From the NCBI GenBank assembly GCA_015680685.1, contig MNCI01002465.1:44739-108738 (forward strand): a stretch of 64,000 nt of DNA, read 5' to 3'. Shown here piece after piece: positions 1 to 64,000 of this stretch. The number at the start of each line of letters is the position of its first letter. The stretch's first letter is position 1. The notes below the pieces were generated by a model that saw only the letters and a list, made by a program, of their open reading frames with translations, did no database searches and was not told the origin of the DNA. Both the position numbers and the translations under genes were made by a program. Origin of the DNA: Gnetum montanum. Its lineage: Eukaryota; Plantae; Gnetophyta.

Positions 1-1432
1 CATCCCAATCTTTGCAACAAACATGAAATTTGGGATTGGCTTGTCTGCCAAAGAGTAACCTTGGATGTAAGGTTTATACCATATATTGCATAATACCTAT
101 CACTATCTCTATCACTATCCTCTAATGACCTTTCTTTAGATCATGTATGAACCATGCAGCTACTTAATTACGTGTTTAATGCCAGTTCACATTGTCTTTA
201 AATAAAGAAGGGATCCAGTTCCTGACCTGTTTATCTTACCATCAAAAGGACGCTTTTTGTATTTGTTTGGATTTAGTCTTGATTTTAATAATGTATCAAC
301 AGTTTATTTAATTTATAGTTATCGATTCAAAGCATTTCATCATGTCATAGGCATACATTGTTTCAGCACCACCATAAAATATGAGGAATTTTTGTATCTC
401 TGTAAAAGCTTTCTCATCATAAATAATTATTGCTAGTAAAAGTAATGTCATTAACATAAAAAACAGTAATAGAATTTGAAATGGACCAGATAATCTGTAT
501 AAACTAATTTTAGATCCATACTTGACATCATGTTGTTGATAAAGGTGCTGATGAAATCTTCCAATCAAAGATCTAGGAGTTTTCTTTTAAGTCACACAAA
601 ACTTTTTCACAGTGACAAATGAATTTTTCTTTGACTGAAATTTCAGATCCTAGACGTGATTGTACCTAGGCTTCTCACAAGTGATCATTGAAAAATGCAG
701 ATTTCAGTTTTTCTACCAAATGTTTTACTGATGTTGTACTACTATTCCATGACATATTTTCAATTGAAGCTACCGGAGACAAGGTTTCAAAATAATGTAT
801 CAATTCATTTTGTGCATATCCCTTGACTACCAGGTGAACTTTGTACTTTTGAAGAGACTTGTATGCATTTTCTTGATGTCAAATGTCTATTTTAGTCCAA
901 CTGGCGTCTTTCCTTAAGGTACAGCACATAATTCTTTAGTTTGATTTTTCTAAATTTGTTGTAATTCTTCTTTCATGACACCACTTTACTTCTGATCTGA
1001 AGTTGCTTTCTTGAAACACGTGGGCTCTTAAATACCAGCATGTTTTATGAACATTGTTGCGTTTTTCTTTCAATTATGTTAATAATATTAACATTGTTTA
1101 AAATTGAATATATTTTTTTTAACAGTCTCAAGTCTTTCTTGAGTTTGTTCTGCACTTATTTTGGATTGAGAACATGATGTTGATTGAATTAATGTGCAAT
1201 CTTCTTTTTGTAACTCAGTTAATTCTAAGCTTCTGTGTTGTGGATTGTTTTTTCCTTCTAGATATTCCAGATCATGGATTGTTTTTGTGACCTGGAATCA
1301 CCTAGAACCAAAATATTGAAAGAACGTTAAAAAAAGCCACATTTTTAACAGTTTTTTTTTTACCATATGTAATTTTTAACATTAAAAGACCATAAATGTA
1401 GCAATTTATAGATGATGATCTTTTAATTTGTC

Positions 1433-1690
1433 AGTGAGGTATTGCTCACTTGGCTAGAGCATGGAGCTTGTGATTTGCAAGTCACAGGTTTGATTTCAAG
1501 GTGTATGTTAAGACCAGTGCTACATGGGGGCATGGTAAAAAATATAAGTTCAGGGACTATGACATGAAATAGATAGCCTGCCATAGTAAATTATCATCGA
1601 ATCCTTTGCCTACCTTAATGGTCAGTCTGTGATAAGTGGGATGAAGGCACCAAGAGGATGTAATTTCTATTAACAAAAAAGAAAAAACAA
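1433..1690 (+). mobile_element. tRNA-derived SINE
   Basis: tRNA-like head with A-box-like TTGCTCACTTGG and B-box-like GGTTTGATTTC, and an A-rich tail at 1675-1690. The same head recurs at 8652-8699 (+) and 13134-13203 (-). Confidence 0.65.
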
Positions 1691-2189
1691 CCTAGAATTA
1701 TTGAGAGTCACTTGGAATTGCCTGGAATCATTTGGAATTGAAATCTGATTTCAACACCAATCTTTACCGTGTTGAGCCAGATTGTGATCTTGCATGGCTG
1801 GAATCACAGCTTTGATCCACATTTCATAAGTATGATTAAGTCTACTGTTGGTTCTTCAGTTAAAAATGAATCTGTTTGCAATAAGAAATTCTCTCTATTT
1901 ATAATTCAAGTAATTCCTCTTTGATATGTCTTCTTATTATTTCTTTTTCTGCCAAGATTCAACTTTATAGAATTCAACACTATGAAGGCCATGCATCTTT
2001 TTGCCTTCTAAGAAATATAAATGATATTCCTTATTTTGAATATCCCAAAAAGATGCAATTTTTTCCCCTTAGTTCAATGTTATTGAGATTCTGCGCTTCT
2101 ATCAATGCATAACAGATACAACAAACAATTCTCAAATGAGAGATATTAGGTTTTTGACCCTGCTGTTTTTCATATGTATATGGGATGGA

Positions 2190-2760
2190 TCGAGTTTCTT
2201 ATTTAGATAATTTTGAATGTAATTAGTAGCATATGCACCAACTGCCCTAAATTTCTCTAAAAGTCTAGCCTTCTGAAACTTTGTGCTTGCTATGATGATT
2301 ATGGTGCAATCATTCATTTCTAGAGCTCCACTTTCCTTAGGTGCTTAGGGTGTTATTAGATGCCCTCTAAATTTATTGTCTTTTATAATTCCGATATCTC
2401 TTGAGAAACAAATTTCCCTTCCACTATCAAATTTCAAATATTGATGCTTACAACATTTTCCTTTTCAACTGGCGCCAGCCATTTTTAAAAAAATTTGAAC
2501 ACATCATATTTATTCTTTAGAAAGCATACTGATGTCAATATGCTTAAATCACCAATTAGCACCAATGTGTACAAATTACCATTCAGAATTGAGGTATGCA
2601 CTTTGCTTCTTAAGTCTGTATGAATTAATTGAAATAGTTTAGTGCTCATCTTTTCTGTATTGGGTGAAGCATGGAAATAGTGTTTGATGCTGCAACTATG
2701 ATACCTTAACACGTTCTAAAGTCTTTGCTATTACAGGCAAAAGTCTCTTTGATTCTTTAA
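2190..2760 (-). pseudogene. Ty1/copia integrase remnant (approximate ends)
   Basis: ORF 2485-2712 reads FQLIHTDL..SILNGNLYTLVLIGDLS..VCFLKNKYDVF. Downstream frames resemble SDNGGEF and NGxAERMNRT..ARL.EKF. Frameshifted. Confidence 0.8.
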
Positions 2761-4397
2761 GGATTCAATCATCCCAACTGCTTATGCTAAGTGAACATTC
2801 AGAGATAAAATTCCTTCACCCCATTGCTTGTGATGTCTTTGTGACATGATAATCGGAGTCATCCTTATTTTAGAAAATACATTTTTAAATAGCACATACA
2901 GGTTCATTTACATGCAACAGTGTACTAACAATATCATATTGCGTTCCAGTGAAACCTTAACTTTCCCATGATGATTCTGTTGAAAGGATAAAATAATATA
3001 GGTCTGACATGATTTTTTTAATGAACACAAATCAGCCAAAAAGATTTTATATTTGTTAGGGTTTGTATTTACCTTGTGACAAGTCCACAATTCTCCAAGA
3101 TCTAATGAGTAGGAAGTAATATTGTAGAATCGTAAGATCGTAACTCTTTTCTTAATGGCAAATGCTTTTCATAATTCTCTGCAGTTGTGAGTATTGTAAG
3201 TCTTATTGATTTAACTACTTACGAATTTGCTTATGATAAATAAAGTTATGTTGACTTGATTTTGTAACTTAGCATTAGTCATAAGCTATCATAGATAGTC
3301 TACAACAAGTACTGTTTCTAGAGGTAATTTGTAATCGTTATCTTTGGGCTTGTTGTAATTCTAGATTCAATTGTACGAATATAACAACTTCTTGTGTTTT
3401 GGTGGTATTGCTTTTTCTCTAGTAGTGTATCTTTTTTTTGTATTTTACCTACTTCTTCATCATAAGCTAATGGTACACTTATGATTGTTGTTCATAACTC
3501 ATTATTGTAGATGGACTTATCACAATCCTTACTTTGTACATCATTAAGTTCTCAATGAACATAACTTCACCTTGTTTGCTGTACTTCATTAAGTCTTCTC
3601 TTTGACTTAACTTCACAAACTTCTTTGTACTTCGCTAAGCCACTCTTGTCTTAGCTTCATCTGCTTACAAAATGCTTTTTTGGAAGTCTTGCTTTCGTTA
3701 TTCCATCATAAATTTTCGGATGACTTTCTCTTCTTCTTTAAGAAATTGGACCAGGCTACGTATAGCATGACTTGGATCTTTGGTTGTTCTTTAAGAATTG
3801 GATCTTGTGTTATAGTGATCACACTTGTCTCCTGCAATACTTACTCATTGGTTATTCGGATGGAACTGATTACTTCTTTTTCATCTCAGTATTTGTAATT
3901 GGTAAGATATTGAAAGATACATTTGGTATAAATGGTTTTACAGTCTTTCTTGAATAGATTCTACTTATTGTTCTGAGATGCCATTTCTTTTGCATACTTT
4001 GTGTTCTTTGGTATTCTTCATCATCTTCTTCTTTCACACTTTCTCTACACTTTCTCATGGATATTAGCTTGAACTTTATTTCTATAAGGAATTGTGACTG
4101 TTCGTGGGATTTGTCATGTCTTTACGGAATAAGGTTCTAACAAATCACTTAACTTTTCTAGCATTACTTATGAAACTTATGAGTGGACATTAAGTTTTAC
4201 TAGAGGATCAGCAATATCATTATTTTACAACTGTTGATTAAAATGCATTAAAAATGGCTTAAAATGTCTCAATGTTGGTGCGACCTGTAACCATCGTTAT
4301 GATACATTTTATATATAAGTGATGCCTATGCAGGTGTCTTATTTCAAAATTTAATTATATAATTTGGACCTTGTTTCAGTTAATTTTTTAGCAGAAT

Positions 4398-7300
4398 ATG
4401 GGAGAAGGTAGCAGAAGAAAAGGTTTACATTCAACCATAGGTGAGCAGTTTGAAGAAATGCTATCAGCTTTCTGCAATGTCTGCTTGCATAATTGTAATT
4501 CATTTTCATTTTTTACCCACAGTTATTCAGAAGAAAGCTGATGATACTGAGTTGAATGAAGCCAAGAAGTGGCCTTTTAGAGAGCCACTGATAGCATTTC
4601 TGGATGGGTTATTTGAGGAAGTGTACAGGGCACTTCAACCAAGTGCTGAAGACTACCAAGCACGGGAAACTATAATTTCATATGTTGAGAAGATTGTAAA
4701 TGATTACATGAAAGGTTGGTTTTATTTATTTATTTTGGGTATAAATAAATACCAAACAGATACAAAATTTTTTAGAATGTGAATTTGTGATAAATTGATG
4801 TTGGATTTATTGAAACACAAGTTCCTAATATAGCTGCACATCTGTTCTAGACTAAAGTATTATTTATATAAAGTAAATAACTATTGTAAAATGTTACATT
4901 CATTATTTTGCCAACTTTTATTATTTTTAGAAATTGGCATCGGTATCTTTTTCTTATGCATTGTCAGCCATTAGATAGTTTAGAAGGTCTTTCGCTCATT
5001 TAGTAGAACTTGTTAAAACATCCATATCTAAAACATTTATCATGGGAAATCTAAATGCTTATTGTGAAAACAAGGTAGACCAGTCCTGGACTTCAGCAAT
5101 GAAGGCTATGTCTATACACAAACAGACGTATCGATTCAAACATCCATAGTTTGATCACTTTTGTTAAATAAATAATTTTAGACTTTCTGCATTTTCTTTA
5201 TTTGTCCACTTATTTTTTATTTTTTTTGTTTTGGTTTAGTGTTGGGAGTAGCCTGTAAAAATATTGCCATCTCATCTAGCAAACAGTAATCTTCGAAGCA
5301 TGGGACACATGGATTATTTTATTTTTAGTAATTCTTGTATTGTTGTCATCATATTTATGTGTCGATAGAGTCTTTTGCTGCTAGCTTTCTTATGTTACCA
5401 TGGCACAAAAGCTTTTGCTTTGATGTTGTTTGTATTTACCCTCTGTTATCAAGAAATGTTTGTTGCAGAAAAGACTTATTCACACAATATATACAATCTG
5501 AATCTCTAATGTTTAAGTGACTTGAATTTGAAATTTGAACACATGTTTTGCAGGATGTGGTGTCAGCATTTCTGGTCCATTTGTAAGGCCTTATGGCTCA
5601 TATTTAATGGACTTATTTACACCTGAAAGTGACTTGGATTTATCTGTGAATGTTGGTTATTCTGGTGACGTGGTGCCTAGAGAAGTCAAAATTGAGCTTC
5701 TTGATAAGTTAGCAAGGCCATTTAATGATATGCAAGGTACTAAAAATGTGATAAGAATTTTTTTGCTCTTATTTATTACTGGCCTAATATAAAAGTAATT
5801 GAAGTGCACATATCATCATGATCTTAATTAACTTGACAAAAATACTTTTAAGAAATAACTTGGGCCCAAATAGAGGTCAAGCTGTTTTCGTTTGGTTATA
5901 TTTTGTAGCATCTAACCAGTTGTTTTTTTAATAAAAGAGGAGGTTCTATCAAGCTTGTTAGATGTTACAAAATATATGCTTGAAGCTGCAAGTTTTTTCC
6001 ATTAAACAATTCATTTTTTTAAAATGCGTACTGGAAGCTTCTAATCCGATGGAGATGTACCATCCATGAAAATGTTGGGCCTTAGCCTTATTGAATGAAT
6101 ATGAACTTATTCTAGTAGAGTATGAAAGAAGAGTGTAGATATCTCCAATGCCACAGAAAAGAAATATAAATTGTGTCAGAACATCACTGGAGCAGGAGGA
6201 ACAAACATTGAATGCATTTTTTAAGCATGTAGAATCAGAGGCGTCCTGTAGGAATGTGCCCTCCCTACAATCCTATGGACCTCTGGCTAACCTAAACTTA
6301 GCATTTAGGATCAGTGGAAACAAGCCTTACGGCTTATATGTTTTGTCTGTGGTATATACTGTGCACATTTTCTGTACTTTTGCATTCATATGCCTCTTGG
6401 ATGTTTTGAGAACTGGTCTGTTTACAGTGAACTTTCAGATTATCGGCAAGATGATTATGTAGTTAAGTGCATGACTGGCACTTTTGTAATACTATCAGCA
6501 TGTAGAAATTTTGTGTGCTAGAAACTAAAAATAAGTCGATCTGTTGCAAGTTTTGGAAAAACCCATGTCAATTAAACTCACTAAATATACAAAGAAGCTT
6601 TCCTACAATGATATATATGCCTTACTTCCGGAACTAGATCTGATTAGCAAAATAGAAGACAAGGCAAAACGCTCTATGGTGTTTGTTTGTTTTTGGATGC
6701 TATTAACATGTTTGTTTAGTTGAGGCTGTGTTTTAATAATGGCTTTCATGATCAAGTTAAAATTATTCAGGAAAGCACGATAGATTTGTCAACTGCTTAT
6801 ATCAAGAGTTCCTATAATCTTGAAAAGGTTGTTGCATAGAAGCAAGTTAGTTGTGGAGTTGGAATTAAATGAGGGGCAAAATGCATGTATTGCAAGTGAG
6901 TTTTATTATGATAATTTTATATTTCCTAATATGAATCGAGATCTTTATGTTATAGTAAATGATCATTAAAAATTTATGAAAAATGTCATTTAATGAAACT
7001 AAAACTGAAACCTAAAATGTTTTCTTGCATCCATGTTGAGACCAAAGAAATATATGTGATAGAGTTCAGTTTGAGCCATTAAGAGGAAAAAACAATATAC
7101 ATATATAGTACATCTCAGACATGTATTGAAACATCATTTAGTATAGCTATATATTATTCTTCTTTGCACATATACTGAAATATTTTAAAAACTTGTGGCA
7201 TGCTAATACTTTAATTAATATCTTTTAGAGGTTGGTACATTTATTGATAACATAAATTATGTGTGTGCAGGAAAAAAGGTCCGTAACTTTCAGTGTATCT

Positions 7301-10300
7301 TCACAGCTGTTGTGCCTATTCTGAAATTTGTGGACTGTAGATATGGAATAGAGTGTGATATTTCTATTGAAAATAATGATGGACTGCAAAAGTCAAAACT
7401 TATCAGAGTACTTTCAAAAATTGATGAGAGATTTCCAAAGCTGTGTTACCTGGTTAGTTGAATGTATATGCCTACAATTTTTTTTACGTCTGTTTGTGGA
7501 CCATTAAAATGTTATATGCCATATCGAGGCACTGCCAGGATGCAATATTTGAATATTCATTGCATATGATTCTGTTATTATTCTATTTTCTTTATGCTTC
7601 TTTCAGTGTGTCTTTATCTCTTTAACTGTTCTACATATATCATCAACTGGAGTAGTTTGTTGCATCCATGCAAAGATCTTGAGAAACTACTCGATGCAAG
7701 TTCTTCAAATCTGAGTATGTTGATGTAACATTTTGTAGGTCAAGCGTTGGGCTAAAGCGAAGGATATTAATAGCTCAAGAGACAGGACTTTGAACTCCTT
7801 ATCACTCATTCTGTTAGTTGCTGTTCATTTACAGGTTTGTAGCTTCCTACCCAGAAAATACTGCAAATTGAAATGTTTTTTTTTTTTTGCTATAAAATAC
7901 TGCAATTCATGTTTAAATGATGATGATGAACATCATAATCTTAGCCTTGTCCCAAGAATATGGGGATGTCTACATGAGTTCTCTTTTACTGTTTGCCTCT
8001 ATCAAAAGCTAGAGTTTTATCTATCTGCAATTTTATCATATTTTCTTTAGTTATTCATTAGCATATATTTTTTAGTATTTCTCTTGGCAGGTTTAGGAAA
8101 CTTTGATTTCACAACCTTTCTTAAGAGGTTTATTATCCAATCTTTTTTGAACATGACCAAACTATCTAAGCCATCATTCCTATCATTTCTATAGCTTATA
8201 TGCTATAGAAGCCACTCCAAGTCTTCCTTCAGGAGTTGTATTGTACGATTTGTCTTATCTTGCAACATTCAACCTCCATTTAAGCATTCATATTTCTACA
8301 ATATTCATTGTTCATGCTACATTTTTACAATTCAACATTGTGTCATATAAAATAGCAAGCTGGATCATTATCCTGTAAAATTTTCCTTATAATTTTATTA
8401 GGATCTTTTCCTCACATGAAACACTACTAGCCTATCTCTATTTTGACCATCCTACCTCAATGGTATTTCTTATAGCTGTATCAATTTTACCATCTCATTA
8501 GAGTATCGATCTTAGTAATGAAATTGTTTGTGGGGAAGGACTTTTTAACCTTGAATTGCTACTTCTGTTTCATCATTGTTCATACTTTCACATTGCAATA
8601 TTGTAGCTATACAATATATTCTAAAAGCGTTGCACTTCAAATTATATTTTATTAGAGCATGTGGCTTGCGGTTTGCGAGTCACAGGCTTGATACCATGGT
8701 ATATTGATTTGGCACCCCGTTATATTCTGCTTAAGTTATACAAAACCTTTGTATTGGCTATATGTCCAAGGGGTACATATAGTCATCTAGTTCCACCTTC
8801 TTCCCAAATTATATTTTAGTAACATATACTCTTGTTAATAGCCTCTAGGTGATGATCCTTTTTTAATGATTTGAAATGTTTTCTATGAAAAACAGAAAAT
8901 CAGAGCTATTATTCTGTGTTTTAAAAAATCAGAATTTTTATTCCCGTATCTTTTTAACTATGGTGTGGATCAGAGTTGTTAAATCTCTAGTAGATGTTAC
9001 AAGCATCAACTATTTCACTTTGATGGGCTTCTAAAGATATATCTATTTTTGATTCTGATTCAGTGTTTCTGAAGTTCGGGTTAACAATAGCTATTGTTTT
9101 AACTCTTTCTTGATAAGCATTTTCCCAAGAAAAAAAATTCAACATTTAGCAAGGAGTTACACGCCACTCTTAAATCCATAATAAATTAAATTATAAAAAA
9201 GTAAACTTTAGAAGCTCATAGTTGGAGAGTAGAGAAGACATGGTATACGGCATAAATTTAAGAGAGCACTTTTTGTGTCTATCTTAAGAGTATGTAATTT
9301 TGTCCCAGTTAATGACATTTTGGAATATGTTCTTTGATACACTTCTGCACTCATTGCTGTATGAACAGTTTATTTTGGTTTATTTCTATTCTTTATCAGC
9401 GTAATATGGCAAACAATGGTATCTGAATGGTTAAAACTCAATACATGAACTTCTCATTATTTTGCACAATTTCAACGATGAAATGTTCACCTATGATAAT
9501 TTGCAGACACGGAAGCCACCGATTCTTCCACCTTTTTCAGTATTTTTAGAAGGTATGCCTTTCTTATCAACTATATCTTGTTGAAATACATTTTTGTTGT
9601 TTTGTTATAGAAGTATACATGAAAAAACTCCTTGCTGTTTATTTACTAGACTCCTTTATGATGACTCAACTCAACTTTTGCCAATTTTTATGGTTTTAAT
9701 TTATTTTTTTATGACTTCTAAACAACCTCAAATATTTTTATTTAGCTGGATGTGAAGACAGTGAAATAGAAAGACGTGTTCTTGAATATCAGAGCTTCGG
9801 AAGTAAAAATTCAGAATCAGTATCTCAGCTCTTCATCTCCCTTATGTCTAAGGTGTGCCTAATACACTTTATCTTTTGAAATTATTACTTATTCTTGCTT
9901 GCTATAAGAATGTTATGTGATGATTTACTCTTAATGTGAACGAATTGCATCAAAATGCTTAGATACAACAGAGTAATTGCAGCGGAATAATAATAACTGA
10001 ACAAAAAATGCCTAGAAAACATAGGGAGAGACAATGACACTTTCCTGGTAACTTTTAGTTATCTCTTCAGGCATGGCTAAGGCCACACGTGTTAGCTGAT
10101 AACTGTAGCTAGCTGGTACCCTTATTCGAAGTGAAGTAGAACCTAAATGGGTACAATAGAAGCCTGAAGTTATTAATGATCACCAACCACTACTTAGCAC
10201 AAGCCTGTGAAACTTTTGCATTAGATTGGTAAAAATATCTAAATTTCACTTTTTCCTTCCTATCTAGCTTGTTTTGGATTATTATTTAAATGTTAAAGCT

Positions 10301-12316
10301 TTAGTTTGATCAGTTGCTATTTGGGAGCTGTAAATTTTATGCATATATTCACAATACTGCATAATTCCAAATGCAGTTAATATCTGTGGAGCCTCTCTGG
10401 AAAAAAGGGTTGTGTGCTAGTGCCTATGAAGGATGTTGGATTTCAAAACAGTTTGAGCACAAAGCAACATGGATGGGTGTATGCATTTTGCTTTCCTCTC
10501 CTTCCTTGTCTTTCTCATACAATCATGTCGTTGTTAATTTTGAGAATGTTAAGAGGCAAACTTGAAATTTCCTGTTATTTTGGGATTTTAAAGTTTTTTT
10601 TTCCTGTTTTTTCTTAATGAAACGATTATTACTCTTTTTATACTTTTATCAAAATTCTGAAAAACTAGGTCTTTTTTGTATTTACCAAATTGCATCATGA
10701 TTATTTTGGTATGTTTCTTTGCACAGAATTGATTATATCAACAGTTTTATTTTCCCCTCTTAATACCTGTTGTTATGTTTGCTGATCCTTGATTCAGGGT
10801 TTTGACTATTTATTTTGCTGATTATGGCTTTTGTCAGTGGATTGGATATTGCTAACAAACAAGCAAAAACAAACAAATAAAACCAAAAAAAAGGAAAAAA
10901 AAAAGAAAAGAAAAAAAGAAAAATTAAACCCATACACACCTCTATGGCTACGTACATCGAAGTCAGCAAAATCTAGGGATAAGATGATCAATTTAAACAC
11001 AGTTTTTAGTGTAACTCACGTATGCTTTGTGTTGTCTCAGCTTGTTTTATTTACATTTCGTTTCTTCAAGTTGAAGTTCTATATATATATAATATATATA
11101 TGATGGTGCGTCTACTGGCCTGGGGTATCATAGTTGACTTAACTGATACGGAAGCACTCAAGTTATTCTCATACATGTTCTCAAGCATTTATGAATTAGA
11201 AGGCTACTTAGTTAATGATGGATTCATTATGATTGTTAAAAAAGGCAGGTCGAGGATATTTCGATTCGATCTCAAAATGCTGGTTAATGATGGATTCGTT
11301 ATGATTGTTAAAAAATGCAGGTCGAGGATTTTTCGATTCGATCTCAAAATGCTGCGAGGTCAGTGGGCAAGTTTCAAAGAAATTTAATTTGTCAACATAT
11401 GAGAGATACCTTGTCACGTCTAAAGAAATGTTCACCAAGTTCATTAGAGCTGTCAAATCTGAAGACATTCCTTTTCAATTTGAAACCAAAATCTGAGAAA
11501 ACTCTTGCTTCATCACCTTCATTGGAACTAAAATCTGAGAACATACTTGCTCCGTCATCTTCATTGGAAAATTTTCAATATCGAGGTAAAAGAAAAATGC
11601 CTTTTGATGATACAGACCATCACAAAAGATTGCATGAAGAAAGAAAGACGAATACTTCAAGGCAACAAGTTACAATAAGGCACTCAGATAATACAAGAGC
11701 ACCTCCGTTTCCTCAAGGAACCGGAATTCCTGTTATTTCTGGACATATGGGCCTTAAGATTCCCGGCCAAGACGATCAACTGTTACAGAAAGGTGCTCAA
11801 TCAATGACCCAGCAACCAGGCATACTGCCTAGTTATAGACACAATCCCATATATGGATCGAGGTTTGATTATGAGTCCAATTCATTAAATCTCACACAGC
11901 CGTACCGCCAAATGGAAATCCAATTTCCAAATTGGCAACCAGATACTTGGATGCAGGCAAGACCGCCTACACCATTTGGAAGTTGGCAAAGAGGTGAAAG
12001 AAGAAACCCTGAAGCAATTGTTCCATTTCAAGAACCCAGAAGACGTCCAAATGGTCCCTTGCAACATTGGCAAGCTGAGTTTAGAAGACCTCAAGGATCA
12101 TTTATTGGACCTCCAGATTGGCCAACAGATACAAGAAGAAACCTACGATTACCTGGTGCTCCTAATTTTCTAAGGTATGCAACAACTGAAGATGCATCAT
12201 CTTTGTCTCTTAATCACCGAACGGATCTGTGTAGACATGTGTCGTCATCTTTTCATGTTGCACAATCAGATCGTTCATTCTATCCAGGGCTTGGGTTTAG
12301 GAACCATGAACGGTAA
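4398..12316 (+). CDS. HESO1-like: HESO1-like terminal nucleotidyltransferase (TUTase/non-canonical poly(A) polymerase family), probably NTP6/NTP7 (At3g45750/At3g45760) clade; 9 coding exons, 648 aa
   Basis: GT-AG exons spliced by hand stay in frame: 4398-4440, 4523-4714, 5554-5736, 7271-7452, 7739-7834, 9507-9552, 9746-9852, 10377-10478, 11321-12316 (1947 nt). Motifs: Pol-beta catalytic YGSYLMDLFTPESDLDLS, third Asp in IECDISIEN, VKRWAK..DINS..DRTLNSLSLILLVAVHLQ, PPILPPFS, and the nucleotide-recognition loop VEDFSIRSQNAARSV, followed by a long P/Q/R-rich low-complexity C-terminus. VEDF rather than VEDP, and LWKKGLCAS..EG.WISK, fit the NTP6/7 paralogues better than HESO1 proper. The ATG exon follows a TAGCAG acceptor, so upstream exon(s) probably exist. 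Confidence 0.92.
5897..5976. repeat. Inverted repeat/hairpin in intron 3 of the nucleotidyltransferase gene
   Basis: TATATTTTGTAGCATCTAAC (5897-5916) pairs with GTTAGATGTTACAAAATATA (5957-5976) with one mismatch on the + strand. Pairing extends inward via CAGTTG/CAAGCTT. Confidence 0.75.
8090..8600 (-). mobile_element. RTE-clade LINE 3' ORF remnant in intron 5 (approximate ends)
   Basis: The reverse strand reads as a decayed GW.K.R.AS.V..KI..KL.GKFYR..LY..EM.ML.W..LGVA.I..LR.FGHV, typical of plant RTE ORF C-termini. Homologous to 23040-23430. Confidence 0.7.
8652..8699 (+). mobile_element. SINE head fragment (same family as 1433)
   Basis: TTAGAGCATGTGGCTTGCGGTTTGCGAGTCACAGGCTTGATACC aligns to 1456-1500. 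Confidence 0.55.
11211..11354 (+). repeat. 72-bp tandem duplication spanning the final intron/exon junction
   Basis: Units 11211-11282 and 11283-11354 differ at 3 positions. Each contains GCAG|GTCGAGGAT. Confidence 0.95.
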
Positions 12317-13133
12317 AGCTGGTCCGGTTGGCTTTTTATGTCTGTACTGTTAACCCTGAATACTGACAGATTTGAAATTCCAAAATCATTTTTACCCTGG
12401 ATATTTAAATGAGTGCTTTACCCCACTGAACAAAAGTTTCGGTACAGCCTAATTTGCTTGATTTAACCATCGATATTTAAAGAAATACACGGTATACTTC
12501 GGCACATAATACTTGCAAGTCATAGTATGTTTGCTTTTTAATATTGTTTTCCTAATAAGCATTATACTTGTTTGTTTTGCTGAATAAAGCATTTTACCGT
12601 TACATGAGAAATACCTATAACGCCCTAAAAAAATGCACACTCAGTTCGGTATGTCAATGTTATAAGAGTTGAAAATCAATTTGTTACTTTATAATTTTTT
12701 TGTCACGGGGTAAAATCCGAAGCAAAGCCTTGAAATGAGCTAGTAAAGACTTACTGATGTTGGCGTCATGTCCATGGTAAGGGCTCAAAATGCTGCCTTT
12801 AAGCTATTTATGATATATATATTTTTGAAGTTATTAGTTTAACAATGAGTTGGGAGTTTATTGGAAAAGAGTTAACTTGCGTCTTGTAAGTTATAGGCTT
12901 GATGCTTTATATTGATATGCTAATGAGAGATCAATGAAATAATTATAACTCATTAGATTGTCAATCAGTAATCAGTCATCATCATTCTGCTTTCATTCCA
13001 TTTAGATGGGTTCAACGTTAACGTATTCAAAGAATTTGATGATGATATATTATGGTCAATTGTCTACTTGTTGCTATAGCTTGAATGTATATTATTACCA
13101 TGTCTTAAGGTTGGCATACTATCTCACTGTGAT

Positions 13134-13203
13134 TCCTTGGAATTGAATCTTTGACTTCCAAATCATAAGCTACATGCTCTAATTGAGTGAGTTATGTCTC
13201 ACT
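13134..13203 (-). mobile_element. SINE head (same family as 1433)
   Basis: The reverse complement AGTGAGACATAACTCACTCAATTAGAGCATGTAGCTTATGATTTGGAAGTCAAAGATTCAATTCCAAGG aligns to 1433-1501. Confidence 0.6.
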
Positions 13204-14660
13204 TGGATTGTCAATCAACAAGCTATAATTTTGAGCTTAGTGCTTTAACTTTGCACTCAACATTTTGAAGTAATTAGGATTTATTGGAACACTACCCCAT
13301 GGTAGCTTCATTCTAACTATATAGTTTTAGGTAAATGACAAGTCATTAAAAGCACATCGGTAAGTTTGAACTGTTATTTTTTTATGGTAAGTTCAACCAA
13401 GAGCATGTTGGGTGTATGGCTTAACTTAGCATTGCCTATTGGAATGGAACTTGTGACTTGGGATTTTCATGGTAAAAATTTTTAATAAATACAAAAAAGT
13501 ATGTTGTCTAATAAGCTTTTTTTTTAAACTTGAATTTCATCTTTTTTAACTTGAATTTCATCACCAATAACTAGTATTTTTAATTGTTGAAAGACTTTTC
13601 TATATATCTTTAAAAACATGTTTTGCATAACTTTACTATCTTTACTAAGTTTTGGACATTAACTGTAAGGACCAATTGACAAGGCATTCTTGATTTGCAT
13701 AATTTTGCTATCTCTTCTAAATACTTAGAAATTAATTACCTAGATAAAGAATGATAGAGATGGGACTAAGGCTAATGTGAATGAACAATTAAAAGTTAGA
13801 TCTTTCTACCATCCTCATTAAAGATACCATCCTCATTAAAGATAGTTATAATGTTTGTTTGAGTCTACTTCATTTCATGGTAAGAATATTCATAAAGAGA
13901 TTTGTAAAATAATTTGATATAAATAGGTTGGGAGCTTGTTTTTAGATCCTCATTCTTAGAAAAATAGATTAGTCTTTGATAATGGTTAGTTGAACAACCA
14001 TGACTATGAAAACATTAATGATATCTTTGTAGTGCTTGTTTCTCAAGTTGTAAGACATGAGTTTGAGCCTAGGTGCAAAAACTTGAAAAAAAGTTAGACT
14101 TTTGCTCATCCATCGACCCTCTTGGGACTTTGCTTTAGCAAGATGAGCATTAAGCCTTGGAGATAATCCTTTTTTATTGCCAAATTGGCTATATAAATGT
14201 CCATTAGAACAATAATCTCATTATTAGAAATGTAATAATATAAGCAATTAAAATCTTTAAAGGAAATGATGATAAAATATTCAATAATTAGATTTTTAGC
14301 ATTTTAAATTACATACTCTAATAATAGTATTGAGGTGTTAGACACTAACATTCTATGGTTTAGTTGGTTCTTATCAAATACTAACATCCTACAATTGATT
14401 GATCCTCCCTCTAATACTAGAGCTATAATCATTCTCTAGTCAACTATGATAGATAAGCATTGTCATCTTATATCTCATTTATGATAGACTAATTATTAAG
14501 GTGGATGAAGATTTACTATGCCTAGTTCTCTACCTAATACTATATTTCAGGCCTAACATAATAGTCCCTTAACACATATTTTTACCATGCCTACCGTCGT
14601 TGCTGCCCCACCACGTCTGTTACCCCCCACAAACCCCCCCACCCAAGTAGCATATGTTTT

Positions 14661-15333
14661 TAAGGATTGAGAATTTAGAAGGGGGGGTGGGGGTTGAATA
14701 AGTTTCCCAAAATGAAAATTGATCAGTTACAAAAATCACACCCAAATTTTATGTGGTTCCCCAACTTGGGTACGTCCATACTTGGAGGGTAGAATCTTTG
14801 CACACCTTTGGACTTTGTTTCTCAAAAATGTGGTTTGAAGGGTACCACACCCTGTATAAGCTTTGAGATCTACATCGGAGGGTTTCATCATAGCGAAACC
14901 ACTTAACCCCACAAAGTCCCAACAAGCTTAGAATGTGGTTTCAAGGATCTCATAACCTTTACAAAATTGAGCTATGCTTTAGAGCATTTTGATGCTACAC
15001 AAACACTCAATCCCACAGGATCCCAACAAGCTCAATGACGATGTCTTCTTGCAAGAAGCACATCAATCCCGCAAGGCCATAAGAAAGGAAAATAAGCACA
15101 AGGAGAGAGTGTAGTCTCAATCCTTCCTCTCAATCCTCTCAATCCTTGGAGCATCTTCATTTAGCTTGTAGTCTTTGTATTGTCTATGAAGTCTTTTAAT
15201 TTAATAGCCATGCTTTCTTGAGTCCTTGTCCATGATGTGGAGTCCTTATTCTTGTCCTGTAAATACAACATCCACAAAAAACATTCTTTGTTCTTCATTT
15301 TTCTTAAGGTTTTGACATACCAAAAGGTCAACA
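14661..15333 (-). repeat. 3' LTR of Sirevirus-type element (internally deleted)
   Basis: Aligns to 19315-19493 + 20294-20570 + 21025-21227 and lacks about 455 bp present in the other LTR. Confidence 0.85.
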
Positions 15334-15899
15334 ATCTACCCCTTTTTGGTGATGTCCAAAACATAAGAAAATGGATGAGTATAATTATGCAAAGAAAATA
15401 TAGTACAAGCACTTCTCCCTCTTTTTGGACACGAACAAAAAGGATAATGCACAGTAGCTCTATGATAGAAAAGGAAATCTTAAAATATTAAAGTATTAAA
15501 GGATCAAGATAGATAAATTCCAATGGTAGCCATGGTGATAACAAAGACAATGGCTCTAAGGATCAAGACACAGGGTAGAGATTGCATGAAATCTAAGAAT
15601 AAGACTATAAAGGGAAAAATTTGTATCTATAACAAAAACATCAAAAACACATAAGCATGATATAAATGCATAAACTATTTGTTCATGAACTATCTGCATA
15701 AATTGTTCATACAACTTGTCCATAATGCATACAACCATTAATATATCCTCATCATGTACAAAAACCACATATGTGTTTATCATCAAGCAAAAAGGAGAGA
15801 GCACCCAAGGATTGTAATCCTTGACCTTGGCCATGTCATCGGAGTCATCATTAGAAGCAATTGCAGCTCGAGAAGGCTGATAGGTCTCCTCATCATCAT

Positions 15900-17130
15900 C
15901 ATCATTGTTGGTGTTGGTGCTAGACATGTGCTACTCATCATCATTGTTTGAAGAAGGTAGCTAGATTGGAGCTCTTCATGGATGAAGCTGGTGGATTTGA
16001 CTAGGATGGAGCCTATTGAGAGGATGAGGAAGCTCCCTTCATCTAATAGGTGAGAGGCTTAGCAGGTCTTCACTAGGAAGAAGTTCCAAAAGTGCTCCCC
16101 ATAGCCTATTGCTCAAAAGTCATGGGAGCATCATCCTATGGATAAGAATTCGGTCTTGTTTGTGTGGTGTCATGAAGCTTTCCATCAACATGTGTCAGTG
16201 GTGCATTAGGCCCTAGAAGGTCCAACTACTATTGAATGTTGAGGTGGAACAGGAAGATCATCCTTGTTGTCTGAAATGGAAGGAGTGGTGATCTTCTCAA
16301 ATGGTTATCCATCGAGAGGCAGAGGAATCCCAACAACATCCAATCTCTTATGAAGGTAAGAGAGATTCCAATTGATCATCCCAAGTGTGTGAGCAAGTGG
16401 CTTGAACAACTTCTTTAGTGAAGACCTCATATGGCTCCTTGTAGATTTGGACCTCCTCAACTATGGAGAGGTCTAGGATGGAGATGTCGATCTCTCCTTT
16501 TGGAATTGCAGTGACCTGGTGCTAGGTTTTGCTTCATCAACATGGGAGGAGCTCCTCTTCTTTGCATACTTACTAAGGCTCCTCTTACCTTTAATCAAAG
16601 GAATTTTTGAAATGGGTACACCTCTTTGATGGATCAGCAGACTAATGAGGTGAGGATGTCCAAAGATCCTCCCTTTGGTGAACATGCTCAGCATGTCATG
16701 GTAGAGAGTATGACCCAAGTCCAAATGTTTTCTTGTAAGAAGGCAATATAGAATAAATGCTTGGGTAGGTAGCAAATAGTTATAGCTTCCCCCTTTCACA
16801 ATGATGTTATACAAGACAATGAGTGATAGGATGGAAGCATCAGAGTCCATTTGACTTCTATAAATCCTTCCTCTACTATGAGACATAGACTTCCCAAACA
16901 ATGCATCACAAAATTCATCTTGGGTAATGGGAATCACACCATTCGTAAAAATATCATGCGTGGAATGAATGATGACCCTAAATACGTCAGTGCTAGTAAT
17001 CCCAATAAGTGCATTAACTACTTGAGAAGACACCTCTATGACCAAATCCCCAACCATGGAAGTAAAAGCCCCAACAACAACATTTGTAAAGACTATACTA
17101 CTATAAAATTCCTAAATGAGAATTTTGGGT
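15900..17130 (-). pseudogene. env-like ORF of Sirevirus-type element (approximate ends)
   Basis: ORF 16473-17057 (MVGDLVIEVSSQVVNALIG...ILYCLLTRKHLDLGHTLYHDM..GHPHLISLL) lies between gag and the multi-PPT region, followed by a low-complexity S/P/D tail. Confidence 0.7.
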
Positions 17131-17653
17131 ACACAAAAATTCATAGAGATAAATGGGTACCCAAAATTCTCATTTAGGAATTTTATAAAGATAAATGTGT
17201 ACCCAAAATGAGAATAAAATTCCTACCACATTAAAAGAAAACTCAGGTACATGTCTCCTTTCATTAGTAGATGTCTCCTTTTGAATGCTGATGTCTCATT
17301 AAGATGTGAATCAGCAAGATGAGGAATAGGGATAGCTACCAAGGTCAAAAGATACTTACAATGAACTAAAAGGCTTACCTCTACTTACCTTCATTGTTGA
17401 TGAAAAGATGAGAACACCTAAGAAGATTGAGAAAGAGATTCCTCTATTGAGGTACCTCTTCTTGCATCAACTTCCTCTATTTCCAAGGACTATCTTTCTT
17501 TCACAAAGTTTCTGGAGAGGGTCTTTTCACTATCATTTTTGTTTCTATTGATTCTCCATATCTTCTTAGCTTCCTTGTCCTTGTTTTCTTATGGTACAGC
17601 ATAGTTTCCTTTCTAGACACATTTGGTTAAGACTAAGGAGTCTTATGATATAA

Positions 17654-19250
17654 CTAGGTGTTTACAAGATAATATTTCACATTGCAATTCCATTGCTTAT
17701 GCCCAAAACTATTACAGTAATAACATCTAACCTTTCTATTATGATTAGAGTAATCAAACCTTGGATTTGTTCGTGGTTGGGATGTGATATTTGTTGATAC
17801 TTCAATCTTTGGAGAAGCCTTTTGTTTAAATGAATTTTGTGTAGATGCTTCTTCTTGTGAGAAATACCCTAGTCCACTTGTATCATATGAGCTTCTTCCT
17901 TGCCCAAGAATCATCCAAAGGGACTCTTTTCCTTTGGCCAACCTTTCATTTACAAGTTTTTCATCTACAAGTTCTTCCTTAATATGCTCATAAGACTTGG
18001 TTAGCTCTTTATTCTCAGCCCTAAGGTATAAGATTTCTTTTGTGAGATTAGAAGTTGTTATATTTAATGAAGAAATATTTTGATCCTTGGTTTTTACTTG
18101 CTTAGTCAACTTTACACAAAGACTTTGAAACGATAAGAGTTCCTTACACAATAGGTCATATCTCTCTTCCTCATTCTCAAATTGATCATAATCTAAGATG
18201 CCAACTTCATCATCTATGAGAGCCATACAGATGAGGTGTGAATCTTTTGCAACATCCTCCACCTCATCTTCATTTTATTCTCCATCATTCCAACTTGTGT
18301 AAAAATTAGTCTTTTTCCTATCCACATCATTCTTGTCTTTCTATTGTAACCTATCATTACTAGGACATTTGGAGGCCACAGGGCCTCTTCCACAACAAAT
18401 CCAACATTCTATCAAAAAAGAATCAAAATTAGAGTTTGATAAATACTTATCTTTAAGCCTATCCTTAGTCTTGGATTGGTTGGATCTTTGTTGATAAAGG
18501 TTGTTACCTCTTTTTCTTGTAAGTAGTCATTAGATTTTTTCTTGAAAGAAGAGCTATCTTCTCTCTGCTACTCACATCTTGCTTAGTAGGTTCCTTTTCC
18601 TTGGAGATTGATTTTAGGGCAATAGGCTTTTCCTTTATTGCCCCTTCGCTTATGAGGTTCATTCGTAGGCAATAAGAGCACTCAAATTTTAGAATTGAAA
18701 AATCTCTAATCTCCTTCATGGCTATAACCTTAGGTCTAAATTCTAGTTGGAGTGTTCAAATCATTTTTATTATCACGTCACTTTCAGGAAGGTCCTTGCA
18801 TGTACCCCTAATTGCTACAACTAGATCATTAGCCCTAGCAAAATAGTCTTTTATCTTTTCACCTTTTCTCATTTTGAGTTTATCATACTCACTTTGTAAG
18901 ATCAGAAGTTTGGATTGTTTGGCTATGGATGTGCCTTCATAAGTAGCTTCTAGGGGTTTTCCAAATTTCCTTTGTAGTTTTACAATGAGATATCCTATTA
19001 AATTTATATTTATTTAATCCACAATATAATTTTTTTTTGCTTTGGAATCATACATAAACTTATCCCTTTCTTTTGATGTCCACTTGCTCCATGGTTTGAG
19101 GGTCTTTGTTGCACTGTCAACTGGTGGTGTGTATCCTTTGAGAATGGACTCCCAAACCTCAAACTTAATTAATTTAATGAAGCCCTGCATCCTTGCCTTA
19201 TAGTAGGCAAAATCAAACCCATTTAACATAGGTGGCTTGGTGTATGACGT
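17654..19250 (-). pseudogene. copia gag (decayed)
   Basis: PPMLNGFDFAYYKARMQGFIK..EVWESILKGYTPP N-terminus, KPIALKS, a coiled coil, and the CCHC knuckle CYYCNSFGHKQWNC. Contains stops and frameshifts. Confidence 0.85.
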
Positions 19251-19314
19251 TTCCTTTATATTTTACTATTGAATGTTCATGTTGAGTGCAAGAGTACCAG
19301 GTTTCAATACCACT

Positions 19315-21227
19315 TGAGGATCAAGAACTTAGAAGGGAGGGTTAAATAAGTTTCCCAAAATGAAAATTGATTAGTCTTAAAAATCACACCCAAATTTTAC
19401 ATGGTTCTCCAACTTGGGTACGTCCACACTCAGAGGGCACAATCCTTGCATACCTTTGGACTTTGTTTCTTAAAAATGTGGTTTGAAGGGTATTGATGAG
19501 TGGCGAGGTACTCCTACACTCAACCATACGAATACGAGCATAACACTTGTGATCCGGTCGAACTCCATAGACTAAGTGCCTACACGCCTCATGGAAAACT
19601 TAAGGTTAATTATTCGTTGTCTTCCCAGACTTACTTGTATTTGTCACAGTGTATGGTTAAGTAAGTTCGAGGTATATGATTTTTATATCTTTTCTGTTTT
19701 ATCTCCTATGCTAGTGAGGTGAAGGGTTGAAGAGGCTAATTGACTAACTTTAACCAACTAACTAAGCCTTAATTAAACTAGTGTCAGCATCTGTTCCCAC
19801 TTACCGTTCACACCATGAATTGATGCAACCGTGGTTACCAAACGCTAGTCATTGCTGGGATCACCACGCGTAACGCACATGCTCGAAGCGGTCGTACTGA
19901 GGCGCTTAACTAGGAGAGAAGGGTTGAGAGAGATTTAATTCCTAATAAAGCATGTAAATGATAAATAGTAAATAACGATAAATAAAATCCTAATTAGCCT
20001 ATTCCATGCACTGCAAGGTTTATCCAAGAAGTTCGTCTTTATTGCCGTACACAAACATGTGTTTAGGTACAATATTTGCTTGAATAAAGATCCGTTCACT
20101 TTGGAGTTCCTACTGCGGGCACATGGAAAATATCCTATCTCTAGAGAGGTAAAACTACCAGAGTTTCCCTAAGGGTCTAGATCTAGATGAGAAAACAAGG
20201 GATAGTTGCCTCTTATTTATAGATATGATGGCACACCGCGATATCGCGGGGGATGACGCGATATCATGGCCCATGCAATATCATGTCCCATTAGGTACCA
20301 TACCTTGTGCAAGCCTTAAGCTCCACACCATAGTATTTCATCATAGCAAAACCACTCAACCTTGCAAGGTCCTAAAAAGCTCAAAATGTGGTTTCAAGGA
20401 TCTTTCAACCTTTACAAAATTGAGCTCACTCCAAAGTATTTTGATGCTACACAAACATTCAATCCCTTAAGATCCTGATAAGCTCAATGATGATGCCTTC
20501 TTGCAAGAAGCACATCAAACCCGTAGGGCTACAAGAAAGAAAAGTAAGCATAAGGAGAGAGTGTAACTCAATTTACAAATTCCTTGTATAATGAAACCCA
20601 GTTCTACAAATAATCAAGACAATGATATGAAAAATGAAGTACATAAGTATAACAACATAGAATAGATAATGATAGCTTTGATGTTAGCAATACCTACTAT
20701 ATTCCCAAGAGTTTGAAGATTACTTATAGCTTCAAAGTTTTTGAAAACACCTTAGACTTCGTGCAATGACTATTCAATAGCTAATGTAAACATCTCCTTT
20801 GAGATTGGGGTTTTTATCTAAAATCAGCTTCAACTCTAGGGAGATGTCTCCTTTTAGAATGCGATATCTTTGGGGAGACGTCTTCTTTCCAGAGGAGACA
20901 TCTCCTATTTTTAGGAGACATCTTTGCGTGATCGACTTCCTTTTAGCTAAGACATCTTCTATTCCTTGGAGACATCTTCTCAACTTTTGATCTCTAGTTC
21001 TTAAGGCTTTCTCTTGTTGATACAACTTCCTCTCAATCCTTTGAGCATCTTCATTTAGCTTGTAGTCTTTGTATTACCTACGAAGTCTTTTACTTTGATA
21101 GCCATGCTTTCTTGAGTCCTGTTCCATGATGTGGGGTTCTTGTTCTTATCTTGTAAATACAACATCCAAGATCAACATCCTTTGTTCTTCATTTTTCTTA
21201 AGGTTTTGACATATCCAAAGGTCAATA
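19315..21227 (-). repeat. 5' LTR of Sirevirus-type element (interrupted by a solo LTR)
   Basis: Adjacent to the PBS; carries an array of GGAGAYRTCTCC palindromic motifs at about 20838-20980. Confidence 0.85.
19494..20293 (-). mobile_element. Solo LTR of the Athila-like family, nested in the Sirevirus 5' LTR
   Basis: 800 bp, reverse-complement homologue of the LTRs of elements C and D. Target duplication GGTAT/GGTAC; the empty site GGTAC is visible in the other Sirevirus LTR at about 14841. Confidence 0.92.
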
Positions 21228-21329
21228 TTTTTAGCTTACCGCTTAGAATCAAACCTATATCTTACAAACCATAGCAACTATCACATTCCAAAAATTAAAC
21301 AAGAATGATGAAATTATAAAATTATCTTA

Positions 21330-23030
21330 ATAGGGAAAAAAAGAATATCTTTTGTGCTCAGATATTTAATACATAAGCAATAACCATATAATTTAGTGTT
21401 GTGTAGAAAGGGTTATCATGAAAATATTAACAAATCAACCAAATAGCATCAAGAAGACCATTGTTAAGTTGAAACCAATGTAGAGCTCTTGCTTGGGAAT
21501 CATAAGAAGCATATATAGTGTAGATACCAAAAATAGATAAAAAACATTTAAGAAAACTCAAACATCTTTGGTTTCTAAAATAGAACCAAAATAATTGATG
21601 CAAGCATAATATTTTTGAGCAACACAAAGAAGAATACCACGTCTTTCAACTTCATGATTTGTAAAAAATAACTTCCTCTAGGCATGAAAAAATTAGTTGT
21701 TGAAGTCAAATTAAAACCACAAATTTTAACATCTTAAAGATACACCCCCCCCCCCCCCAAAAAAAAAAAAAAAAGAATTCTAATAATGATATTAGACAAT
21801 TACTTATTATTGAGGGTCCAAGAAACTCTAAACATTCCAAGAGATGAATTGCATGAGGGTAATGCCTAACCCAATTCTTTCTTCAATATCTTTGACAAAA
21901 TAAAAAGGATTAACTTGTTCAAAACTAGAAGTAATAGGCTTACATCTTTGACAAATAATATACTCTAAAGTTCTTAAATTTTTATGCTTTAGGAGTATTG
22001 CATACGATGTGTTACTTCCTTCCCTTTGAGGATAAGGACCTCCTGAAATCACTGTATCAATCTTTGGAACTTGAGATGCTTCTTGGATAGTGGAATTTGA
22101 AGGTGATACCTTCTATATTTTTCTATGTTGCCATCTTACTTTTGACCATCCATCATCTTGAGGATTCACTTGTTTTTTCCAAGAGTTGATTTGAAGAATT
22201 CTCAATTCCTTTTCTAGAATTTTTAAAAGTAGCTTCTTCCTTAATTTCTTCTAATAATTTAACTTTAGTAGCTTTTTTGGTAATTAGTTTAGGATAGTTA
22301 AAAACCTTGTGAGGTGGCTTATGATAATAAAAACATGCAAGAAATGTTTTGTTCCAAAATCTTTCCTCTTTTTATGCTAGCTCAATATAAGATGAAAGTT
22401 CTTTGGTTAAATCTAGTTCTATACAACTCCTTCAGGTTGGTTGAGCACAAAAATTACTTTGTTTTACTAAAAAAAAAACACTTTACCAATTATACTAACA
22501 ATTAGAAAGAAAAAAACCATAGGCAACTTGGGAAACTCAATTGAAAGCAGCAAAATACTTTGTTGTGCTTTATCATGATCAAAATCCTTTTTCCATTTAT
22601 GTAAAACTAAAAAGGTATCATGCACAAACCATGAAATATTTTTAATTACATCACTTGTTTATTCCTCTATTTCAAATTAAAAAAGAAAAATAATTCTTGG
22701 TTACATTTAGAAAAAGAACATTATGAATACCTCTATGAGTCCAATGAATCTTCATCAAATCAATCAAAATTAATGTAGGTGGAATCCTTATGGTGAAAAA
22801 CCTAATAGCATAGTTCTTCAAAACATCTTGAATAACTATATCAAGAAAATCATCTAGTAGAGCAAAGTGAGGTTTAATGACGTCAGATTCAATCTCTACT
22901 TCTATAAAATTAAACCCAATGTTTCTATTAATATCCGTAGCTAAATCTTCTATGCAAGCCATAAGGCTTGTAGGCTCATAACCATATCTGTCAATGGAAG
23001 TTCTCCTATGCTTACCAAGGTCAATAAAAG
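21330..23030 (-). mobile_element. L1-clade LINE copy 1 (ORF1 + start of ORF2 endonuclease, decayed; approximate ends)
   Basis: MQFISWNV (endonuclease start) at about 21830-21855. Colinear inverted homology with L1 copy 2. Confidence 0.75.
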
Positions 23031-23039
23031 TTCTGTTGT

Positions 23040-23430
23040 GCTTCTCTTCCAAGGCTTTGAGTTTTCTTTTGGTGTAAATTTTGTCGACTTTCTTAGAATA
23101 ATGATGTAGCAACCTTTTTTTAATAGGCTTATTATTTGATCTTCTTTACATATGTCCAAACCATCTAAGATGTTATTTTTATAATTTATTTGAAATAAAA
23201 GCCATTCTAAGTCTTTCTCTAATGTTTGTATTATACAATTTATCTCTTCATGTAACATTCAACATCTACACATTCCCATTTTCACCATACAAATTTGTTG
23301 TTTATGCCTCTTTTGTATTACTCAACATTCAATATCATATAACATAGTAGACCTAGTTACTACCCTGTAAAAATTTTCTTTTAGTTTTATTTAGATTCTT
23401 TTAGCACATAAAACATAATAGGATAATACA
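23040..23430 (-). mobile_element. RTE-clade LINE 3' ORF remnant (approximate ends)
   Basis: The reverse strand contains CTTAGATGGTTTGGACATATG (LRWFGHM) and a decayed KFYR..MLY..ECW. Homologous to 8090-8600. Confidence 0.7.
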
Positions 23431-23629
23431 GGTTCTACCCAAGCTTTAGTGAGGAGATCGTTTGATGACCATGGATAAGCACAGGAGAACTTCCATTACC
23501 ATAGGTGATTAGAGATTTCGAGCCTTGTGGCTTGCATAGAAGATTTTACTATGGATGCAAATGGGAGTATAGGGTTTAATTCCATAGGAATAAGGATTGA
23601 ATCTCAAGCGGCTAAAGCTTATGTTACAT

Positions 23630-24731
23630 TGTGAAATGGTTTGCTTAATGTACTTATTTAGGATTGCTCAAAGCACTATGATGTTTGGTGTAGGAACACC
23701 TCTGTTGATTCCTTTGTGCTTTGTCATACAAGTTATTTTTGCGGGTTTCAGGCTTGAAGAAGATGTGTATGAGTGTGTCCCAATAGTGTGTTTTTTCTTG
23801 TAATTGATTTTTGTTGATGATGATTACTAGATGTTTTGGCATGTTTCAGGGTGTTTGGGTTCATTTTGATGAGTGTAGGGGGTTTCAAGGTCTATGGGGA
23901 CTTGTTTGGAGGCATATGGAGGTTCCAACTATCAAAATAAGCATTTTTGTGTTGGTCCTAGTAGGTGGGATGTTCCACTAGAAACTAGGACATCCTAGTT
24001 GAGACATCCCAACTGTGCAAGTGACATCTCAAGTAGGATGTCCCACTAGAATTTGGTATGTCCTAGGACCAAATGGAATGTTCCAAAAAAATAGTAGACA
24101 TGCCAATCGAGAGCTAGGTTTTCTTAGGGACGTCCTAGTGAGATCTAGGATGATCTAGATAGATAGGGAAACTTTCAAAAACTCCCATCACAATTCGGGA
24201 AATAGTTGAAACATGATGGAAAAAGATGAAAATAGTTGAGGAGAAGGTGAGAAGACTTGAAAAACATTTGAAAAACCTTAAGGTGAGTTGAGAAAATATT
24301 TCTATGATTCTTATCTTCTAGTTTTGACATAAATATTAATGTATTCATCATTATTGGGGATAATGAGTGAGAGAAAAGCTCTTGAGAGTGGAGAGCTGTG
24401 AAAGAGAGAGTGGGTGAGCACATGGAGTGAGTGAAAATGGTGATTGCAACTCTAAGATTAGCTTGTGATGTGTTGGTCTATGTGTTCTATTCTCTTGTAT
24501 ATCACTTATGAGTTGAGATCTCAGTCCTGGGCTATGGAAGATATTTCTATTGGTTGTGTCTTGCATTGAGAATAACCATTGTGTGGTTGTAAAGCCCCAT
24601 ACTTTGCAATATCAGTTGAGTGTGATAGGTTTTGGATGCTTGTGGGTTTTGTAAGCCCTGTTGTAATCTTTTAATAAATTAATTGAAGATAGCTACTTTT
24701 CTTATTTTCTAGAAAAATTTTTGTCTTTACA
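23630..24731 (+). mobile_element. Solo-LTR-like insertion in L1 copy 2 (approximate ends)
   Basis: L1 homology stops at about 23630 and resumes at about 24732. Partly homologous to the solo LTR 44956-45899 (TTGTTGRTGATGATT..AGATGTTTTGGCATGTTT). GGAYRTCC motif array at about 23965-24140. Confidence 0.6.
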
Positions 24732-25494
24732 TAATATTTGGATTCATTGCATTAAAGGTGATTTAATTGTGGAGTGAACTTGCTCCACTATTGGGGTTTT
24801 CATGGAAGGATTGTACCTACATCAATTTTGAACAATTGGATGAAAACTCATTAGACTTGCAGATGTATTCATAATATCCTTATTTTGAATATAATTAAGG
24901 GTTGTTTTCTTTTTTAATTTAAAATAGAGGAATAAACAAGTAATGCGATTAAGAATACCTTATGATTTGTACATGATATTTTGTTAGTTTTATGCAAATG
25001 ATAAGAAGACTTTACTTCTAAAAAAGTGCAAAAAAGTGTTTTGCTGATTTGCATTGAGTTCCCTAATTTCTCTATGATTTTTTTCTTGTAATCATAAATA
25101 TTACTAGTATGATTGGAAAAATGCTATTTTTAGGAAAGAAAAATGGCTTTTGTTCTTAGTCAACTCCAAAGATTTATGTAAAATTGGATTTAAGCAAACA
25201 AATTCCACCTTTTATTGAGCTACCATATAGAGAAAAGATTTTGGAACAAAAAATCTCTTATATTACCTTTTCTAATGCATGCTTCTATTGTCATGAGGTA
25301 TTTCACAATGTTTTTAACTATTCCAAACTAATTGCATAAAGAGTTTCTAAAGTTAAATTAGCAAAAGAAATTATGGAGTTAGAAGTTGCTCTTAAAAAAT
25401 TTTGAAAAAGGGATCAAGAATTCTTCAAATGAAATATTAGAAAAGTAAACGGATTCCCAGGAAAATGGATGTAGAAAAGTAAGGTGGTGTCAAA

Positions 25495-25507
25495 ACACAC
25501 ACAGAGC

Positions 25508-25539
<32 letters not shown>

Positions 25540-25556
25540 TAGATAGATAGATAGAT
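25495..25556. repeat. Compound microsatellite (CA)n(GA)n(GATA)n
   Basis: Read directly from the sequence. Confidence 0.95.
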
Positions 25557-28039
25557 TTAATAAGCATCTCAAGTTTCTTAAAGGAAAGGAAGTAACACAT
25601 TGTATGCAACAATGCTAAAGTGCAAAAGCTTAAGAACTCTAAAGAATATTACTCATTAGAACTATAAGTTAATTGTTTTTAATTTTTAGCAAGTTAATCT
25701 TCTTAATTCTATCATGGATATTGAAGAAGGAACTAAGTTGGGTGTTGCACCCTCATCAAGTTCATCTCTTGAAATGTTCAAGGATTGTTGAACCCCTAAT
25801 GTTAAGCTAGTATTTGATATTATTATCAAAATTTTGATTTTTTATGTCTTCAAGAGGTTAAAATAGATGGTTTTAATCTGGCTTTAGTAGCTAATTTTTT
25901 ATGCTTAGAGGAAGTTACATTTTAAAAATCATGAAGTTGAAAGAGGTGATATTCTTCTTTGTATTTGATGAGCAGGAAGTAGTCGCTATGCCCAACCATA
26001 TGAATCACCAACATTTACTAAGCAATCTAGTCAAATTTTGTAGACTTTAGCTTTCTATGTACACATGGTTCAAGTAGTGAATCTTAAGGACATGATTGTT
26101 GTCTTCCTAGTTCCTCTTGTGAGGGTACGAAAGTATGGTTAAGTGTAATTGAGGTACATGATTTGTATAACTTTTACATTTTTATTTATTTCTCCTAAGC
26201 ATGAAAATAAAGTAATTCAATGCTTAATTAATAGAGAAACTATTTAATGCCTTAACTATTCCCAACATAAGCATTCATTCCTACCTACTGTACACATCTT
26301 GAACATGTCTTAATACTATTGGGTTACCAAGTATTAACATATGCTTGAGGTGGTCATACTCATGTGCATTAATTATCCATATTTAATCAATTAATTAAAT
26401 GCATGAAAGTAAATTTCATAATAGTAAAGTGCATTAAAGTAAATATTATGCTAAGTCTAAGTGCTACAAGGTTTATTAAGAAAGCTCATCTTTATTACCA
26501 TTTACACCGAAATGTCCAAGTACATCATTGCTCGAATAAAGATTTGTACACCTCTCAACTCCTACTGTGGGCACTTAGAAAATATTCTAACTCTTAAAAG
26601 AACAAATTGCAAGAGCTCCACTATGATACTAATGAATGAATGTCTTAAATGTGGTAGGTGCACACATTTAGATTGGCAAGGTTAGATACTTCATCAATGC
26701 ATATGCGTTGATGGGTACATGTTGATGCAACCATGTTGATGCAACCATGTTGATGTAGTTGATCAATGATTGATCATACCTCCACCATTAACTAAAAACT
26801 CATCCTTGAGTGAAGAAAAGAAGGAACAAGCTTCTTAGAAAATTTATGAAGTTATGGAACCATTGACTGACTGACTAATTGACTTAGATTGATGTTGAGT
26901 GCCAAAGTGTACAAATTTATAACTTTCATAAAAATAAGTGTTTATAAAAAAAATTGAATACCATTATAAAATTTAACAATTAAACCCCTTTGATGGCTGG
27001 AGACAAGAAGAAAATTAGATGGTCCTAGGAGGTGGAGGCTCTTGAGGTGCTGAAGGACCTTCTGTTACCTCTAATGCATGTAGTAGTCGCAGTTGAGGCT
27101 ATGATAGTTACGGTTGTTCTACTATAGTTGCAATTTTTTATGGAAGATAAAAAGAATTTGGAAAAGCTTTCATCTTCTCCTCCTTTGGGAATTATACATG
27201 GTCCATGTAGAATCACTGATATGGGTTGTGATGAGTTGTCATTTGGGAGACTGCGATATCGCGGCCTGTCTCCTCATCTATAAATAAGAGGTAGACAGAT
27301 CATTAGATCATTAGATCATTAGTGAGTTAGTTCTTAGTTAAGTGTTTTCATTTTTTTCTCTCAACCCTTTTCCTCCTAGTATATGCCCATAGTGTGGTGA
27401 TTGTAATTGTACGACATCCTTTATTTGAGTGTGACGTATTTGGACATGCACATGACCAGTAATAAAGATCAAGATTACTTCATCATTGCAGCATTCACTT
27501 AGTTTAATCATTTAATTAATTATTATTTACTACTTTCCTAGTTAATTTCTCTCACCCTTAAACTCATGTTAATATGCGAAATGCGTACTACTTGATTACG
27601 AGCACTTAAGTGTGACTACTTGGTAACCCAGTAGCGTACCTAGGATCTGCGCTTGGTAATCCCAGTGGTAGTTGTGCACGAAGTCCAAGGTGTGTACGGA
27701 TAATCAAGGAACAGATGCTCATTGTACTTAGGCTAGTTTAGATTCTCTCACCCTTCTCTCCTAGCTTAGTTAATATTACTTTCCATTGCCTTTAGGAGTA
27801 GCATTAGATTAGAAACCCATCATACACCTCGCTCTGGACTAAACCATACGTGACAAAGATAATACTAGTCTAGGTGGGAAGATAGTGAACTGCGACCTAA
27901 GGCTAACTNATTGCCGGGGATGGTGCTAGTTATCTAGATTAGTTATATCATACCAGGTCATTGTAAAGGACTTAACGATATATCTTTTAGAAAGAATTAT
28001 AAAAATTCACATAGAAATTCACACAAGATTTCACAACCA

Positions 28040-29990
28040 TGCCTCTCCTACAAGATGATAATAATGCCACACCTAGTGAGGAAATTCATTGGAGAACCAA
28101 TGAATTATATGACAATGAAGATTGGAGTACGCAACCCAAGGTGGGGGTTTCCTATAAACATGAACGAAGGCAACATCATCCCAACGCACGAAAGTATAAC
28201 TTATGAGATGACGATGAACCCCCACTGGCCACTACAAGCCTAATGCAAATACAAGAGGTTGTTTGAATCTCCCGTAGGCATTGTAAAGAGAGCCACCTAC
28301 CTAGGCTCAATTTAAACAACTTCCCTAATTTTTCAAGAGGCTATGACTTAGATCTGCATCAACATTTACAAGCCTTCTACGATGCCTGTACATGGAACGA
28401 CATTGATAATGGTTGGAAAAAACTCAAGCTCTTCCCTATGACACTCGTTGGCCAAGAAAAAGTATGGTATAGATCGTTAAAACCAAATTCAATACGACGT
28501 TGGCCAACAATGGTAGAACTCTTTAACGAAAGATATCAAACCTACGCAAGAGTGTCAACCTTGAGGAAACAAATCCAAGAGTGGAAACAAGCAAAACATG
28601 AACCCTTGGACATGGCCTTAGACAGATATTATGCACTGTTAAAGAACTGTCCAGGCCATGGGTTTTCCAAGGAAAGGCTAATGTACCATATCATTGATGG
28701 GCTTTGTGATGCAACAAGAGAGACCCTAGGAATGTATGCCCAAGGTCAATTATATGAACTACGAACCCATCAAGTCCAAGAGCTTGTTAAGTAAGTAGCA
28801 AAAAAAGAAGGAGAATTGGTTAGATGGGAGAGTGTTGAAAAACATCAGTAGGACCAAAATCTCAATTTAACAAAGGTCCATAATCACAAAAAGGAGAAAT
28901 CAACCAATCTCAAGGTGGAAAAAGCATCTTTGCCGGTACAACAATCATTAGAAGAAGTTGAGACAAAGATTAATAAGATGTTGGAATGGACATATAAAAA
29001 GTGTGGAGAATTCATCGATATTATTGGAGATAGAGTTTTGACAACCCAAGAAGTAGGAAAAAACATTAGACAATCGGAAAGAACGGATAAGGAAAATAGG
29101 ATCTCAACTGCCAATCATATGTATGAATGCAATGTATGCTTGTACGATCACCCCAAGGGCCAATGCCCAATATTGTTACATTTACATGAACATTGGGGAA
29201 ACACATTACATCCTGAGTTCGTACATAGATACTATGTTCGATCACAAAGGAAACAATCCCAGTCATGGGGGAGACCACCCTTATACTGGAGACACCCTTC
29301 ATATCATCTGAATCCAAATGCTTATCTTGTTCAACATCCTGTTTCCCTAGCCAGGTCAACATACTTTATCTCACCGCATTAAAATTCTCCTCAATACTAT
29401 TAGCCCATGCCTTCAACACAACCACTGCCTTATGTACCTTACACTACTCCTCAATTTCAATATTCTCATCCTTTTCCTCCTTCTACATTGCCACCAACCA
29501 TTCCTAAGGTGTCTGCACCACAAAAACAACCCACGAACGTTACTTGTGCTAATATTTCTAACAGTAGTGAAAGGCCTCCTCAACAGCCAAAGCGTCCCTT
29601 CTTTAAACATGATCGTAAGAAGGGACAACACAATTCCAAGGCCACTACATCCTCCAACTCAGCACAAGTCTCACATTGTGGTGCACCCTTTTCTTTGAAC
29701 CCAACACCTCATGTAACTCCATCATGGCCACAAAATCGCACTCCAACAATCGTATGGCCCAATGAACACAGGAATGGAGAGTGACAACCCAATACTTGCA
29801 TACCATCTAACGGTCCCAAATATTATAGTGGGTGAACTCATTATCCGGAAACTACATCATATAAATTGCCCCACTATGCTTTTTATAATCAAGTGTGTGA
29901 ACCCCAATGGGGTAAGTATGACCAAGTTCCGATATTTCCAACATGCAAGGATCCTCATCTTTCATTTATTAATCCTTGCCATGCTCAACT
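28040..29990 (+). pseudogene. gypsy gag of element A
   Basis: LKLFPMTLVGQEKVWYRSLKPNSIRRWPTMVELFNERY (Retrotrans_gag-like), knuckle CNVCLYDHPKGQC, P/Q-rich tail, in-frame stops. Confidence 0.88.
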
Positions 29991-31240
29991 AATTAGTTAT
30001 GGGGGATATCTCCAATTCCAATAACAAGCAGGATTACTAACCCTTTTTTTATTTTCTTTAATTTTACAACTTTTTTTTTCTAGTTTTTCGATTTTAAATT
30101 TCTCATTTTATTATTTTATCTTTTTATATTTTTACACTTTTGCAAGTAATCTCATCTACGAATAAAACACTCATGTNGTGTAAAAATATAAAAAGATAAA
30201 ATAATAAAATGAGAAATTTAAAATCGNNNNNNNNNNNNNNNNNNNNNNNTATGGGAGTTATCATGCAACATGGTTGTACTAAGATCCTTGTAGATCTAAC
30301 GAAAATGGGAGTAAGAGTAATCAAAAGGGCACTTAAAAATCCAATGCTATTCTAGGGGGTCCCATTGGAAAGACATGCATCCATGCCTGAAGGTTGGGGG
30401 CTTCTCTGGATTCAATATTCAAAAAAAGGAAGAAAGAAGAAAAGAAAAAGAAAAAAGAAACAAGAAGGAAGTGCCACAAAGCAAAAATCACTCCTCCCTT
30501 GAATAAAACGCCAAGTGATCATATGCCTTGTTGTTATGGTACTCGCATAGTTGCTTATCATGGGATGAAACAATGTGATGTCACTGATTAGAGGAATGGA
30601 TTTGGTCCTAATCTTGGAACAACGGGTTAATGACACATTAATCATGCTTTACACGTAGGATTCACTATGGCCTGGGTCAGTTGCCTCATGTCCCAATCTC
30701 TACAATCCCTTTTTATAGTTTGTTTCATCTCATTGTTCATGTAATTTTAGCTCGTGTTGTGTGTAACATAGAATTCTTACCTCATTTCGGTGATATTTAC
30801 ATGTGTGTGTTTTGTAGAATCAGTGCGAATTACATTTAACCCTTCTAGTGCCTACGGACACTTTAAGTGTGGTTACACAAGGGCATTGTAGGTTGGAACC
30901 TGCTTTGGGGAGGACCCACTTGTGTAATTTTTTGTAATCTTCACTTATGACATGGCTCACACATACCATTTCTTACCCTCAGTATATTTTTAATAATTTT
31001 CTTTCCCTACTATCACCCCTCTGAATTTCAATGTTCCTATGTACCATCACAAAGCCCTTTTCTCTACCACCCGAGGTTTTATTGATCATTTCCACACCAT
31101 CATAATTATTCGTGCCTTAAATACCATCTAATTACCTTAGAACCCCTTCATAATAGCCCAATGTCCTAATTTACACCGTTGCTTTCAAGAAAATATTGAA
31201 AAATTCGGTATTCTATTATGGTGTTCAATGTCACTAGGGC

Positions 31241-31312
31241 TGTGATATTACGTATGCGATATCGTGTACGTGACGTATCGTACGCGATATCGTGTCTCAT
31301 CTACCTATAAAT
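31241..31312 (+). promoter_or_regulatory. Candidate internal promoter (GCGATATCG repeats + TATAAAT) upstream of the element A accessory ORF
   Basis: GCGATATCGTGTCTCATCTACCTATAAAT resembles the LTR promoter GCGATATCGCGGCCTGTCTCCTCATCTATAAAT. Confidence 0.55.
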
Positions 31313-31769
31313 GGATGAGCCCCCCTGCAACACTTAGCATCATTTCTTGACATTCATGTGGGGGAGTTTTTCAAATTTTTCTCTACGACGTATGAGTATG
31401 ACACCTTTGCTTTTCAACCTCTATCTCGCTCACTGGTACTCCAATTTTAATTTTATCTGAACCTGCTTGAACCCGGAGTGTTCAGCTTAGTCGTGGAGGA
31501 GGGACACCTACTGAATAGCACCTAATTTTTTTGGAATTTATCATTTATCATCACCCAAAGGACATTATTAAGGGTAATTAGTTGTAAATTGAGAATAAAA
31601 TGTGCCAAAGGACATTTTAGGTACATCGGGAGATTAAAATTGGAAACCACCTAAGTAAAATGGACTCATTATTACAATCTTTTAGGAAAGATCACATGAA
31701 AATAAATAAATAAATTAATTAAGGAAAGAAGTAAGGTATAACTTAATTTAAAAAACAACCTTACTAATG

Positions 31770-34002
31770 CTTGGCCCGTGTGATTGTAGATGGTCCCGAA
31801 ATATGGACAAAAGGAAGGTCCTACTCAAGGTGGAAGCAAATGACCCAAGAGAGGTGGAACATAAGATCTTGCTAGACAACATGCAGAACAGAGGGAGAAA
31901 TCATTTACTATTCATCAAGAAGACCCTCCTACTGTATAGTCCGGCAGGTAGAAGGAGGAACTGCTGTAGTTCTTGAACAAGGACAACATCTTACGTTGCC
32001 CCAAGATTGTGTTTAAGCCATCCATGAAAAGCCCACATTCGCTGCGGTGATTGTGGAATTGAACTTTGAATCTTTTGTAGAGTTCACTCCTGAGGCCATT
32101 AGAGATTAGCTCAAAGGGTCTCCCTTATGGCCTACCCTCTCTGAAAGCAGTGCTTGGTACCTAGGGGAGATGTACCTGTTTTGGCACAATAGAGAGCAAG
32201 GCGCAACTATCAATATTTGTGGTGTGACAGTTGATTTCTCTACATAGGCCATTTCGGAAGTGTTAAACCTTTAGAATACATGGCCAAAAGTTGCTTAGTT
32301 ATCCACCCATTCAAACCTTGATGTGCGACGAGATTGGTTGGAAAGGGTTTATGGCAGAGATAAGAAATTTGGTGAGTTGATGACGGAAGAGAGGATCTAC
32401 TTTAAATTTGGAACATATCACCTCTTCCCTATGAAGGGCTTAAAAAGAATATCAACATATGTGGAAAGAGGATGTGTAATGCTGATGGGAAAGGTTAATG
32501 CTAACCTGCCCCATCTATATTTAATGGAGATCAGCTATCCCTATAAGACTACAGACTGTCGATGAGCCATCTCAAAGCCATCACTAAGATGGTCAATTGG
32601 GGGAGTCATGATGACACAAATCTCTTCCACATCATTGATGATGCCATTCNGTTGGGGGAGTCATGATGACACACATCTCTTCCACATCATTGATGATGCC
32701 ATTCAGCCCACAATTTCTTTGGATCATACAAGGGGTGAAGTTTCAATCCATATAGGAGGAGGGGAAAGTTTCAATCCATATACAAGAGTAGCTCATGGCC
32801 CTACAAGAAGTACAACAGGATCCTTTGCAATTTTTTCCCACAGACCAGCTAGATAATTTCAGAACTGAGTAACTAACCAAGCTAATAGCGGAGAATAAAA
32901 AGGTGGCTGATGAAAAAGATAAGGCTATTTGAGATGCCTATGCAGCACAAGTGCAAACTCATGCACATATTAAGGCACCCAACACTTTACAAGAAGAAAA
33001 TAAANATGCAGCACAAGTGCAAAATCATGCACATATTAAGGCACCCAACACTTTACAAGAAGAAAATAAATAGCTTGTTATCGACAACCTTCAGTTGACC
33101 ACTGTGGAAAAGCAAAAGAATGTTCTCGAGGAACACTTTCATCAATTATGAGAACAATTCATCTGGGTCAACCAAGACATAAATCATTTAACCAGGGAGA
33201 ATAGAACCCTCTCAATAGAGGAGGTACACACAATTCGCCAAAAGATAGCTATTGAAATAAGCATGTGGCAAAATGAGGCTAAACAACATGAAAAGCTAAA
33301 GAAGCACTTCCGAGATCAGGTGGGGATGTACAAAAAGATCCTTGAGAAGGAGATCCATATGAACAAGGCCCACATCAATGCTATCGGTGCTCAACACACT
33401 AACTGGCAGGCCATATTGGACACATATGCTTTTGCCCACCAAGTGAAAGTTAAGAACCGGGACCTGTAGATTCAAGATCTGACAGAATACATGGAGTTGG
33501 CAAACCTGCGGTATGCCAACCTTGCCATGTTAATAGTAGGGTTCCTGAGGATAGAGCTTGAGTAGCAGGTAGCAACCACCTATGTTAAATATGAAGTAGA
33601 ATTTGAAGAACACAAGAAGTTGTTGGAAAAACTAGAGGTTGTAAATTCTGAACTTGAGGTGGTAAAAGCAAGCCACCAAGGCCAAAAATGTGTCACAGTG
33701 GATTTGGCTCAATATCTTGCAGATTTCTAGGAATACAAAGATAAATCTAGAGCCTACGAAGAGGAATGTTGGGTGTTTGCAGTTTGGTATGTCAAGGCCA
33801 ATCAAATGTTTCCGTAACTACCTTGTTTGTGGGAGGTGTCGACTCCGTCAAACATCGGAATATTAGCATGGACATCATAGGATCCCCAAACTGAAGAGGA
33901 GAAGCTTTAGGCCATACTCCAACACCACCAAGTCTCAAAACTTGGAGCACAAGAGAAAGGGAAAGCACTAATGGAGGAGACACCACCACCAGGAACTACA
34001 TG
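31770..34002 (+). pseudogene. env-like/coiled-coil accessory ORF of element A
   Basis: WYLGEMYLFWHNREQGATINICGVTVDFS.AISEVLNL at about 32155-32270, then a long predicted coiled coil (33100-33790). Fragmented. Confidence 0.7.
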
Positions 34003-34974
34003 AGTTCCACAATTTTGTAGTTGCAGCACATTCTTTGTGTTGTGTCTTTGTTTTGTTTTCTTCTCACACTGTGGCATAATCCCATTTTTACCATTCAATA
34101 ATCCCATACCTATCCACTATGTAATCACTGTAACTCAAGGACGAGTTTTCATTTAGTCATGGGGCTATGATGAGTCGTCACTTGGGCAACCATGATATCG
34201 CGGTCGCGATATCGCATCCATGATATCGCGGCCTATCTCCTCATCTATAAATAAGAGGTAGATAAATCATTAGATCATTAGTGAGTTAGTTCTTAGTTAA
34301 GTGTTTTCATTTCTTTCTCTCAACCCTTTTCCCTCCCAGTGTATGCCCGTAGTATGGTGATTGTAATTGTACGACATCCTTTATTCGAGTGTGACGTACT
34401 TGGACACGCACATGACCAGCAATAAAGATCGAGATTACTTCACCATTGCAGCATTCACTTAGTTTAATCATTTAATTAATTTTTATTTATTGCTTTCCTA
34501 GTTAATTTCTCTTACCCTTAAACTCATGTTAATACGCAGAATGAGTATGACTTGATTACGAGCACTTAAGTGTGACTACTTGGTAACCTAGTAGCGTACC
34601 TAGTATCTATGCTTGGTAATCCTAGTGGTAGTCGTGCATGAAGTCCAAGGTGTGTATGGATAATCAAGGAACGGATGCTCATTGCACTTAGGCTAGTTTA
34701 GATTCTCTCGCCCTTCTCTCCTAGCTTAGTTAATATTACTTTCCATTTCCTTTAGGAGTAGCATTAGATTAGAAACCCATCATACACCTCACTCTGGACT
34801 AAACCATTTGTGACAAAGATAATACTAGTCTAGGTGGGAAGACAGTGAACTGCGACCTAAGGCTAACTATCTAGATGCCACAAATAGTCTATCTGCGGAG
34901 TTCAACTGGATCACGCTTGTAATGCTCATATTCGTATGGTTGAGTGTAGGGGTACCTCGCCACTCATCAGGTTG

Positions 34975-37150
34975 GTACAGAAACATCCCACAGACAAGGA
35001 ATTGTAGAAAATTGCTCCTTCACATTGATAAACTAGGTAGTGAATTACTTGCATTTGATGTTGATTGTGTTGATAGTGTTCTATAGCTCCTAATAGTTGC
35101 TCATTCTTTTGGCTGGGTTCTTAGCCATTGATCATTGATCTATGAATCGCTCTTTGAGAAATTTGAGTTTAGCATTGGCTATTTCTAGCTTCTATTTTGT
35201 TTCCTTATGATGCTTGAATTGAGCCTTGTACAAAAGGTATGTGATAGCCACTTGGTTTTTGAGTTCTAACCTTGGCATTCTGGTAATTAGCATTGCCAAG
35301 TTCACATAATGGAGGTTGAAAAAATTCATGTACTCCCTCATCTCCTAAATTTGTAGCTTGTTGAGGTAAATTTATGCCTTATTGTATGTGTTCAATCCAT
35401 CAAAGATGGGTTGTCACACATTGCCTCATTATTGGAGCTATTAGAGGGCTTTGTTGAATTTTGCCTTTACTAGTTGAATCTCCTTTTTATTGACTTTCTT
35501 CAGAAGATTAAGATGGTTCCTATAATGGTTTTTAACCCTTTCAAACTTTAGGGTCTCATTTTTCCAAGCGGAAATCTCAATTGCTAATTTCTAGTGCAAG
35601 GAAAGGATCTCCTCCATTAAGAGATTTCAATTTTATGTAGCCAACCTCCTCAATTCTGCATTCACATTAGCAAGTTGCTCCTGCTATTGTTGTAAGTTGT
35701 AAGTTGCTCCATTCATAAATTTGTAAGTTGCTCCTGCTATTGTACTCAACCTTCCACTTCTTGCTCTTGCGAATGTCGGCACATCCCTAAGTGTAGCAAC
35801 ATTTGGCATAGAGGTTGTAGGAGTGTTGAGTGCTTCAGCCATTCTATCAACCACCACCTCTACCACTATTTCCTATCTTTGATGTTGCATCATGAAGATA
35901 GTTTCCCCCTTGTGCTCCTCTAGGTGCATTAAGAAAGTAGTGGAGTTATTAGAGATATTTGGGAATTTTTGTTATCTTGAAAGGGACAATGTTACTTCCT
36001 GAATGCTAGTGTTTGATCTCACAGGCACTTGTGTCATTTGGACAGAAAACTATGGTGCTACCCCCTCTATCCTATTGAAGGTTTTGGCCACTTCATTGAG
36101 ATGGCTCAATGCTGGTCGGTAGATGAAGGATTCACCACCACTTAGTCTTGCCTATTGCTGCTGCAAGAGTTACTCATGGAGTTCATGCATGTGCTTAATG
36201 GTAGTGCAAGCCTCTAGCATTATTTCATGAGTGGGTGGTGGTCGTGGCTGGTCCTCTTCTTGTAGCTTGATGGATACCTTATCCTTCATCATCTTTACCC
36301 AAGAGGTAGTAGAAGCATGATGAAGGATGTCATTGGCATAGTAGGCTATTCCTCCACTTTTTCATAGCTTGCGAATGAGGCATGAAATGGAGAGTGTCTT
36401 TCTCCCATGCTTGTTCTCCTTGAAGCACTTATCAATCTCTAAATAGATCAACTATGGAAGGCTATGCATGGGAATTTTTCACTTAGAGTGGTGCATGCAT
36501 GGGCACAAAAGGCTATGATTTTACTTGGCCTCATTGTTGGACTAAGGTGGCAGGTAACGATTTTGAAGTATACCCTTTTTGCCTTAGTTAGTGTGCTATA
36601 TCCCTTGTGGTTAACTCCATCACACTGCTGGATCCATGCTTTTTTTAATTTTGGATATGCATGTGTTGATATTTTCACCAAGGTTGCCCTAGTATTTGGC
36701 AACCTAAGGGCCTCAACAATGGCCTTCATAGAGTAGGATACACTATTTTCCTTTATCTTCATAGTGGCATTTGCTTGTCTATTGCTCTTGAAAAGGTAGA
36801 TCTCTCCCAAGTACCACTTCCCTAGAAGTGAGGATAGGCCACATAGGAGAGGTTTGTAGTTGGATTTTGAGTTCTTTTGGTGTCAAGCCCAAGGATGGAT
36901 CAAAGTTTAGTTCCTAAAGAACTAAACCTTTGATGTCCTTCAAATTAATGTATTTAAGATGGGCTTCAATTAGAGTGACTTCAAGGTTCAGTCTAGGCCC
37001 AAGTGTCTCATCTTTGTGTGATTGCTTAATCTGAGCTTCAAAAATTTGTCGAACAGATTCTACTTTAGAATTCTCTCAAAGAGGTCCCATCTCGACTAAG
37101 ATAAATGGTTGGCTATCATGTTCTTTGTTTCCTTTTGGTTCACCATGCTT
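34975..37150 (-). pseudogene. env-like/coiled-coil accessory ORF of element B (continues at about 26950-27228 beyond element A)
   Basis: WYLGEIYLFKSNRQANATMKIKENSVSYSMKAIVEALRLP, homologous to the element A accessory ORF, followed by a heptad-rich region. Confidence 0.7.
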
Positions 37151-38699
37151 AAATTGAACTCTTGCAAGATTACCAGTGATCGTATGACGTGGGGGCTCAC
37201 TTATTGTGTTGGAAATTTTGGTTATTGGAACAAAAACCAAAAAATCCAAGCCCAAGCATAGTTTTAACCTAAATCCCAATAGGATTCAAGGCACCTTGGA
37301 TAGTCTTGCTAATCACCTAGGGACTTATAGAAGTGTAAACAAAACTGCAAATGAAAACATAAATATCTCCAAAATAGAAATAGAAAAAAAGTTGAAAATA
37401 GAAATGAAAACAAAGTGAAAGTTGCAGATTTGGAATGATAAAAAATGTAGGAATGATAAAAAATGTAGAAATGAAAATGCAAACTAAAACTTACATAACA
37501 TGAACAATAACTGTATTTAAAGAAAAATAAAGAATAAGTTTCACAAAGTACATATTTTATGCTAAGAGCACTAGAAGTTGCTTGCAGGAGCTTGAAGTCC
37601 ATTGGAAAGGGTAGGGTATGTTCTATAGTATCTCCATGATCTGGTTTCTTCCCAGATTTGGTTTTTAGCAACTTCTTATTAGTTTTCACTAGGGTTTGCA
37701 ACGTGGTCATAGAAACAGGTTTTCACTTTTTGTTGTAATGGCAACTATGTTGGAGTCTTTGTGCACAATGTAGTACTAGTTTCTAATAGCAAAAAGTGTT
37801 ATAGGATTGTAATGGGTTTAGTTGGTAGTGAAAAAGCCAAAAGTTATTACTATGTGTGATATCTCAGAAGCAATGTAAAATGTTGTAAATGCCAAAGTGT
37901 TGGAACTAAAATATTGTATTTATGTTTGGTATATATAGGGTTGATGTGGCTATTTTTAGGTTTGTACATCATTGCCATGATTGTTGATAGATTGCCATTA
38001 ATTTGCAGGTATAATGACTATTAAATCTTAGTGTAGTTACAATTTATAATAGCTCTGGAACATGCTAGAGCCACAAAATCCATTTGTTTACTATAAATAG
38101 TAAATAGACTTTTGTGACTACACTAGCACCATCCTTACTACACTAGCTTTGGTGGACTATGTTGAGGTTGTTGGGAAATGCAAAAAGTGGTGGTAAATGA
38201 AAAAAATTGGAAATGTTGGGAGAAGTTGAAAATTGTTGGACAAAGGTTAGAAATTGCTAGAAAATGTTGTCTATGTTGGTTGTAGAAGACTTATGATGAC
38301 TACGCTCACTAGTGTTGGAGAAATGGAAATTCCAATAATTTCAACGTTGCACTACTACTGGGTCTTGGTGGTGACTATGCTTGCCATTGCCATCTTTTGG
38401 AATGGAATAGAACTTCTCATCTATTGTAGCATTGTCTACTATAGCACTAGTCAAAGTTGATGGCTCTAGCGTAGTTGAGGTTATACCCTTACAAAAAATC
38501 ATGAAAATGTCAATTTTAGCCATTTCAAAGGTGTTTTTGGCCTTCCCAAGCCTAAATATGGACATGGGATACCTTTTTCTACTTGGAAAGTAAGGCAATA
38601 ATAACTTTTGAAGCATTTTTTAGCTCTAATAAGTTGAACTATGTGAGATTGTAGCTCATGGACTACATATCTCACATTTTTAATGAATCCTTATCCCAA

Positions 38700-40850
38700 G
38701 TTTGGAAAATAACGATGCAACAAGAAATTTAGTGGTGTTTCATCACCATTGGTTTATTCATCAAGAACCTAATTGCATTATGTTCTATGTGCACAAACAC
38801 CTTGTATCTAAGCACATAGTGCCTAAATTTCTCTAAGGCATACACCAATGCCATCAGTTCTTTCTTAGTGGTTATGTAGTTCAAATGTGCACCCACAATG
38901 TTGCTACTTGTATAGTGTATGTAATAGGAATGTTTCTAATTTTCTAGCTATGTGATCATGGCTCTTAACACATAATTGAATGTGTCTATCATAATGTGGA
39001 ATGGTCTAGACCAATTAGGTTCTTAGAGGATTAGTATTTCTATAAGCTTTTGTCAATGTGCTAGAATGCATACTCGCATTCCTTAGTCTAGAAAAGTGGA
39101 GCATCATTCTTTAGTAGCTCCACTAATAGTTTGGAAATTTTAGAGGAATTCTCAATGAAGCATTGATAATAGCCAGTGCGGCCAAAAAATGACCTCACAT
39201 CTTTAACTATCTTAGGTTGTTGGGTTATTCCTTGGATGATCCTTATCTTTTTAGGGTCCACCTCAATTCCTTTCTATCTGTGCCCCAAAACAATGCCCTC
39301 TTGGACCATTAAGTGGCTTTTCTACAAGTTGAGCTTAAGGTTTATCTCCACACATCTTTTCAATACTTGCTCAAGACGGTCTAGGGCTTGCTCAAATATA
39401 GCCCCATAGGTGGAAAAATCATCCATGAAGATTTTCACCTTGCTACTAATTTACTGTTGGAAGTTACTAAGGACAAGGTGTTGGAATGTTGTAGGGGCAT
39501 TGAATAAGCCGAATTGTATGTGAAAGTTCCCTAGGAACTTGTGAATTTGGTTTTGGCCTAATCCTCCAATGCTATCTAGATTTGGTTATAGCCACTATAA
39601 TCATCTAGAAAGCTGTAATAGTAATGCCTAGAAATTATGTCCAACACCTGGTCCACAAATGGCAAGGAAAAATATTCCTTGTATGTTGCCATGTTTAGTA
39701 GCTTGAAATTGATGTAGGCTCTTTATTTCCCACCTTTCTTTGATACTATCATGAGTGGGCTAATCCACTCACTATCTACAATGGAATAAATGTACCCTAC
39801 CTTGAGGAGTTGCTTAATATCCTTTTTGATAATTTTCTTGAGTTTAGAGTTCAATCTCTATTGCAGCTGCCTCTTTGGTTTAATGGAGGAATTTGTGTAG
39901 ATTTGATGCTGAGATATCCTTGGATCAATTTTCATCAACTCTGGATATTACCAAGCAAAGTCTATTGGCCATTTGTTGACCACCTCCAACAGGTTCTTTT
40001 GCTACATAGGGGAAAGATTGACATTAATGATGACTGGCTTCCCATTATTTAGCATATTCCATTCTAGTCAGTAGAGTTTGCAACTCAAGGGGTTCTTGTT
40101 TGAAGCTCCCAGGGATTTCCAACTCTCTCCAGTTGGTTTCATTAGGTTCATTAAAGATTTGGCAATGGACTTGGTTTAGTGTGTCCATGCCCTCAACATA
40201 GACACTTGTTAGGATATTATTTTGTTCCATGCATAATTTTGAATTACTCTATGCTTCACCTATTAGGCATTGGGTGTCCTTCTATTTTGTGGTTGTTGCA
40301 TACAAGAATCATTAAACTTCTATGATATTTGCACACTACCTGCATGCTATGAATGCTGTACTTTTGATGCTCCACAAATTTCTCATGTAGTAACACCTAT
40401 GTCACTGTACACGATGCATGGAATGCACTTCCTTTCTATTTTTCCAAAGTTTGTTTCCTTGGAAATCTATAAGGAAAGGACCCTGATTTCTAGCTATGCA
40501 TCAATTGTACTTAACCATGTCCTTCCCATGATGATAGTGAAGATTCCTTTGCAGGTATTCTCTCTGATCGCTAGGAAGTCAATAGGATATAATCACTTAT
40601 AGATGATAGTCACAATGTCCTCCACCAATCCCAAGGGAATAATGATGGATTGATTTGCTACCTCTAGAAGAATGTTGCTCTTCTTTAGAGGAGGTAGGTT
40701 CTAGGATTTGTACATATTGTATGGGATCAAAGTAATACTAGAACCTAAGTCCAGAAGAGTTTTGCAAGGTTCATTTTTAGTAATTTACAAGTAAAAGAGG
40801 GGAATCCTAGGAATTGATCTCTTCATGGGAAGATGACCAACCTTTATTTA
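38700..40850 (-). pseudogene. gypsy pol remnant (protease, RT, RNase H) of element B
   Basis: KTLLDLGSSITLIP at about 40725-40765, IFMDDFST at about 39410-39433, and NYITTKKELMALVYALEKFRHY at about 38817-38882. Confidence 0.9.
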
Positions 40851-40999
40851 ATCAGTGACTATGTGGGTCAACACTACAATATGCACTTTGGGAGGTGTTT
40901 GGTTCGAAGGGATCTCAAAGGATGTTACCAAGTAGGAAGGAGAAGTAGGGTTAGTAGTTGTGGATGTTTATGAGGGCTTACAGGACTATTGGTTTGGAA

Positions 41000-43400
41000 A
41001 AAGGGTTATTTTCAAGGCTTGGTGTTCAAACCACTTAGCTAAAGAGCTGACTATAGGTTAATAGCCCTTGTGGTGTTTCTCTACTATGGTGGGGCTAGTA
41101 TTTCACATTACATGGATGGAGCTGGTGGCAACTAAGTTGAGGATCAAGGTACAGGTGTAGAAGGATGAGGAGGGTAATAGGGAAATTAGGACTCCCCTCT
41201 TGGAGATTGTGCTCTATAATATTCAGGGGGGTGGTAGTGGTGCTAGAAAGAAGCGTGATTAGAAGAGTCATGTGAAGAAATGGGTTGCTGAACATAGTAC
41301 CCATATGGATCTGGCTAATGGTAAGGGTACTACTACCTTGATGGTGGCATCCCCCATGACTGTGGATGTTGTCACTACTGGTACTTCTTGTGAGGTTGAG
41401 GTGGTGCTTCACTTAGATGGTAGGCTTGTTGGTGAAACTACCTATAGTTGCCTTGAGGATCAGGCAACCTCCTAGGTGTTTGTCATTTTGTCAAATAAGG
41501 ATTCAATGCATACACCTCAAATTCTTACAAGTATGATACAACTAGGTAACATCCCTTAGAATGTTCATATTAGCATATGTCACACCCTTCATCATCTATT
41601 TTAGAATCCACAAGCTTGTCCACTATAGAAACCTTACCCTTACCCTTTTGATGGGAATCTTTATCTTCTTTTTTCTTCCATCATGATCACTACCTTGCTT
41701 TTTGATTTCATCACTAATTCTAAGAGCATTTTGAAACTTTTCATCCAAAGAGTTCCACATGTTGTCAATCTTGGTCGATAATTTAGAAATATATTTTTGT
41801 GTTGGTAAGGCTTTTCATTGAACCACTTCATTAAGTGGTGTATCCTCCTAATTTTCATAAATCCAAACCTTTCTTTTGTAGATGTAAGGGACTTGATTAT
41901 ATTCCTATATGCTTTTTCTTTTTCTTAGCTTACCTTCTTCTTTGGCCACTTACTCGATCAACCTTTGGATTTGATGGAACCTTAGCTTTAAAAGCCCCCC
42001 TTGGGCATAGATCCCAAGAGTTATCCTTGTTTCTATTTAGAGCCCATCTATGATATGGCATAGCTTCTTCCTTTGAGAATAGCCGTGGCCTAGGCATTGA
42101 TGCAATAATGAGTAATATCTGTCCACAATCGCATCCAAGGATTCATGTGTACTTTGCTTCCATCCTTGGATCTACCTTCTTAAGTTAGAAACTTGAGAGT
42201 ACATCTAATACTTGCAATTGAAGAGTTAAAACATTGTACTCCATCATTAGATTAATTCTAGTTCTAGATTTCAGCCTCCTTGATAAGTGTCCTAGGAAAT
42301 AGCTTTAATTTTTTCCATTCGTTCTCAATGTTCTGTAAGGCACATGCATCTTGAAAGGCTTAGAGATGATTTTGGGGATTAGAATTGTATCCCCATTCAA
42401 ACTTAGAAATATTATTCATGTTCAACCATTTAATCCAGCTATCCTTTATGTGCCTTGTTGAAATCCTAATAGCCTCCACAATGTTTAGCATGTTTCTTAT
42501 AGCTAGTAGAGGCTCATCATAGTCATAACATTCCTTGTGGTTCCTGTCATGGTCATGATGTCTATGATGCCCTCTATTGCCCCTTCCTTCTCTATGGGGG
42601 CCTCCCTTAATTGTCCATGCCCTTGGACTCTACTATTCAAGTGGGATTTGTGATCATCTCTATCCCATTGGTCACCTCCATCATGGTCTCTTCTGCTATG
42701 GATTTAGTTAGAGTTAGAGGAGAAAGATGATGAGGATGACAAAGATGAAGAGGAAGGAGACCCAACACTAGAATGGTGCCTATTGCTTCCTCTTCTTTGC
42801 TCCTTGCCACAATTACCATATCTATTGTTATCATGGTGCTTGTCATTTTTCCTACCTTGTCTCCCTTCCTTTGAGGTCCCATGGTCATGGGATCCATTTT
42901 GTCTAGAACCAGGGTTATCTACAATGAAATATAGATGCCAAGTGAGGGCCTCCCCATCAAGGAGAGGAAGAAAGTTAGTGTATTGGAAAGTTCTTGAGAA
43001 GGGGTCTTCCCCTTCCTTTTGGCCTAGTAGGAAGAGGGGGTTTGTAAACCATTTTTCCTTTGATGAGTCATAGAGAGCTTCCATCTACTAATTCTTCTTT
43101 CGTTGTGCCTGTATGGGATGATAATCTTGGTAGGAATGATCTTGCACCTCGTACTTAACATTAAGTATTGTGATGCTCAATCTCATGAGATTATGAAGTA
43201 GCATCGCAGGAACTAATTGATCGAAAGGCAACACGATGTTGTCCCCCATGTCCCTCCATCATAGTTGTTCATCCTAGTGTAAGATGAAGGGGAAATCTAG
43301 AATGTGCTCATCCAAATGTGTATAGACCACTCTACATTGTTGGGGAATGGGTGGCTTTAGGCCTTCTTCCTTGGATTGGAATTTCTTGTGAACAATGGTA
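41000..43400 (-). pseudogene. gypsy gag remnant with N-terminal extension, element B
   Basis: Decayed IENEWKKLKLFPRTL at about 42285-42330. Homologous to the gag regions of A and C. Confidence 0.8.
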
Positions 43401-44418
43401 AAGAATCTTCCTTGTGAGAAGAAGCAATGTTAGTGGTTGGAAAATAGTGTGCTTTTAGTATATTTTGTTATATTAATAATTTTAACTTTAAGTCCTTTAC
43501 AACAACAGTTAGTGATTTCACTAATGTCCTAGATAGCACACATAACTAACTAAAATCCTTGGTAATGGTGCTAATGATGAGTAGCAAGTAGTCTCTACGT
43601 CCAATCATATCAATCACCAGTGTTCACTAAGTGATCTAGTTCAATTTTGTAGACTTTAGCTTTCTACATATACATTGTCCAGGTAGTGAATCTTAAGGAT
43701 GTGATTATTGTCTTCCTAGTTCCACTTATGAGGTATGAAAGTATGGCTAATTGTAATTTACGTACATGATTTTTATAACTTTTATATTTTTATTTATTTA
43801 TCCTAAGCATGAAAATAAAGTAATTAAATGCTTAATTATTCTAGAAACTATTTAATGCCTTAACTATTCCTAACATAAGCATTCGTTCCCACCTGCTGTA
43901 CACATCTTGAACTTATCTTAATGCTATTAGGTTACCAAGCATTAACATATATGCTTGACAAGGTTGTACTCATGTGCATTAATTATCCATATTTAATCAG
44001 TTAATTAATGCATGAAAGTAAATTACATAATAGTAAGGTGCATTAAAGTAAATATTATACTAAGTCCAAGTGCTGCAAAGTTTATTAAAAAATATCATCT
44101 TTATTGTTGTTCATATCGAAGTGTCTAGTACATTAGTGCTTGAATAAAGATCTGTATACCTCTCAACTCCTATTGTGGGCACTTAGAAAATATTCTAACT
44201 CTCTAAAGAATAAACTACAAGAGCTCTACTAGGCTACTAATGAATGAATGTCTTAAATGTAGTAGGTGCAATCATTTATATAAGCAAGACTAGACACTTC
44301 GTTGACACATATGCGTCGACGCATCAAATCATGCATCAACAAGTATGTGTCGATGGGGATGCATTGATGGGTATGCGTCAATGTGATCATGTTAATGCAG
44401 CCAACCAATGATTCATCA

Positions 44419-47400
44419 ATGCTTCTTAAAAATATTCTAGTTGCATTATTAGTTTTGGTTCTATTTCAAGAACCAAAGATGTTTAAATTTGCTTAAATAT
44501 TTTTTGCTTAATTTTTGGTATTTGTAGTATATATGCTTCATGTGATTTCCAAGAAATAGCTCTGCATTGATCTTAACTTAACAATGATCTTCTTGATGCT
44601 GTTTGGTTAGATTATGGAGATTTTAATATGTTAGAAAATGAATTTGATAAAATATAAGGGATACCTTTTTACTTTTGAAAAACATGAATGAAAAGCTTGA
44701 TCTTCTTTTAAGAATAGGTTTGCACTTTTAGATCATAATGTTGTTGGGAATCATAGAGATGTAGTCAAGTTCACTTGGTCTAACTATAGAGTTTGTTTAC
44801 TATGAATATTTTACATATTAGATGAAGCTTATTTTTTTTTTACTTTTCTTAATTTACGCCTTTTGTCTTAGCGCACTTTATTTATTGGAACACATTTGGA
44901 ATGTACTCTTTCAGATCACTTATCTATCAAGTTTTCCATTCAAAGAATAGGCTATGTGAATATTTTCTCTTAGCTTTTGTGCAAAGCCTACCTCAATAGA
45001 TTCCAAAAAAGCCCATTCCACAAATTTCATAAGAAAATTAAGCTAAGACAACAAGAAAAACACAAAGGAATGGAGAAAATCATCCCCTTTAGTTAGGACA
45101 ACTGTTAAAATTTATAGAAATATATCAAGATTTAGGAGCTGGGCTCAACTCATAACTCTCCCAAGGATCTTAGAGGTCACCCATTTTGCTCTTAATCCTT
45201 AATTGCTAATACTTGGAGCATTAGCTCAAGATAAGACACTTATAAGATATTCTTTCAGCCTTTCTTAAGTGCTATCCCTTTTCTGTCACTTAAATGGAGA
45301 CAATGTCCTAGTACAAGCTCTCCTTTACTTGCACTCAAACTCTCTTGCACAAGCTCTCTCCTTGCACAAGCTCTCAAAAGACCTCTCAAATCTCTCACTT
45401 AACTCTCTTGACCAAGCTCAAACCTTGGACACTTATTTATACCTTCTCATATGACCTTTCATCTTTCTAGCATTCAAATTACAAATTAATATCCATTATT
45501 TACCAAAGTAGATGTCTTATGATTAGAGAAGATGTCTTGCCCAAGTATAGATGAGTTGTAGGAGATGTCTAGCATTTAGTATAGATGTCTTGCTTCTAGA
45601 GTAGATGTCTATCTTATAGGGGAGACATCTATCTTGTAGAGGAAAAATCTATACTCTGGGGAAGACATCTATCTTGGTATGGCCAAAAATAAAGATGCTT
45701 ATTTTAAGATCTAGAATATTTGAACACCTCTAAAAAATTTTCCATTGATCCCAAAAACCCATATACTCTTCAAAATAGATACCAGACACTTCCAAACATG
45801 CCAAAACATCTTGGAATCATCACCAACAAGGCCAACATAATAATACACACATCCAAAATGCATTGATGATTAGATAAGGGCTAGGTGATATCCTCATCAT
45901 GCTATTTATTGCTAATACTACTTTTTTATCTCATAAAAATTTCCAGAGGTTTTTTCTTCATGTTTGGGACTTGGTTCTAAAATTAATAAATTCTAATGAC
46001 TTCATTGAATGATGAAAAATACTATCATTCATGCTATGATATTTTAAAGGCATTTTGGTAAATTCTTAGCTAAAATGTTTCGAGTTATTACTCTTGAAAC
46101 TAGTTAAAAACTTCATAAACTTATAGAACATTTATCTCATACCCCTCATGATGAAAGTGTTTACCAGCAACTCATGAGCCTTCAATAATAACAAATGATT
46201 TTTGAAAACCATAAGGATTAATTTTCTTTATTTAAGTATCAACTATCTTGGTTAAAATAAGGGATAAATCTTCAAAATAATTCTTCAAGTTTTTAAAAGA
46301 CCCTGAAATGAATTGTCAAATTGATAAAATTCATGTTAATAGTGAGATTCTCTCTACTTTTATAGATATCTTAAATGCTTTCTTTCATCATTCAGATGTG
46401 TTTACTTTACAATATATTGATAAATAGGCTCTAGATCTTTGTGTATCTATGAATTTCACTTCTTGTTACTTCATCTTAGGAGTGGATGACATGTTAACTA
46501 TGTAGGATTTTAAAGAAGCTTTTTTCTCTATGGCTAATGGTAAATCTCCTAGTCTGAAGGGTTTACTTTATGAGTTTTATAAAGAATTTGAGGATGATAT
46601 TACCATTGATTTTAACTAAAAATTTGAGGGTTTACTTTATGATTTTAACTAAAGAATTTGAGGATGATATTACCATTGAAGGGTAAAAATGTTTTGTTTT
46701 AGCTAGATTTATTTTAGAGTTGTAGAGGCTATGACTTTAGCCATGGATACTAATTAGGATATTGTTTTTCTTAAATTAGATTATACAAAAGCTTATTACA
46801 AGATGGAGTGACCTTTTATATTAGCTATGTTACAAAATTTAGGCTTGGATTCTTATTTTGTCTCTCAAGTTGAAATTTTATTTTTCTCTACTAGTGTTAA
46901 GATATGTATTAATAAGAGCTATTCTTCAATTGTTACTCTTTAAAGATTAGTTAGTCAAGACTATCCTTTTTAGCTTTTTATTATTCCTATTGAAGCTTTT
47001 GGTTATATTTTAAAGCACCATTTTTTTCAAGACGATCAAAAGTTTATCTCTTCATAATGTTTAGTGTTAAATTATTAATACCCACTTGTAGATGATATTT
47101 TTCTATTATTAAGAGCAACTAAAAATAGCTTAAGTATTTCCCTTTATTATGCCCAACTTTATTGTAAAGCCTTTAGTTCTACTATTAATTGGAACAAAAC
47201 TTATGCTATGAGATTTAAGCTTGGAGATATTTCTTTTGAGATTTCTAATTTTCCTTGAAGCTAGGTTCAACCTTCTAAGTTTATAACTTTGCTAGGCATT
47301 CCTTTTTGTCCCTTAGCTTCTACTTGTTATTTTTGGGATAAATTTATTTATAAAGTACATTAGAAAAGGATTAAATTTAATTAGATTTTTTCTCTATTAC

Positions 47401-48005
47401 AACTTCTTGTGTGCCATTAAAATGGAAAAAATTATAAGATAAATTAAATTTAAAGAAAATAGATAAATATCTTCTTTTTAGACTCTTTTTGACATGTTTC
47501 TAAAATATTTTTTGGGATCTTTTTAATTTTCATCTTGTTAATGGGATAATTATGCTTGACCAAATAATGTTAAAATGTTACATTTTTAATTGCAAAAGCT
47601 TAGTTGTGGTTTTCCAGAGAAAATAATTGGATATAAAGGTTTAGGAACTTATGGAAACTAGGGTATTAGCTAAAAGCACAATTTTTGCTTGGTTTTTATT
47701 ATATACAGACCTTCTTATTAGATGTCGATTATGACTTCTTGGTTTTAATAATCCAGTTCGTCCAGTTTGCTTTCATGAAGAGTCTATTAAACATGTTTTT
47801 ATTTATTATTATTTTACTCAACAAGCTTAGCAATATTATTTTTCAATTCTTAGATTTCAAAAATTCTAGAGTTTTTTTTGCCTTATGACATTGTGTAGGG
47901 ATAATAAATAATGATACTTTTGATACTTTTTGAAATATGCTTAGACTTGATGTCATTTTTTACATTTGGAAGTGTAGATGTGATGTAATTTACAATAGAC
48001 ATTCT
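44419..48005 (+). mobile_element. L1-clade LINE copy 2, 3' part (ORF2 endonuclease + RT, decayed)
   Basis: WLDYGDFNM at about 44604, SDHL at about 44911, KSP...G..YEFYKEF at about 46542, LKLDYTKAY at about 46770, LVDDI at about 47085, and FYIWKCRCDVIYN at about 47960. Confidence 0.85.
44956..45899 (-). mobile_element. Solo LTR inserted in L1 ORF2
   Basis: TG...CA termini, flanks GGCTA/TGCTA, TATA on the - strand at about 45435, and an AGAYRTCT motif array at 45510-45670. Confidence 0.8.
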
Positions 48006-48007
48006 AT

Positions 48008-51000
48008 AGTGAACGGATCTTTATTCGTGCAAATTGTACCTGAGCACACATTTGTGTATGGAAATAAAGATGAACTTTCTGATAAACCTTGTAGTGCATG
48101 GACTAAGCTAATTAGGATTTAATTAATGTTAAATGCTTAAATGCTTTCTTAGATAATAAATATCTTGCAACCCTCAACTCCTAGTTAAGTGCATTCAGTA
48201 CTACTGCTTCGAGCACGTGTGCTATACTTGGTAACCCAGTAACGAATAGCGTTTGGTAATCCTAGTAGCGTTGCACTGGTTCAGGGTGTGTACGGTAAGT
48301 GGGAATGAATACTGATGCTAAGATGATTAAAGCTTAGTTAGTGAAAGTTAGTTACTTAGTCTCTTCACCGTTTCCTCTCTTAGCATAGGCGATAAAAAGA
48401 TAAAAGTTATAAAAATCATATACCTCAGACTTACTTAACCATACAACTATGACAATACAAGTAAGTTTGGGAAGACAATGATTGATTAACCTTAAGTGTT
48501 CCATAAGGCGCATAAGAACTTAGTCCTTGGAGTTCGACTAGATCACGTGTGTAACGCTTGTATTCGTATGGTTGAGTGTAGGGGTACCTCGCCACTCATC
48601 ATTGGTGCCGTTGCTGGGGACTTAGTTGTTTGTGTGCTACGTAGAACATAGGAAATCATTTACATCATTGGAATCTAGAATGAACCCTTAGGGTTAATCA
48701 AGAGAAAAAATAACATAATGACAAATAGCACACTGAACAAGACTAAAATGTCTTCTTCTCCACACAAAAGCACTTCACTGCCTAGGACCAACACTAGAGA
48801 TAGTTGGTGGCATAACATACATAACCAAGAACCGTCAGTTCCTCAACAATTCAATGTGGTATATACTCATCATGATGATTATATACCCGACTTTACCTTT
48901 TTCTTCCATCAAGATGAAGAATTGCATAGGAGAGACATGGAGGGTAACATAGTGTTGCCTCCAAACAGAGCCGTCCCCAACATGCTCCTTCGTGCCCTTA
49001 CACAAATTGACATGTCGCAATTATATGCTGAGTACATTACATGCAATTACAATGTAAGGGACTNCAATTATATGCTGAGTACATTACATGCAATTACAAT
49101 GTAAGGGACTACCATCCCACAGAAGTGCAACATCAACGGGACTCGCGACAGGAGAGTTATCACACATCGTTGAAGGGAAAAGGACCCCATAATGCTTCAC
49201 CCATCATAAGAGAAATTAAGGGTGGTGAACCTATTTCAATAGGTTCTCCACAAAATGATGTTCCCGCTCCTAACTATAGTGAGGAGGTGGTGTATCAGAA
49301 CCTTCACTCCATGATTCAAACCCCTAGTTTTGATTCCCACAAACACCAAGTGTTCAATGAGGGAACACAAACACAAGATAAGGGTGAGCATTCTGATTGT
49401 CATCACGATCGAGGTCAAGATCACTGAAGGGAAGGTAGGAAACATCATCATGGCAATGGTTCTCCTTTCTCTTCCCCTTCATCACAACATTCACCCTCTC
49501 CTTCAACATTGGGACATAGTCATAAGGAACCTAACCATGAGGATAAGGGTAAGCAAAATGAGAAACCCGATGAGAGAGTCTAGAGTGAGGAGGAGGGCAC
49601 TCTAGGGAATGAAGGCATGAAAGAAGGGAAAGTAGGGAACCACGTAGACATCACAGACACCATGAAAGAAATGACCATGATGAACCCCTACTTGCAACCT
49701 GAAGCATGTTAGACATTACGGAGGTCGTTAGAATACTTACAAGACACCAAAAAGATAGCCGGATCAAGAGACTAGACATGAATAATATCCCACAATTTGA
49801 GGGGGGAATCAACGCTGATTCGCAGAACCACTTATAGGAATTTCACAATGCCTATGCCTTGAAGAATATTGAGAATGAGTGGAAAAAATTAAAGTTATTC
49901 CCAAGGACACTCATAAAAGAAGTGGAAAGTTGGTATCGGTCCTTAGAACTGGAAACCATTAGGAGGTGGAGTATGATGATAGAACTATTTAATGATAAAT
50001 TTTCAAATGTACTCCCGAGTGTCCAACTTATGAAAACAGATCCAAGGATGGAAGTAGGGAACTCATGAATCCTTGGATGCTACCATGGACCGATATTATG
50101 CATTGCTACATTGTTTCCTAGGCCATGGTTACGCACAATGGGATTAACTACGCCATATCGTAGATGGGCTAAGACATGAAACCAGGAGAACTCTTGGGAC
50201 ATATGCCCAAGGGAAATTATCTAAACTTAGATCTCATGAGGTTCATAGATTATTGGAGCAAGTAGCTAAGGAAGAAGGAGATCTACGTAAGAGAGAAAGC
50301 ACAGAAGAGTATAACTGTGATCCTTCCCTCTGAAAGAGGGGAGTAAGATTCTATGAGGAGGAGGATGAGTCACCACTCGAAGAGTTGGTGAGTAGGAAAA
50401 CCTTGCCACTTTAGAGTTTAACAACAAAAGTGTCGGCTAAGGTAGATCAAATGTGGGACTCCTTAGATAGTAGATTTGAAACCATTTAAAAAATCATAGA
50501 GGAGTCTAAGGAGCGAAGTAGTGACCATGATAAGAAAAAGAAGAGAGATTTGGACCATGCACGTAACAAAGGTAAGGGTAAATTAGCTATCACTGAAGAG
50601 GTTGTGGATTCAGATACAGAAAATGATGGTGGATGTGAGATCTTCCAATATGACCATCCTAAGGGATGTTGCCCAATAATCTCACATCTACAAGAGTCTG
50701 GGGTATATGCACTCAACCCAAGACTTAACAAATGGCAAGCACCCCGTCAATTACCTTATCCCCAAGGTAACCCAAGGTAGTTCCACCAACCGTTAACATA
50801 TTATCCAAGTGGAACTCCACCACAACCTATGGAGAAACACCTGTAGTGGGAATATCCACAGTCATGGAGGATGCCATCACCAAGGCAACAAACCCTTACT
50901 GGCAATCATGTCCATATGGCTACTACGTGCAGTAGCCAATCTCTCCAAGTCACTCTGTTGGTCACATGACCTTACAACATCATTTATACTTTTTCATTTC

Positions 51001-53235
51001 TTTGTGTGTTTGATTATTTTGTTTGATTCGTCACTTAATAAGTGCTCCAAAGATGGTATGAACTATATTCCATTGATTGCTAATGTTTGGTTTTTACCTT
51101 TAAGTTATGATGTTGATACTAAGGTATGGTTCNNNNNNNNNNNNNNNNNNNNNNNNNNNNAAAAAAAAACAACATAGTGAGAATTCAAAGCACACCCCTT
51201 AGATAAAATAATAATTTGGGCTACAAGCATTGGTTATGGAAGTAAAATAAATATATTCCCTCTAACTAAGGCCCTTCTTGCTTCCTTCTCTCTCCTCTTT
51301 TATTTCGTTGGAATGGTAGTGGCTCTTTGGTGAAGGCATTCTTGTTATTTCAAGTAAATGGATGGGCTGAATGTATTAATGCGAAGTCACTGAATGTGGT
51401 TTGTTTGAGCCAGATTTGGAATGGGATTTACTAAGTCACATTAACCATTAATATACAAGGGGCTGTACATCACCTTGTTCTTGAGATTCCATTCCATTCT
51501 TTTCTTTTCATCCTTCTTTTTCCATTTATCACCTCATTGCTGGTTGTATCAGTAGTCTATATCTTGGTTGATGCATTGTTTTCATTTTGGTAAATTCTTA
51601 TGGTTAAGACTTTAACTATTGCTTCCAAATGACATTTCCAGAGCCCATGGACTCTTTGAATGTGGGAATGTTAGGGCATTAAGGGCATGAGCCTGCTTTG
51701 GGGAGGACCCATTGGCATTCCTCTTTGGTGCATCAGTTAATTTCTTTCCCTTAAAAATTTTCACGATCAATTTTCATTTTGTTCATTTCCATCTCCGACA
51801 TCCATTTCATTGACATTACAGTTGTCTCTTTTTGTCCATCTTTCTTAATCCTTATCTTTTTCCATTCTCTCGCTACCGGAAGTTCACGATTAGTCATGGG
51901 GGTCTTGGTCCAATTTTTTTGATTTTCTCCTAACCCCTACACCTTGGGTAGTCATCATTAGTATATCTCCAGAATCTGCATCAGCCATATCACAACTCAG
52001 CCAATGGACCTTACATTGAGGCAAGGTATCAACTGCATTATGATTCATTTACCCTTGCTAATATGCAACTGTGTTGTGTGTGTAGATGGCAATCATACAA
52101 CAACCGATTGGATCTGGAGGAAACACTTGGAATGGATCGATGCTGAAACAACTATACAAGGAACAAGATCGATGGTGCACTTACGGATAGACAACGAAAG
52201 GCACAATCTTGGTGTTGGCAGCAACAAACTTCTTTATCTCTCTCTCTCTCTCTCTCAGTTACCAAATAAGGCTGGATGTTAAATGTACATCGTGTTCACT
52301 ATTATTGTTATGAACACTAGTTTTGCCATGTATTGTAATGATGATCCATTCACATGTCACCCCATCTACCATTAGTGTCATTCAAGTCAATAATCCCATA
52401 CCTTCCCAATATTTTGTAAGGAACTCGAGGATGAGTTTTCATTCAATCATGAGGGTTGATGGGATGTGATATCGCATAGGCCGAAATATCACGTACATGA
52501 TATAGCAGCCCGTCACTAGTTCTATAAATAAGAGGTGGCTTTCCCTTGTTTCATCATCTAGATCTAGACCCTTAGCAAAACTCTGGCAGTTTTACCATTC
52601 CAGAGATAGAATAATTTCCATGTGCCTGCAGTAGGAGTCTTAAAGTGAATGGATCTTTATTTGAGCTAATTGTACCTGAGCATACATTTGTGTATGAAAA
52701 TAAATACAAACTTTCTGATAAACCCTGCAGTGCATGGACTAAGCTAATTAGGATTTAATTAATGTTAAATGCTTAAATTCTTTCTTAGATAATTAATCTC
52801 TCACAACCCTCAACTCCTAGTTAAGTGCATTCAGTACGAATGCTTCGAGCACATGTGCTACGCTTGGTAACCCAGTAACAAATAGTGTTTGGTAATTCCA
52901 GTAGTGTTGCACTAGTTCAGGGTGTGTACGGTAAGGGAACCGATACTGATGCTAGGACGATTAAATCTTAGTTAATGAAAGTTGGTTACTTAGTCTCTTC
53001 ACCCTTTCCTCTCTTAGCATAGGTGATAAAAAGATAAAAGTTATAAAAATCATATACCTCAGACTTACTTAACCATACAACCATGACAATACAAGTAAGT
53101 ATGGAAAGACAAAAATTGATTAACCTTAAGTGTTCCATAAGGCGCGTAAGCACTTAGTCCTTAAAGTTCGACTAGATCGTGCGTGTAACGCTCGTATTCA
53201 TATGGTTGAGTGTAGGGGTACCTTGCCACTCATCA
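48008..53235 (+). mobile_element. Athila-like element C (gag only, non-autonomous; 5' LTR truncated)
   Basis: LTRs ~48008-48601 (first ~185 bp missing) and 52457-53235. tRNA-Asp PBS TGGTGCCGTTGCTGGGGA at 48603-48620. CTCGAGGATGAG..CATGAGGG precedes the 3' LTR. Confidence 0.9.
48718..50940 (+). pseudogene. gag with N-terminal extension, element C
   Basis: KNIENEWKKLKLFPRTLIKEVESWYRSLELETIRRWSMMIELFNDKF and a decayed knuckle CEIFQYDHPKGCCP. The upstream ORF 48718-49427 is conserved in element B. Confidence 0.82.
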
Positions 53236-53831
53236 ATAACAAATTAACAAAATGATACTGAAGAAATCTTGTTGTCACCCTCATCATCACAAGAGAAAGT
53301 CCATAAACCCACTATAAAAGTTATAAAATTTCTTTACCTTGACAAATTGTTATTACACTTCTAAGATACATATAATATTGCTACAATAAAACCAAAAAAA
53401 TGAAAGAAATTTAAAGAAGATAAAGAAATATGTAGAAATAAAAGCAAAGGAGGGATGAAGTACAAATAAAAACTTGACTATTAAAGTATATAGTATGTAA
53501 GGCTCTACCAAGATTTCAAAGCAACACTACAACATGATACTTAGCTATGCTATAGTGAGGCTAGGACCGATTGAGAGAGTAGGTGGCTGATGAAAATGAC
53601 AATTGAAAGATGGATAAATAGCTATGTTGAAATGAGATTTAACTTTTAATTTTATTGGGTAGAAGCTCAAATTAATTTTGGGTCAAAATCTATGCGATGC
53701 ATCAATGGACCAATCATAGTTAGGTTTTATAAAATTATTTGATCATTAAATCTTTATCTAAAACATTTCCAAATGTAAAAATTCAAAGCAATTTAACTAC
53801 AGATTAAAAAAAATAGAGAAATATAATGATA

Positions 53832-56800
53832 TGTAACCACTCATTGTAGGATCCCATGGTGTCATGTTATGTTTATGTAGGTGTGACTAGATTCAATTGG
53901 GATCATGTAAGTGTGTGGTTAGTTGCATTACTTTAATCATATTTCATAATACTTGTTGATATTATGATTATGATTACTACCATTAATATACATAATTGTC
54001 TCACTAGATGTATAGTAGAATGCTTATGGCTTACAGGGTGTTAGGATGGTGGGGAAAGGCTAAACATGAGGTAATTATGATCTTGATTTACTTACCATAA
54101 TTATGAATTTATCATTTTTATGACAATGTTGCTTGATGTATCATGTGATGTGATTATGAGTTAGTTTTATTTAATGGATCATGATATGAGATTATGATGA
54201 GTAGCATGTTGTACATGTTCGGGTCCTATGCCTGGTTGATCTATGTTATGATGCAAATATGATTTATGAATCTACTATAGATGAGCTATGATGCTCATAA
54301 GCTTTATCAGTATTTTCTTTAGATGTCTTGTGAGAGGGCTATGAAGAGTGCACCCCTTGGTAAAATATTAGGAATTGGAAACCAAGAATAAAAGTTAAGT
54401 TATTTTTCTTATATAATAAAATATAGTTCATTTTTTATTTCTCCTCTTCCAGTTGTGCATTTTAAGTTTCTTTTGGATTTCTTCTTCTTCTCAAATTCCA
54501 CCATTTCTTAGCTAATTTATATGATTTCTAGTATATTGGAGAGTTGATGCTAGGTAGGCTATAATATGGGATATTGGGTTTGAGTTTTGGAGGATCTAGT
54601 ACTTCATTGGGAGAATTTTGGTATTTTGGTATTTGTTTCTCAAGCTTTAACAAGTTTTGAATTTGAAATGGATGTCTTTACTTGTCCCTTGTTTTTGGTA
54701 TTTTGATTTTTATGCATGGTCATGGGATGAGTGATAGAAAATAGACATCATGTGATGTTTTGGCTCTAATATATTGAGATTTTCATGCTTCTATGATGCT
54801 TTCTAGGATATGTCTATTATGGTGTATAGATTTATATCTTGGATTATGATTAATTAATATTATGGTATCCCTAGAGGTGGTAGAGACTAATTGCTACTCT
54901 TATAGGGAAAAGATGAAATATTTTATGGCTTGTGATTATGCATGGTTGCAAGTTTGGATTTTATGGGTGTTGATTTTATCCACTAATGTTTTTTTTCTTT
55001 GCAACAGTGAGTAGTAGATAGGTCATGGTCATGATCAAGTCACGTTAGGGCTTTGTGCATGGCATGGATCATGATGAAGTTGTTGTAGGATCACAATTCA
55101 TTTTCTATTTTAAATAAAATTGGAGTATTAGCCATGCTTAGTGACAAGGCCACCCCAACAGGAATGTAACTTAAGAACTATTTAGGGTGTGGGCTCGTCA
55201 TGAGTTATGACAAATAAAAACTTAGTTTATAAGGAGTGATGTGAGGTTGGTAAGGCATAATGCAATTTTGACCTGTAGAAGGTTTCAAGCATGAGTGAGT
55301 CATGATTCATAGTGAAGTTCACAGTTGAGGTACTTATGAATACATTCTTTCACAAAAGTATGAATATTATTGAAATTTCATTGTATATCATCTATGATTT
55401 ATGAAACATAATATATGATGGCAATGTGTATGCTTGGAATTGATGTATGTTGGTATATTAAATTAATGCTTGTAGCATTAGGTGCTTATGATCATAGAAC
55501 ATTAGCTATGTGATTTGTGTATATGTGATGTATGTTATGTTCATAATCTCTACAATTTATAATGCCTCAAATAGCACTAGGTGCCTAGGATCTTTGATTG
55601 GTTTGAGGTGTTATGATCATGATAATGATGATATGAGTATGCTAGTAATATATGAGTTTTCCATGTTAGAGTTCTTGTATGATATATGCATTACTTATGT
55701 TAATTTATGTGTGTATGAGACTCATGCTTATTATTGGGTTAGTATGACATATTTATCACTAGTTTCTTATAGCCATTGGCTAGATTGTTATGTGATACAT
55801 CATGTATTGATGTATCAATAATATGCGTTGTGATACATGTGTGATGGGATTAATAACACTTGAATGCATTATTGATGTTTATGAGACACTTGGTTATGCA
55901 TTGATAAGATGATAAATGTTATGATTATGATTAAAGATGGTGCATGTAGCCTAGGTTGTTGTAGCCATTGCCTTGGATTTATGATTTGTGATCCATGAAA
56001 TATTGATGTACTTTGGTTATGATATGATATGTTGTGGTGGAGTTGACATAAGGATGTGGATCAATTGGTGATGAGACATCTTAGAGGAGTTGGGATGATC
56101 CCCACTGGGATGCATTAGAGAGGCTCCTATCTCATACTTCAATCTAAGATCAAAAGAGTATAGGCATAACCTATGATTGGGATGAGATCTGAGGACATAT
56201 TAACATGCATGGATCTATCCTTGAGAAGGTTAGTGGCCTAGGAATGTACATTAAAAAATAGGCACTAGAACCAATAGTGATATAAGTAATGGAAAATTAA
56301 TAAAAGACCTGTAGGTACTTGTTGATTGAGTACTCATGTCAATGGTATCATGCTTTACATGGAGTATGGATGTGCTAGTTGCTATGTGTGATGAGATCCC
56401 TTTGTAGACTAGTTTTAGGGAAATGTTCTATGAATTGTATATTACACTTGAATTGTGTGCTTATGTATGTTACATGTGATGATATGTGCATGTATTGGTA
56501 GTGTCTTGAAGCACAAGATGTTAGGGAAACATGTTGTATCTTAATATGTTTATGTATATGTGTGGAAGAATCCTTAGTGCACTAGTTGCTAAGTAATGTG
56601 CTATGAATTATATGTTACACTTGGATTATGTGCTTGTGTGTGTTACATGCGATGATATGTTATGTGCATGTATTGATAGTTCCTTGGAGTACAAGATGCC
56701 AAGAAAACATGTTGTATGTTACTGTGTTTTCATATATGCATAAAGAACCCTTGGAGCATAGTTGCTAGGGATTATACTGTGAACTATATGTTAAACCTGG

Positions 56801-57846
56801 ATTATGTACTTGTGTGTGTTATATGTGCTACTATGTTATGTGCATGCATTGGTAATTCCTTGGAGCATAGGATGTTAGAAAAACATGTTATATATTACTA
56901 TGTGTTTTTATATATGTGGAAGAACCCTTGGAACATTGGATGTCAAGGTAATGTGTCATGTATAATATTTTGTAACTCCTTAGAGCACGAGATGCTAGTA
57001 GCGTATGTTGGTATGATTTAGATGTTTGAATCTTATATGTGCATGATAGATGAGTTCTGGTATGGTGTTGTGACATGCTTGGTGTGTTTCTTATGTATTG
57101 ATCATTAGTGAATTTGGATTATGATAGAGTCTAATGGTTTGAGATTATAATATGAGGTGTATGATGTATAAGCTATGGTTGATATGGCTTGGTGGATTGT
57201 AACTATATGATATTCTCATTATGCATGAGACATACTGACCTTGATGAGGGTTGCTCTAAGTACCCCATACCTCATTTTTAGCATAACATCATGCTTCTCA
57301 TCTACAAAGGATATGTAAGGACTTCTACTTAGTTACATATTGATGCCCTATAAATGTAGGTGATGGAGCTAGAAACTTAAGAGGCCATTAGACTCAAGGA
57401 AGATGTTGGGGGTCTTGGATATATGTCCTTATGGTTTTTGTTATAGGTTTACATGAGAGAGATGGACAGGCTAATGGCATAGGCTAGATGGTTTGTGAGC
57501 TATGGCTTTCTATATAGTGTATATGTAATGCATGTAGTAATAGGACATGTATTAGACATATAGACTAATATGTTATGTCATTATGGGCTTGTGGTATATG
57601 TTTCTAAGTATATGTATGTATGACATTTTTTGGATTTGTATTTCACTATTGGATGATGCTCATGTATATGCTAGTTGTGTATCTTGCATGGTTAGCTTAT
57701 TTACACTTGAGATTTTATGAAGTGATTTTGGTTTTCTATTGTGCTGTAAAATTTGTCTATATGTTCTAGTGATTTGTTTCCTTGTCATGAATTAGCATAC
57801 AATTCAAACTAAAGCTAGGCTTGGGATAGACGTGTAGGCTATTACA
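53832..57846. mobile_element. 4-kb solo LTR (TGTAAC...TTACA, Tekay/Del-like gypsy termini)
   Basis: Perfect TSD TGATA (53827-53831 / 57847-57851); no recognisable coding motifs inside. Confidence 0.85.
56405..56960. repeat. ~175-bp tandem repeat (about 3 copies) inside the solo LTR
   Basis: TGAAYT.TAT.TTA.AC.TG.ATT recurs at 56431, 56604 and 56780. Confidence 0.85.
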
Positions 57847-59189
57847 TGATAGCTCAAGTATGATTCAAATTGATAATTCTTACTTGAAACTCCTTGTTAG
57901 ATAATGAGCTAACCAATTTAGCCACATCTCACAACCAATTTCTAATAAATAGGTCTAAGCTCCACATAATTATATACAAAAAATATATAAAATAATAATG
58001 AGATGTTAGCATAGTGATAAGATTCTTGGTTTGAAAGCTTCATGTTTAATTCTAGTGGGCAATGTTGAGCTACAATGTTAATTTAAGTATATGTTTTTAC
58101 AGTAAATAGTTTTTAAAAAAGTTTCAAATTCCAACATCCCCTCCCTCTCTTCCTTGAAAATAAAATACATAAAATATCAAAATATCACATGTTCCAAAAC
58201 ACCATACAAAAGCATCATCATAAAAATCATCATTATTAATAGTATGGAACTCATATCCAATCAACCTATCCAAAATAAATCAAATGAATAAACACAAAAA
58301 ATAAAATATTCATTAACTTTAAAAGAAAATCATCATGAAGCATAATTAACAAAAAGCGTCATTACTAATTCACATGTCATACATAATAATCACAAGAAAA
58401 CATAAAAACTAAACCTCATCGGAATATCAAAATCATAAGTTTAAACCTTACGCAAAGTAAAGATGTACCACTTAACTAAAGCATAGTGATTTTAAATATC
58501 ATACATGAGCTATATAAAATATCAAACTATACCAAAATACCAAAATATTCACCAATGATATGAAAAGCTATTAAAAGAACCATTAATTATAAAATATCTA
58601 TTCAACCAAGGCTAAACTAAATATAGTGATCTCAATTTTTACAAGCAATGAAATATCTTATAAGCCATCAAACTATATTAAACATATCGTAAAACTTTTT
58701 ATTTGGAAGTTCCAAGTTATGCATTCAATGCTAGTGGGTAATGCTAAGTTATAAAGTTGTAATTTGAATATATATCATGATGGTAAATATTGTCTAAAAT
58801 TGTTTAAAAAAATTTTAGGTTCTCACACCTCTACTTTTCCTTTTTGTCCTCCAAAAGCTATGTTAATACTATATATATCAAAATTTATTTCACTAAAGCT
58901 ACAACATAATTCTATTTTTTTCTATTTTATTAACAAAAGTTAGAAATTCAAAACATACGTTATTAGAGTTTTGTTTTACTCATTGGTAACTCTAATTTCC
59001 TAAGATGATATTGATAGGTTTCTCAAGTGATTATTTCATTATCTTATTAGGTATGAGGTTGCTAGTTCAAGTCATACTTGAGGTGTTAGTTATATTCATG
59101 TATAAGTGTTTTTTTTGATGGAAAATTGATAATTAGAATGATATGGCTAGAAAAAAAAATTTAAGCTAGTGTGCATAGGATGCTTGCAT

Positions 59190-59248
59190 TAGGATTTGAA
59201 CCTTGCACTTTTGATTACAAGGCAATGTGAGTTAATCGAATAGCTAGC
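59190..59248 (-). mobile_element. tRNA-like SINE head fragment
   Basis: The reverse strand TAGCTATTCGATTAA...CTTGTAATC...GGTTCAAATCC has A- and B-box-like spacing. Confidence 0.4.
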
Positions 59249-60298
59249 AACCTATGCTAATTCCTCTATAAATTTTATAATGTATCTTATAAATTATCTT
59301 GGGTTTTAGCACCCATTAACTATAATTAGTAAGAATTAATATAATATAGTATTCTTTAATTATTGAAACATAATCATTCAAAAACCTTAACAATTAATTG
59401 TAGATTTTTTAGTCTCTTCTTAACATTAATTTTTTTACAAGAATTTTCCCTATTGGTTATATGTGTAAAACTAAGTTTCTTAAAATTTGTAATCATGTTT
59501 ACACTTGTTATAAACTTGGTTATTCTCAAACTTAATAGATTTATTTGGATTACTCCATCTTTCATAGTTGTATTTTAGTGGATATTCTTTGTTCACACCT
59601 TTTTGTAATTAGTGTCTCCTTTTCAAATACATTACAACATACATCTTCAACTTAAACTTTCTTTGGATCTTTTGTCCTCTTTAAGAATTGGGCCTATTAC
59701 CTACTTTCTTAGGAACTTATTGATATCATTAGAGTCCAATGCATCCACCTACAAGAAGATAAAAGTTTAAAAGTAAAATTAGATTTATTTTTTTGAGTTG
59801 ATTAATCGATGTAAATTTTTTTATTTTAACTTATCATTGTTTTGCATAAATTACTATTTTATTTTCACAATGGAGAATGACTTCTTAAATTTCCCAAGTA
59901 GGATGCTAATAATTTTCTATAAATTGTAAGGCCATGTATGAATGTAATGATAAGTTTTTCAACAATAAAGTTCTTGATACAAATTGTCCAAAAATTACTT
60001 AGCTTTTCTAACTATTCATATTTCATGAAGATCTTGTTCTCATATCATTAGAAATTTACATTATCATCAAAATTGTTTATAGCATTATTTCTTCTGTCAA
60101 CCTGAACATTTCCTCTATTCTTCATTTAGCTTCAACAAGTTTTGCAAGCCATCAAGTTCTTTTATCAATAGTTGAAACTCATTTGTTTCAGGCATTTTTC
60201 ATTAAGGTCTTCTAGTTTAGAAACTCAAAGATGTCCTTCAAGTTTCATTTGATCAATCATGGATATTAAGAAAGAATCACTAAGTTCTTTATTCCAAA

Positions 60299-62888
60299 TG
60301 TTAGAGCATTCCAAGGTAAACCCACACACATAAGTTTCATAAAAAATTGATCATTCAAATTCAAGATATTGGCAAAATTTGCTTTCACCATGACTTATGG
60401 TCTTGTCATGGTATTGCAAGTTTCCTAAACCATAAGATCACCATGACTCATGGTACTGTGGTTTTCTATAATTCATAAACCATGACTTTTGGTTCAGTTG
60501 TTGATCAAGTATCATGACTTCACCATGATTCATGATTAACTCATGGTTATCTTAGAATTATAATTGCAACTCATGATTGCCTCGAGGATTAATATTAAAA
60601 ATAAGATAAATTCATCATGACTTGTGTTGCACTCATGATCTACCACCATTACTCATGATGTACTCATGATTGACTACTGTGAATTGTGGTATTTAATAAT
60701 TTAAAATTTTGGTCATTGCTCATCACCATGACTTATGGTCCATTCATGGAATCCTTAGAAATTAAATCTATGTATTTCTATCATTACCACAACTTATGTT
60801 GTAATACCATGACTTTTGGTATTATAAACTATGATTTGTGGTTTGATCATGGTTAAATTCTGGTCAACAAAAGTCAAGAATTTTGAGAAAAAATTATTCC
60901 ATACATTCCATAAAATTAGTATTAGAGCTAGTCAATATGAGCTACAATAAGAAAATAGTCAAATGTACCATCATCTTCAATGGAATACGCTATTTTATTC
61001 TTTGGAAGGAAATGATGAAAAAAAATTTGCAAGTAAATGATATATGAGATGTAATAGAGCCTACTAAAGCCTCTATTAAAATCATTTTGAAAGAGAAAAA
61101 TAAAGACAAAGAAGATATTCTAATTCAAAAACTCTTAGAAGAAGAAAAATAAAAGAAAAAAAGGACTCACATGCTAACATGATTATAATTTTTAATGTGT
61201 TAGAAAAGATAACTGGAAGATTGTGCTCATTGAAGACTACCAAAGAAGTATATTAAAGATTATGGTTAGACTATCTTATCAACATTGAAAATTAACATAT
61301 GAAGGAACTGATATATAGAATCCAATGTAATAAATTAGAAATCATGAGGAATAAAGATATTAAAGAGCCTTCTTTTGCAAGAATGTATACTAGCATTAAA
61401 AATATTGATGAATTTGGATGTGACTTCACTCAACATTAAAAAATGCACAAATTTATAGTAGCCTTTTATAATAATTCTAGATATCAAAATATGATGATGA
61501 ATTTTCTACAAAACAAAGAATTCAAACAACTTACCATTAATGACTTAGTTGCCTAGATTAGAACATTAGAAAGTCTATGAATGGACAAACATGATAAAGA
61601 GCAAGTCTTCATAGGCATTAGAGGAAGAGAAGGATACAACAAAGGAAGAGGAAGCAGAAGATTTAATAGAAGTTATTTACAAGACCAAAGCAATTCAGAC
61701 ATGATAGAAATTCTACAAAAATAAAATAGAGGTAGAGGTTTCACAAGAGGAAGATGGAATTTACAGGAACAAAGAAATACATAAATACCTTCATGTAAAC
61801 TTTGTAACAAAAGAGGCCACATCATAGAAACATGCTAGCAAAACAATGGTCTTGAAGCTTTACAACTCCAAGACAATAATCAAGAAGAAGGCACAACATC
61901 AAATCAAGAAAAAAACCAAGGTAAGATTAAAGCTCTCAATTTTAGAAATTTAATTAAGTAAGAATTTTGGATAATAGATAGTGGATGTTCTAATAACATG
62001 ACACCATACAAGTCTTATCTTCTACAATACAAATCAAGTAAGATCAACAACATAAAAATAGGAGATAGTAAACATCTCAATATGTAAGGAGTCAGAAATT
62101 AAATTATCAAACTACTTAATGACAAAGTTATAGCCATCACTAATGTCTACTATGTACTAAATATTTTAAATCCTCTTATCTTAGTAGGATAAATGACCAA
62201 GAAAGGAATACAAAGTAGCTTAAAAAATGATTTGTGCTTCATCAAAAGCCAAAATAAAGAAGAAATAATTAGAATAGAAGCCTATAGTTATAAAATATAC
62301 AACATAGAATGTAATCAATTAAAGATGAAAGGAAACCTCATACATGACTATAACCAAGATAGTCTAGATCAGAATTTCAAAAAAGAAAAAAAAAGAAAAA
62401 AGAAAAAGAAAAAGAAAAAAAAAACTCATAAAGACCCATATTAAAGCACCTTAGAGAACCAAATAGTAAATGAAGAAGAAGCTAAAATTTGAGAAAAAAA
62501 TTGAGGCATACCTCATACAAAAATTTGGAGAAAATGTCAAAACTGAAAAAGTAATAGGAATTTCAATCAAAAGATACTTCCAAAGAAAAATGTGAGATTT
62601 GCATTCAAGAAAAACAGATCATCAATCCTAATACTACTACTATGCAAAGAAAAAAAAAGAAAAAAAAAAACAAAAAATGTTAAAGAAACAAATGAAAACT
62701 CTCTTGATCTTCTTCACATGGATCTCATTGGACAAATATCTATCACCTTAATAGGAGGAGCTAATTATACTCTTGTCATGGTAGGTGGTTATTCAAAAAA
62801 TACTTGAACATACAACATGAAAATAAGCATGAGGTAATAATCAAATTCAAAGACATCTACACCATTATGAAAAATACAATGGACCTAT
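60299..62888 (+). mobile_element. Decayed Ty1/copia element F (5' LTR, PBS, gag-PR-INT start), interrupted on the right
   Basis: Candidate LTR TGTTAG at 60299 to about 60912 with a CATGA array. PBS-like TAGTATTAGAGC at 60917-60928. CKLCNKRGHIIETC at 61794, WIIDSGCSNNMT at 61968, and LDLLHMDLIGQI at about 62703. Confidence 0.85.
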
Positions 62889-62949
62889 TGAGAAAGTCAA
62901 AATTTCATCTATTGTGATATCGTATGTACAATATCATAGCAATGGTGTT

Positions 62950-64000
62950 TGATGAGACGCAACCTGCATGTGTCGCGATTTCGTGTCTTCCCCTGCGATA
63001 TCGCGTACGTGATATCGCGGTCCGCCGCCATATCTATAAATAAGAGGCGACACTCCCTTCATTTCCCAATCCTGGCTAGAAGTAGCAAAGCTCTGGTAGA
63101 TTGATCACTCCAGAGTTAGAATTTTTCCCATGTGCCCGCAGTAGGAGTCCTAGAGTGAACGACTCTTTATTCGAGCAGCTTGTAACCTGAACCCAAGTTG
63201 TGTACAGCAATAAAGACGAATTTGATTGGATAAGCCTTGCAGTACATGGTTTTATTGTTGTTTATTTACTACTTTCCTAGTGCACACAAGTACGACTTGA
63301 TTACGAGCATTGGTTGCTTGGTAACCTAGTAGCATATTCCAGGATTCTGCGCTTGGTAATCCCAGTGGTAGTCCAATGTGTACGGCTAGTCAAGGAATCG
63401 GCTACTCATTGCTAGGCTAGAATGTGTGATAAGTACGACGTAGTTATGAGCACCCATGGGTGTGTACGGCTAGCTAAGGAATCGGCTGCTTATCACACTT
63501 AGGCTAAATAGGTGCCTCAGTACGACCACTTTGAGCACTTGGGTTATGTGTGGTGATCCCAGTAATGATTAGCGTTTGGTAAGCCACAGTTGCATAGTTC
63601 AGGGTGTGTCCGGTAAGTGGGAACGGATGCTGACGCTAGTTAATTTAGACTTAGGACATTAGTTAGAGTTAGTTAGTTTCTCAACCCTTTCCCCTGATAG
63701 CATAGAAGATAAACCGAAAAATACCAAAAAAAAATCACATACCTCAGACTTGCTTAACCATACACCGTGACACTTACAAGCAAGCGTGGGAAGACAACGA
63801 ACGATTAACCCCAAGTGTTTCTTGTGGTGTTAAGGCATTTAGTCTGCGGAGTTCGACCGGATCGCGCGTGCATGCTCGTATTCGTATGGTTGAGTGTAGG
63901 GGTACCTTGCCACTCATCATTGGCGCCGTCGCTGGGGACTAAGTGTTTTCATGCCAATTAAACATAAGGGATATCACTCACATCGTTGTGAGCTTAAAAC
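62950..64000 (+). mobile_element. Athila-like element D: 5' LTR (62950-63919) and PBS; continues beyond the window
   Basis: TGATGAG...CTCATCA termini, tRNA-Asp PBS TGGCGCCGTCGCTGGGGA at 63921-63938, and many intact CG dinucleotides suggesting a young copy. Confidence 0.92.
63161..63637 (+). other. Array of conserved structured-RNA modules in LTR D (R/U5 region)
   Basis: Four related rod-like modules start at about 63161, 63289, 63424 and 63513. Their stems covary across the LTR copies in the window. Confidence 0.7.

What the first reader, a model, noticed from the sequence alone, without database searches (positions are those of the whole stretch)
63289..63637. Conserved, covarying RNA module in every Athila-like LTR of the window
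Seen: downstream of the TATA box each LTR carries P1-[YGAC]-P2-[YGAG]-P3...P3'-[UGUACGG-N]-P2'-[GGAA(U)CGG]-P1'. The loops are nearly invariant, while the stems change sequence but keep pairing. P2 = UUGAUUA/UAAUCAA (A, 34552/34661), UUGAUUA/UAGUCAA (D1), UAGUUA/UAGCUA (D2), CACUU/AAGUG (D3), CGCUU/AAGUG (solo 19494), UGCUU/AAGUG (C), and CACCU/AGGUR (B, - strand, ~26270-26375 and ~43875-43980). P1 = AAUGAGUAU/AUGCUCAUU (A), GUGUGAUAAGUA/UGCUUAUCACAC (D2), and UCAGUA/URCUGA (C, D3). Both internal loops look like versions of one motif (CGA opposite GWACGG). Inference: this is a selected RNA structure in the retroelement 5' leader, such as a packaging, dimerisation, export or protein-binding element, or an unrecognised catalytic RNA. 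I do not recognise it as a described family. It is retained by the pol-less copies, as a cis-acting signal should be.
Basis: partly seen in the sequence, partly recalled or inferred. Interest (0 to 1): 0.9.

Follow-up and report, generated by a model that had tools for sequence, protein, structure and literature searches.

The report
Repeated RNA loop in plant retrotransposons
All eight long terminal repeats of an Athila-like plant jumping-gene group in this window carry four to eight copies of one small internal-loop motif, set in stems of differing sequence around and behind the poly(A) signal, likely as docking sites for a protein that handles the element's RNA; no catalogued RNA family matched it.

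Summary
Real, and larger than reported. All 8 Athila-like LTRs hold the module (10 copies). Its unit is one internal loop, CGA opposite GWACGGH: 36 instances, 44 of 51 deviations being C>T/G>A decay. Two per LTR lie in a missed upstream hairpin whose stem contains AAUAAA, one in reversed orientation. RNA reads carry poly(A) at 63230/63233, so that hairpin is in R and the reported modules are in U5, 5' leader only; other transcribed copies cap P3 with C(UACG)G and repeat modules in tandem. Stems pair 155/162 versus 0.907 shuffled, but only about six lineages contribute, 6 of 10 compensatory columns are transitions that decay can mimic, and single-copy folding z-scores are flat. No Rfam match; not in prokaryote, viral or metagenome scans; other plants untested. 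Best reading (0.6): a multivalent protein-binding array for packaging or export, possibly coupled to poly(A)-site choice; ribozyme unlikely (0.04). The scan noted other LTR U5 structures elsewhere, not this motif.

The parts
62950..63919 (+). LTR D (5' LTR of an element running off the window); start inferred, end at CTCATCA
   Evidence: reads break off at 63919 (table 7)
63035..63041 (+). TATA box; 174-178 nt upstream of AATAAA in the four LTRs measured
63151..63225 (+). Upstream (R-region) hairpin: two alpha loops (first inverted: long strand 63157-63163, short 63217-63219; second: short 63172-63174, long 63202-63208) bracketing a stem that contains AATAAA (63209-63214); predicted
63230..63233 (+). 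Poly(A) addition sites of this LTR family; end of R
   Evidence: A-tails behind 63233 (151 reads X21, 201 reads X22) and 63230 (126 reads X22), downstream DNA not A-rich; reads come from many copies
63287..63408 (+). Module D1: P1, alpha loop, 8-bp P2, alpha loop, P3, two beta strands (63319-63330, 63354-63366)
63424..63498 (+). Module D2: 12-bp P1, two alpha loops, short capped P3
63517..63633 (+). Module D3: 6-bp P2 class, beta strand at 63551
63921..63938 (+). Primer-binding site (tRNA-Asp type by recall)
19784..19900 (-). Module in solo LTR S19
20027..20103 (-). AATAAA hairpin with two alpha loops, S19
26268..26362 (-). Module in 3' LTR of element B (one beta strand caps the stem)
26480..26555 (-). 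AATAAA hairpin, B 3' LTR
27403..27478 (+). AATAAA hairpin, A 5' LTR
27582..27721 (+). Module in A 5' LTR
28267..28791 (+). gag fragment of pol-less element A (Retrotrans_gag PF03732, E 6.8e-14)
31600..32700 (+). Broken extra ORF of A, weak Transposase_32 (PF20167) match, E 0.002, below cut-off
34363..34438 (+). AATAAA hairpin, A 3' LTR
34542..34681 (+). Module in A 3' LTR
38732..39900 (-). Broken RT and RNase H of element B (RVT_1 E 2.8e-8; RT_RNaseH E 6e-13)
43876..43972 (-). Module in B 5' LTR; P2 partly broken
44089..44163 (-). AATAAA hairpin, B 5' LTR (most decayed)
48005..48079 (+). AATAAA hairpin, C 5' LTR (LTR truncated upstream)
48195..48315 (+). Module in C 5' LTR; PBS at 48603-48620
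52641..52715 (+). AATAAA hairpin, C 3' LTR
52831..52949 (+). Module in C 3' LTR; 2-nt deletion in P2'

Best explanation
The R-U5 part of these Athila-like LTRs carries four to eight copies of one motif (CGA opposite GWACGGH), predicted to form the same internal loop in otherwise unrelated RNA stems, which likely act together as binding sites for one protein that selects the element's RNA for packaging or export. Shown: the motif, its repetition, its place in transcribed sense RNA and the poly(A) site. Inferred: a 2-bp CG/CG core with a purine-rich bulge on each side; the protein (Gag, an extra-ORF protein, or a host factor, in that order of my guess); that tandem modules in U5 add avidity at the 5' end only; and that the two loops bracketing AAUAAA let the same protein influence whether the 5' LTR poly(A) signal is used.
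For: Same loop in four helical contexts per LTR, one inverted, with different closing pairs (A-U, U-A; C-G, G.U, A-U) and a seventh long-strand position that varies among A 17, C 12, U 7, never G. Stems: 155 of 162 pairs canonical in the modules, 111 of 120 in the AAUAAA hairpins; 0 of 5000 column shuffles reach either, at most 8 and 16 of 1500 with one copy per family. Four transversion-type swaps that decay cannot make (M.P1.5 with three pair types, U.P0.2, U.P0.5, U.P3.4) and a switch between 8-bp and 6-bp P2 on both arms. G.U closing pair in 18 of 18, A.C only 3 of 162: sense RNA, not DNA. Transcribed copies replace the P3 interior with a C(UACG)G tetraloop on two different stems and repeat modules in tandem, so the P3 interior is dispensable and loop number varies (tables 5, 5c). 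Poly(A) at 63230/63233 puts the modules in U5. Kept by gag-only A and C. Precedents: Gag binds purine-rich internal loops and bulges in retroviral leaders (PMC13736810, passages); Rev assembles in several copies on the RRE (PMC4488727, abstract), whose stem IIB has C49-G70 and G50-C69 pairs between a bulged A68 and G71/flipped U72, the same local letters as the 3' part of this loop (PMC6649712, passages).
Against: No binding, probing or genetic data. Single-copy folding is unremarkable: z from -1.83 to +1.3 in 18 segments and -0.54 for the whole finding; the proposed pairs have mean probability 0.01-0.04 in D1 and S19, 0.28-0.83 in the others. Only about six lineages; 6 of 10 compensatory columns are double transitions, and one such change separates the two LTRs of element B, so decay alone can produce it; 3 of the 4 transversion swaps separate family A from the rest. 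Stem limits were set by eye on these same copies. RNAalifold on the MAFFT alignments recovered only part of the structure (14 pairs; covariation term 0.1). P2 is broken in B2 and C2. No copy outside this plant group was found.
Confidence: 0.6

Rival explanations
1. RNA-only architecture: the alpha loops and the beta strands are tertiary docking or dimerisation modules that fold or pair the leader (kissing or receptor contacts), with no dedicated protein partner.
For: A second motif (UGGURA(U)YCYARY, 14 strict matches, all in modules, Markov mean 0.4) sits once as a stem cap in B and twice in two-fold arrangement in A, C and D1; its GGUAACC core is an interrupted palindrome.
Against: Beta is absent from D2 and from the tetraloop-capped transcribed copies while alpha stays; no conserved complementarity between alpha and beta was seen by eye.
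Confidence: 0.17
2. Neutral relic: an old inverted-repeat duplication inside the LTR, copied in tandem, whose apparent covariation comes from shared descent and methylation decay.
For: Flat folding z-scores; 142 of 192 differences between paired LTRs are transitions; a double transition between B's own LTRs; few lineages.
Confidence: 0.1
3. Translation control: the modules help ribosomes enter or shunt across a long leader full of upstream AUGs.
For: 11 ATG in the 851 nt of D's R-U5-PBS, 19 in the 949 nt before A's gag; stable stems in a 5' leader.
Against: The same loop brackets AAUAAA in R, where a translation role is not needed; the ATG counts come from decayed copies.
Confidence: 0.07
4. 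An unrecognised self-cleaving ribozyme, as hammerheads are in retrozyme LTRs.
For: Conserved purine-rich loops with variable stems; precedent of ribozymes in plant LTRs (PMC4918200, abstract).
Against: No Rfam ribozyme at E up to 10 on two LTRs or E up to 1 on the window; no hammerhead core in 8 of 8 LTRs; no place where many molecules begin or end within the modules in the raw-read runs laid (table 6; library chemistry may hide such ends); cleavage in U5 would cut the cap from the genomic RNA; modular reuse and inversion fit a binding site better.
Confidence: 0.04

Closest known systems
HIV-1 Rev response element (stem IIB) and retroviral RNA transport elements (CTE)
   Same: Retroelement cis-RNA with purine-rich internal loops on extended stems and multi-copy protein assembly (PMC4488727 abstract). 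Local likeness: two C-G/G-C pairs between a bulged A and a G plus a variable, probably flipped base (PMC6649712 passages).
   Different: No Rfam match; the pair outside the core is Watson-Crick here, not G.G and G.A; located in R-U5, not env; identical loops repeated 4-8 times; partner unknown.
Retroviral packaging signals (Psi) with purine-rich internal loops
   Same: 5' leader position; purine-rich loops; kept by non-autonomous gag-only copies.
   Different: Lies wholly upstream of the PBS in an expanded U5 (about 690 nt in D) and expands by tandem duplication; no sequence likeness tested or seen.
HIV-1 polyA hairpin
   Same: AAUAAA inside a hairpin in R, present at both RNA ends (PMC2645353 abstract); cleavage just past the hairpin base.
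   Different: Here AAUAAA is in a stem flanked by two copies of the alpha loop; repression at the 5' LTR is untested.
Retrozymes (hammerhead-bearing plant LTR elements)
   Same: Conserved structured RNA inside plant LTRs of non-autonomous elements.
   Different: No hammerhead; LTRs about 0.8-1 kb; interiors encode gag.
Athila clade (Ty3/gypsy, non-chromovirus OTA)
   Same: Host element type: gag, RT, RNase H, extra ORF, non-Met PBS.
   Different: No paper seen describes this LTR motif; RT only 43-55% identical to angiosperm relatives, none named Athila.

Membership tests
Athila clade | Ty3/gypsy polyprotein (GAG, PROT, RT, RH, INT) | tested here: inconclusive
   gag in A, RT and RH in B; no integrase found in the ORFs scanned
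Athila clade | RT phylogeny with named Athila references | not tested
   35 relatives at 43-55% identity, none labelled by lineage; no tree built
Athila clade | No extra RNase H (aRH), unlike Tat (PMC6317226) | tested here: inconclusive
   One RH seen, but B's pol is broken and ends after it
Athila clade | PBS for a non-Met tRNA (PMC6317226 section 13) | tested here: inconclusive
   PBS at 63921 and 48603; its tRNA-Asp identity is recalled, not from a call
Athila clade | Extra ORF; PF03078 in 16% of Athila elements | tested here: inconclusive
   Weak PF20167 in A; PF03078 not seen
Retrozymes | Hammerhead ribozyme in each LTR | tested here: not met
Retrozymes | Short non-coding interior | tested here: not met
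   A is about 6 kb inside with gag; B has RT/RH
Any Rfam 15 family (incl. ribozymes, RRE) | Covariance-model match over the modules | tested here: not met
   3 weak hits elsewhere at E<=1; 2 at E 5.8 and 8.8 outside the modules; 0
RRE-like export element | Purine-purine pairs next to the CG core | tested here: not met
   the flanking pair is A-U or U-A
RRE-like export element | Cognate element-encoded export protein | not testable with these tools
   extra ORFs exist; a Rev-like role was only suggested, for antisense ORFs (PMC7264820 passages)
Poly(A) hairpin | AAUAAA within a hairpin in R, with cleavage nearby | tested here: met
   6 of 6 signal positions paired in 8 of 8 LTRs (predicted pairing); tails at 63230/63233
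Poly(A) hairpin | Represses 5' LTR polyadenylation | not testable with these tools
   needs a reporter
Packaging signal (Psi) | Specific Gag binding and need for encapsidation | not testable with these tools
   no binding tool for RNA-protein

The most novel reading that the evidence does not exclude
A Rev/RRE-like switch in a plant retrotransposon: one element-encoded protein binds the same new RNA loop around AAUAAA and along U5, at once shutting the 5' poly(A) signal and marking full-length RNA for export and packaging, while gag-only families compete for it by duplicating the loop in tandem.
Probability: 0.17. Interest if true: 0.85.

Novelty: new variant of a known kind. Interest (0 to 1): 0.58.

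Why it matters
How plant LTR retrotransposons choose their own RNA for packaging or export, and how they avoid stopping at the 5' poly(A) signal, is little studied; nine literature searches showed no described leader structure for Athila. A 10-nt loop reused four to eight times gives a small, directly testable target (probing, pull-down, reporter) and may be a new recurrent RNA motif. Its tandem expansion offers a handle on how non-autonomous copies compete for particles.

Tried and rejected
No assembly is held for the window, so no genome-wide alignment. Pattern scans: viral contigs 0, 0, 8; metagenomes 120 returned of about 330 estimated; none of these 128 loci resembles the window or has the left arm with a fully pairing P2 and CGAG (4 of 128 reached 0.6 pairing by chance). 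Prokaryote genomes: 8 hits, none with matching, fully paired P2. Gag and RT found no loci in viral contigs. Gag homologues: 0 at near length, 1 longer, unnamed, 63%. A read lay of module D2 on DNA runs of several species gave no result, so whether the tetraloop-capped forms stand in DNA and whether variants at paired sites travel together stays open. A k-turn register was rejected by eye (the helix beyond it does not pair). A sarcin-ricin-loop register (likeness recalled) was rejected because P1 position 5 covaries in the other register. 137 X21 reads with a 17-nt foreign leader at 63408 (table 7) were not taken as a cleavage site: absent from table 6, and the leader looks like a template-switch adapter whose end resembles the following genomic bases (recalled). 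The joints that skip the P3 interior are other copies, not splicing (letters lie between the sides, table 5c). The REXdb element sequences (PMC6317226 additional files 1 and 3) were too large to read; they may hold Athila LTRs that would test generality.

Full report
Setting. The window is plant DNA (34.6% G+C) packed with nested, decayed LTR retrotransposons. Eight related LTRs are present: solo S19 (minus), the pair of element B (minus; 86.5% alike), the pair of A nested in B (94.0%), the pair of C (91.1%) and the 5' LTR D. A carries gag (PF03732) and a weak extra-ORF match; B carries broken RT and RNase H; B's RT/RH region hits only itself, so A and C are pol-less. RT relatives are angiosperm gypsy polyproteins at 43-55% (35 hits), none labelled; 'Athila-like' rests on domain content, a non-Met primer-binding site (tRNA-Asp recalled) and the scheme in PMC6317226 (passages and section 13 read), not on a tree.

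Observation. Ten modules exist, three in D and one in each other LTR; a model built on them finds these 10 and no further copy. A scan for the loop pair flanked by helices gave 14 hits, all in LTRs on the sense strand, against 0-1 in 10 shuffles (pattern derived from these copies).

The real unit. Both loops are one motif, alpha: CGA opposite GWACGGH. Over 36 instances, 51 of 324 positions deviate and 44 of these are C>T or G>A; the last position is A 17, C 12, U 7, never G. Paired LTRs differ mostly by transitions too (142 of 192), so this says the loops were nearly fixed in the active ancestors and decayed after insertion. Folding often pairs CG with CG across the loop, giving a 2-bp core with a bulge on each side (inferred). 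A second motif, beta, has 14 strict matches, all inside modules (Markov mean 0.4): it caps a stem in B and stands twice around an inner stem in A, C and D1.

Covariation. With pairs defined by coordinates, 155 of 162 module pairs and 111 of 120 hairpin pairs are canonical; shuffling 3' letters within columns gives 0.907 and 0.847, and 0 of 5000 shuffles reach the observed values; with one copy per family at most 8 and 16 of 1500 do (C2's P2 left out for unequal length; the hairpin count uses 15 columns). Ten columns show two or more Watson-Crick types. Four are transversion swaps (M.P1.5 with A-U, C-G and G-C; U.P0.2, U.P0.5, U.P3.4, the last three separating family A from the rest); six are double transitions. 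That caveat is real: B's two LTRs differ by G-C versus A-U in one stem, which decay can make without selection. P2 comes in an 8-bp and a 6-bp class with both arms changed. The pair closing P3 is G.U in 18 of 18 and A.C occurs in 3 of 162 pairs, which favours sense-strand RNA. Against: folding z-scores of 18 single segments lie between -1.83 and +1.3, the whole finding scores -0.54 (reverse strand +0.91), the proposed fold is 0-4.7 kcal/mol above the minimum in nine modules and 8.0 in B2, with pair probabilities near zero in D1 and S19, and RNAalifold on plain alignments recovers only part. Stem limits were chosen on these copies, and about six lineages contribute.

RNA reads. Four of the 24 runs listed were laid on 62800-64000 at 85% likeness (three raw-read runs in one or two studies under the best holder's species label, one contig run that may be DNA); reads come from many copies, not this locus alone. 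A-tails follow 63233 (151 and 201 reads) and 63230 (126 reads), 16-19 nt after AATAAA and just past the hairpin base, where the DNA is not A-rich. So the hairpin is in R and the reported modules are in U5, present only at the 5' end of a full-length RNA. In the two stranded runs the modules are read mostly from the same strand as R (for example 230-303 against 26-41 at 63415-63537 in X21). Other copies replace the P3 interior by a C(UACG)G tetraloop on two different stems (joints 63308-63378 and 63310-63376, table 5c), and joints going back 115-121 nt show tandem modules. Where D has UGA in a loop or a mismatch in D2's P2, most reads from other copies show the motif or a paired base (table 3, best 40 of 304 rows shown). 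No start or end pile-up is listed inside the modules (table 6; only 63073, 7 molecules, near the expected start). Whether these variant forms stand in DNA was not established.

Reach. No Rfam family matches the modules. Scans of viral, metagenome and prokaryote collections gave only chance hits; these collections hold little plant DNA, so other plants are untested. Nine literature searches (listings and abstracts' starts) showed no description of such a motif; the LTR survey PMC3601003 does not mention Athila (passages), PMC4963935 treats only LTR ends (passages), and 10.1101/2024.04.02.587720 folds only a frameshift site (passages). Subscription papers and unread supplements were not covered. 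The scan's own index has no look-alike, only other U5 structures in other genomes.

Mechanism. Reuse of one loop in four unrelated helices, in both orientations and in variable number, with a dispensable cap, is how a modular binding site behaves, not a catalytic core. I therefore favour a multivalent protein-binding array (0.6). Gag binds purine-rich internal loops in retroviral leaders (PMC13736810, passages); Rev assembles in several copies on the RRE (PMC4488727, abstract), and RRE stem IIB has the same CG/CG core between a bulged A and a G plus flipped base (PMC6649712, passages), though its flanking purine-purine pairs are absent here; Rev-like roles were suggested, untested, for antisense extra ORFs of plant elements (PMC7264820, passages); CTEs are the host-protein version (PMC11379458, passages). 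HIV-1 represses its 5' poly(A) signal with a hairpin (PMC2645353, abstract); here the signal is bracketed by two alpha loops, so binding could couple RNA selection to poly(A) choice (inferred). Rivals: RNA-only folding or dimerisation 0.17, neutral relic 0.10, translation control 0.07, ribozyme 0.04 (retrozyme precedent PMC4918200, abstract; no hammerhead core in 8 of 8 LTRs).

Verdict. A real, apparently undescribed RNA motif in the R-U5 region of Athila-like LTRs; a new variant of a known kind (retroelement leader signals). Interest 0.58; it would be 0.85 if it proves to be a Rev/RRE-like switch (probability 0.17).

Noticed in passing
window 62995-63018, 20229-20247, 27253-27262, 34206-34215, 52466-52475: Palindromic GCGATATCGC-type repeats just upstream of the TATA box in U3 of D, S19, A and C; likely promoter elements.
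   Followed up: no
window 31256-31311: Two more such palindromes followed by a TATA box inside element A, upstream of the extra ORF: a possible internal promoter.
   Followed up: no
window 63886-63925: Conserved LTR end folds as a hairpin directly before the primer-binding site, like retroviral U5-IR.
   Followed up: no
window 28852-29379; protein P0001: A's Gag has one C-x2-C-x3-H-x4-C knuckle; the only Gag relative found has an arginine-rich, serine-rich N-terminus, a candidate RNA-binding segment.
   Followed up: partly
window 5532-7458: Exons of a host nucleotidyltransferase (PF22600, E 5.2e-12 and 3.9e-5).
   Followed up: no
window 14660-21225: A separate copia-like element (weak gag_2 at 18759-19013, Transposase_32 at 16476-17111, minus) whose LTR is split by solo LTR S19; it lacks the motif.
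   Followed up: partly
window 17083-17204 and 30089-30226: Long AT-rich inverted repeats with weak, below-threshold miRNA matches.
   Followed up: no
window 11010-12313: 334-aa ORF with no Pfam match, beginning in a 72-bp tandem repeat.
   Followed up: no
window 21621-22808 and 24788-25965; 56383-56936: A 1.2-kb inverted pair at 70% identity, and a tandem array of about 174-bp period.
   Followed up: no
window 63304 with 63464: D1's left arm can also pair with D2's right arm around an intact alpha loop, so tandem modules may have alternative registers.
   Followed up: no
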